DNA of 64,000 bases from assembly GCF_964204645.1 (NCBI RefSeq), contig NC_134031.1:18297910-18361909 (forward strand). The letters are read 5' to 3'. How positions within the stretch are numbered: the stretch's first letter is position 1; each line of letters begins with the position of its first letter. The DNA is from Tubulanus polymorphus. Its lineage: Eukaryota > Animalia > Nemertea. The translations under genes and the position numbers were made by a program. Positions 1 to 64,000 of this stretch are shown in pieces. The notes beneath the pieces were generated by a model. That model was not told where the DNA came from. It did no database searches and saw nothing but the letters and a program-made list of their open reading frames with translations.

Positions 1-3000
1 TATAACCCCATACGAGGTGATTTACGGGCAGACGGCTTCGCTGACTTGTAACATACGTGGAGGATCAGCAGGCACGTACACGTTCACCTGGAAGAGAGTC
101 GGTAGCCGGTTGCCAGCTACAGCCGTACAACGAGACCAAACTCTATTGATAACTAGCGCTCGTTACAACGATGAGGGAAGGTATCATTGTATCGCGACTC
201 GACTAGATGGCGAGAAATTTGAGGGTTATGTCGATCTTATCGTTACCGGTAAGAAACTCGAAATATTTACGAGTTACACAGTGCAGCCTTGACATGAACG
301 AAACCCCTTTCACTGTTAGATATTATACAGTTAGACTCCTACTTACTCGATATCAGTCAACTGCTCAAGTTTTATGTGAATTCTACTAATTTCTATCTAT
401 TTCCCTCATTCTCGACTTGGTGGAATATTTAGAGCAGTCGACAAGATACTGAATAAGACGGGAGTTTACCATTTACTGGACTCACTTCATATGAATATCT
501 TAAAGCTCTGGACCCAGTTCCACAGTTCTGTTTTAAGATTTGAATCTCATTGAAAAGGAACTAATTCTAACTCAGAGTTACTCACTACTGTGGAACCGGG
601 TCCAGTTTCACATTTTTCAAACAAAGATACAAATGTTGAACTGAGTTCCTAGAGAAAGCCAGTCACTGAAATATATTTCGCACAATTTTCAAGATATCGA
701 ACTTGTTAGAATATATTGATCTATATACATTTAACTGTGTAAACACATCACTGGAACTGCTGCATGTGAATTATCTCTACCCCTGTTAGGCACTCCTGCA
801 CCTAAAATCTCAACTTACGAAGTCGAGTACGGCCAGACAGCGACAATGATCTGTAGCATCGAAAATGAACGTAAAACTTACACAATACGTTGGCAGAAAG
901 TTAGTAAAGCTGGGGGCGCGTTACCTCAATACGCGATCAGACGAGATCGGCAGTTAATTATCAGAAACGCTCGAACGGAAGATCAAGGTCGTTATCAATG
1001 TATCGCGATTGATGCAGACGGCAAACAGTTTGAATCGTTTATTGATTTCACTGTAACCGGTGAGTTTAAACTAACCGAACTAACAGTTAGAACTTGGTTT
1101 GATCGGATCTTTGAGTTAAAAGAACGGAAAGAGTTGATAACTGATCACGCTTACTCACTACCTTCCATTCCTTTTATTCCCTTCCTCTTTATGTTATTTC
1201 CTCATCCTCCGCAGGCAGGTATTCAAACCTGATCTCTTGTCTCAGTCATGACTCGAAACCTTGCCTGACTGACCCGAGTGCTCAGGTATATAACATGATT
1301 TCTGATTGGCTAATGATACTATCATTGATGCTAAATCAGGCAGGGATTTGAATCATAAGTCTTAATGTCATTAGTTTCGAATCCGTGCTGAGAGAGGATG
1401 GCTATTCCTTTTCATTTTAAAACTTTTTTCACTTTCATTTCTTGTTTTCTTGTTTTCCTCACATGCACTAAAAGGTTCTGCACCTCCGAGTATTACTAAA
1501 TACGAAGTACAATACGGACAGACGGCCATGTTGACTTGTAAAGTAACTCAGACCGATCCGTCTGCTCGGTTCGCCGTCGTCTGGCAGAAAGTCGGCAGTA
1601 ATTTACCGAATTACGCCGTACAAAAAGACAACGTGCTGGAAATATCTCAAACGCGGCGTGATGATGCCGGTAGATACCGCTGCATCGCTACCAGTCCGGA
1701 TGGGGGACAAATTGATGCATTCGTTGATTTGACTGTCATTGGTAAGCTTAATCGGTTCAGGTTCAGGCTCATAAGACCATTCTACTGACTAGGTTCCCTT
1801 TTCCAAGTATACTTGGACTTAGATTGGATTCGAGGGACAGATTTCGTGTATTTTCAATAGGAGAGTGACTTTATTATCTTATGTCTGTCTTATGTGTGTC
1901 TTAATTGTAAGCACTTTGTTTGTAAAACCCATCACTACATGTCATATGTGAGTCATGTTTCTCCTCTCTCCAAACCTGACTACAGCAACTATTTGAGAGT
2001 AGTTTGAACTCTTTGTGAGACCTCCAACTACTGCCTAATGATCAAAATACTCTGAAAATATAGAGAACATTCAATTATACTACTACTCTTGATATCAAAA
2101 TACCCATATTTTGGTGAAAACTACTGCAAATAGAGATATCAGGTAGTCTTGTCATCCTCTTCCCCTGATTTGTATTTCAAATAGTTCTGTATACCGCTAT
2201 ATTGCATGAATATCTATATCTGTATATATATATATATATATATAGGTTCGGCTCCTGTAACTATTTATGACGTGCGTTACGGGCAGACGGCAACTTTAAC
2301 ATGTAGCGTTCTACTGAACGGTGATTATACGATCAACTGGGTCCGTCTGGACGGACGTCTGCCGGCGAACGCGATCATTCGCGATCGTATTCTAGAAATA
2401 CCGCAAGCTCGTACCGCCGACGCCGGACGATATCAGTGTATAGCTCGAGATAAAAATGGCCGCCAGATTGATGTTTTCGTCGATCTCCGCGTAACAGGTA
2501 AATACGCTCGGTCACATGACCAGTTCTCGGGATCAGCCATTTTGAAATATATTAGTATTGACTGAGGGATTTTGACAAATTTCTTATCAGTAATCAGTTG
2601 TTCAGAGTATCATTCAGTATTAGTATCACATATAACATCTTGAATTATGAAATTATATCCTATATTACGTATGTGAAATTATGATATCATATTTATTCAT
2701 GCATAATTAATATTTAAGACCCAAGTTTCATGTTTTGAATAAGCATATTCATCAAGCCTTTGAAGAGCCAACACAACTTTACGGCCTGTTTGCACAATTC
2801 CTGTGTCAGAATTGATACCTTCAATCTGAAGCCTGCTTTAAGTAAAGGAGCTGACTCTAAATTTTCCTTCAATATGTATGTGTCGTAGAAATTTGGAAGA
2901 AAAACCTTTTCATAAATAAAAGGCTGACCTGACTAAACCGCTTAACTTATTAAGGGTACATTTACTTATCGAAAAAGCTTAAAGTCAGATTCATTCCTAG

Positions 3001-6000
3001 TTTATTTTCAATGAAACTACAAGTTTTGATATCGAATAACTCGATAAATTGTGTTGATTACTATTCCTAAGAAGAAATGACAGGTATTCAGTCCTGTGTT
3101 AACTGAAACTTTGGTCTTAAACTTTGCTTGTTTGTTTATATGTATATACTATATATGAATATGTATGATATATTCGTAGGTACCCCTCCTCCTATCCCCT
3201 CGTTTGAGGTGCGCTACGGTGAACCTGCTCAGCTGGTCTGTAACGTACAAACTAACGGTCAATATTCGATCGTTTGGCAAAAAGTCGATGGCACGTTGCC
3301 AGATTACGTGATAATGCGCGACCGTGTGCTAGAAATCAGACAATCAAAAACCGAAGACACCGGTCGATACCGTTGCATAGCAACGGGACCAGACGGTCAA
3401 ATTCGCAGGCTCGATTTAGATTTGATTGTTACCGGTAAGTTTGAAGAAAATTGATATCTAACAGTAAAGTCACTAGTGTCTGCCATTTCATTGAGATTGT
3501 AGCATGCAATTCTTAATAAATTGCCATGAAACTTAGCTGAACTGGCTAGGTCGATCTCGGCCTGAGTGCATCGGTTCCACTCTTATTGAAAATGGGGAGC
3601 ATCGGCAATTGAATATGGCCATTAGGGGGCTAGTTGCTCAAAAGTTGGTTAGAGTTAACCAGTGGATAAATGCCATTTATTACCGTGGTATTTGTCCACC
3701 AGTTAACTCTTACCAACTTTTGACGTACAAGCCCCTGATGGTTTCTATGAAATACATGGTATATGTGTTACCTTTCTTCAATGTCTTCAGCCCGTGACTG
3801 TCCATGGCATTGCCACGGCATTGCCACAATTTAGCATTTAGGATTTTTCATGTGGTGCTCCAACATTTGCGTTTTGAAGAGAGATATTCAGAAACTTTTC
3901 ATTTACGTTTGGAATGTTTGTTATTTTGTAGGTTCCGCGCCCGTTTTAACGTCTCGTCGAGTTCCATACGGGCAGACGGCGACCTTGAACTGTAACGTCG
4001 ACGGTTCGGAACGTTATACGATCACGTGGGAACGAATTGACGCTCAGTTACCGGTGAATTCGATCAGACGCGGAAATTCACTAGAGATTCATTCGGCTCG
4101 TACCGAGGATGAAGGTCGCTATCATTGTATCGCGCTATCCCCAGACGGACAACGATTAGATGCATACGTCGATCTTACTGTGTATGGTGAGTCGACAAAC
4201 ATCCATTAGTAATAGTTGTAAACAGTTTTTCTCTTCAGTTGAAATTTTTGTCTAATTTTGTCCTATCCTCGGTTGATATCACTACAGGAGAGGTTCCTGG
4301 TGGGATTGAGCAACCCCCTTCGATTATAACTTTAATATTTTCAAATAAACTCTGAAGATGGGTCGAAGGATTCCACCTGAAACTTATGAAAAAAACAATA
4401 ACAGTTGTGTAAATTAATATTGTGGGTTTCTCTTAATGATATAAGTAACTTTGAATATTAAGAACATTATTTCTGAATCTTGCAACTCATTGAATCTCAT
4501 TGATAGGATCGGAACCGGTAATCACGGCGCGTGAAGTAAAACTAGGATCAACCGCCACACTCAACTGCAACGTACAAGGATCCGATTTCACGATCACCTG
4601 GCAGCGTGTCGGAGCGCGTCTGCCCGTGAATTCTGCCACCCGCGGTGACAGCGGGTTAGAAATTCAAAACGCGAAATACGAAGATCAAGGTCGCTATCAC
4701 TGCATCGCTTCGTCAGCAGACGGAACTAGATTGGACGCATTTGTTGATTTAACTGTTGTCGGTAAGTTCGAAAATCTATCGCTTTCAGAAACCAACTATT
4801 GGTTTATTGTTCTCATGGGGCCACTAAGTTAGAAGGTTTAAAGTGGCTAATAAGTAGAGCAAAAAAATGTGTCTATTTTGGCGAGATAGTCTTAACCCTT
4901 TCAGTGCTGACTGATTAATACCCTATAGTGCTGGAGATTATTTCAAAATTTAAAAAAAATTCCACCCTAGTGTGTTGAATAACGGGAATACCGCCATAGT
5001 GCATCTACACCGCGGTGCAGTGTATCGTTAGTTACCAGTATTTCACTATGTTTGACACGTGCTGCCATTTTTCAATAGAGATAAAAACTTAATACTAGCA
5101 AAATCTATCACTGATTTATACACTGCACTGCGGTGTAGACGCACTGAAAGGGTTAAACATGTTTTGCTGTTGTTAAAGGGTCCTCACCGGCGGTTATTGC
5201 GAAGAAAGAAGTCCCGTTCGGTGAAACAGCTCGGTTGAATTGTAACGTAGAGGGCGGTGACTATCAAATCACGTGGGAACGTGTGAACGGAGGGCTGCCG
5301 GAGAACTCTGCTGTATTGAGAACAGTTCTAGAAATCAGAGACGTTAAAATAGAAGACGAAGGAAGATATCACTGCACGGCTGTATCACCTACTGGGGAAA
5401 AATTAGACGCCTATCTAGATCTTACTGTTACAGGTGAAATTCTTCAAGTCATTCCTAAAGCGGGTGTCAATGTATTCTATAAAATCCACTTCTTATGTTC
5501 ACGCGAAAATTTTCAAGATATTTGTCTGAATCGTATATGAAATGTTTATGATGTTTTTTGCAGGAGGTCCGGTACCGGTGAGAACGGTGAATGAAGGTGA
5601 CAATGCGCGTTTGACGTGTAACGTCGGAGATGAATACACGGTTAGCTGGAGACGGGTCGACGCGGCGCTATCCCTCAATGCCGTCGTCGAGAATAAACGT
5701 ATCGAAATCCCGAACGTGCAAGTGGAAGATACCGGTCGTTACGAGTGTCTGTCTCGCAGCGCAACGGAAACGCATAAAGCGTACGTTGATTTGCTCGTCA
5801 AACGTAAGAATTTTTAGTCGATTTTTAGTCAGTCGTGTAGTTGCATGTATTTATTGTTATACCAAGTAGTTAGATTACTATAAAAGTTGTCAGAACTCCC
5901 ATAACTTATAAATTGGAAGTTGAAGCCCAGTTGATAGAAAGTTTATCCAAAAAGCTTCATCTTGTTGTTCGCTTTTTGAGAAACTTAATCTTTAAACTGT

Positions 6001-9000
6001 TGGATAAGTTGAGAAGTTAAGAGATTTTTCCCCTTTTCTTAAGTCTTGCTATTATTGCAGTCAAAGCTTAAGTTTCTTCATCAACTTAGTCGAAGCTCAT
6101 TTTAGTTCTATAGCCAATCTGACGACTTAAGACCAGTCTAAGCTCATTTTGGTTCTATAACCAATTTAAAAACTTAGTACCAGTTTTATGATTGAAACCA
6201 TTTTCAGACTTTAATTCTAGACCGTAGAACTGGAATTTGGTCCTGATCTGATTTTTCTCGCCTGTTGAATTGATTTACTCAAATTCTATTTTCAGCTCGT
6301 GAAACGATACCGCGTACCGTCGTAACCGTCGGCGATACAGCACAAATAACGTGTAATACAAATGGCGCAGTTAGCGATCGTATAGAATGGAGTCGAGTGA
6401 ACGGCCGTCTACCGAATAACGCTATAATACAGAACAGCGTCGTGGAAATACCGCAAGTGAAACTGGTCGATACCGGGCGTTATACGTGTATATCTATAGC
6501 GACAGACGGCTCCAGAAAACAAGCTCAAGTCGATCTTATTGTCAATGGTCAGCTTTAACTATCCATAGATAAACAAAAACTTCCACGCAATCTATTTTCA
6601 AACAGTTTCAGGATTTTGCCTCTGACTTTTGCCTGAAAAACTGTTAGAAAATGAACGAGATATTTGACCAATAGTTATATTCTATCCACAAACTGAGGAA
6701 AACATCTTTCTGTTCTCTGTTTCTGTTAAAGATGAGATTTAGATGAATCCTGAAATTGTCAAAAAGATAAACTATATCTATTGTTATTTGTGGGATTAGG
6801 TTCTACACTGAGAGAGAATATATCAGTTTATCTCAGTCAGATTGATTGATTGTGATGTATATTTTTTGTTCACAGATCAATCACAAACTCCTCAGGTGAA
6901 CGTTAAACTCGGAGATACGGCTCGATTGACGTGTAACCCACAGAAACGCGGTCCTCACACGTATCAATGGTTTAAACTCGGCGAAATACGCGCGATTAAC
7001 CGAAATCCGGACCAGCGCGTTTTACTGATCAGTCGCGTCGTTGAGACTGACGCTGGTAGCTACACGTGTAGAGCTACGGGACCAGACGGAACTGAAGAGT
7101 TACCGATGATTATTAATGTATTAGGTTCGTGTAAAGTTTACCTTTCATCAAATCATTTGCTGTTCAATATGGGGCAGATCCATTAAAATCATAAAAAATA
7201 GATTTTGCCTAAGGGGCTGATTTTCCACCACTCTCCTGCGGAATAGGGAGAAGTTGACAATTTCCGACCCAGGGGCTGCAGTTGCTCAAAAGTTGGCTCG
7301 AGCTAACCTGTGGACAAACGAATAGCACAGTTTTGCATGATTTACATGGCGTTTAGATTAAGCTTACGACTGAACGAAAACTGATTTGAAAATCAGAGAT
7401 TCACTTTTTAGTGCAGAAATAGATTAACTATTGGAAATAATGATAATATGATGTCTGTATTTGTTCACAGGTAGCGGTGGAGGGAATGAACCGGAGAACG
7501 GATACCCGTCTCACAAGGTCGGAGTCGGAGAGACGGCTAAACTAAAGTGCGACGTACAAGGCGAAGGTTTTCAGATCAGTTGGAGTCGTTCAGGAGGCAC
7601 GCTGTCGCCGTACGCGATCGTTCAGGATCGCGTTCTCGAGATACGAGATGTCCGACCCGAAGATCAAGGTCGTTACGTCTGTACGGCCGTTGGTCCACGA
7701 GGTTCGACTCAAGCGAAAATAGATCTATTCGTGATCGGTAAGATTCCAACGATCAGTGTTTCTTTATCTTGTCTTTAAATCAACTAAAATCAAATCAAAA
7801 ACACAATATTCATTTATCGCACAAATTTACTAATGATCGAATGAGAAAGAATCGAAATCCTATTCTTCGCAAATATATTTATTTCACGAGCTTTTTAGTC
7901 GAAATATTATCGATAATTATCCGATCATCAATAGCCTTGATTAGGGTCACTTGATTGTGACCTTGTGCACCTCATATAAGCATCGTGACTCACTCAGACC
8001 TCATTTGTGAGACTCCGTAAGATTGTGCTTCATTGAGACCTCAATTGTGCCTCACTGAAGCCTCAATTGTGCCTCACTGAAGCCTCGATAATGTCTCACT
8101 GATTTCTCAATAGTGTGTTGTCTGAATGGCTCGGACCTTCAAACATTCTTTGAGAAATTGGGCCAGCCCTGGGCTGCAGTCTGTCGGAAACTGCAGTTTT
8201 CATCAGCAACCAAAAATCCTTGTAACAAAATTGGAAGTTAATTTAGAAAATTAACTTATTCAAAATAAAACCTGAAGCCATAGTTTCACAGTTTTCGGTG
8301 AATTTTAACTCTTAGAGCTGAATTGGTTTATTTCCAATGTTTTAACTCTGTGAACTGAAATGGTAGATGTGGAATTGGTTTCAGGAGATATTTTTGAATT
8401 TCATGAATCTTTGAGGAGTGAAGATGCAGCCCTGGCATGTGATTGTTTGTATATCGCACCAATCAACCAATCATCTTTTCTTTCCTCTTTTTCCTCTATT
8501 TTCTCTCGCTATAGACTCGCAACCAAATGCACCTCGTATTGTTGCGTTACCGGGACAACGAACGACGTTGACGTGCCGACTGACGGGTGTCGCTCCTCAT
8601 TTCGTGACGTGGCGTAAACTCGATGGCGCGATGTCGAGTGACGCTGTCGAACGCAATGAGATTCTCGATATCTCGAACGTCGGTTCTCGAGATTATGGAC
8701 GGTATATGTGTACGGTTAGATCGTCTGATGGTAGATCTGTTGATAGGTATATAGAGTTAATTAGACCTGGTAAGTTCCACCCTCCCCCTGCCCCTCCCCA
8801 TCCCCTCCCCTCTATCTGGCTTCGGTAATATGTAGTTACAAAATGTTAGCAAAATATGATAGATGTGTCAGATATTTTTCAGTATGTACGCTGTGCTTAT
8901 TTGAAATCTGGGCCAGCTTTCACAGAATCACGGCTCAGTTCTTAAAGTGGTCGCAAACCATAAGACTGGTATCAATCTCTTAGATTGGCTATATTTAGGT

Positions 9001-12000
9001 TTAGAATGGCGGACATCAGTGAGCTCACCTGTCAAACTTTACTGACAGCTGTGGGAATGAATCCAGTTCCCTACTTGTACAATCATAGCTTAGACCAGGC
9101 TAAGACCATCTAACCATAGCTCTATAGCCAATCTAACAACTTACAATCAGCTTTAAGATTCAAGACCACTTGTGGATTTGAGTGACGATTATTAGAGATT
9201 TTGGTTTTATTTCAACCCCTGATTTCAAGCTCTATATCTTCGATATCTATATATGTGTGATTAGTGAATGATTTGTTTTAATACGACGCTTTGTGTCTAT
9301 AATAAAACCTGCTGCACTGCTTCATGTCTGCTACGTGTGTGTGTATTGTATAATTATAGATACTCGACCGGGCGTAACAATCTCACAACCTCAATACGAG
9401 GTGCACCTCGGTAAAACTGCCCGGTTACTCTGCGAAGTGCGCGATAAAACCGCCTCGACCGTCGTCTCGTGGAAACGTCCCGGCGGTAAACGGTTGCCCC
9501 CGTTCGCGATCGCGCGAAACGGATTGTTAGAAATTCGTCAGGTGACGTCGGACGACGCCGGTCAGTACGTCTGCCAGGTGACAGACACAACGGATAGTGG
9601 CGCCCCCTCGCGACAAGCGTTTACTGAATTAATCATCGTTGGTATGTAAAATGTTGTATCGGAGAAAAAAAGTGGAGTTTTCAGAAATGTTCGGATATCA
9701 ATCCATGAAAATCTTGATGAAAATATGGATTCTAGAAATAGGAATTAACTGTTAAGAAAAAACTCAAGTGGGTTTGGAAAATCTAGAAAAGTATGATTTT
9801 GAATAAGCAAATTCTATTCAATGTCAGAGTGGTGATTTTGTCTGAATAGAAAATGATCACTAAGGATTTCTGGTGTAAGGTTGAAAGCTTGAATCTAAAA
9901 TGAATTATTTTCGTTCAGCAGAATCAAACATGACTTAGTTTTAATCGTTGTGATGCTAAGATAAGAGAACGTTTTATGTTGAATTAAGTTTAATCTGTCT
10001 CTGGTTTTTTTTTTTTATAGTTTTACCCGAAGTTCAAGTCGGACCGAGTAAAAGTGTAACACGTTATATCGGAAACGATGTTGAACTACGTTGTGATACG
10101 ACCGGGTCACCGGCTCCGCGGGTGTTCTGGGAGAAAGACGGAGGAACGTTACCCCCTCAAATCACTGTTCAAGATGGCCGTTTGAAGTAAGTTAACAGTG
10201 TCTAGAAATAGAGTTGATTGCAGGGAATAATATAACCATTCGGTTAGAAGTTGCAGCTTAGGCCAGTTAAGTTATATCTTTTGAATTTGAGGATTATTCC
10301 CAAGCTTTTTTAAATGAAATGCTGTCAAGAAAAGCAAGTTAGATGCTTTATGCATAATACAGTTAAACCTAATCAAGTCACATTACTGAAGTCATCACTA
10401 TTTCTGAATCCCAAGTCGTCAGCGCATGATGATCATCCCATGACTTCATTAGCATCTGGCCTCTATTTATACTAGCCTCTGAATCCATTAATTTTGTAAG
10501 GTCTCTCGGTAAGGTTTTCTGCCGCTTTGATTTTTCTGAAACTTGAATTTATTTCGACAGGATTTTCAATCTACAACTGGTTGATTCTGGTCGTTACTAT
10601 TGCACGGCTTCAAACTCCGGAGGAAGCGACAGAGACTTCGTTCAGTTAAACGTTTACGGTAAAACGAGACGGTTTTCACTTCGTGAATTTGAAGTTTTTG
10701 TTAGACTCATTTGATGAATTGTTGTTTGTTAAATTTGTGAACTTGATTTTGTTTGTAGATCGTTCAACTGGACCCGATGAGAACTATTCAAACATTACTC
10801 AGATTTCATCTCGCACTGAAACTGTGGCACTCGGTGATAAGGTTGACTTTACTTGTGAAGTGCAAGGTTTGTATCTAAATGGTTTGGGTTTTGCTTCAAC
10901 AGGTTAACAGCCTATTGTTAATTGGCTTTTAGAAAATATAAGATATTAGTTATTCAAGATAAGATGTTCAATCCTGTTCATACGGCTGTTTGACTCATAA
11001 CTGAGAGGTCCCAGATTCACTGATGGTTTATCAGAATAAGTCTTGAGTTAAGTTGGTTCTCGCATTAAGATAACTGCCACTGATAAGCAATTTTGTATCC
11101 AAAATTATAGCTAAGAAACTACAATTCAAAAAGGGTTTGGGATTCTTGAAAATATGGCTCCCGTAATTGTTGAAATATCTTGTTTATTTTCGTGATTTTG
11201 TGACTAAATCCTGTCCTCAGAGTGACACTTATTCATCGTCAAACTGATACAGACATCATCCTGTCTACTGTCATAAAACGTGTATTTCCAGGTACCCCTC
11301 GTCCTAAGATCCAATGGTTAAGAGATGGAGCTCAGATGCCACCATCTGCAATTATCGAAGACTATAAACTGATTATACCGAGCGTTGCTAAAGAAGATGA
11401 AGGTCGCTATCGATGTATGGCTAGAAACGTTGCCGGAGCCGTGCAAGCCGTCATTGATCTGGTCGTTAAAAGTGAGAACTGATTCTAGAAAATGCGATCT
11501 AAAATGAGCAAAACCATCCTTGATTTCCATAGAGGAATTACCAGGGCCCAGTTGTGCAGTTATGACTTAGTCCATAAGATCTTTAAAATGGTCTTTAATT
11601 GTTAATCTAAGCCATCACTGTGCAACTGATCACTGATATCTATATATCACTTTTGAAAATGGCTCATAGTATTTGAGTCATAACATGAGGATAATTCTTC
11701 TTACAGTTTCTTTTGATTGTCAATTTTCCATCTGGCTTTACATACAATGTCTCTCTGAATAAATGTCGATTGCTCAGGATTCAGTCCTGGTTGTTTTGTC
11801 TCATCCCTCTATGACCCGACTGATTTCCTGTATATTTTCTAGCTCCTGATTATCCCCTGGCAACTGAGTCAATAATCCAAACGGCGTCAGTCGGTTCGAG
11901 AGTAGACATTAAATGTCCGAATCCAACGGACGAAAATGGCGTGATCTGGACCAAAAAGGATGGACCACTCCCCAGGTATATAGATAATAGACTTAAGGAT

Positions 12001-15000
12001 TGTTTTAACTTGTCTTATAACCTATAACTAAGAGATTTTCATCAATTTCCTAGCAATTGCCTTTAAAGATGATAAATCCTTGATCGAGTTCTTCATGATC
12101 GATGATTTTCATCTTGCAGGAAACACGAAATACAGAACGGTATTTTAACGATTGAAGGAATCACTGAAGATAACGCTGGAGTTTACGTCTGTAAGATTCA
12201 AGGTCTGACGCAAGGTTCGGTGGAACAGCTTGTCGAACTGGTGGTCGGAGGTATGAGAAATATTGCCATATGCATATTTTGTAATCACAATCAATTGCAA
12301 AAATTGTAGCTCATGATATACTGTTGGAAGCAATTTTTGATTTTTGATTGCCGCTGCAAATTTATTTTGACAGGTTCTGGTTTTATTGCTGCGGCAAATT
12401 TGCTTCAATTTGTCAAAAACAAAGTATTTAAAGAAAAAAAATGGTCACTCAGTAAACTATTGCTGCGGCTTTCCCTGCTGCAGTCGCTGCAGTTCCAGCG
12501 TCACTGCTATAATCGTGATGAATTTCAAGTTCATTGATTACTGTATTTGTTCGCGAACAGGCATTGGATATCGAAATTGGCAGATTGGCACGTGTTTCGC
12601 TAAGTGGGCATGTTGTCCCCTAGTTGTAATGATTGCATTGTTCTAATGGTTTCAGCATTGGTTCCGTATTTCAAACAGCAAGCGTCAAATTCGTACGTGT
12701 CATTCCCAACGCTACCCGACGCTAAACTGAATTTCGATGTTACGATCTCATTCTATCCGGAATCAGCAGACGGTAAGTATTGGGCAATAGTCTGCGTTTC
12801 AAAAATACCTGGACCCAGATCTATAAAAATAGTATAAGGAAATAGAAAATATTGTCAGATGAGACATTGATAAAAGTAAAGCATAACTTGCGACCTAAAA
12901 GTCCAAATCACACATTTTAGCATCGAAAATTAACTCATGGACCAAGTCCAATTTTGAGTGCTGTTTTATAGAGTTGTGATTTGATGATGTTTTGTTTTAT
13001 TTCTCTGCTAGGTTTGATCCTGTATAACGGACAGTTCGAGAATGGTAACGGAGACTTTGTTTCATTCGGATTACAAAATGGCTATGGAGAATTCCGATTC
13101 GACTGTGGCTCGGGACCTGCTATCATTAAGTCAGAAGGACCGGTGTCGCTGCAGAAATGGCACAAAGCTGAACTCAAACGAAATAAACGAAATGGTCAGA
13201 TTTTAACTTTTGTGGAATTTGGTTTCCTCATTACAAAAATATATTTTTTTAAAATTTTCTTGAATGATTTGAGATGTTTTGTATCAATATAGGAACTTTG
13301 ATCCTCGACGGGAAGAAGACAGTCGGTCAGTCTGAAGGTCGTTTCCAAGGCCTCGATCTTCAGTTGAACTGCTACGTTGGAGGTGTGCCCGAGTTCAACA
13401 AAATCTCGAGGAAAGCCGGATTAACTCAAGGTTTTATCGGTAAGATATGAGAAAACAGTTAATCTAGGGCCACATCTCGAATTAGAGCGATGAAAAAGTT
13501 GAATTTGTTTATTTCCTAATATCAAGTAAAACTCAGAAAAACTCAATCATTTGAACTTAGACTTTTGATTGAAACCAGTTGCATAGAGAAGACTAAGATT
13601 AAAAATTTATCGAATACCATCTTAGACAATCTAATAACTTATGACAGGACTTACAATCCTTCTTAGACTCAGGCATGTCCTGAACTTCATAGGATTTTGG
13701 TGATTTGATTTGTTTATTTTAAAAGGTGCCGTATCTCGTGTGGATATACGCGGAGTCCCGTTAGATATGAGCAGTGACTCAGAGAAATTAGCCGGTATCA
13801 CGGACTTTCCTGTTTGTCGGAACCGGCCCTGCAGGAATGGAGGCACGTGTATCCCTGCGAACACTGATATCGGGTACAGATGTAGCTGTTTACAGGGATT
13901 TACAGGACTGACTTGTGAACTGAAGGGAGAAGGCTGCTTCAGAGGTGATCTCATAATTATGGGTAGAATTTGATGCGGTTATCAGTCTGGAGATATTGAA
14001 AAATGAACTAAATTTGAAAATGTTGTTGTTTTAGGCGCTTGTGGAGTCAGAGGAAAATGTTACGATTTACCAAACCAAGGAATACGCTGTGCTTGTCCCA
14101 TTGGAAAATCTGGCAACCGCTGTCAGCAAGGTATCCCCTAAATGAATTCCCTGTGTTGTTTATTCTTTTTCAATCGATAAATTTTATTTTAGGTAAGGTC
14201 TTCTATATGTCGGTATCTTAGTGCTAAATCGTCAACTGTGGGTTTTGCTCAATACCTATTAAATACTGAGATCAATATCAGTCTACCAGTCATGGTAACA
14301 ATTACTACTGATGACATTGATTTTGAGTAAAAGCAATTTTGCATTGGAGACTACTGAAGGATTTTCTCACATTTTACCCTGCTCTGATAAATACAGCGCT
14401 GACAACTGACATATTTCATATCGAGTAATACCGACTCAATTTATTTGATGTGAACAGAAATATGAAAGATGTTACTGAAGATCTAACCATTGATTACTGA
14501 TTGATTCGAAAATTTTAATTCATATTTCAATGAAATATTCCAGACTTGTTACTGATAGCGTTTTTCAGAGGTTGGCAGCCCTGTAAATACTTCATTCATT
14601 ATTTGCAGGTGTAATCATTGAGGATCCTGCATTTGATCAGACATCGTATATAGCTTACGATCCGTTACAAGACGCGTCTCAGGGCGTAATGATTAAACTA
14701 CTGTTTAAAGCGAACACTTTAGACGATGCTATTCTGTTGTATAACGGTCAGAGACGCGACGGAGGCGGAGATTTCTTATCGCTGACGATCAGAGATCGAC
14801 GCATCGAATTGCGATACGACAGCGGTTCCGGAACGGCGGTTATAACCAGTCAGAATCGCGTTCAAATCGGAAAATGGACGCGTGTCGTGGCTGAGAGGAG
14901 TCAAAGAGATGGAATGCTTACTGTCGATGCAGGAATGACTGTTAAAGGTATTTTAATGTTTTATTCTTGTTTTATATCGATGTTTTCTGTAGCTTTAAGT

Positions 15001-18000
15001 GTGGCCGATCGCGGGTGAATCCAGGGGTCACTTCCGACTGTAGTATCAACAGGAAAGGCCCGGCATTTTTCACTATGCAATAACTATCACAGACTCCTTT
15101 TAACTCGAATCAATCAGGACCAGTGATTTTTTTTTTCAAGTTAGGCCACGATTCAAGTTAGAATTTAATTCACATTCTGTTGCATTGTTTCTAAGATTAG
15201 ACAATATGACTTGAATCATTCAAGTTAATCCGTTTAGTGCGTCTACACCACAGTGCAGTGTATAAATTGGTGATGATCTTTGCTAGTACATTGCATTGCG
15301 GTGTACTGGATGTAATTAGGAATTAATCTATTGAAAGATGGCAGAATACAGTGAAATATTAGTAACTAACGATACTCCGCACTGTGGTGTAGATGCACTA
15401 AGGCCGTATGCCGGTCATTTAATGTACTGGGGTGGACTTTTTTTGAAATTTTCTTATTATCTCCAGCACTTTCAGGAATTAGTCAATACTGAAAGGGTTA
15501 AGAGGAGTCTACTCTATATATTCATTTATTCATTAGTCGTCTGTTTCTATTTTCTCTTATTTCCACAGTTGCGAATCCCAGTTTTGAAGCAGGTATCTAT
15601 ACATCATCAACTAATTACTAATTAGTATTGAATTGTAGTATTCACCAGTAGAATTAACACAGTTAACATAATAATAGCGCTAATGAACAACCAGAAATTT
15701 CAGCCAGTTTTAACGAAAAAAATTAACGCTTTAATTCAGTAGTTTATCATCAGAGGTGAATTGGCTAAATATCACGTAGTATAGTTTAGAATGAATTAAG
15801 TTGATTCGGTATTTAGCTTAAGTCCTTGATATTCGCGTTGCAATATTCATAGGATTCAGTTCTACGATGTTTATAGGACTAACTTACTTAAATCTATGTC
15901 TTGAAATGATACCGTAGAACTGGATCTAGGACCCAGTTGAAAATGAACTTATTTCGAACCCAGATTCAAATTAAACTCATCTTAGACTAGTTTGTTATGC
16001 ATGACGCAAACAAGAAATTCTGATATTTTCGAAACCCATAGATTCAAATAGTATTTAAGATTTTGTAGTTGTTGTAGCCGAAGCATGATTTCGAATTTTG
16101 AAGGTGACGGGAATCAGGATATTTGGGAATTTTATTTATATTTATTCAGAATCTTGTACATTTTCGCTACCGGAACGTAATATAACATGTAAGTCAATGC
16201 AAAGCACGAAATGTTCATTGATTTACATTTCATTTTGATTATTTTTGTTTCAGTTTTCTTCCTATCCAGCACACTGGTATTGTCATCATGTCGTCTGCAC
16301 TTCTAAGATTCATCGATTCATGAAACTTTCTCTCTCTCTCTCCTGTTTTTGCTTTATCTATGTTCCTCTGTCGGTCGGACTCTGATATTATTTTCGATGT
16401 CCTTTGATGCTTTCTGCAAATTTTTCACTTTATTTTTTTTTCATTTTTATTTTTTTCTGTCTGTGTTCATTTTCTACAGTTGTTCACGATAACGAATCTA
16501 GAATTATTCAACTGAGCCTTCAAAACCTATTTGAGCTACTAGAACCAGTTCCGCAGTTCCGTCTTATGATTGAACAATTGTTTAAAACATTGAAAATCAA
16601 CTCATTTTAGCTATGAAGGCAAATCTAACTGTGAAACTTGAGTCTTGTAGATTTTAAAACCTTGGGTGTCACCAATAATTCAATATCCTTAAATCATGAT
16701 GAAGGTCACATTGTGCAGGTTTGATATTGCATTTTTGATAAGTGTTTTGAATTTGTGACCAATCTTTTAGATATTTTGCTGAATTGTTGACAATACCCTT
16801 TTCTGTGAAAACTATTAATGAATTTGGTATATCCTTCACTGAAAAAATACTTGAAATGCGGTGTTCTCTCTTTTCACGGTACCCGATAACTCAGAAGTTG
16901 TTCTATGATCTATAATGTTTTTGAATGGCATTTATTTCAGGTATCTCTCCGGGGAATATGGTTGGATTAAATCTGAGAAGGCATTTGTTCATCGGAGGTG
17001 TTAATCCGGATGAAGTAATCGCTCCGGGCGTTGGAGTTGTTACTGGTCTGAGGGGCTGTATCGGACAGGTAAACTAAATAGATTGGCAAAATCTTAATAC
17101 ATGTAGATGCCAAAAATAGAAGCACAAAATTTTGCTTAAAATCTTGCAAATCTTTATTTGCATTTTTTACTTTGAACATATACGTCCAGTTAGAAAATAC
17201 CAAGGTCGAGCACTGCGTACGGCGGCATCCTTAGAAAAAGGAACAAAGGAAAGGAGAAGAAAAACAAAACATTAACACTTGACAACAATTCTAGTCCACT
17301 GAAAATGCTTTTCTCTTTGTATGACAACATTTTCTAAAATAAGATATTTTTATGTATTTTCAGTTGGAAGTGAATAACTATGGAATCGATCTCGTCAATT
17401 CGGCGGTCGATAGTTCCGATATTAAAGATTGCGGTGATAAGTTACCGTGCTTGCGTCAACCGTGTCAGAACGGCGGCATCTGTCGCGGCGCATCAGACGG
17501 AGGATATACCTGCCAGTGCCCAACTACCCATACAGGTCGGTTCATTTTGGTTCGATAACTTATGTAACAGCTTAAGACCAGTCTGAGATCAACATCATAT
17601 GTCTCTGATCTTGTTTTCTTTGATTGCATATAATTCTGATGAAGTCTTCAATGAGAATGTTTTTGTTTGTTCTAGGCAAACGATGTGAAATTGAGATCAA
17701 CTATTGCGTAACAAATCGCCCGTGTCAGAACGGTGGTAAATGTGAAGCAGTCGGTGATTCATTCATATGTATGTGTCCGCTAGGATTCTCCGGTAGAACT
17801 TGTAACAGCAGTAAGTATAGTTAATTTTCAAATTTTTCCAGTTATTATGAGACCTTAACTTAAGGATACAGTTCAGTTCACTATCAGAATGCCACGGTTC
17901 TTGGTTAGAGAGTGTTCATTTAAAAAAAGCCTTAAGATGATAAATGTAGATTTTGTAAAAAGAAAACCATTCTGGTATGAAATTTAAGATAAAAAGATAA

Positions 18001-19761
18001 GACTAGTTTGAAGTTAAATAGATTAGTCTGAAGAGCAGTTTTAAAAGCATTTAAATGAAAGGTTTTGATGGTAATTGAAAATCAAAATGGCTGCTAATAA
18101 TTCGGGCCTGGTTTCATAGACCAAGTTTCAAACATATCCCTAGGGGTAAATCCTCAACTTAAGCCCGGTATCATAGACCAGGGATCAAACGTACCACTAG
18201 GGGTAAAACCTAGGCCTGGATGGGCAATAACTGAAGAATTTCAAAATGTACCCACGGATAATTTTGCCCATGCATCAGTAAAACTCGGCTGTGGTGTTTT
18301 TATTTCAGGAGTGACACTGTACTCGAGTGTACGTCTACGGGGGAAGGGATATTACGAGTTACCGGCGAGTTTACTGCCACACACGAATTCACAGGAGCAC
18401 GAAGTGATCACTATTACATTCAGTACAAATGAACCGAACGCTCTGTTGTTCTGGCACGGTCAGAATCCGAACACGCCCGGTCAGGATGACGATTACTTGT
18501 CGATAGCGTTACGCGATGGACGAGTGGAACTCAGGTTAGTTCTGATTCGATTCCGGTGTTAACTACAGTCAAAGTCTTCTGCTCACTTAATGCCAAATCT
18601 TTCCGAGAATAAATTTGTTCAATCTTACTCAAATTTAATGAAAAAACCATTCTTTATAATGATGCCAAATTCGTTATAACGCCATATTTTCTATTAGTCC
18701 CAAAAGTGAATTTTACTCATATTGAATATATACTTATTCACTGATTTTATTGAAGATTTCAAATTTTTCAATGGATTCTAATTGTTTCTATATCTTTTTA
18801 TGAAACTAAGTTGCATCTTTGTGTTTCACATGCAAAATACAAATGTTTATTTTATTTGCAGCTATGAATTGGGAACAGGAATTGCTAATATTGTAACAAA
18901 CGAACGCTACAATGATGGTTTAACTCATACTATTGTTACTGAAAGGTACGATTAAAGGTGTCTAGAATCATTCAGTCCGTTATTTCGCAGGAGCGGTTTA
19001 AGATAAAACTTCTTTATTTAATTGACTATCCTAGGACCGGTCGCAATGGTGAACTCAAAGTCGACAATGGCAGAAAGTATTCCGGTTCATCGGGCGGACT
19101 TCTACAAAAACTCAACACGAAGGGAAATATTTATATAGGTATGCTTTCATTTGATTCCACACAAGATGACAAAACGCAAGTTGGCTTTCATACACAAGTC
19201 ACTGTCTAATTCAATTGGAGAAAACCCTCTATTATTACAAATATAATCGAAACAGGGATGTTTCGATTTATTTCCAACGAGCTTCCTTTGAAACAGTTTT
19301 GAAAATGGAATTGCTCCTCTCTAGTTGGTATTTTCTTCAATGTTATTGTGCTCTGTGAGACTAAGCCACTCTTCTTTAATTACTAACATATCTTGAGTAT
19401 TTGTGGTTGTTGAGGAGAGAATCCCACAATGATAATAGAATTAATCATTATTCCTGAAGATGACTATTAGGATATAGTCGAAACGTTGAGATAAACTACT
19501 ATCTCGAAGTTTCATTTTCGGACTTTTTATTATCATTGTGGGATTCTCTCCTTATCGCGTCAACACGGATATAGTGTTCTACCAATCGTGATTTGTGGTT
19601 GTTGTTGAATTTCAGGTGGAGTTCCAGATTTTAAATTCATGACGGCTGGACGCTATAAATCAGGATTAAACGGTTGCATATCTGTTGATATACAGAACAG
19701 AGGCAATGTGAACGTAGGAGCAACAGCGCTGAGTGGGTTTAATCTAGAACCGTGCTTATAG
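1..19761 (+). CDS. HSPG2: Perlecan (basement membrane heparan sulfate proteoglycan core protein), 3' part: domain IV (Ig) and domain V (LamG/EGF); 5' end lies outside the window
   Basis: Predicted GT-AG exons in consistent phase: <1-248, 790-1059, 1475-1741, 2246-2497, 3180-3434, 3932-4186, 4507-4761, 5179-5433, 5564-5803, 6296-6547, 6876-7124, 7471-7737, 8515-8769, 9360-9641 (one Ig each, C..W..DxGxYxC); 10021-10186, 10561-10658, 10759-10866, 11292-11471, 11843-11975, 12120-12250 (three split Ig); 12656-12772, 13012-13194, 13293-13439, 13726-13944, 14035-14130, 14609-14947, 16941-17068, 17364-17535, 17676-17810, 18309-18534, 18862-18945, 19035-19138, 19616-19761 (LG1-EGF-EGF-LG2-EGF-EGF-LG3, ends ...GFNLEPCL*). 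An Ig array followed by LG-EGF2-LG-EGF2-LG is the perlecan architecture. Confidence 0.93.
508..605. mobile_element. Foldback MITE of the abundant (G)GACCCAGTTCCACAG family
   Basis: 19-bp TIR CTGGACCCAGTTCCACAGT / ACTGTGGAACCGGGTCCAG with 1 mismatch. Related ends recur near 11545, 34040, 53826, 57977, 58660 and 58992. Confidence 0.75.
1203..1400. mobile_element. Degenerate copy of the tRNA-arm foldback element
   Basis: Left end CATCCTCCGCAGGCAGGTATTCAAACCTGA and right end TTTCGAATCCGTGCTGAGAGAGGATG resemble the arms at 32026-32137. Confidence 0.55.
3619..3741. mobile_element. Palindromic foldback MITE
   Basis: Near-complete inverted repeat GGGGCTAGTTGCTCAAAAGTTGGTTAGAGTTAAC...GTTAACTCTTACCAACTTTTGA...GCCCC; partial copies near 7271 and 38267. 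Confidence 0.7.
4896..5152. mobile_element. piggyBac-like MITE
   Basis: TTAA flanks (4892-4895, 5153-5156) and TIR CCCTTTCAGTGC/GCACTGAAAGGG. Confidence 0.85.
15229..15497. mobile_element. piggyBac-like MITE, same family, degenerate, opposite orientation
   Basis: TTAA flanks, right TIR ACTGAAAGGG, internal similarity to the 4896-5152 and 22538-22813 copies. Confidence 0.75.
15569..15592 (+). CDS. Candidate 24-nt alternative microexon of perlecan (inserts VANPSFEA into LG2)
   Basis: Long pyrimidine tract ending ttccacAG, then 24 nt, then GTatct. Phase 1-1 and stop-free between exons 14609-14947 and 16941-17068. Confidence 0.55.
19413..19590 (+). mobile_element. Short Penelope-like retroelement insertion (pLTR-like with inverted 5' segment)
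   Basis: 14-bp direct repeat ATTTGTGGTTGTTG at 19399-19412 and 19591-19604; 25-bp inverted repeat 19413-19437 / 19528-19552; internal hammerhead motif. Confidence 0.65.
19448..19494 (+). ncRNA. Minimal type I hammerhead ribozyme motif
   Basis: CTGAAGA (19454-19460), T, stem II GACTAT/ATAGTC with 6-nt loop, GAAA, then palindromic C-GT-T giving a cleavage triplet ending 19487. Stem I TTATTC pairs with GAGATAA with one bulge. Confidence 0.65.
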
Positions 19762-20494
19762 GAATACAGCACTGGGTTCTATAGACCTGGGGTCGGTTGC
19801 ATAATCGGGGCTTATCACTTGAAATCAGTCTTCGAGACCATCTTATTACTATAGTCAGTCAATATAACAATAATCAAATAATCTTAAACCTTAAGATGAC
19901 TTTTGGACATAGGTCCCGACTGTATAATCGAGAACCTGCTCTGTGCAACTGGCTCCAAAAAATTAACTAACTATCTCGAAGTTGAATTGTAAAAAGTGCT
20001 GTCTGTTAGTACTAATACTAATGTGTGAAAAGTATTTTCAACTCTCTCTGGTCCACGTTAGTAGTATCGATCAAAATGAATTTGTGTGAATGGCCATCAT
20101 ATAAAATATACTGTAGCTTAAAGATTTATACTATGTAAGAGTCGATGTAGTGATAAACTACACTTAAAGCTACAGGATTTATAGATAATTATACGTTACT
20201 TTTTTAATGATAATAGTTAGATCGTAGTTCGCTTATTATTGTCACAAACACGCACACTAGGTGGCGCTTACGGCATGACTCAAAACTAAATGATATTTGT
20301 GTATACTTAAATCTATTTTACTGAACCTGGTTCACAGTCATGTGTAACTCTCGTTCTGGCATTTACTCATTATTAAATGCAATGCATAATCATTTGTAGA
20401 ATATTTCTGAATTTGTGTGAATTAAAGCCATATCTGCTGTAAAAAATATATCAATATGTGTATGTAACTTGTGAATGTAGTGCATTGGGTCCTA

Positions 20495-20721
20495 CAGTAG
20501 ACTCTGTCGAGTTGTTTGCTCCGGACTTTGTTTATCCCAGACTATCACGTGCCCCAGATTCTGTCTACCCCAGAGTCATTTTCCTCGGATTTTCGTGCGT
20601 CCATCTGAATATATACTACTAGTTTTCTTACTCAAATTCATCGTATTAACGACCTATCCCTGCTCGGACTGCTTTGGAATTCACCGGTCCCACGAGATCC
20701 TAGATAACATGGAGTCTACTG
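20495..20721. mobile_element. Tc1/mariner (pogo/Tigger-like) MITE in the presumptive perlecan 3' UTR
   Basis: TA-CAGTAGACTC ... GAGTCTACTG-TA. Similar TACAGT...ACTGTA elements at ~26163-26308 and ~33017-33203. Confidence 0.65.
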
Positions 20722-20802
20722 TAACCTACATATGAGAATCATGTATAAATCTTATTCATAATACTCTACTGTTTAAATAGAGGTCTACGCCAGCAGACTG
20801 CT

Positions 20803-20922
20803 CAGGGGCGTATCCAGCCTCAGCTCCCCCCCCCCCCCCCGAGTATTGCTCAGTTCACTGTCACAGTGTACCACAGAGGGGGTAAGTCGAGCGGTAATGG
20901 CAGTAGGCTGGATCCACCCTTG
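20803..20922. mobile_element. Small MITE with poly-C tract
   Basis: TIR CAGGGGCGTATCCAGCCT / AGGCTGGATCCACCCTTG (15/18 match). Confidence 0.55.
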
Positions 20923-21703
20923 TAGCTGCTGCTCTTTGCCTTCTTCTATTTCGAGTATCATCACATTAGTTTTGCTGTCTCATTTTTGTACGATATTATA
21001 CTGTAAGTTGGAACCCGGATAGGATTATTCAAAGAGTATTCAAAAATCATGAAATAGCGACATTTTTTTGCAAACCAGTAAAATAATTCTATGATGTTTC
21101 GACTGTACTTTGTGTGAGTGATGTATGAAATGCTAGATTGAAACATGATTGTATTTTGTAACATACGCAAACATACTAGACGTGACATTGTTCTATATGA
21201 CTAAAAAATTAAAGTTTTACTCAACACAATATTCTAACCAAGTAAATTGTGTTTGTCCATCTGTTTAGGAACTGTATCTCCATCCTACTGTCCCGTGTCA
21301 TCTTCACTTAGCAAATAATAATCTTAGCTGTATCCGGTCTCGGCTGTGGGGCCTAGCGTTAACCATAGCCTGGTCTTATCTCTTCAACTGTAGGGTCTAG
21401 TCTAGCCCTAAACCTTGCTAGGTCAGGGGTCAAGGAGGCCATTTTGTATTTTTCATTTCCTGGCTTTAATTTGTGTTAACAGGTCAACATAGGCTCAGGG
21501 TGTATTACACACCTAGGCATTTCAACCTCGTATAGGGGCCTAAGTTAAGTTCACCCACATCCTAGCTGATTGCAGAGATTAATGATCAAATGTTCGCTAA
21601 GGATTAAGAAATGATATCCACTCTAAGAAGAATTACATAATCTAGAATAATAGAATAATAACAGTTTTATTCAACACATATTTACAGCTAAAATCAATAT
21701 TAA

Positions 21704-24700
21704 TCAAGATTTCTTTTCTGCTGAGGATTGCGTTATATGATTCTCTCTTTCTCGCTCTTCCATCTGTGGAGTAGTATCCGGTGTATATGGCAGTTCATCG
21801 TATTTCTTATACATAGCAGACGGATCGTCCTCCCACTCGGGTAGTGTTAATATTGGATCTGTTTTAATCTGTGACGGTCGTTCATATCGTAATTCTACAA
21901 AAAAAAAACAGCCGATGATTGTTATGTTGATATCCTGTAAAACAAAGTGCAGTATATTTTGTTCTCTTCATAGTCGTAGTAGAAGGAATGCATTCTGGCT
22001 TGAGTCTACAATTCAAAAACTGAGATGAATCAGGTAAGCAGGTTATAGGCGCTCCATATGAAAACTAACAGTATTTCGACATTCAGTTCCAGTTAACTTC
22101 AATTGAAATCAGTTCATCTCATATACGAGTCTAATCTCCACTAAGAACAAGAACAGCGTTAACGAAGGATCTTACTGCTAACAGATGTTAAGGGTATGGG
22201 AAACTAATGATCTTCAATGTTGTGAATTAAATAACAGTACAATGAAGCAGTTTTTAGTTCTAGCCCATGAATGGAATACAAATCTGGGCCCGGTTATTCA
22301 CTCTTCATCGTTAAATCGGGCCTTGAATTTCACTCACTGTTTTCATCATATTCCACGTCTATTAAGTAAAGCCCGTGTGCGGGACAACTCGTGATCATGT
22401 GATGTCCTTGATACATGTGCGGTTTCTTTAAAGACATCTTCAGTTCATCCAACGAGAAATAACCACGAGCGACGTTTAAAACAGCGCAAACCATCTTACG
22501 CACCTGCATGGAAACAACAACATCAGATCAAGGTTAACCCTTTCAGTGCGGTGTATAAATCAGTGATAGATTTTGCGAGTACACCGCACTGCGGTGGGTT
22601 GATGTTATTAGTAATTAGTAATTATCTCCCTTGAAAAATGGCAGCACTTGTCAAACATAGTGAAATACTAGTAACTAACCATACACCGCACCGCGGTGTA
22701 TACGCACTATAGTGGTATGCCAGTTCTTTAACACACTAGGGTGGAGTTTTTAAAGATTTTCAAATTATCTCTAGCACTATAGGGTATTTATCAACTAGTC
22801 AGCACTGAAAGGGTTAAGACGCGTTTAAATCAGTCCGATTCCGGAATTCTCTTATGGTGTTTTTTTAACGGAATGGTTAAATCTAATAGATGTGTCCCGT
22901 AGAGAGTTCGTAATCCAGAATCGTCATTTCTTAACTGGAATACCTCAGATGAAATTGAGTTGCTTTCAATTGACTCAAACTTCACCGAATTGAACACTTG
23001 TTTTTACCAGTAATTTTGATACTCGATTACAACTATTTACCGAATAAAACAGATATTTGTCGTACCTGTCGATATAAGAATGAGGATCCGTTAAAGATGA
23101 GATCGATATTAACGTGTTTATCTCGTCCTAGTCTGTTATATTCCTCCATGAATAGCGACCCGTATTGGAAATAAGTGCGTAGATTCTTGACGCGGCTCTG
23201 CCACGGCTGAACGTTTCGTTTCGTCGAGAACGCGTAGAAATTGTGTCTGCCGTTTAGAACCGCGAGAGCTGCCTTCGCTTTCTCCGGGTCAAACGGTGGA
23301 CTGAAAATAAATAGATACAGCATAATTACCGGCAGTCCGCAACTGCTCCCCTTCAGCCTAGAACCAGCTCTAAAACACCCCCTTCAGCCTGGAACCAGCT
23401 CTGAAACACCCCCTTCAGCCTGGAACCAGCTCTAAAACAAACATCCCCTTCAGCCTGGAACCAGCTCTGAAACACCCTTCAGCCTAGAACCAGCTCTAAA
23501 ACAAACATCCCCTTCAGCCTGGAATCAGCTCTGAAATATTTATCTTTGAAGTTTGGGTGATCAGTTTTTGAAAGTGAGCTGATAAAATATCTAATGATTG
23601 ATTTATGGTTCACGTTCAATTTGAGATGTCACGGATGAAGTCCTGAACACATGTGAATTGTGGACGACCAGTTTGTGAAAGTGTGCTGATAAAATATCTT
23701 ATGTCTGGTGTTTGTAGTTTATTTTCAATAAAAGATTTTTCAGGTGATGCTCTGAACACATTTGAAGTGTGAACGATCAAAAATTGGAAGATTGATGAAC
23801 AAGTATTGAATATGTGAGGGGATGCAGGTGCTTAGAATTACATAATGAATATATATACTTACAATACTATGTGTGAAGACATGTAGTCAAACGGAGTAAA
23901 AGGATGCGTCCACTGACCGTGAAGTGAGTTATCATGTAATACTGCGAGTTTATAAACATACGTTCGACTGATCGCGTCAAATCTCGAGTGAAAATCATCG
24001 GGAACTCGTCTTACTTTCAACGCCCTGAAAATAATCAATCAATTACTAACATAAAGCGCCCTATTTTCACTTCGACATTTCCTATTTTACTATGACATCA
24101 TGAATTACAGATGTATACACAAACCTGATTGGTTCCTCCGCGTGGTGGAAAAATGCGTTCAGTCCACGACATAATAAATCCGGATCGAATTCTACATCGG
24201 GTTCATCTCTGAAATAGAAATCAATTATGACACAAATGGCATACTTCTCTACCGTAGCCGAAGACGAATTTTTTTTTTTCTTTTTAACACCCTCAACCCG
24301 CTAAGCGCCACACAGGGCATTATAAGCAGGTTCGATGTTTCTTTTTCCGAATCGGGGAGAGACCAGAGAAGAACCTTCAACCAAGAAACTCTGTCGCCAC
24401 CAGGGTTTGAACCCATAAACCCTGGATTGACGAGACTAGTGACTGGCGGCTTAAACCACTTGGCGACTGCGCCGCTCCAAAGACGAATTAAGCCTAAGAA
24501 ACATTTTGATTCCACCAGTTCCACTTCCATTTCAAGGGCAGGGTTCGAAATAACTCAAAACGCTACAAAGTCCCCAAGAACAGACACATGGGTTCTGGGA
24601 GGGGGCTGTGGGGAGGAGCGGGGAGTCAGACTTACGGATGTATTAGATCACAATGTACAGTATTACACAATGAATGAACTCCGGCGTCAGTTCTACTCGA

Positions 24701-25220
24701 CGTAACAACTTTAAAATCATTCGCCGGCTTAAAAATATTCAGAGCGTCCTGAAAAAATGAAGATACGACTCAATAGATGGAAAATCCACCAGCACTTAGA
24801 GTAAGAGAGGAGGATGCAAATACGAGACGAGATCTAACTAAGCGCTTACCTCAATAACCCCAACTACTGTATGAGGGGAATACGCCTTTCCGTACTTCAG
24901 ATAAGAAGGCAATCCTGATTTTTGAACACCACTTTTAGTTGTGAATAAAACAGACAGAATTAGAATACGACTTACTTTTCCTAGGTGAAAACAGGACATA
25001 TCACCCTAGGAAAAGAATGAGATACAGTCGACTTCTTTCGATACTTAGTGCAATTATTACAACTTTTAGGCCCGATTTAAAGCATTTACACTTAATAGAA
25101 AGTTTATTCGTGATAAAAAACGATGGATACATTATATAGCTTTCAGATTTAGCAGATAAAATGAGAATCTGACCTGTATTTTGAGCCTATGTAGGAAAAA
25201 TAGATTAAAAATCTTCCCAT
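21704..25220 (-). CDS. PUSL1: tRNA pseudouridine synthase-like 1 (TruA family), ~359 aa, 8 exons
   Basis: Minus-strand exons 25220-25174, 24931-24850, 24748-24636, 24208-24125, 24024-23863, 23300-23066, 22503-22338, 21894-21704 sum to 1080 nt. Motifs MGRFLIYFSYIGSKYSGVQ, SSRTDAGVH (catalytic Asp), FHSRFDAISRTYVY, SFLYRQVRKMV, PAHGLYL. AATAAA at ~21671-21666. Confidence 0.88.
22538..22813. mobile_element. piggyBac-like MITE, same family
   Basis: TTAA-CCCTTTCAGTGC ... GCACTGAAAGGG-TTAA; body is the reverse complement of the 4896 copy. Confidence 0.85.
23348..23537. repeat. Minisatellite, ~30-35 bp unit, 6 copies (PUSL1 intron)
   Basis: CCCCTTCAGCCT(A/G)GAACCAGCTCT(A/G)AAACA repeated. Confidence 0.92.
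24271..24479 (-). mobile_element. tRNA-derived SINE with A-rich tail and 10-bp TSD
   Basis: Minus strand: A-box-like GTCGCCAAGTGG, B-box GGTTCAAACC, ~120-nt body, A-rich tail. Direct repeat AAGACGAATT at 24261-24270 and 24480-24489. Confidence 0.85.
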
Positions 25221-26048
25221 GTTTACAGTTGAGGATATTTCACAGCCGCCATAGACAATTGAATTCAATTAAGATATATTGCTTCCAAGAGAGGGGCATC
25301 CTCGCTTGCCAGGGTTAGATAGCCTCCTTCGCCGAAGCCTCGGTGTCACTTTGAGTTGGAAACTTGGGACCTCCCTGTACACATGCTCTATCCACAATCA
25401 GGGTTCTCTGAATCAGGCATCAGCAACTGAGTTCAAAACCTGATCACCCATTTTCAGCGTGGTAAAGAATTCTTCTCCATTTCGGCGGGCCCCGGCCACG
25501 GCACTGAAACGGCCGAACACCGAACACTGAAAACACTCAAACCCAGTGATAATGATTGAGAATCTAGTCCTGATGCTGCTGAATAGAGGATGAACAGGGA
25601 TGTCCCGGGTTCGAACCTGTTATTGACACTAATGCTGGCATGCTTCAGGGTGCGGCTCAGGAAATTCCGCAGCTGTGCCGAAGGCCACCTCGATTAGAAA
25701 TTCGAAAATATCTATTCGAAAAGTGCCAATCTCTGTCTTGACAAAAAGGCAACAAAGCAGAAAGCAGGGGTCCGGACCCCCCAAAAAATCATCCACCACT
25801 GGCTTGCTTGGTGACGTGAAACCGGTACCAACAAACAAATCGATCTGGTTATTCGTAAAATCAAACCCTGAAGGACAGGAGTGAGGGTTTACTGCGGTAT
25901 TGAAACTCGGTAAACCAATCAGAAAACAGCTGTTTAAATCATCATGTAAAAGCCTCAGTAGTTTTATTATGCATTATTTTCTATGCTACGTGCTGAAGGA
26001 TTCAATACTATATAATTTAATTAATTTTCTACCGGCGAGGCGGGCAAC

Positions 26049-28101
26049 ATGGCCGCATCAAGTCTGTGGATATTAAGCTTTCTGCTGTTAGTTATAATCA
26101 TAATAGGTATGGATATCAGTGATTTGTAATGTATTATCAAACCTACGATAAACAATAGAATATACAGTTAACCTCGCCTAACTCGGATAAAATGGAAGTT
26201 AGGATAAGAAAAATAAGTTATAGGAAATCACAAAAAAATTCGTTTTTTTGTCCAAGTTATAGTCATGAGTTGCCCGATGACCGAGTATGTGGGTGAGGCT
26301 TACTGTACGAAGATATCTGATGGCGTGAAACATATCCATGCAACGAAATCAATTTTTTAAGAGAAGCCACAGGTGCATTGGAAACATTGAGCATGAACCA
26401 GTTCTAACACGCTTATCCGATAACTGTGGAATCGGATCCAGTTAGAAATCAGTATTATTCTCCACGTCTCTCAAAAAGTACTCGTGGCGTCCAGTTTAAA
26501 GTGTTGTTGTATTGTTATTATGTGATGTATTTTACAGCTGAAGTCTCGTCTGCCCCTGCGATTCAATCAGTCCAGCAGGCGGCTCATAATGTTTTGAATA
26601 ACAACCGAGTTGTCGATACGGCCGCAATCGATAATGCTATTAAATCTGGAAAAGGAATACAAGGAATAGTTGATGCATATGGTAACTATATCTTCCTGTT
26701 ATGTATCGCGTTAAAGACCGTTCAATTAGTGCGTATGCACGATAGGGAGGGAGGGAAGTCAGTGAAAATGTAACCTAAATGCGCATGGGGAGGGAGGCGT
26801 CTAAACAGGCCTAGTCCGTACGCACCACTTGATACCTTTTTTTGTTACAGCATTGAATAACAATATTGTGCTATAAGGCTAAAAACGGATACCTTGTTTC
26901 TAATATCTACTTAGCTTTAAGTTGACCCGGCCGGTCGCCCGTCTGCCCGATAGATGACTTTTTTCAAAATCATAATCAATTTTACCATAACAGGCCCAGC
27001 AGCTATAGAAATTGAACTGATAACAAATTTCATTGCATTTTACAAAACGACCCGGCCAATTAGGAGAAATAAGGTATCATTTATCATTTTCTTATCTCAA
27101 TAAAATACGAACCTTTTTGACGAAATTTTGTGTTGAAAAATACGTACATCATTAATCTTCGCAATTGAATAAATATTGCATATTTGGTTTCACAAATACA
27201 ACGGTAGTTACCATTAATAACAGGAGCGGCTATTTTTGGCTAATTCGTACTAATTGAACGATCCCTTACTCGGACTTTTGACCAACTCAGACCAATTTTG
27301 CCGGTCACTGTTTTGCGAATCAGGCGAATCAGGCATTTACTGTAATTTTCTTTATATCGCGGTGTCGGTGAGAGGTGAGAGTTAACGAAGTTTATCAGAA
27401 ACACTATGACTATAATAGATCACCTGCAGGGTCCAATGTATTTAGGAGTCTACAGGCTCTGGACCACTTCTGAGCGACCCTCACAGTTCATGTATTATGG
27501 ATATAAAATCAATCAGATCTATACTTTTTCTTCAGCAGGTAAACAACCCGGTAAAGGAGGTGGCAAAGGAGGTGGCAAAGGAGGCGGCAAAGGAGGCGGC
27601 AAAGGAGGCGGCAAAGGAGGTGGCAAAGGAGGACAAACTACGACACCAGCTATGACTGCCTTTCCGACTACAACTATTTCGTCCAGTAGCATCACTGAAA
27701 AACAGCAACCTTCATCGTCAGCAACTCAGAAATACACTACAACCGCTACAACAGCTACTAATGAAACTACCTTTCCCACTACATCTACCACTTTCAGTAG
27801 TTTCACTACCAAACAACCCCAAACAACAGCTAGAACTAGCACTGAACACCAGTCTACATCAACACCTAACCAAATAGATACTACTACGATAACTAACACT
27901 AAAACTATCTTTCCGACTACGACTTCTACTTCCAGTAGTTTCACTTCAAATCAACCCCTAACAACAACTAGTACTAACTATCAGTCTACATCAGTCTACA
28001 TCTCACCAGAAATCGGTAACCATGCTTCTTCACTTTCCTTCTGCTTAACACTGACTCTTATCGTCTGCGCTACTTTTGTTGTTGTGTTTCTTATAGATTA
28101 G
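26049..28101 (+). CDS. Secreted/putatively GPI-anchored Gly-Lys-repeat, Thr/Ser-rich mucin-like protein, paralogue A (~254 aa)
   Basis: Exons 26049-26106 (signal peptide MAASSLWILSFLLLVIIII), 26538-26681, 27539-28101 (NAGNAG acceptor) sum to 765 nt. (GGGK)x6, Thr-rich stalk, hydrophobic C-terminus GNHASSLSFCLTLTLIVCATFVVVFLID. Confidence 0.8.
26714..27265. mobile_element. PIF/Harbinger-like MITE in intron 2 of paralogue A
   Basis: TTA flanks and TIR GACCGTTCAATTAGTGCG / CGTACTAATTGAACGATC. Confidence 0.55.
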
Positions 28102-29052
28102 AAATACGGAGTCAGTTCCATGAGCCAGTTCAGCCATACGCCAATTCGACAGTTCTCGTGGAGCTAGATCCACAGTTCTAGATACAGTTCCTGATCTGAA
28201 CTATGGAACCGGACCCTAACAAGTAGCGATATTGTATGGTTTGTTTCGTGATTTCATATATATGTTAAAAGCTCGGAAATGAATGTTGCAAAAAATGGAT
28301 AACTTAAGTCTTTCAGCTGAAAATGAAATAATCAACTCTATATTCAACTATAAATACGCCTCGATTTGCATTTATTCTGTTAAGGAGAACAAACCGAACT
28401 ATAACAGCTCAGTTTTTTCCTAATCGTTTCAAATCGATCCAAGCTGTACGCTCTAGATTGCGGTTTATTCCCACAATTAATGGCGACCTCTAAAATCAAT
28501 ACGGGACGCACCTGTTACGGTATTGAATTAAGGAATTGTTTTTGTCTTTTTCTCGATAATAGTTCATATTGAATTGAGAGAGAGTTTTTAATGGTAATGT
28601 GTTACAAACATATTTTCTATACGAGCAATTTTATAAAGCATATTGATAATACAATATGCCCACGTATAGATAGATGTATGCTCAAAACGTATTGTTCACG
28701 TCATAATGGACGTCAGATGGCCGTCAACTGTCACTCTTATTCAGTTGACTGCTTGACCGTGGGGTCCAATACAACGCGCAGTGACGTCACGCGCATTACC
28801 CCCTGTTTCGCTCCCGACAGGTGTGGTGGTTTGTAAGGGAACTTAATCAAAAGAAATCTACCAATCAAATGAATAACAGGGTCAATCCACAATTATTTAA
28901 AATTTAAAAAATTATTTAAGATTTTAATTATTCAATATTTAAAAAAAAACCGTGCGAAACAAATGTAATGATGATTTGAGATGTGCACGGACTAGTACGG
29001 AAAGTTGTCTTACAGTCGTCGGAAGCTAAATCACATCCGGACATCCAGCCTT

Positions 29053-29298
29053 TGACCCAGTTGCACCGTCATGGGTAAAGTGGTCGAAAAATGTTACGAC
29101 TAGTCTTGTTAGACTAGTTGTGCGATTGGCTATAGAACTAAAAGGAGTGAAGATTGGTCTTGTTGTTAGATTGATTATGGAACCAAAATGTAAGATTAGC
29201 TATAGAACCAAAATGAGCTTAAACGTCTTAAGTTGTTAGATTGGTTTTTGAAACAAAATGATCTTAGGAGAAATCTTAATGACTGTGCAACTGGGTCA
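29053..29298. mobile_element. MITE with TGACCCAGTTGCAC TIRs and internal ~45-bp subrepeats
   Basis: TIR TGACCCAGTTGCAC / GTGCAACTGGGTCA. The internal TTAGATTGGCTATAGAACCAAAATGAGCTT motif also occurs near 6090-6230, 9095-9170, 54470 and 63310. Confidence 0.7.
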
Positions 29299-29666
29299 TG
29301 GGTCCAACTTTAACCTTTACAACAAATACATTTAATCTAAGTTTGAATCCGTCACAGATTTCTGCGGTCGTCCGCATATGGTGCCTGGTCTGGTGTTATG
29401 ACCTGCGTATGTTCGATCGGGTAATCGGGTATCATAAAATAGAAATTTGAGATATCCTGTGGACGTCATCTGTAGAAGAACAGTCGCGCATTTGAAAACA
29501 AAATAGATGAAATCAACGAATGGATGACCGAGTCGACTGCGCTGCTCGGTGCGAACACTGCAATCAATCTCCAAAAACATCTGTTTTATGAAGTGTCCTA
29601 TAAGTGGTCTGCATTAACGTTACACGCGTTAGAGGTTTATTATTCATATTTTACCAAGTCGCCAAC

Positions 29667-31019
29667 ATGGCTGCATCCAGACTGTGGATATGTTGTTTTC
29701 TGTTATTGGTATTAGTTATAATCGGTAAATGTTCTTACTTATTAATCATTTCTATCTAATATTCGCTTCTTAAATATTTGTAAATGGTTTTTTAACATAA
29801 TATTGATTCTATGATGTGTTTGAATTTTAATGATATATTCTGCCGTCTTCTGTATACTGCTTTTTGGTAAATTTGGTAAAGTTCACGAATTTCCCTTTAG
29901 ACTAGTTTGTAAAACAGCGATTTTTTAACTGTCAGATTATTTACACGTAAAACCCTTCCGTTTACAAATTCATTATAAGTCTCCTAGCGAACAGTTAAAT
30001 TATGAAAGTTAGGAGGTTCCTTCTCAGGTACCTATCTTTTTTGATTTTATAAAGATTTTTGTGAATTTTCATACTCTATTCCGCCTCTCTAGACTGCCAT
30101 TTGATGAGTTTTGTAAAATACAAGTATTTCCCATCAGAACAGTTTGTAAAACAGTGAAGTTTAAAACCCAAAATTTCAAATATTAAAAGCGAATTTTATT
30201 TATCAAAATCAAAATCAAACGATACGACGCTTCGAACTCTTACTAGAGATCATCGTCAGATGTCTGTGATAATCTATACTACACTGTAAAACTCATTCAA
30301 AGATGATTACGTATTTCTTCATACAAATTATGTATATATTTATATTTCTGTATGAGTAGCCGTATCGTCAGCACCGCATTCATCGAACAATCAGGCGGCT
30401 AATGTTGTTGGAAATGGTAAAGTCGTAGACACGGCAGCAGCAGCTCGTCAACCAAAAGGTATGATAAGAGATGGTTCCATCATTTTCGGTAAAGCTGGCT
30501 CTCTAAAATCAGTTCATTTTCGATGTTTTAACTGGATTATGTAGATATATATATATAGCGCGGATACCAACCCCCGCGTCATATTGGCCTGGTCAAATGT
30601 GACCTTTCTATTCGGTTAGACGCTTGCGTTTGACGGCCAGTATGGCGTCACGATTATGTGCAACCTCCATATCTATTTTATCGTTCAGGATTATTTTGGT
30701 TCAATTTTTATACGAAGTAAATTTGGATCAATTTCTATTCGCAATTCTTGTAGCTAAGAAAAAGAAAGGCGGTGGAAGAGGCTGGGGAGGAGGCAAAGGA
30801 GGTGGAAAAGGAGGCGGCAAAGGAGGTGGAAAAGGAGGTGGCAAAGGAGGAAAGAAGACTACCACAACTACAACTACCACTACAACTGTTGCTACAACTA
30901 CTAAAAATGTGCCGCCAACAGCATTACCGCAAGTAGACCCGAATCGCGCCACATCGCTCGCATTCAGCTCATCGCTGGCTCTCGTCATTAGCGCAACCGT
31001 CGTCTTCCTCTTCAACTAA
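29667..31019 (+). CDS. Secreted/putatively GPI-anchored Gly-Lys-repeat protein, paralogue B (~140 aa)
   Basis: Exons 29667-29724 (MAASRLWICCFLLLVLVII), 30360-30458 (AVSSAP...VVDTAAAARQPK), 30754-31019 (KKKKGGGRGW(GGGK)x5, poly-Thr, NRATSLAFSSSLALVISATVVFLFN) sum to 423 nt. Same 58-nt exon 1 and same phases as paralogue A. Confidence 0.8.
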
Positions 31020-31652
31020 AACTATTTCATTTCAAAAATATTAACCTTTGATAAGTCATCATTTTTTGTCCATCATAGAAAAAGATCGTGTTCGTTTCGA
31101 GTGTGTTTGAAATATCTTTACGAAATGAAATGTTTGAAATTGCGATGTAAAATATCTTTACTGGGAATCTGTTGAAAGCTCTTCTTATTTGGCGTGATAA
31201 TATAAAATAACAAACTTTCCAATAATCTAATATACTTTTCCTCCTGTTGGTTTCGAGGTGATTTTTATATCTTCAGATCGTTTCAAATCGAACCCCAGCT
31301 GTTCAATAGTATTGGAGTTGTCGTCTGGGTCTCATTTCCTGAATTCACGTGACATTAAATATAGAATCGATACCGGATGTATACATCTGCTAACATATCG
31401 AATATTGGGGGATTAGTTTCTTTTTTACTTATTGTTGAAAATATCAATTATGTTAAAGAAGATGATCTGATTTTCTATACAGGTAGGACCAGTTCGTTAG
31501 CGGTTTAAGTTTGACTTTAATATATAAGATTAGTGTTCATTTATTAGTGCCAGAACTGTAGAATACTGTATAACCGGGTCCGGGATGACATTGCCTGAAA
31601 TAGAATGCTAATGAGGGATACGATGAATGGGAAGTGAGAGAGGAGAGTGGAA

Positions 31653-32176
31653 AGACGGCTCAGCGCTGGTAGCGTGGATGAGGACACGAGACGAGTCAGC
31701 GCTGGTAGCGTGGATGAGGACACGAGACGAGTCAGCGCTCGTAGCGTGGATGAGCACACGAGACGAGTCAGCGCCGGTAGCGTGGATGAGGACACGAGAC
31801 GAGTCAGCGCTCGTAGCGTGGATGAGGACACGAGACGAGTCAGCGCCGGTAGCGTGGATGAGGACACGAGACGAGTCAGCGCCGGTAGCGTGGATGAGGA
31901 CACGAGACGAGTCAGCGCCGGTAGCGTGGATGAGGACACGAGACGAGTCAGCGCTGGTAGCGTGGATGAGGACACGAGACGAGTCAGCGCTGGTAGCGTG
32001 GATGAGGACACGAGACGGCTCAGCACCATCCTCCCACGGCAGGGATTCGAACCTGATGGCATCGCTACACTCAGCCACGGCATGTACCGGGGCAATCTCG
32101 ATGCCATCGGGTTCGAATCCCTGCCGGGGGAGGATGGCTCAGCGCTCGTAGCGTGGATGAGCACACGAGACGGCTC
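31653..32176. repeat. 36-bp GC-rich tandem repeat (~11 units) interrupted by a tRNA-like foldback
   Basis: Unit AGACGAGTCAGCGCTGGTAGCGTGGATGAGGACACG: ten consecutive copies, an insertion at 32026-32137, then one further copy. Confidence 0.95.
32026..32137. mobile_element. Foldback element whose inverted arms are tRNA 3'-half-like (B-box GGTTCGAATCC)
   Basis: 39-nt arms 32026-32064 and 32099-32137 are reverse complements with 2 mismatches. A related degenerate copy lies at 1203-1400. Confidence 0.65.
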
Positions 32177-33674
32177 ATCGCTAATAGCAGACATCGTGTG
32201 CCCATTAATGACTGTTATAGAGAGTTTAATGACAAATTCTAACATTAAAATGGAACCAAGAGGAATTTATGGCTCTCACATATATACATGTGCTTTTTCC
32301 AATGCTAGTATTTATTGGATATAGTGGCAGAGTCAGTTAGCAACATGGTTGACTTAATAAATACCCACTACTAATAAATCGACAGTAAAATGTTTCCTAG
32401 TCAATCACCAGTACAGTCAATTATTGACACCCACTTTTGTAAAAATCCAAAAGAGAATTAAAACGCATTAGTCTTCGCGCGAAATCATAAAACGTCGTTT
32501 CTTGATTAAGATTATCAATGCAAATCCCGCTTTTCTAAGTGTCTAGCTTTATTAAAATGGTTTTCTTTTGTATTGTACATCAAAATTCATGCATGCTGGA
32601 AATTTATAAACTGGTTATATAGTTGTGTATATGGAGTTTGATATTATAAATCCTCCTGCAGTCCTCAAAACTCATAATGATCATTCAATTGGAACAGCTG
32701 CCAATATAGTGGATAAAACAGAATGCAAACTTTAACGCAGACTCGTGCTGAATATGTTAAACAAAAAATATATATGTATTTCGTTCGGGTATCACTCACA
32801 ACAAAATCAATACACCAGATTCTCCTGATGCAATACATCTAGATATAAACACGATTAACATCGATATTTCTATGAATATAAATTATTAATAAAAAATGCT
32901 CGTATTGGTAGAACACGTGTATTGTTTTATCAGCCGCGCACTCAGTGGCCGTCTCTAATGCTCAGAAAAATAGAGCTATGATCAGTATTCAGTGAAAGGT
33001 TACATAAATTATCAAATACAGTAAACCTCTCCTTACCCGGACCAGGGAGGTGGGATCGGACCCTGCTCGGACAAACTTGAACCGGCCAAAATTGGTCCGA
33101 GTTAAGGGTCGAAAAATACGTTATGAAGTCAGAAAATGATTTCGTTGTTGTCGAAGTTAGTCAAAAGTCGGAGTTGATCATGTTTGGAGCGAGGTTCATT
33201 GTATATTACATATTTAAACCGCATTTTTGAATAATCAAAAACGATCGAAATAAATCAAGAAAGATCGATCATATTTTTTAGCCGATTCTTTACAGAATAG
33301 CAGTCGTCACTGATTGGAAGTCGTCTCTATTTTCTAGTCACTATTTGTATTCAATGTTTAAGTCGTCATTTGGAAGTCGCAACTATGACAGCAGGTATAT
33401 AATTATATTTCATTTTTCAATTTCCTGATATCAATTATTGCTATAAGTACAGCCCTAGGCTTGCACTGTGTCCTTCATCTTATGTATGTAAAAACAATGT
33501 GTATTCCTATATGTTGAATAATCATATATGGCATAACGATGAAAATAAATTATATATCATATATTACATCATCAAAGTGATGTTTACAATTCGACCGAAA
33601 ACGCTGTCAATCGACTCCAGTAAAATACAAAGTGTTCGTTTTCTTTTATTTCAAAATTAAATTCCTAAAATTTC

Positions 33675-36600
33675 TCAAAATCGTTCATGTTGGAATTGCG
33701 TTCTGAGCGCCACAGACGTATCTGAAAGAACAGGAAAAAATTACTTGAAATTCATTTTATTCATTCGAGTTCTAGTTCGGCAGATTTCGGTTGAATTTCA
33801 CTCTCATATTGTCGATCGTAGATTCTGATTTTTACCTCTTTTTTTCTTGACTTTCTTACAACCGTAACAAACGAGTCCGATAACTAAAACAAGGACGGCT
33901 AGAACTCCCAAAGCGCTTCCCAGAATAATCGTGTGCTTCAGTTTATCTACAAAGAAAAGATGAAAACAATCCTTTGTCAGGGATCGGAAAATTCAGATAT
34001 CAGGATCCATTTCACAGCTATGAGTCAGAGTTCACTCTGGATCCAGTTCAACTGATGTGAGTTTTAGAGTTACTCTGAGTTGAAATCAGTTAATTTTCAA
34101 TGAGTTAACTCTAGAGAAGTCGACTGCGTAGAACTGGCTCTGTTTGATATTTCAGATGTACAATACTCTCCGACACATAGTAAAATTAAATATGGATTCT
34201 ATTGATTTCATCTCATAATTCAGGTTTTTATGAGTATATTAGGTATATGTATATATGTATATATAACGAAATTATATGAATTCATATTCTTTTTTTTCTA
34301 TGTCTCAGGAATTATTGAACATGTGAAATATATGGACCTTTCTAATTTAGGGAAGGTGATGAGTTGGTTTTATTCCTATGAAATTATTACGGCTGCACAA
34401 TACCTTTATCGTTTGCTAAATAACACGGGATTTCATCTGCTTCAAATTTACAATCTACGCAAGAATGAAAAATAGAACAAAAATAATAACAATCATTTTC
34501 TAAAAATTTACATTGTGGGTTAAACAACTATAATCCAGACGGAAAATAGTCTCAACTATCTACAACGTAAGAATAAATTCGTAATATTCATTATCATTAC
34601 TGCACAGAACAAGGTTTAACTCGATTTGAACGGAACGGGAAGTTGTCTTACATTCGATGAAGGTTAAATCAAATCCGCGTCTGGTCGGTTGATTCGATGA
34701 CGTCACGAACTCGAGAGAGAAATGATTCAGCGACGTGTAGTAAGATCCTTTCGGTGGTTTAGCGCTGGTGAATGTGAAAAGCGGCAAAAGCTTCGAACCT
34801 TCTTCGTAGATATGCAGAATTGCTCCCGAACCGAGATCGAAATCCTGAAAACAAACACAGGAATAGAATTGTTGATTCCTTTTCGAAAACGTACGTGTAT
34901 GAAAGAAAAACTATTTCTTTCTAAATTCTAATTTGGATTTAAGAATTCCATCACATCAGCCCATAGTTGGGTAAACAAGTAGAAAATCCTGCAATATAAA
35001 AAAGAAAAAAGACATCAGGTGACAGTATGCCTGATGATTGTCATTATAGCTTATAACCGAACTGAACATTCCATCTATTGTTATTTGATTTATTGTGGCA
35101 TTTCACGTCTAACACGGAAATTATACTTTATCTCGATCTAATAAAGAATGCATTTGATAACATTGAAATAAGTAATAATTCAGCGTAATTTAGCGTAATA
35201 AGATTTAAGGCGTAATGCACGGTTGAGTTGATTTGTCACGTATTCACAGCAAGATTATTAAATTGTCGTCACCAGCCGTCCGTACTGGAGAGAATTTCAT
35301 GGTTCGTTCCCAGGTAACCAATAACAACAAACCTGACAGTACAGACAGACTATTACAGTAATACTGAAAGTATAGACGACGGATTCGCAGTAGGATTGCG
35401 ACGCCGGAATAGAGATATACATATTTTGAAATATACCACTTCTATATTGATAGTAATTTTTAGGTAAGTGAGAAAGTAGCACATGTCGACCTTTCTTTAA
35501 TTCGTTCAAGAAAATAACATGTATATACGCAATTTCATTTTAGAAATTTTTAATTCTGTTACTGCAAAATGATAAGAATTTGTATCAATTAGAATCTGTT
35601 AGCCTAGGTATCTATTTCGATATATGATTAGGGTGGGTATCAATATGTATATGTTAGAAAACGGTGTTGTTCTACTGTAGATCATCGTCGATTTTAAGTC
35701 CCAATTTGTATTTCCAATGACCAATCAAATTCACATTTCTAATCATTTGGTTAAGTCGTTTCCATTTTTAGTTTCAATTTCTATTTCTAATCCAATTCAA
35801 CATAACGAAGTAGTAGTGATCATTTGAATATATAAGTCGTCATTACAGTCAAACTCATTACGACTGACTGAAGTTGTCGCTATTTTCGAGCCCCAATTTG
35901 TATTTCCAATTCAATTTAGGAAGTGTAAGTCATCATTAGAGTAGGGTCCCACAGTATCCTAGGTGTATACTGTATAAGAACTTATCTAGGGTACTGGGGT
36001 CAATAGGTTTTGCGCCAGGCCCCTGATGTGGAATACGCTATAACGACTTCAGCTAATTCCACAGTACTGTACAATGTTTGTTAAAACTGTGCTTGTGCTC
36101 TTTTTTCAGACAAGAAAAATTAAAACATGGCAGGAGTCGACGAGAAGACAATGTTCGGCGACACTTCCTCGTTCGCTCTTCAAATGAAACGTCTTATAAA
36201 CAATAAAGACATGAGCGACATTAAATTCCTGATCGGTCCGAACAGAAAACCAGTTTACGCTCATCGCTGTTTGCTATCGGCGAGGTGCGATGTTTTTAGA
36301 GCTATGTTTCTCGATCAGGCGAAGAATAAAGAATCGCAAGACGTACCGTTCGTCATGTCGGATATTTCGATGGAGATTTTCATGCCCATTTTGGAGTTTA
36401 TCTACACCAATGCGGTGACGCTATCGAGTAAGAACGCCGTCGATGTGTTGGGCAGCGCTCTGGAATACGGTATGGACGATTTGAGGAAGTTATCGGTGAG
36501 ATATTTGATCGAGAATTTGAGTATAAACACGGCGAGTGAAGCGATGCAGGCGGCTGTCACTTACGGACAAGATGAACTTAGAGAAAAGGCGTTGAATTAT

Positions 36601-39600
36601 ACAGAAAACAATACATCGGGCGTGTTTAAAACTAAAGGTTTTCATGAAATGTCTGAAGATGCTTTGTCCGTCGTGTTGGATAGTGATCAATTACAACTGG
36701 ACGAATTGGATATTCTTAACGCAGTTCGGGAATGGGCTACGGTGAATTCGGTTGTTCTGTCCAAACCGGTCAACGAGGTCGCCAAGAAGGTGATCTGGAA
36801 CGTGCGACTCGCGTTACTGTCGCCGGACGAACTGGCTAAAGTAGAGAAGGAGAACGAAAAGGATCACATGGTTCCGGTCGAGTTGATGTCGATGGCCTGG
36901 AGATTCCACGCTTTGCGAAAACCGGATAAAAAGAACGCGTTCACGAAACGTAGAAAGGGAACGACGCTGAGAGATTCACACAAAGGGTTGGAAAATTTAT
37001 AATATACGAGAAAAAACATTTCAAGTCAAATTCTAACGGCAATATACTGTACAATAAAGCAGTGGGGGGAGGGGGGAGTTGAGAGGGCCTGTTGAGGTGG
37101 ATATGGAATTTTCCATTAATTAAATGTTATCGGTATGGTAACCTAAGTGAACGAATTGTCAAGCCAAGTTCTAATCACAATAGAAAAGTGAAAAAATGAA
37201 CTTATCAAAAGAGGTCACGATCTTCTTGTTTAGTGGCAATCTGTGTCTGACGCTGATTCTATTTTCAATACTAAAATTATTTTGGATATTGCTATCGCTA
37301 TTGGATCTCAATGTTCGTAATTTAAGCGTAGTTCTTATTGAATTGTTTATGTCGCTGCCAATTTGTAACAAAAAGCTGAAATAAAATATCATTGTTTATC
37401 TGTTTAATACGAACCTGAAAGTTGAATTTAATCGTTCCTTTTTTATTAGCTGTAACGATCTGATATTGTTTGCGGAAGCCGTTTGGATAGTTTAGAGGAT
37501 ATGCGGGTGAGGAGACCGAACCGCTCGTCATCCAGCGGTTAAACTGAACACGATCTGTTAAATGAATAATAGACAAAATAGATTGTTCAGTTCGAGATAT
37601 CTAAGGAGAATCATAACGCTTAGATTTTTGCAATAAAACAAGAACGTTCACCTGCGGTAGAGGAATTCAGTTCCTGAAATTGCGCTTTAAAACCAAGTTG
37701 TGATGAAGACGGTTTATTTCCAACCGACTGAAACGTAACCTGCAAAATATGAGATCATTTGTTATTTCAAAAAATGTTTTCATATAATCCGTTCAATTTC
37801 CTACTGTTCTCTGGTACGTTAACAACTTAGTGCACACGACATAAACGCTGTCACCTGACACAAACGATACCTTTTGTTATTGATGCCAGTTGCTGCTATT
37901 GGCGAAGATGGTTCTAACTTATATGGAAAATTTGAATTCTTCTATTGCAAGAGATTAGGTCATTGACTGGCTTCCGGTGAAGCCGTAGTGAACACTCGTC
38001 GCCAGACTAGGTCCATATGAAATACTGAATACTACAGCGAAACGACCAAGATTTGGGTTCGAACCCATCTAAAGCTACCAAAATAGTCGTAGAATTCTTA
38101 ACTAACTTACCGTAATTTCATTTGTTAACGAGGTTACACCTTTTGGAGCATTAGCACTAAAGACGCCAAGTAGATTTCCATTTGCATCAGCGATCTGTTC
38201 AGATTATGAAGAAGACATTTTTTGAATATTTTATTTGATTTCATAAACCTTCAGTTATCATAAACAGGGGCCAGTTACTCAAAATTGGTTTGAGTTAGCT
38301 GGTCTGAGTTGCACAGTCGTGACTAGTTTTAAATCTCATGACTAGTCTTATGTGGTTAGTGGCAAAAAGTCCATTGTGACCACATAATTCACCCGCCGAT
38401 TATCTACAACCAAATATTGCCCCAATTTTAAATGAATTCAGTTGTCCATCACAGCAAAATAAATTTAATCTTTAATATCTGCGTTTAAATGATCTTGTAG
38501 TAATTTCAATCGAATTTACTGGTTCACTTACAGATACTGTATTCTTTTTCATGCCGGTGACGTCATCATTTATACGAAACTGGTCGAATACTACAGCTAT
38601 CAAAGTGCCCCCTGGTGACTGATCGGGCAGACGATATTTATAAATACATTGAGAATTGACGGGGAAGACATCCGGGTAGTTTGGTGACGTGAAAGTAAGG
38701 TTCTGCGAGGTACTCGTCCAATTTCCTCCACATCCGGTTACACTGTCGCGTAAACATAACCCTTAAAAATATTCAACAAATAGCCTGCTTTAGACCTGGA
38801 TCCAGTTTCATAAAGGTTGGGGGTAAATTATCCCAAAAATAAAGTGTTATGAATCAATTCTATAGTTATTTTTTCAAAACTAAGAGGGAAGTTTTGAAAA
38901 TAGCTCATGGACGTCGCTACTCTCTTAGTTTTAGAAATATCACTACTCTCTTTCCTCTAATTGTGGTTCTTTCTTCTATTGACGTAAAGATAGCGCTTCT
39001 AACAACTGTCAACGTATTTTTACTCCTCAATCGTTAAGTCACGTGTGAACTCCGTGGTAGATGGAAAGTGCACCGAAATCTTTTCAAAAACAGACGAAAA
39101 TTCAACACAATACTTTTTTCTTTTAATTCCTCAGATTGTTAGGTTTTACTTTCAATTCTATCGATCTATCTCGTGATAAGAAATGTATTCCCCTGGTACC
39201 TAAAACCTGTCCTTCGTCAACAAGCAGAAGAAAAACGATTTTTTGGGAATTTTCTCCTTTTTAATTCTATTTCGTGATATAACAACATCGCAGTACACAA
39301 TCCTCGATAAATAATCATTTCTATCAATACAGTGTGGTCGTCTAATATATTCCTTGTTTTGTGTGGTTAACATTCCGACCTTTTCGATCGTTTTTTTACA
39401 GTTATAGTTTAGCATATAGAATGATGTATGAATAAAATTCATTTATAATGTTGTTTCTTGTAGTTGTGCTTGAGCTGGGTTTTTTTTAGATAAAAGTACG
39501 TGTGGCCTCAAATAAAAGAGGAACGCTTTTTGACACCCGGATGCTCAACACATCGACACTAATCACCCACGTATGATATATATCGCCAGCATTACATATA

Positions 39601-39971
39601 CAAATACATATACAAAGGAAAAATACTTTTGATAAAATACTTTCGTACAAAAAATGAGGATTTAATTTACTTTTTTCTAGGGAGCTTTATTTCAAACGCA
39701 GTTCAAGTCCATTGACACAATTATCAATACTTATATATGAAACATATAAACCTCAAATAAAGAAAAATGATTTGATCACAAATATACATTTCATATAAAC
39801 AGGATACATGTACGGTTTATATGATTTTTTTTGATGAGTGAGCGATTATATCACAGAGATATTTTGACACTTACCAAACAGCACCAGAATAGTGAATATA
39901 CAACGGGTATCATCGCTTACGAGTCGACGCCGACGACAGCAGCTGCTATTCAGCGGCCACCACTGCTTCAT
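33675..39971 (-). CDS. Type I membrane protein with two CUB domains (~329 aa)
   Basis: Minus-strand exons 39971-39875, 38761-38532, 38194-38111, 37739-37652, 37554-37415, 34844-34652, 33946-33836, 33721-33675 sum to 990 nt. CUB motifs CGG...FTSPNYP..FP.NSQC, SSPAYPLNYP, GFKAQF, RGFDLTF; TM IILGSALGVLAVLVLVIGLVC; tail ...FQHERF*. The first exon is the least certain. Confidence 0.75.
36127..37002 (+). CDS. BTBD19: BTB/POZ + BACK domain protein, BTBD19-like (291 aa), nested antisense in an intron of the CUB gene
   Basis: Single uninterrupted ORF. LINNKDMSDIKFLIG...VYAHRCLLSARC is a BTB N-terminus resembling BTBD19, followed by a BACK-like region with no Kelch or PHR domain. Acceptor ttttttcAG at 36109 just before the ATG; AATAAA at 37053. 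Confidence 0.85.
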   Translation: MAGVDEKTMFGDTSSFALQMKRLINNKDMSDIKFLIGPNRKPVYAHRCLLSARCDVFRAMFLDQAKNKESQDVPFVMSDISMEIFMPILEFIYTNAVTLSSKNAVDVLGSALEYGMDDLRKLSVRYLIENLSINTASEAMQAAVTYGQDELREKALNYTENNTSGVFKTKGFHEMSEDALSVVLDSDQLQLDELDILNAVREWATVNSVVLSKPVNEVAKKVIWNVRLALLSPDELAKVEKENEKDHMVPVELMSMAWRFHALRKPDKKNAFTKRRKGTTLRDSHKGLENL

Positions 39972-41247
39972 CGTTTATCCCCTTACGACAAATAGTTTCA
40001 TAGTAAAAAATTCCTACAAAACTTCTCCATAACTGTTAATAAAACGCGTAAACTCCTTATCGACGGTTGAATAAGTGACCGCTCTATAGTTTGGTATATT
40101 ATAGTACTATCAGTTCTGAACAGCGCTATGAAACAGTACGCCCCTTAATTTCAGAGTATAATATTCAATAGTAGGTCACAGTAGAGATATCAGACAAATG
40201 CGCTAATGACGTCGTCTTTTATTGCTGTGACCAATAGTTTTTATCTAACCTTTCAGCTTTTATGAATCGATAGAGTTTCGACACAGTGAAAAACCCCCGA
40301 GGAGAATTTGTTTATTTCAACATCGATTGAATAGACACGTTGAAATATTTGGCAGCGAGTCATTTTTTATCGGCGACTAAAAATAATTATCTGGTTTCGG
40401 TTCGAAAATGATCGTTTCTATATACATGTAGTTCAATGTGTGAAAATAATATGGTAGTCACAGTTTTTATGGCATTACAAAAAAAACTTATACATGTATA
40501 GATGAAGGACGGTTGGTTACTATAAGTAATACACTTTTATCAGATACATATTGTACACGACCCTTTCAAGAAAATATGGCCGCCTTCAGAAATCTCCCTA
40601 TGACGTCATCTGATTTGCCTCTGCGACCAGATTCATCAACTACTCTGGTAAGTGTACTGCAATTATCTAGACCTCGCCATTTTGTTATCGATGACGTCAT
40701 AGGTTGAATAAAGGAAGGCGGGCATTTTACAATAACATGCAAGATAAGCCATCAAATATACACGTATCTTAGTTTATGATTAACAGCATACATGTATTTC
40801 TCAACGGATGTGAAATCTCTGACACCCGATCGTCGTAAAAATTCTTATTCGATCCAGTTTCACAGTTGTGAATTGTGAAATGAATTCTCAATCAACCGTT
40901 CACAAACGCACGGCTGCTTTATTATAAAAATTGCACTTTTTGAGCAGAGAAAGACACTCAAAAACAAAATATTCTCTATTTATTTTCCATTGATCTTTAA
41001 CTTTCACAGTCTTATCGTAGCTTTCTGGGGTATTCGTGTAACCTGACGAATGGTACAAAGCGGCCGAAAAGATTTCGTGATGGATTACGAAGTAGGCACC
41101 CAACGACCTGCACTTCGGTATATATCCACATATACAGGATCAAAATAGAAATTCAAATTAACTACAACTGTAGAACTGGATAGGTACAATAGATATAAAG
41201 ACAATAAAAGATATTTCTTAAACATTCTTCAAGATAATAAATAATGT

Positions 41248-44200
41248 TTATCGTAGTTCTAATTGGCCACTGGTAAGCGAGTAATACGCTCCTTTCACAG
41301 CCAGCAGTTCCTGGTGAGTTCCGAGCTCCACTACTCGACCGTGATCTATAACGGCGATGACGTCAGCACCTTGTACAGTCGACAGACGATGAGCTATGAC
41401 GATACACGTACGACCTTCTTTAGCTCGATCGAGAGCCGTCTGAACGATCTATATTGAGCAACAAGTAGAAAAATTATTGAAATTTTTATGAGAAAAAAAT
41501 AAATCACGATAATGTAATATATAAACCCCACACAAATAATCCAATATCAAGCTCTTTGTTTCCCATTTGAAGGAGTTAAAATCCCTAGTTTAAATCAGTT
41601 CATATTTTCCCATTTTCAATAAGTAAACTTTAGAGGCAAATCTTAACCGAAAAGCTGTGGAACTAGGTCCAGTTTTTGTCGTAATTTTGAATGTTTTCTT
41701 TGGTATGAAGAAAATTGAAATGTTTTGATTTTTGAATTGACAGGGTACGACACTAAGCTAAATTCAAATTCACCAACAAGTAAATAAATAAATAATCACT
41801 TCCAATTCAAGCATTATTGTTCAACACAATAAAGTAATTAAAACAGTTATCAACGTACCCTTTCATTTTCTGTGTCGAGAGCTGACGTGGCCTCGTCAAG
41901 TATGAGTATAGGCGGGTTACAGATTAAAGCCCTGGCTATAGCGACTCGCTGTTTCTGACCTCCAGATAGCTGCGTTCCCTTCTCGCCGACCATCGTTTCA
42001 TAACCCTGAATACATATCACACAAATATCAGCGACATTTCAAAAGTGACACATAAAATAAGTCTTAAACTGAATAGAGCTCCACAATTCTCTGTTAAGAT
42101 TCAACTGTGTATTTCAAATAGACTGTGTGTTGTTTAAAAGTAGCCAGTCTCATTGCATTCTAGAGCCTGTTTCAGAAACAAGTTGATCGTTTTGTAAGTG
42201 TTGGCTATCATATAACTAATGAAATCTTTAGTTGTTCTTTGAAGTGCATGTGACTCTGTTTTTTCTTTGGAGAAGGGGCCGATTGGTCCATACCGATTCC
42301 GGAATTCTCTTCTGGCGCGTTCCGACCAGAATACACTCTAAGTATTCCAGAATAGCGTAATCTGTAAACCTGATAGAAGCGGCCGGTAGAGAGTGTGATC
42401 GGGAATTGATATTCCTAAACCGGAATATGTTCAATCGAAACCTACCCATGTCTTGTTATAATTCAAATTCAATAACTTCGTGATAAAACTAACGAATTAA
42501 CGTAACGTTTACCTCGGGCAGAGCGGTGATGAAATCGTGGGCGTTGCTCATTGTTGCAGCGTTTTCAATCATATCCTGAGTCCACGGCGGCTCCAAACCG
42601 TAAGTTATATTCTCAGCAATAGTTTTATCGAACAGCACTGGTTCCTGGCTGACCACGGCAATACGCGACCGCAGAAACTGCGTGTTCAACGATCTGATAT
42701 CAACACCGTCAACGAGCTGAAGAAAATATTATCAATATGAATTTGAATATGAATTTCATTTCTCAATAAATATTTTTAAATCGTGTACATAATTACAATA
42801 TATAGCATTGACAGAATATGATTTATTGAGAGGACACCCCCAAGTCGAAAGACTGTACCAAATGATGGGGGGGGGGCAATTATCAGAAATGTCATTATAT
42901 AACATCCGAGGAATATTGAATAATTTTGAAAATGTGCGCCCAAAAACTGAGATCCACAATAAAAGACTCATCATCCGTCAGAAATGGCTGCAGTATCTAT
43001 GAACCCATGGCTTAAAGCTCGAAAGGTAGAAACTATTATTTCCCTATCATCCCTGTCTTAAGATAATTGACACAAAAAAAAACAATTGTATTTGAAAGAA
43101 TAATGAATAGTTGAACATCTTATCATATTCAATAACTTGATTGTATATATTTTATTTTATTATATTTTATTTTTATTTAACTTGAGAAAAAATGTCTCTT
43201 TATAGGAACTTGTACTATTGAATTACTACTACTATCATCATTATTATTATTAACATCGATTGTTGTGATTATATTAATGAGGATATAAGAAATGAACTGT
43301 AAACTAAACGTACTATACTCCCGTCGGCAACATCGTAAAGTCTTTGTAGTAACGAAACGATCGTACTTTTACCGCAGCCACTGGTTCCGACTAAAGCCAT
43401 CGTTTGACCCGATTTTACTTGAAACGATACTTTATCTAACACTGTCACGTCGGGACGCGTCGGATACTTAAAACACACGTCTTTATACGTCACTTCGCCA
43501 TGTATCTTATCCTGAAAAACAAAACAGCAGAAACATTTAGGGCCCGAAAAGAAAGGATGCAAGGTATTTGAGTTGGAAACTAACTAATATTTTTTTTGGA
43601 TATTGAATCCTCGGGACCCTGGGTAAGTCAACTAAAAATACATTAAAATACTGCTCAGTACAACCGATGAAACTTAGCTAAATACAATTATCAAACTTCG
43701 TAGAAGAACTAACCATAGTCGCCCCATCTTCAGAAGTGTTATCTATTTTCGGTTGTGTATCTAGCACTTTGATAATCATTCCGGCGGCAAGTTTCGCTTT
43801 AGAATAATCGGGTAACATCGACGATGCTTGACCGACCGATAAACCGGCGAATGCTACGGCGAAAAATACCCTAGAAATACATAAAATACAGATAATAGTC
43901 AACGACGGCACTTCGGAGTCACCCGCCATCGATGTCGACTCGCTCCTCCCGCTGCTACCGCCCAGTTAATGGAATTAGTCATAACCACGGGAATCCCGCG
44001 AATGACGTCATCGAATATCAATGAGGAAATCCGCTGCATATCATTTATAAAATTTCGGATAAAAAGCTCATTAAAACGTCTCCTATTCAGTGTCTGGATG
44101 TGGTGAGTAAATCAATGTTTTAATAATCTTCTATTACAGGTGGAAATTCAGTTAATTCGATTAATATTGCGTTGTTTGCTTCAATTTGTATGTTGTTAAT

Positions 44201-47200
44201 CGTTTATTAGAGAGGAACTCAGTCAGAGCGAGAGCGAGCGGCTCCCGGGCGGGTCGGCCAGTCTGTGCATATTCCATCTCCTGCCGTCAGAATACACATG
44301 AGATATTTCATAGTTCTATAAGGGCTGCATTTTTAAAAACATTTTTGCTGCTACTGAATAACAGACACTGACAGCAGAATCAGAATATATGGCCGCCGCC
44401 TTTATAAAAGCCAACACAAAGAATCGGCCTAGGCCTACTTGTTGAGGAGAGCTACCAGCTTTTGATTGGGAATTATCTGGATCTTTTTTTGCACCTCGAC
44501 TCTCTGAAGTCTTTGTCCACTCTATGAAAATACAATGAAGGTGGTATTCTGTGTTGGTTCCCCCTATAGAGGCTAGTCTCTCCTCCGTAGAAACTGAACT
44601 CAGACAATCTTCAGTTAGGAATTTATAAAATAAACACTTTTTTATCTTCAAATAGTTTCCTGTCAGTTTAAACGACCTGCACATTGTACATTTGTTTAAA
44701 TGAACTTCATGTTTTTCTACACGAGTGACTGAATGGCTGAAGAGATTAGAGGAGGAGCACTTCTTAAAAATAGCATTCTTGGTTTTTAAAGTGCACTTAT
44801 TAAAAGTACCTCCCTGAACAACTTCTTGATTTGAAGCTGTTTAGTTTAACTAGTGCCTTCCACAGCCCCCACTGCAATACAAGAATCTTGATCTCGAAGT
44901 CTAGACTAGAACTGCTGGTTGTCAGGCAAATATTGATCTAATTATCTTAACGAGAACTAGTGTCTAATTGATATGCTATCAGTGTCTCTCCCCCTCTTCG
45001 TTTCCCCACCGGCACCTTGGTCTATGGTTGTTGGTATTACGAGGGAGGAATGTGACTTTTTCTCACACAATACTTCAATAGATTATAATAGTAACTCTCT
45101 CAGCTGTGCTTCTGCTGCTGCTGCTGCTGCTGCGGCTGCTCTATATACTGCGTAAAGAGTGAATGACTCATGTATGTTTTAGAGCATTTTACTGATGATT
45201 ATAGCAGAAAGCAACAGATTCAGTCAGGAGAGAGAGAGAGAGTCAGTGTCGATAGGATTTAATTTATCTGCAAAATCACGGATTTCGATATTTGTGTTTA
45301 GTAAAGGTACGTGTATATGTATATAAAACGATACTGCAGTACACTCTATCCAGTATTGACTGAGGTAAGATCAGTAATAAGAGATGATACTGTCTGCGTC
45401 TGCTGTCTACAGGTGTTTCACCGAGACACGGCTGCTGTACCCAGTTCTACAGTCTCCAGTTGACTATGCTGTAATAGTCGTAATACGCAGACTTGTACAA
45501 GGAGAGAAGAGGGTTTAGTGAGGGACGACGGGTGAAAATACCTCTATTTCCGATGTACTGCTTTGTACTCTGGGTATAAGCTAAACCCTTTCAACATTTA
45601 ACTTTCAAGCATATTTTCAACTCGAATGCTTCGATGTCAACAGTAACCTCAGTTTTTTTAAATCTATGTCTGTGTTCGTGTATTTTACGTATGATTGTCA
45701 TGTTGTATATGATTGCTCTATTACTGTCACTGTATATTGTGTTCTGTATCGCTCTCGATTACCGAGCTCTCCTCGTATAATGTGTTTTGATTACGAATCC
45801 ACATCCGCAAATTAATTAATCAGACAACACATTATTGATAATGTGAAAAAAGAATGTTTTATTCGGAAGTACGCAGTCGCTGCTGTATGTCTATATTGTG
45901 AATACCTTTGAGAATAGCCATGTATAATTACTCAGCAGTAGCTCTGCCCACCGGGGGTCAGTCTATTTATCTGTGTAGCAGGCCGTGTCTTCTTATGTTT
46001 GACAACTTTTCAGTTCTTAGAGTCTGTTGACCTAGTTTCATTTGAGAGTTCAACTAAAATTAATTATTTGTTTCTACCATTTGATTGAAATTAAACTATT
46101 TTAAAGTGAAACCCCCGTGTTCGTATATCTGAATCCTGTCTGATGCCAATTTTGTGTCTATTCTAATTAGTAGTTATGATTTCGCTAAAATTGATGTTTG
46201 AACAGCTTGTCGTCATTATAACTCCAACTATCGGATATGATATGATGATGAGGTGCTCTACACAGCCTACCTACTGGTAGCATACACAGCCACGATTGAC
46301 ACTGTTTTTTATGTTTACAGGTGTCTGAAGTCTGTGATTATGATCTCTAAGTGATTGCGTTGTTGATGATGTTATGATAAGCTGTTATGGTAAGTACTGA
46401 TAAAACATTGGTGTTTTGGTATCTGAATCAGGTGAAGAGATGAGACCTGGCCGGACCCGACCCGACCCTGGCTATATTCCTCAGGAGTTGACGAACATAA
46501 GATGCCTGCACTATGTTTCATTCTGCATTCATTCTGTTATTGTGGCTGCTGGAAGTACCAAGGCTTCAATCTCCCTCAAAAAAAGAAAATCAACCTTAAT
46601 TTTGGTGTAATTGACTCTGGTAGGGGTAGCAGATATTATATAAGGGGTGGCTGATTTTCAAAGGGATGGATGTAAAAATGAAAGGGGCGGCCGCTCCTCT
46701 CTAAACTTATTGGGGAGGAGAACACTGGATGGCTCGACCTTGTAGAAACTGTGCCCTCTATTAGTGGCCCAGTTCGGGTATTAGAAGTGAATTTTTCATA
46801 AGAGATACTCCAAGGTCTCATGTGGTTCTCATGTTGTGTCCGAGCTAAGTAAATAGGAAGAAAAGCATAATTTTTCAGTGAGTTTAAATGATCTATGATC
46901 TATGATCAGTTTACTGTGTTCCGTAATAGCCGAGAAATTGGCAGTAATATTTTTATGTGATTAGCGTTGGAACTATTAATGACAATAAATCAGTTAACGT
47001 TTTTATATAAATCCTGATGACCCTCGAATCACAATGCCTAATGGTAGTTTATTTATAAGCGTGTTTATACAAATCCAAGACGTTCCTGCTGAAAATAGGT
47101 CATCGCTAGAAAGAGAACTATAGATATTTCATTTCTGGCTATTCTTTTATGAGGTGTTAAGTGTCATTATTTTTATTTTGAACGACACACTCTACGTGGC

Positions 47201-50200
47201 TCAGGGCGCCGTAGTGCGCAGTACTGACTGGCTCTCTGTTTTTAGGTCTGTTCGTTTGTCTCTGCCGTATGTGGAATATTACTGATATTTACAGGTAAGA
47301 AGCAGAACTCAGATCAGATGATCTAACATCGATTTGAAGTCTAGATTCTATTAGCAATTACACCCTGTATACAGTACATGTGTTATCTGACATTGCTGCT
47401 TCTAGGCAATGTAAACCAGTAAACAAGCTAATATTGGAGTAATTCCTCTTATTATGAAACTCTACGCACTGTCTGATAAAGGCACTGGTAATTAATAATA
47501 TGGCATCTTGCAGCAATCAGGATTGAGAATTCCTTCACAAAGTCTTCAAGGATTTCATCCCTAAATAATATCTGTCTATTAGACTGGTAAGGCCCGTGGC
47601 GTAGTTTTAACCATTTCGTCAAAACAGGGAGCGCAGACCGGGTCATGCGAGATATTCCAGGTACTACTGATACAGCTCTGGTCATTCTAGTAAGAGATCT
47701 GTGAGTCTTGGGTTCGAGATAAAGGTTCTGGGGCCACAAGACTGTTTCAGAGCTTTAAGACCAGCCTTAAGCCATCTGAGTTATATAACCAATCTAAGAC
47801 CAGTGCAACCGAGGTCGCAGTATGTACTCAATAAGTTGTGAGATTATAAGATCCCTGGCAAGAGATAACTCTTGGGTCTTCTGGCATTCTTATAGGTTGT
47901 GATTGATGACATCTTCAACTATGAGTAACGAATGAAATCAGATAATATTCAGGTCAGATTTCTATTTTCTGGGTCAATTTAGAGCATTTTACATTCATGA
48001 GAGCCCTAAACACGCAAATTAATTTCAGTGTTTGTTATAAACACCTCTCTAGTAGAGCTATGTAGAACTTAAGGTATTTTTTATGCCTGGCCAATTAAAA
48101 GTAGATATTTTTTTAGGTTAGTAGGGTTTGTTGTTCGTCTGTTGAACAACAAATCTTTGTATGAATTCTGTTGATTGAGAGGGGCAGGGATGAACGAGTG
48201 GAAAGTATAGTAATATTAGTGTGTATTAATAGTTGGTTTATGGTGTTTGTGAAGGGAGGGGGAGAGGGAGAGTTGTGACTCACAACTTCGGATTTCAGTT
48301 TCTGATGTAAAAAACAATGTTTACCTCTCGCTATAGTCTCCCCCTATCTCCATCTCCTACAGTCTGTCATAGAATGATGGATTGAGAGTCTGATAATCAT
48401 AGAATCTTTACTAGAAAATTTGAGACCCTGGACAAAAAAAAAATAGTTCTAAAATATTCTATACAGGGTACGAGAGATAAAGATGTAAGGACAGGGAGAG
48501 GAAGGCAAGAGTGCATCGGCCGATTCTGGTGCCATAGCAAACAATATGTATATACTTGTTGATTCATTGAATTGTATTTTGAAAAATGAAACAAGTTGAT
48601 GTCAAGTGCCCTTTTTTGCTCATGGTTTGACATAGACAGTGCCCTCCCCCATATTAGTGAATTTTGCCCTTATACAATATAAGAACCCATCATATAAGGC
48701 TGCTGGTGAGGCACTGACTGTGTCGTGTCAGGGAGGTCCACCTCCCTGGTTGCGTTAACCGTGTCCAGCAGCAGACGCATAGCGACTAAGTCGTGTTAAC
48801 CGTGTCCCGACTATTTGCTCATTCTCATCTCTGATGATGTCATATTCTCCCAATATGAATAACGAGAGAATCGCTCGGATAAAGATTGAGATCTGCCCTT
48901 GATCTACTTTTAAAAATCATCGTCATCTTCTTCACTGCTGCTGCTGCTGCGATGACTCAATCTTCTCAGATTCAGGGCTGTAGAAATATTCTATTTATCA
49001 CAGTTTTCTTTCTGTATCTCATGAAAAGAGTAATGATTCCGATTGATAAGAGAATTCAAGCTCTCTCCTCTCTCTGTGAGGTTGACAAGTTTGGAATGTA
49101 AAGATTCTGAATCAATCAATTCTCGTGTAAATATATTGATGCTGCTGCTGCTGCTGCTGCAATAGGGTACGGTCACTATCAGTCAAACCATTGTTAGGTT
49201 AATACTTCTCTATTTACAAAATGAAATCATATGCAGCCTCTTGAGCTCAGGAGACCGTGACCATCAGATCCAGCGGTATTGTGGCGGCGTTGAGACCTCT
49301 ATGATCAGTTCATCTCCTGTGGGGTGAGCCTGGGTGATACATGCCTCTATATTTGTAGAGAGGGCTGTAGGGTCTACAGTGATGATTTCTGTGTATTTGT
49401 AGAGAGGGCTGTAGGGTCTACAGTGATGATTTCTGTTTGTGTATTTGTAGAGAGGGCTATAGGGTCTACAGTGATGATTTCTGTGTATTTGTAGAGAGGG
49501 CTGTAGGGTCTACAGTGATGATTTCTGTTTGTGTATTTGTAGAGAGGGCTGTAGGGTCTACAGTGATGATTTCTGTTTGTGTATTTGTAGAGAGGGCTGT
49601 AGGGTCTACAGTGATGATTTCTGTGTTTGTGTATTTGTAGAGAGGGCTGTAGGGTCTACAGTGATGAGTTCTGTGTTTGTGTATTTGTAGAGTGGGCTGT
49701 AGGGTCTACAGTGATGATTTCTGTGTATTTGTAGAGAGGGCTGTAGGGTCTACAGTGATGATTTCTGTGTATTTGTAGAGAGGGCTAAAGGGTCTACAGT
49801 GATGATTTCTGTTTGTGTATTTGTAGAGAGGGCTGTAGGGTCACAGTGATGATTTCTGTGTATTTGTAGAGAGGGCTGTAGGGTCTACAGTGATGATTTC
49901 TGCGTATTTGTAGAGAGGGCTGTAGGGTCACAGTGATGATTTCTGTGTATTTGTAGAGAGGGCTGTAGGGTCTACAGTGATGAGTTCTGTGTTTGTGTAT
50001 TTGTAGAGAGGGCTATAGGGTCTACAGTGATGAGTTCTGTGTTTGTGTATTTGTAGAGAGGGCTATAGGGTCTACAGTGATGAGTTATGTGTTTGTGTAT
50101 TTGTAGAGAGGGCTGTAGGGTCTACAGTGATGATTTCTGTGTATTTGTAGAGAGGGCTGTAGGGTCTACAGTGATGATTTCTGTGTATTTGTAGAGAGGG

Positions 50201-53200
50201 CTATAGGGTCTACAGTGATGATTTCTGTGTTTGTGTATTTGTAGAGAGGGCTTTAGGGTCTACAGTGATGAGTTCTGTGTTTGTGTATTTGTAGAGAGGG
50301 CTGTAGGGTCTACAGTGATGATTTCTGTGTATTTGTAGAGAGGGCTGTAGGGTCTACAGTGATGATTTCTGTGTATTTGTAGAGAGGGCTGTAGGGTCTA
50401 CAGTGATGAGTTATGTGTTTGTGTATTTGTAGAGAGGGCTGTAGGGTCTACAGTGATGATTTCTGTGTTTGTGTATTTGTAGAGAGGGCTTTAGGGTCTA
50501 CAGTGATGAGTTCTGTGTTTGTGTATTTGTAGAGAGGGCTGTAGGGTCTACAGTGATGAGTTATGTGTTTGTGTATTTGTAGAGAGGGCTGTAGGGTCTA
50601 CAGTGATGAGTTATGTGTATTTGTAGAGAGGGCTATAGGGTCACAGTGATGATTTCTGTGTATTTGTAGAGAGGGCTGTAGGGTCTACAGTGATGATTTC
50701 TGTGTATTTGTAGAGAGGGCTGTAGGGTCTACAGTGATGATTTCTGTGTATTTGTAGAGAGGGCTATAGGGTCTACAGTGATGATTTCTGTGTTTGTGTA
50801 TTTGTAGAGAGGGCTTTAGGGTCTACAGTGATGAGTTCTGTGTTTGTGTATTTGTAGAGAGGGCTGTAGGGTCTACAGTGATGATTTCTGTGTATTTGTA
50901 GAGAGGGCTGTAGGGTCTACAGTGATGATTTCTGTGTATTTGTAGAGAGGGCTGTAGGGTCTACAGTGATGAGTTATGTGTTTGTGTATTTGTAGAGAGG
51001 GCTGTAGGGTCTACAGTGATGATTTCTGTGTTTGTGTATTTGTAGAGAGGGCTTTAGGGTCTACAGTGATGAGTTCTGTGTTTGTGTATTTGTAGAGAGG
51101 GCTGTAGGGTCTACAGTGATGAGTTATGTGTTTGTGTATTTGTAGAGAGGGCTGTAGGGTCTACAGTGATGAGTTATGTGTATTTGTAGAGAGGGCTGTA
51201 GGGTCACAGTGATGATTTCTGTGTATTTGTAGAGAGGGCTGTAGGGTCTACAGTGATGATTTCTGTTTGTGTATTTGTAGAGAGGGCTATAGGGTCTACA
51301 GTGATGATTTCTGTGTATTTGTAGAGAGGGCTGTAGGGTCTACAGTGATGATTTCTGTTTGTGTATTTGTAGAGAGGGCTGTAGGGTCTACAGTGATGAT
51401 TTCTGTTTGTGTATTTGTAGAGAGGGCTGTAGGGTCTACAGTGATGATTTCTGTGTTTGTGTATTTGTAGAGAGGGCTGTAGGGTCTACAGTGATGAGTT
51501 CTGTGTTTGTGTATTTGTAGAGTGGGCTGTAGGGTCTACAGTGATGATTTCTGTGTATTTGTAGAGAGGGCTGTAGGGTCTACAGTGATGATTTCTGTGT
51601 ATTTGTAGAGAGGGCTAAAGGGTCTACAGTGATGATTTCTGTTTGTGTATTTGTAGAGAGGGCTGTAGGGTCACAGTGATGATTTCTGTGTATTTGTAGA
51701 GAGGGCTGTAGGGTCTACAGTGATGATTTCTGCGTATTTGTAGAGAGGGCTGTAGGGTCACAGTGATGATTTCTGTGTATTTGTAGAGAGGGCTGTAGGG
51801 TCTACAGTGATGAGTTCTGTGTTTGTGTATTTGTAGAGAGGGCTATAGGGTCTACAGTGATGAGTTCTGTGTTTGTGTATTTGTAGAGAGGGCTATAGGG
51901 TCTACAGTGATGAGTTATGTGTTTGTGTATTTGTAGAGAGGGCTGTAGGGTCTACAGTGATGATTTCTGTGTATTTGTAGAGAGGGCTGTAGGGTCTACA
52001 GTGATGATTTCTGTGTATTTGTAGAGAGGGCTATAGGGTCTACAGTGATGATTTCTGTGTTTGTGTATTTGTAGAGAGGGCTTTAGGGTCTACAGTGATG
52101 AGTTCTGTGTTTGTGTATTTGTAGAGAGGGCTGTAGGGTCTACAGTGATGATTTCTGTGTATTTGTAGAGAGGGCTGTAGGGTCTACAGTGATGATTTCT
52201 GTGTATTTGTAGAGAGGGCTGTAGGGTCTACAGTGATGAGTTATGTGTTTGTGTATTTGTAGAGAGGGCTGTAGGGTCTACAGTGATGATTTCTGTGTTT
52301 GTGTATTTGTAGAGAGGGCTTTAGGGTCTACAGTGATGAGTTCTGTGTTTGTGTATTTGTAGAGAGGGCTGTAGGGTCTACAGTGATGAGTTATGTGTTT
52401 GTGTATTTGTAGAGAGGGCTGTAGGGTCTACAGTGATGAGTTATGTGTATTTGTAGAGAGGGCTATAGGGTCTACAGTGATGATTTCTGTGTTTGTGTAT
52501 TTGTAGAGAGGGCTTTAGGGTCTACAGTGATGAGTTCTGTGTTTGTGTATTTGTAGAGAGGGCTGTAGGGTCTACAGTGATGAGTTATGTGTTTGTGTAT
52601 TTGTAGAGAGGGCTGTAGGGTCTACAGTGATGATTTCTGTTTGTGTATTTGTAGAGAGGGCTAAAGGGTCTACAGTGATGAGTTATGTGTTTGTGTATTT
52701 GTAGAGAGGGCTGTAGGGTCTACAGTGATGATTTCTGTTTGTGTATTTGTAGAGAGGGCTGTAGGGTCTACAGTGATGATTTCTGTGTATTTGTAGAGAG
52801 GGCTGTAGGGTCAGTTCTGTGTTTGTGTATTTGTAGAGAGGGCTTTAGGGTCTACAGTGATGATTTCTGTGTATTTGTAGAGAGGGCTGTAGGGTCTACA
52901 GTGATGAGTTATGTGTTTGTGTATTTGTAGAGAGGGCTGTAGGGTCTACAGTGATGAGTTATGTGTTTGTGTATTTGTAGAGAGGGCTATAGGGTCTACA
53001 GTGATGATTTCTGTGTTTGTGTATTTGTAGAGAGGGCTGTAGGGTCTACAGTGATGATTTCTGTGTATTTGTAGAGAGGGCTATAGGGTCTACAGTGATG
53101 ATTTCTGTGTATTTGTAGAGAGGGCTATAGGGTCTACAGTGATGATTTCTGTGTATTTGTAGAGAGGGCTGTAGGGTCTACAGTGATGATTTCTGCGTAT

Positions 53201-56200
53201 TTGTAGAGAGGGCTTTAGGGTCTACAGTGATGATTTCTGTGTTTGTGTATTTGTAAAGAGGGCTATAGGGTCACAGTGATGATTTCTGTGTATTTGTAGA
53301 GAGGGCTGTAGGGTCTACAGTGATGAGTTCTGTGTTTGTGTATTTGTAGAGAGGGCTATAGGGTCTACAGTGATGATTTCTGTGTTTGTGTATTTGTAGA
53401 GAGGGCTGTAGGGTCTACAGTGATGAGTTCTGTGTTTGTGTATTTGTAGAGAGGGCTGTAGGGTCTACAGTGATGATTTCTGTTTGTGTATTTGTAGAGA
53501 GGGCTGTAGGGTCTACAGTGATGATTTCTGTGTTTGTGTATTTGTAGAGAGGGCTGTAGGGTCACAGTGATGAGTTCTGTGTTTGTGTATTTGTAGAGAG
53601 GGCTATAGGGTCTACAGTGATGATTTCTGTGTATTTGTAGAGAGGGCTATAGGGTCTACAGTGATGATTTCTGGCGATGTACGAAGATCTGATTGATGAA
53701 CAAGCGGAATTATTCGATAATCTCGACTCGGATTCACTGTTTGATTATCTCATACAGAATGGAGTACTTGAACCGAATACAGCTGAGGAAATACGGCATG
53801 AGAGACAGGGAGAAGAGGTAGGCATCCAGTTCCACCGTGGATCAAGTCCCACCAGAATCCATTTGGCCCTATAAGAGTTTGAACTTTAATTGATTTAATT
53901 CTAGTGTGTACTCTAACAAGAACTGTGGAACTTGAAACTGGCCCGTGTAGACGGTAGTTAGTTTTCAGTTCATCTGAATAGTCACCAAACATGATCCCTG
54001 AATGTTCTGAGCAGGATTTCTAATCTCACTGTAGAAATACCCTTTCAATCACTGATGTTGTATCGATGCCCTGAAATGTGTCGCTTGAATCAGAGTTGAA
54101 TTTCAGTAAATTGTTTCATCGTAGGTGAATAAAGCTTTATTGGAATATTTGGATCAGAAAGAGAACAATGCGACCAATCATCACGCGTTATTTATTAACG
54201 CCCTACGACAGACGGGTCGGTTACAGCTCGCTAATTTATTAGACGTCGGACACAGGATAGAACCGCGCAGATGGAATTCACTAGGTAACGTCGTAAATCT
54301 TCAATTCATCGAAATCATTCTCTATTTCAATGTCACAGTTTTAATGAGACTGTATTTTGTATTACAGGTTACCTAAACAGAACCAGACACAAAGGTAAGC
54401 CACTCAAAGATGTTTGGGGAGGGAAGTTCCATCAATAGCTAAGTTACCCCTTTGAGGTCCAGTTCCATGACTAAAGACCATTCTAAGACCCCTTTAGCTC
54501 TTTAGCCAATCTAACAGAGTTAAGACCATTTTTGGACATTAAGTATCGACTATCAAACCCAGGGAACTAAGTAGCTGCAGTAGTACGACATCAGTCATAG
54601 ACTATTTCAGTTCCATAACCGATCAGAAATCAACAAATGCAGACCAGTCTCAATCCTCAGGATAAACTGATATCGCTATTATTTTGTAGGTCAGGTGTGT
54701 TTGATTTTACAAGTGAACGCTGTTGAGTTATACCCGGATGGTTTACCCCCGGGGTTTATACCCCGCGACCGGCCCGGGGGTAAGAGTTACTGGATCAGTC
54801 TCGACGAGTTGAAACTCGAGGATGTGATCGGCAACTCGACGCTGCACCTGCAGGTCAGCACCTCGCAGCAGTTGCTCGCGGCGGACAACGACGACAACCA
54901 CCACCTCGCGACCAACCGGAACAGCCTGCTACAATTAACAATCATAGAACCGGACGACCCGTCGTCGTGGCAACAGAATCCCGCCGAGAAGAAATCGCGA
55001 TGTTTTTGCGGTTGTTTTAAAAGTTTATTCGGGAAAGAGAAGAAAGCGTCGGCTTCGAAATCGAAGAGTTATCAGAATAATCAGAACCAGCAACAGCAGC
55101 AGGAGACGGTCGGATATCGGTTAGCCAGCGGGGTACACGTGTTAGAACCCGTTCCCGAGGAGGGAGGACACGCCTCCTGCGACAACAATAAGAACAATCT
55201 AGCGTCATCGCGACAACCGAACGGCTCGTCGCCGGGCGGGTCGTCGAGCGCGATCGATAAACAACCGACCAATCAGCAACAACGATCGAGTCGCGAGATC
55301 ACGCAGTCGGTCGCCGTCGACGACGAAGAGCTTCGCGTCAAAGCGGAAACGTTGCACGGTAAATCGAACCGTTTCTATCAACAATTACAACAATCGGACA
55401 GCACGAGTCGCGAACGGTTGCTAACGTACTTCGAGCAAGATCGTAAGATTCTCGTGCTCGACCTGATGTACGAGGACGGGATTATAATCGTGTGCATCTG
55501 TACGAAACCCGATGCCGTTCAGCAGCTGCAGCACGACTTCGAGAACGGACGTCTCGTTCAGGATCTCGAGACGGTACTAGTTACGCCCTCTATACTCGCC
55601 GATATCTACGTTCAATCGATGAAGCTACAATTAACCGTCGAGGAGGATGAATTCTCTAAAGCGTTCAAAGATCTACAAGTGCATTAATAATAATCCGAAT
55701 AATTAATTATTAATCTGGTTGTTGATTGGTTGAATTTGCTCATATATACATATATATATATCACTTGGTCAAATATCGGTTTCTGGATAACGGTGTGCCA
55801 GTCAGTGTGCCAAGTGACTGTATATCTATGCTGTGTGCCGAGTAGGTTCCTATCGACGTGTGCCGTGTGCCTATCAGCTGTATTTCTACTGACCGTGCCC
55901 GGCGGATTTTCTTGCATTTTTCGTAAATAACCGATTCAGCAAACGCTTGGTAGAGGTTTTTAGAAACACATAATACGAGAGCGTTCTCTCTCAAAGAATG
56001 AGTGTGCGTGGTGCAGGTGTCATTGTGCTTTTTAACATGGATATAAAACTGATTCAATGATTATTTTCAGCAATATGTCACGCAATATGCAAGCTTTCGG
56101 TTTGAGTGATTCTCATTCCCCCCTCTTCCCCTATGAATGCCCGGTGTTTATAGTGTGTTTATAGATGCAATCACTCGCTATATTTGTGGTCGCCCTAATA

Positions 56201-59200
56201 TCGCACGAATGTCACAAACAGTTTTATCGCTTTTGTAGTAAGAATCTGTCTCAAAAAAAAAGTACCAACGACCCCCACCAGACCACTGTTAAACATGTCA
56301 TCCAGTTTTGAAGCATTTTACATGTTATGATCTGATCTGTCGAATATAACCATGAATTCTATTGTAACTGATCCAGTTCCATTGTTGTGGGTTGAAATTT
56401 GACTCTAAACTCAAAACTAAAAAGCTAGATCAAGAAATGCCAAAAAAAGTTCTACTTAGATTTGGATGAGGCCTAGAAAAACCTCAATACTTAAACCTCG
56501 ATATTTAAAGGTGTTTATGATGTAAATGTTACTAGTGTTTTACGCGATGTCGCTAATAAAATTTGTGTCTCTTGAAGAGATGTTGTATTTGCCTCAGCGG
56601 AGAGGAACTCTGACCGAAGTCTCACTAACGATGGCTTTCAGTATCGCGGGGCGCAGCAGTCATTGCATAAACATCGCCATTTAAAATGAAATGATCACAC
56701 TTTACACTAGACAACTGCTGAAATCTCGAATATCAATAATAAGATGTATCATTCATCTAATATCAATTTTATAGATAATATCAGATATATGAGCTAATGT
56801 CTATTTCAGCTTGACTTGAGACTTCAGTTTTGGCAGTACATACCTGATATAGGTCTCAAAAGGACAAGAATTTACTGGCAGTTGATCTAAAACATATGGT
56901 TAATCTAAATTTATCCAAGAAAACAGTGTCTCTTTTCTATGATGCAACCCCTTTCAATGAAGACTTATTGGCGATCCTTCAATACAGTGTAAAAAGATAA
57001 AAAATCGATGTTTTAGTTCAACTGCCCGTCAATTGTAGACACTTAAAGACCTGTCATGTATGTATCCCCACAACTGACCGAACTAGGTCAACTGATGTCC
57101 TCTCAAGTCTCGTTGAAATATAAGCTTATATTAGAGAGAGTGTCATGTGTGAATGCATTAAAATTACGATCTGAAAAATGCTGAAATCATATTTTTAATA
57201 AAAACTGCTGCTTGAAGTATAAAACAAAAACTCAGTTTGATCTCTGTTTCTCAACAACAACATATCTGAACAGATATTAGTGCAGTAGCTTCTCAATAGG
57301 TGTCACCGATATACGGGATCCAGTTGCACACTTGTGAGTGAAGAAACTGTGTTAACTCGTAACTGTAGGATTGGCTTCATGGTTAGTTTTTGAAGGACGA
57401 AAATAGTCCAATATAAAAGTACAAATTTTTCTGTCATTAATGCAGCTTATGAAGTAAGTTGGGGGTACCCGCGGTATTAGACCTTCCCACCAATGAAAGA
57501 TTTTGACTTTTGTAGCGTAAAGAACCGTTCATTTTCTAGTAATTATTGCCGTAGGTTTGTAAGAAAGAGGATCTTTTTTATTAGAATCATGAGTTTTTGA
57601 AAAATATATAATCGCTAAAAAGAGGTGCATATAATTTCATTTGTGATAATATAATTATTTAGACTAATATATATATTGTGTTGAATAGTGGTTTGTGATA
57701 AGTTTGCTGTAGTTAACTATATTGAATTGAGGGGGGGTTAGTGACCGGGATTTCGGGTTTAAAAATCATGACGTCCATGAATTCAAGTAATGCTTGTTTG
57801 TTTTATAGCGATTTAAACATATTAATCATGATTCGTTCGATTTGTTCGCGTTCGAATTCAAAAGATAATTTATGTGAGGTGTTGAATAATAGTGTCTCTT
57901 GTTGTTTGATTTAAATTCGTTTTAATTTAAAACTTGATCCTGTCGTCAACCGAAGCCAATCATATCGCTTGGAAGCAGTTCCGCAGTTAAGTTAATTTTC
58001 GGTAGTGAATTCGACGGTGGGCGATGCGTATATCGTTTTAGAGTCCAACTGAACTGTGGAACTGGTTCCCGTTCATAGATGTTCAATGATGCATTTTCTG
58101 CCTCTGAAATATCGCTGCCATATTTTCAAATCAGGGGATTACATTTTGTTATATCAGTAATTAATGTGTTTGTACAGTAGGGTATGGTTGAGTGAGGGGG
58201 TGTTACCTGCCTGTGAGTGGCTGAGGGGGTTTGCCTGCCTGCGAGTGGCTGATTAGGGGTGTTACCCGCCTGTGAGTGGCTGAGGGGGTTTGCCTGCCTG
58301 TGAGTGGCTGATTAGGGGTGTTACCTGCCTGTGAGTGGCTGAGGGGGTTTGCCTGCCTGCGAGTGAAGTGGTGCAAATTTCAACAAGCTTCTATGTAATT
58401 AGTATAAATTATAATGATTGATAAAACACCATTATGTTAATGGAAACAATTGTGTAAAATGTGTAATTAATTAATAGCCGAAATAAATTGAGCAAACATC
58501 GCATGAATTTATAGTTTATTAGTCTTTCATTTATTTCTAAGGAAAGATATCTGTCTCCAGCATTCAATCTAAGAGCTCAATGGAAATGAATTCCACACTT
58601 CAACATAAAACCGACTCACTCAGGATAGGGAGGTAGAGGTTACTGGTAGGCTTTCAGGACCGGGTTCCACAGTTCTCGAATACTATTTACATCATCATAC
58701 AATACTATTAACATTACGTAAGAATTGAAACACTGGAAATGATTTCATTTTAACTTAAGAGTCATAACTTTACCGAGAACTGTGCAACTGAGTCCTGGTT
58801 TGAACAACGGTAAGAGGAGAATTAGCAAACTGTAAAATGTAAGGACACATTTTTCATGAGTTATTGAAGCAATATTTCATTTATTTCAAGTATTCTCAAA
58901 TGCCGAAGAAAAACTTAACAATTTGGCCCACCGATACATTAAAACTAGGGCCAGAGAACTGATTTTATGTGAATTGGAATTAAAGGCCCAGGACCCAGCT
59001 CCACTTGCCAGTTAAATAAGGCTCTTTTCAATTAAAATTAGTTCATTTTCAAGAGTTTCATGGTTCTTGATTAAGATTTGACATCAATTTCAACTTTTTT
59101 TCAGTGATATATGTGGAACTGGGTTTCAGGCAGTAAGCCTTTGACATGGCCAACTCAGACTTTCGACCAACTCATAACTTGGCACAAAAACGAAATAATT

Positions 59201-62200
59201 TTCTGACTTTCGAACATATTTTCCGATCCTTAACTCTGACTGGCACTGAACACAGAACGATTTCAGAATCAGGCATCATTTATTGTACTACGTGTACCTA
59301 TTATACATGATTTGCATAAGAAAAAAATGTTCACTTACTTGTAAACGTTTGTAGGTTCCATATCTCCCATCTCAACGAGGTACGCCCCAAATCTGAACGC
59401 TCCTCCATAAATGAAAAACACTATCGCCTGACTGAATGCGTATGAAAATCCTCCTAGAAATGCTCCCCTCAGATTTTTCCTAAAAGCAAAAAGTTTTTTA
59501 CTTTAACTTTTGCAACGCCAACACGCCATGTCTGGTACTAAATTCAGAACCAAGTTCTTGAGTGAAATAGACGGATTTTTTTACTCTTTTCAAGTTTTCC
59601 TTGACTAGCTAAAATTCAATTTAAAAATCAGACTCTTAAAACTAGACTCTTAAAACTAGACAATGATCTAATCTAATTCTATTGAGTCATCGATTTTTGA
59701 CTTTGGAACTGGGTCCTGGTTTGTCAAGTTTAATATCAAACTTAGAACTATTCTCATGAAAACTGTTTTAGAAGGACATCTAGTGGTATATAGCTTCGGG
59801 ATACATTAACATACTTGTATGGAATGAGTAGTTTGTCTTGGTAGTAACCGTACATTCGCACTTCTAGCGTCAATCCTTGAACCGTTCTCACATTCTCGAT
59901 GCTTTCTGTTGCAATCTGATAACAAGAGACACATAGATAAAAGGTCAGCTACTTTGATTTGACTTGGCTTTTCCCAGACGTGTACGTTGCTTTCCGTGAT
60001 TTTATGCGCTAAGAATCCGATCAATTAACACAGTCAAATAACTATGACATACTTGTAGATGGAAACTTTGATTTTATGCACAATCTAGCAATCTCAACAA
60101 TCTCGACATTTCCCTGACTTATAGGTTTTTTTTTCAGATAAGTGGCCACCCTGAATGAGTTAGAGGTGAGCCGCATTCACACACAGACAGTTTAAACCAG
60201 CACCGCCCATACCCTACCTACCTCTCCAGCCTCTTCTAACAGTTTAGAATCTTTCTTCTGATCAACTCCCATCGCTCGCATTTGAGCGTATCCTAAATAT
60301 ATCATGGAAAAAACGTTTTTCTATAGTGAAACCCACTATAAGTCGTCACATTACTGACAAGACTAATTTATTCAGTCAAACTCGGGTAAGTCATCACAAA
60401 TACATTACTGAAGTCATTACTACTTTTGACTCGCGCAATTTGTGTACATTGTTTTTCCAATCTAATTTACAAATCAATATAATGTCTTAGCTATGATGAC
60501 TTAAGCAGTTTACTGTATTTACAGTTCAAATCATCATCAATAAAAAGATGATTTTTCTAACGAACCTGCCAGCGACATTAATGGAACAGCAGCGATTAGA
60601 AGTAAAGTGAGTTTCCAGCCGTATATGAATCCAATAACGAGACCGGCTACGATACCGACTAAAGCCTGCAACACTACGTTCACTCTTATACCGGTCGCCT
60701 GGAGAAATACAACCACAATCTCTAAAGCTCAACAGTCATATATCCCTCAATATTTCACAGGTGATTTTTCAATTTTCCCGAATGGAAATGGGGCCTTCGT
60801 AAAAATGAACAGATACCGTCTTACTATACAGTCAACCTTTTAGTGGTGACTGGTTGAAAAAGGTGATTTTCATGAAGAATTGCAGAAGAAAATTGACATC
60901 CCAGAACTATGCCTCTCTTAGTGCAAAATGAATTATCAAAATATTTCCTGAATTAGAGCGAAATACATCAATTCCCAAATATTTCCAAACCGAGTAATGT
61001 TATTTTGAAATGTGATCATGACTTACATTTTTGACTAGGGAAGCATCAGTTGCCAGTCTGGTCGTAAGAGCCCCGGTCGAGTGTCGAGTCTCATCGAAAT
61101 AAGCCATATCCTGCCTTAACAGTGATTGAAATGACATGTACCTCAATCTCATCGTTAACCTTTCCCCGGACAATCCAAAACAAAACGTCTACAAATAATA
61201 CATTCAAAAGAGTTACTCTGAATTGTAGCTGAAGATTCAGTTTCACAAAAATACTTTCAATCATTTGAAAAATTGACCCTGGGGCTGTTCCATAGTTCAA
61301 AAAAGACTAGACTTAGCCCAGTTTGGTCTTATAAAAATCGAAAAAATTGATACTGATCATAAGAGATTTGGATTGAGCCATTACGTTTGTGCCATGGCCC
61401 CGGGTCGAGTTCAAAATTTGAGACTTAGACGCAAGTTTGGCTCTAATCAAATGAAGTTAATAATACTGACCGTTAAATAGTTTCCTAAACCGCTCAGAAT
61501 TCCTAACACTAAAAACATCATGCTCCAGAAAAATGCTCCGTTTTTCAGTTCATCTCCCGTCTCGGTGAAAACCTGAAACAAGAAATTATATATGAGGCTT
61601 GACGCGAAAAGTACTACATCAAATATTATCCATCTAGATTTAAACAACCAGTAATATCCTTAAAGCCTTGATTCACAATTCCCGAAAAAGTTCAATCTAA
61701 CGTTTAAAGGTTAGGCCTAATTTAGATTTCACAACTTAAACCGCTTGAAGCTTAAAAACTTCATAGATCTGTATCTGGGTCTTTCCCTCCTAATTCCTTT
61801 CCCTGCTTAAAACCCTTCCTGATTCGTTCTCCCGCGTACCTTCAGCATTTCACTGAACAAGATGGCAAAAACAGGCATCAGAGAACCAGCTATTACACTG
61901 CCTAAAAATCCAATTAAGATCAGATACCACTCGGGGAAATTCAATCTGAAAACTCGCATGAACGTCGGGATATCAACATCTTCTTCCTGAAAGCAGAGAA
62001 ATGGGAATTTTGTAAGAGATTGAAATGAGTACATCCATGTGATTAATCGAAATAAAGTAAGATTAACGTTGAAAACTCACCAGAGCATTCGAACCAAAAG
62101 CATGGACCTTAATCAATTTAGATGTAATATACATGGACAAGAGTTTTCTATAAAATTTGTGCGTTTTAACGTTTGAAATCTTACTTTATTATGAGAATCT

Positions 62201-64000
62201 TGTGGATACCGTATTGAATACGGAATCTCAGATTCTCAGGAGTGATTTCTACTCCTATTCCTACTCTCCTACTCAATACAAACCTTCTCCTCTTTATCTT
62301 TCTTAGTATCGTCGACTGATAAAGACCGACTGATCGTTCGTTTACGAGTTTTCTCCACCAGGGCGACATCTGCTTAAAATACAGAAAAACGTTTGAATTT
62401 ACCAACGATACAAAACTGTGAACTGTCAGTTATCCGAACTCTGTACCTTTCAAATCTATTTCCATCTCTTCATTGTCTTCAGTCTGCCCGTTATCGAACG
62501 TCTGTAACGTCACCAGTTGATAGTAAATTCCTTTATTAGCCATCAGTTCTTCGTGGTTACCCTTCTCCATAACTTTTCCGTTGTCGATAGCGTAGATGAC
62601 TTCGGCGTTTTTGACCGTTGATAATCGGTGGGCGATAATCAGCGTGGTACGTCCCTGCGATGCCTGGTCATTCATAAAATGAAAACTTACATAATGAAAG
62701 TTTTTAATACTGCGTGTACCAGTAGTATTCAGTTAACTGCTTTTAACTCATTGAATCATTTTAAGTCATCACAAACTGTTGCAAAAGAATAACAATTAAA
62801 TTCTATCTTGAATCATCACTTAAACTCAAAACACAAATCACTACACCCAGTTCTCAGTTTATGTATGAATCTGCAGAGTTTGAACATCGGAAATGAACTA
62901 CCTGTGATTTTAGCTGTAGAGTCAAACTTAACCATGAACTTTGGATCCAGGGGACAGTTGCACAGTCACGGCTTGGATTAAGGACCAGTCTAAGCTCATT
63001 ATGATTCTATAATTAAGGACTGTGTCTACTCTCTAACAATTTTACCTGATCTAGAGCTGCTTGAACTAATCCTTCACTTTCTGAATCGAGAGCAGACGTT
63101 GCTTCATCGAGCAGTAAAATCTTTGGATCTCGTACGAGAGCTCGTGCTATAGCTATTCGCTGTTTCTGTCCACCGGATAATTGAGTTCCTCGTTCACCGG
63201 CTAACGTTTCATATCCCTAGAAATCAGAATGATTCATCGGGTCTCAAACAGTCGAGAAATAAAATCATACCATTTGGGTTCTCAAACAAAAACTTAAAAT
63301 AAGAATAAGCTCATTTTGGCTCTATAACCAAACTAACAAAGTAAAGACCGGTTATTAGAGTCACAATTTCAATTGAATATTTTGACAGAGAAACTGTTTA
63401 TAAGATAAACTTACTTTTGGAAGTTGCAGAATGAATTTGTGAGCGTTAGCAGATTTCGCTGCTTCGATCACTTCTTCCATCGTGACATCATCGCGTCCGT
63501 ATTTAATATTCTCCGCGATACTGCACCCGAACAAAACCGGTTCCTGTGAGACGATACCGATCTTATTACGCAGCCATTTTATATTCAAGCTTTTGATGTT
63601 GTGTCCATCAAAGACGACCTGTAAGAGAAAACAGATTTAGCTGGGGGTATCAGCAGAAAGAGGAAGAGAAGTTGAGAGAGGGGGTCAGGTATTGAGAGTG
63701 ATAGAAGATAGATAGAGGTATGGAGAAAGGGAGAGTGGATGGAGAGAGGGGATGAAGAGAGGGAGATGGGAAAACAGGAAGGGAGAGTGGAGAGAAGCTA
63801 TTATGGTTAAGATATCTAGATTCAAGCTTAGACTGGTGCAACACTAAATCCTGGCCTCAGAATAGATCACTGCCGTCAGACCAGACTTATCACCGCACAG
63901 TCAGACCAGACTTACCTCTCCGTTATCAGGATCATAAAATCTCTGTATAAGATTAACGACAGTAGATTTACCGCAGCCACTTTCACCGACGAGGGCTACA
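41248..64000 (-). CDS. ABCB1: ABCB1/P-glycoprotein-type full ABC transporter, 3' part (NBD1, linker, TMD2, NBD2)
   Basis: Minus-strand exons >64000-63916, 63618-63415, 63216-63046, 62663-62447, 62369-62284, 61986-61840, 61572-61471, 61188-61027, 60698-60566, 60292-60222, 59915-59815, 59479-59339, [15.5 kb intron], 43870-43714, 43511-43314, 42716-42513, 42005-41859, 41448-41248. Walker A Gx[32 protein letters not shown] and IAHRLST present in both NBDs. Exact orthology within ABCB1/4/5/11 is not resolvable here. Confidence 0.92.
46321..47294 (+). other. Candidate non-coding 5' UTR exons of the nested CARD gene (46321-46389 and 47246-47294)
   Basis: Both are bounded by strong plus-strand sites (tttacAG...GTaagt; tttttAG...GTaaga) inside a minus-strand intron; no coding frame. 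Confidence 0.4.
49349..53672. repeat. Minisatellite, 43-50 bp unit, roughly 90 copies
   Basis: Unit TATTTGTAGAGAGGGCTGTAGGGTCTACAGTGATGATTTCTG(TG/TTTGTG/TGTTTGTG), read directly. Confidence 0.98.
53677..55687 (+). CDS. CARD (death-fold) + low-complexity linker + TRADD-N-like domain protein (~441 aa), nested antisense in the ABCB intron
   Basis: Exons 53677-53817, 54125-54284, 54368-54394, 54690-55687 sum to 1326 nt in frame. N-terminus [20 protein letters not shown]...EEI...ALLEYL...[18 protein letters not shown] fits the CARD pattern. C-terminus [36 protein letters not shown]...[10 protein letters not shown] resembles invertebrate TRADD-like N-terminal domains (recognised from memory). AATAAA at ~56555. 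Confidence 0.8.
58195..58365. repeat. G-rich tandem repeat, 59-bp dimeric unit x3
   Basis: Alternating GGGGTGTTACCTGCCTGTGAGTGGCTGA and GGGGGTTTGCCTGCCTGCGAGTGGCTGATTA. Confidence 0.9.

Follow-up and report, generated by a model that had tools for sequence, protein, structure and literature searches.

A 4.3-kb minisatellite of 92 units abutting the start codon of a CARD gene in the ribbon worm Tubulanus polymorphus

The closest described systems are the 'mirage' minisatellites, in which the end of an intron and the start of an exon have been copied, and which are unstable in length with regular splicing left undisturbed (PMC3087553). In amphioxus, mirages are present in Adh3 and in the globin genes BflGb6 and BflGb9, and their arrays evolve in concert (PMC3087553). 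The array described here, upstream of a CARD gene of Tubulanus polymorphus, resembles them in that the terminal copy lies at the array edge, continuous with the exon, and in that many copies keep the AG. It differs in that the presumed junction falls in an untranslated leader and so is not checkable against the protein, in that 92 copies (4.3 kb) are present where the globins have 3-6 copies of 150-160 bp and Adh3 has units of 10-72 bp, and in that an upstream ATG (uATG) is repeated with every copy, one unit excepted.

The human INS VNTR, 5-HTTLPR and yeast promoter repeats are locus-specific, lie just upstream of a gene and can change its expression through their copy number. Like the CARD array they are locus-specific minisatellites just 5' of a gene, but they do not abut the start codon and are without a repeated acceptor-like site and upstream ORF (uORF). 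The nearest established dial in which repeat length acts on splicing is the polymorphic (TG)m(T)n repeat at the 3' splice site of CFTR intron 8, which tunes the acceptor. It shares with the CARD array a U/G-rich repeat adjoining an acceptor, whereas it is a simple-sequence tract with one acceptor and the CARD array holds 92 copies of a whole acceptor-like unit. The CARD array is real and unusually large, and is most likely a tolerated repeat of an already known kind; splice-junction minisatellites as a class have been published for amphioxus.

In the window, that is, the whole 64,000-nucleotide stretch of DNA that was analysed, positions 49350-53673 form a single tandem array (period 50, 91.9 copies, 90% matches and score 6209 by TRF), with the following features.

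49350..53673, plus strand: minisatellite of 92 head-to-tail units (TRF, own parsing)
49348..49380, plus strand: TATA-box/initiator look-alike, TATATTTG with CAGT 30 nt later
49376..50642, plus strand: 1,267-bp block, exact second copy 1,830 bp downstream (51206-52472)
50094..50634, plus strand: 541-bp block, a 12-unit sub-block, exact second copy 563 bp downstream (50657-51197)
53632..53673, plus strand: ATG-proximal (last) unit, CTATAG variant, without hairpin
53664..53696, plus strand: last uORF, which overlaps the main ATG in another frame

By our own parsing, the units are 44, 48 or 50 nt long, rarely 40-43 or 49 (n=92), each consisting of a 42-nt core, TATTTGTAGAGAGGGCTGTAGGGTCTACAGTGATGATTTCTG, and a linker that reads TG, TTTGTG or TGTTTGTG. 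The plus strand of the array, ~4.3 kb in total, is 72% G+T, and 23 sequence variants were observed among the 92 units. At the left edge, unique sequence ending in gcctcta gives way to TATTTGTAG; at the right edge, GATGATTTCTG is followed by GCG and then by the ATG at 53677, leaving 3 nt between the array and the start codon of the CARD gene, with the terminal unit continuous with exon 1 via GCG-ATG. This supports a tandem amplification of precisely the 42 nt 5' of GCG-ATG, together with a TG-rich linker of 2, 6 or 8 nt, and bears out the description in an earlier note of a ~4.3-kb array of ~90 units running into the CARD ORF, since 92 units with sharp edges were found. The flanks showed no resemblance to the unit and no degenerate old units in local alignment against shuffles (p 0.35-0.99). 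A 10-nt match, AGGGCTGTAG, ~370 nt upstream of the array was considered as an old unit and rejected as within chance.

The gene downstream is LOC141908216, with four exons that match the 441-aa RefSeq model.

53677..53817, plus strand: CARD gene exon 1, residues 1-47
54125..54284, plus strand: CARD gene exon 2
54368..54394, plus strand: CARD gene exon 3, 27 nt, placed by reading the protein (P0001) against the sequence
54690..55687, plus strand: CARD gene exon 4 including the stop codon, encoding a linker of low complexity and a C-terminal domain that is conserved

Two in-frame TGA codons lie just 5' of the ATG, and therefore no N-terminal extension is possible. The CARD itself, claimed before from the letters alone, was recovered by Pfam as PF00619 at residues 9-86 of P0001 (31.7 bits against a cut-off of 23.9; 22.3 bits with exon 1 alone), and the relatives P0002 and P0003 match Pfam CARD too; the CARDs of relatives start at residue 6-8, as in the gene here. 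By these matches the gene looks intact and conserved. No paralog of it was found in the genome. Among relatives, the contigs of P0014 (70% identity, its 5' end cut off) and P0002 (34% identity) are too incomplete or distant for a leader comparison.

The unit pattern gave 83 forward matches in the 268-Mb genome, every one inside the array, as were all hits of a DNA search, and no reverse-strand match in the genome and none in the control, so the array is locus-specific and is neither a dispersed satellite nor a repeat internal to a transposon. No known RNA family, hammerhead types included, was matched in Rfam at E<=1, and ORFs neighbouring the array had no significant Pfam match. Because the internal repeats (1,267 and 541 bp) are exact, the growth of the array is, as read from the sequence, very recent. 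The 1,267-bp block is a higher-order duplication of ~27 units, the mean identity between unit cores is 96.7%, and the last 26 units hold 16 variants as against 16 in the first 66. The exact internal duplications suggest, for the one haplotype analysed, that array length is unstable. That the length or the exact duplications were made by the assembler is scarcely credible: 4.3 kb is well within long-read length, the variants are arranged in a structured higher-order pattern that is diverse towards its 3' end, and both edges are clean. Exact repeats of 1,267 and 541 bp are nevertheless a structure that assemblers can mis-size, and for one amphioxus mirage a mis-assembly in a draft genome has been reported (PMC3087553).

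This genome is very rich in tandem repeats, a 200-kb sample of the same chromosome containing 67 arrays with a period of at least 10, so that an array edge beside some start codon is expected by chance genome-wide. At 4.3 kb, the present array is ~6x longer than any other in the 264 kb examined, and for this reason the label 'ordinary by-product' may undersell it.

All units but one (91/92) retain TTTGTAGAG, and the acceptor-like TTTGTAG/AG (the slash marking the putative junction) is likewise kept by 91 of 92, in agreement with the U/G-rich tract ending in TTTGTAG that had been ascribed to each copy. The site has 11-12 pyrimidines in 17 and a YAG, compared with 9-11 pyrimidines at the three real acceptors of the CARD gene, and a U-rich tract and a UGAU branch-like motif lie ~20 nt upstream of it. 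Equally good acceptor-like sites occur at 5.2 per kb over both strands of the window, which gives a ~20% chance of such a site in any 42-nt piece, and the minus strand of the array also bears one, AGCCCTCTCTACAAATACACAG/AAA. From the AG/A of the last unit at 53640/53641, the leader to the ATG measures 36 nt. The ordinary acceptor with a ~36-nt leader that had been proposed after collapsing the array thus held for length but had been built from the consensus, from which the real last copy differs (CTATAG). No upstream exon was found for the putative acceptor, a look-up of contigs encoding P0001 as transcript evidence returned none, and the first 23 nt of the CDS matched in metagenomes solely an unrelated 1.96-Mb contig, by chance. 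A donor-like site, GGG/GTGAGC, ~22 nt 5' of the array was rejected as the ancestral partner because the intron before expansion would measure only 33 nt. In a neighbouring gene an acceptor-like site lies 17 nt 5' of the ATG, which makes short spliced leaders plausible here. With the exon-1 donor at 53818 as partner, exons of 177-418 nt would result from the last copies of the array and longer exons from every other copy. Exon definition favours the last copies, given their shorter exons.

The reading that we favour, held at somewhat better than an even chance, is that of a young, locus-specific passenger minisatellite (VNTR) whose last copy alone serves the CARD gene. The analysis establishes the anatomy of the locus, the uniqueness of the unit, the recent growth and the gene; the identity of the signal in the unit, sole use of the last copy and neutrality are inferences. 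The 42 bp directly 5' of the start codon would have been duplicated in tandem with short TG-rich filler, and blocks of units multiplied by unequal exchange or replication slippage to 92 copies and 4.3 kb. As the amplified 42 nt hold both the acceptor-like site and the leader's uATG, TTTGTAG/AG and the uATG are repeated in the copies, and the signal within the 42 bp would have been copied together with that uATG. The last copy, alone continuous with the coding exon, would be expected to serve the gene with a short leader and one overlapping uORF, and the remaining 91 copies would most likely be passengers that are tolerated within an intron or in upstream DNA.

As to what the signal is, a 3' splice site of a 5'-UTR intron, that is, a 'mirage'-type junction repeat, appears slightly more likely than a core promoter. 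In the latter case, which we regard as possible but unlikely, the 42 bp would comprise a TATA-like box and an initiator together with the 17-19 nt at the 5' end of the mRNA; the CAGT of one or more terminal units would be where transcription begins, the uATG would lie ~5 nt from the cap and be mostly skipped, and the remainder of the array would be upstream DNA, able to change the strength of the promoter or to fire additional starts. TATATTTG at 49348 lies exactly 30 nt 5' of the A in CAGT, the pair straddling the boundary of the unique flank and the first unit, and this match at the first unit would fit a promoter about as well. Matches to the pattern TATAWW-N21-26-CAGT number 13 in the window, where 5.5 are expected; at ~0.1 per kb per strand the pattern is less frequent than the acceptor look-alike, but it was picked after the sequence had been seen. 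Inducible and immune genes typically have TATA-type promoters. Inner units and the last unit carry TGTATTTG in place of TATATTTG, so the full TATA-like pair occurs once, at the junction of flank and first unit, 4.3 kb from the ATG, and is degenerate in the other 91 units. Displacing upstream regulatory DNA by 4.3 kb should also harm a promoter more than an intron.

At least one ATG is present in 91 of 92 units, giving 106 upstream ATGs 5' of the CARD ORF, and 99 of 107 ORFs, the main ORF counted in, terminate at the TAG that closes the following TTTGTAG. Most frequent among the peptides are MISVYL (32), MSSVFVYL (16), MISVFVYL (12) and MSYVFVYL (12). The earlier note was therefore right that nearly every copy has a uATG whose uORF ends on the next acceptor's TAG, and that the last uATG, 13 nt 5' of the main ATG, opens an out-of-frame uORF across it (53664-53696). 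Control by an overlapping uORF is known from ATF4 uORF2, which the last array uORF resembles in overlapping the main ATG out of frame; ATF4 control is regulated re-initiation, whereas the peptide here derives from repeat sequence, and no sign of its conservation was found. If its uATG lies within the mRNA, the last uORF would lower translation of the main ORF.

Were the whole array to lie within an unspliced 5' UTR, with transcription from unique DNA upstream, the leader would be 4.3 kb long and full of uATGs, and the CARD gene would be translationally crippled on this haplotype by a recent VNTR expansion that is mildly deleterious or null. This is improbable, since the gene belongs to a conserved family, both its ORF and its splice sites are intact and RefSeq models a complete protein. 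In its favour, an expansion so recent would mean that the intact ORF says little on present function; the genome has no paralog to buffer or reveal a loss; and CpG in the array is zero or near-zero, resembling the surrounding non-coding DNA. The copies may be harmful if the unit is a promoter piece or sits inside an unspliced leader.

The regular uORFs, the evident instability of the array and the presence in all copies but one of a TTTGTAG/AG that scores like real acceptors could also be read as a dial, in which many of the 92 acceptors are used, array length sets the leader (36 nt to >4 kb) and the uORF load (1 to ~100), and copy number is a heritable regulator of a death-fold adaptor. This is quite improbable. 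Homogenisation without selection also yields conservation among copies, published junction-spanning minisatellites leave normal splicing undisturbed (PMC3087553), and tens of uORFs would make a leader nearly untranslatable, allowing at most an on/off effect. Nor is the hairpin maintained. The CTGTAG-GGT-CTACAG stem claimed for each copy is perfect in only 55 of 92 units and is broken without compensation in 37; one stem position reads G55/A19/T9 with its partner unchanged. The canonical unit folds at -11.1 kcal/mol (z -1.97), and the last unit, which reads CTATAG and is therefore without the hairpin next to the ATG, folds no better than shuffles (z +0.48). The hairpin was rejected as a conserved structure on these uncompensated breaks and its loss from the last copy, and structure does not shape the variation among units.

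Neutral expansion in which the last AG alone is used, which the earlier note had held as its fallback, is the better bet over the dial. It is likewise quite improbable that the units work together as a battery of 3' splice sites or start sites, with different copies in use in different cells or alleles; if true, the copy number of this fast-mutating repeat would determine how long a leader and how many uORFs an innate-immune/cell-death adaptor has, and would act as a germline-tunable, possibly somatically variable, throttle on the CARD gene. If the last copy alone is used, the locus would be an example, the largest seen, of the ribbon-worm genome amplifying short gene-edge pieces, and splicing or initiation would be robust even with dozens of decoys present; should the copies be used, the locus would offer a natural example in which the translation of a CARD adaptor is controlled by repeat number. 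With 92 near-identical candidate acceptors and uORFs, a single-copy gene and a short first exon, the locus is a convenient test bed.

For the C-terminal domain, no TRADD-N Pfam match (PF20694 / PF09034) was found when the CARD protein and eight relatives sharing the domain were scanned, and its profile had no PDB match. A TRADD-N-like fold is a lead for it: against TRADD-like_N clusters in the ESM Atlas it reached a features score of 0.93 and a TM of 0.73, and its AF2 model (pLDDT 91) aligned to TRADD-N 1f2h with Z 4.5 and rmsd 4.4 over 98 residues, a result that unrelated alpha/beta folds tie. The CARD gene is nested antisense inside an intron of ~15.4 kb of an ABCB transporter, bounded by two exons.

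43681..43965, minus strand: ABCB-type transporter exon, low-side intron boundary, read from translation, without a Pfam match of its own
59338..59502, minus strand: ABCB-type transporter exon, high-side intron boundary, ABC_membrane 5e-5, profile positions 214-259 of 274

The transporter exon adjacent to the low-side one (43272-43583) matches ABC_tran at 7e-11.

The repeat array that the earlier note had placed in front of a CARD gene is real. TRF reported a single array at 49350-53673 (period 50, 91.9 copies, 90% matches, score 6209), and cutting it at every TATTTGTAG gave 92 units, each composed of a 42-nt core followed by a linker (TG, TTTGTG or TGTTTGTG). Among the 92 units 23 sequence variants were observed, the mean identity of full-length cores was 96.7%, and the plus strand is 72% G+T with a GC skew reaching +0.61. 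On the left the array borders unique sequence ending in gcctcta, and on the right TTTCTG is followed by GCG and the ATG at 53677. Neither flank shows any likeness to the unit, so the 42 nt ahead of GCG-ATG were amplified cleanly. Within 43000-57000, introns and the array are CpG-poor (observed/expected 0-0.6, the array being almost without CpG) and exons CpG-rich (1.3-2.1). Three short (CTG)n microsatellites, all on one strand, were found within 4 kb upstream of the array (45109-45149, 48935-48951 and 49139-49161).

The downstream exons were searched singly, and the full-length protein was taken as a database entry (P0001). The exon 4 translation (331 aa) retrieved one database protein, P0001, 'uncharacterized protein LOC141908216 [Tubulanus polymorphus]' (441 aa), with 100% identity over the query. 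Searched back against the genome, P0001 matched three exons in the window, and no paralogs were found in the genome. The gene lies antisense within a ~15.4-kb intron of a minus-strand transporter of the ABCB/P-glycoprotein type, an assignment backed by ABC_membrane and ABC_tran matches.

Exons of the CARD gene and of its host:
53677-53817, plus strand, CARD gene exon 1
54125-54284, plus strand, CARD gene exon 2
54368-54394, plus strand, CARD gene exon 3 (27 nt, positioned by eye)
54690-55687, plus strand, CARD gene exon 4
59338-59502, minus strand, ABCB-type transporter exon at one intron border
43681-43965, minus strand, ABCB-type transporter exon at the other intron border

About 28% of the transporter intron consists of the array, which the host pre-mRNA carries as C/A-rich RNA. 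The naming of the downstream gene as a CARD gene was borne out by a Pfam CARD match above threshold (residues 9-86 of P0001, 31.7 bits). Upstream of the ATG the frame is closed by two TGA codons, and in relatives found with HMMER the CARD likewise begins at residue 6-8, indicating that 53677 is the true start and that the array stops 3 nt short of it.

When the whole 268-Mb assembly was searched by DNA search and with a 28-nt pattern (<=3 mismatches), the unit was confined to the array (83 forward matches), and the pattern gave no reverse-orientation matches and no control-pattern matches, so the unit belongs to neither a dispersed satellite nor a transposon. Along the array, the unit types follow one another as ABHBBEFLAMIJIFNOAAGDAACEDCK-PAAGDAACEDCK-IBHBBEFLAMIJIFNOAAGDAACEDCK-GDCBQBARSCCGAHHJTUFGFBEVHW. 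Two stretches have exact second copies further downstream, 1,267 bp (49376-50642) at an offset of 1,830 bp and 541 bp (50094-50634) at an offset of 563 bp, and 16 variants occur among the 26 gene-proximal units against 16 among the remaining 66. These exact repeats and the distribution of variants indicate that array growth is recent, by block duplication, and chiefly in the 5' two-thirds; such block-wise growth is typical of unequal exchange in minisatellites.

The array is a new, very large example of an already known kind of repeat. As a published precedent, tandem repeats across intron-exon boundaries have been described as 'mirages' in the amphioxus globin and Adh3 genes (PMC3087553). In twenty 10-kb pieces (L024-L043) of the chromosome that holds the window (G000 C7), 67 tandem arrays of period >=10 were counted in 200 kb, about one per 3 kb, so that by rough arithmetic the genome should contain many cases of an array edge lying only a few bases from a start codon. 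What is unusual is the size, 4.3 kb compared with 753 bp for the largest other array in the 264 kb examined.

Each copy had been read as a 3' splice site, and the acceptor motif is indeed kept, with TTTGTAGAG present in 91/92 units. Scored simply, by YAG and the pyrimidines at -20..-4, the unit reached 11-12/17 compared with 9-11 for the three real acceptors of the CARD gene, and a UGAU branch-like motif lies ~20 nt upstream of TTTGTAG/AG, suggesting that this site could work as an acceptor. Outside the array, either strand of the window has 5.2 look-alike sites per kb that score at least as high, giving any 42-nt piece a ~20% chance of one, so this evidence is not specific. Look-alikes were also present on the minus strand of the array in 32 units. 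No upstream exon was found for the CARD gene. A single strong donor look-alike was seen, ~22 nt ahead of the array, and was rejected as a partner because the ancestral intron would have been an impossible 33 nt. Searches for transcript evidence yielded none: no recorded contig was found to encode P0001, the opening 23 nt of the CDS, scanned against metagenomes, hit an unrelated 1.96-Mb contig by chance and nothing else, and contigs of the closest relatives lacked the 5' end or were too distant. Nothing on spliced-leader trans-splicing in nemerteans turned up in the literature searched. A neighbouring BTB-domain-like gene (ORF 36127-37002, plus strand) has a clear acceptor-like ctcttttttcag 17 nt ahead of its ATG and a good donor of the AAGT/GTAAGT type near 35925, ~185 nt upstream of the acceptor-like site. 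This suggests a 5'-UTR intron ending near the start codon, and leaders spliced close to the ATG thus seem plausible in the T. polymorphus genome. Overall, an acceptor in the 42-nt unit is the likeliest of the readings, yet less likely than not.

Somewhat less likely again, the unit is a promoter piece with a TATA-like element and an initiator. The junction of flank and first unit reads TATATTTG with CAGT exactly 30 nt further on, the classical TATA-to-initiator spacing, but in every other unit, the last one included, TGTATTTG stands in its place. TATAWW-N21-26-CAGT, a pattern picked after the sequence had been seen, occurs 13 times on both strands of the window against 5.5 expected, much more rarely than acceptor look-alikes. 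As a promoter, the unit would place the mRNA start ~18 nt ahead of the ATG, leaving so little distance between cap and nearest uATG that the uATG would be of no consequence. The probability left beside acceptor and promoter falls to plain leader or upstream DNA.

The uORFs described earlier were recovered: 91/92 units contain a uATG (106 in total), 99/107 ORFs (main ORF included) stop at the TAG of the following TTTGTAG, and the last uORF (53664-53696) runs across the main ATG in another frame. Its uATG, 13 nt upstream of the main ATG, is in good context, with G at -3, and the ORF it opens covers the start codon. Whichever reading holds, this uATG is the only feature likely to matter, and translation should be damped unless transcripts are capped downstream of the uATG. 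The case for the hairpin CTGTAG-GGT-CTACAG, claimed for each copy, is weaker than had been stated: it is perfect in 55/92 units, and the last unit has CTATAG. The third stem base is G in 55, A in 19 and T in 9 of the 83 full-length cores with its partner base unchanged, and the 3' arm is one base short in 8 units. Compared with shuffles, the canonical unit folds modestly better (z -1.97), whereas the real last unit does not (z +0.48).

Most likely, the 42-bp piece ahead of the ATG was duplicated together with short filler and expanded through unequal exchange, with the last copy alone joined to the coding exon. Pairing the unit AGs with the exon 1 donor at 53818 gives an exon of 177 nt for the last copy, and earlier copies give a rising series that begins 221, 270, 320, 368, 418 nt, so that exon definition would favour just a few copies at the gene end. 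Should the unit carry an acceptor, the leader would then have one to a few uORFs, rather than forming the graded dial from 1 to 90 that the earlier note had proposed. Of the earlier interpretation, the anatomical side finds partial support and the functional side none. The significance is modest unless decoy copies prove to be used.

The C-terminal ~115 residues of P0001 (327-441; window 55340-55684, plus strand) form a conserved domain, and 57 library proteins matched P0001 at E<=1e-10 (HMMER), many of them across it. Pfam gave no match to this domain in P0001 or in the eight scanned relatives that share it, and Foldseek found nothing for it. ESM Atlas returned TRADD-like_N (score 0.93, TM 0.73), and a confident AF2 model (pLDDT 91) matched TRADD-N 1f2h with only Z 4.5; a CARD plus TRADD-N-like adaptor is plausible but not established.

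Elsewhere in the window, two (GGGK)n ORFs (27406-28101 and 30624-31019, plus strand), continuing into stretches rich in Thr/Ser and ending in a hydrophobic tail, may encode paralogous mucin-like membrane proteins. A minisatellite at 31653-32024 (36 nt x 10.3, 95% identity) has several open frames across the two strands, and a long series of Ig-like exons at 1-9649 (plus strand), each of ~90-100 aa and in a separate open frame, is consistent with a perlecan-like gene.
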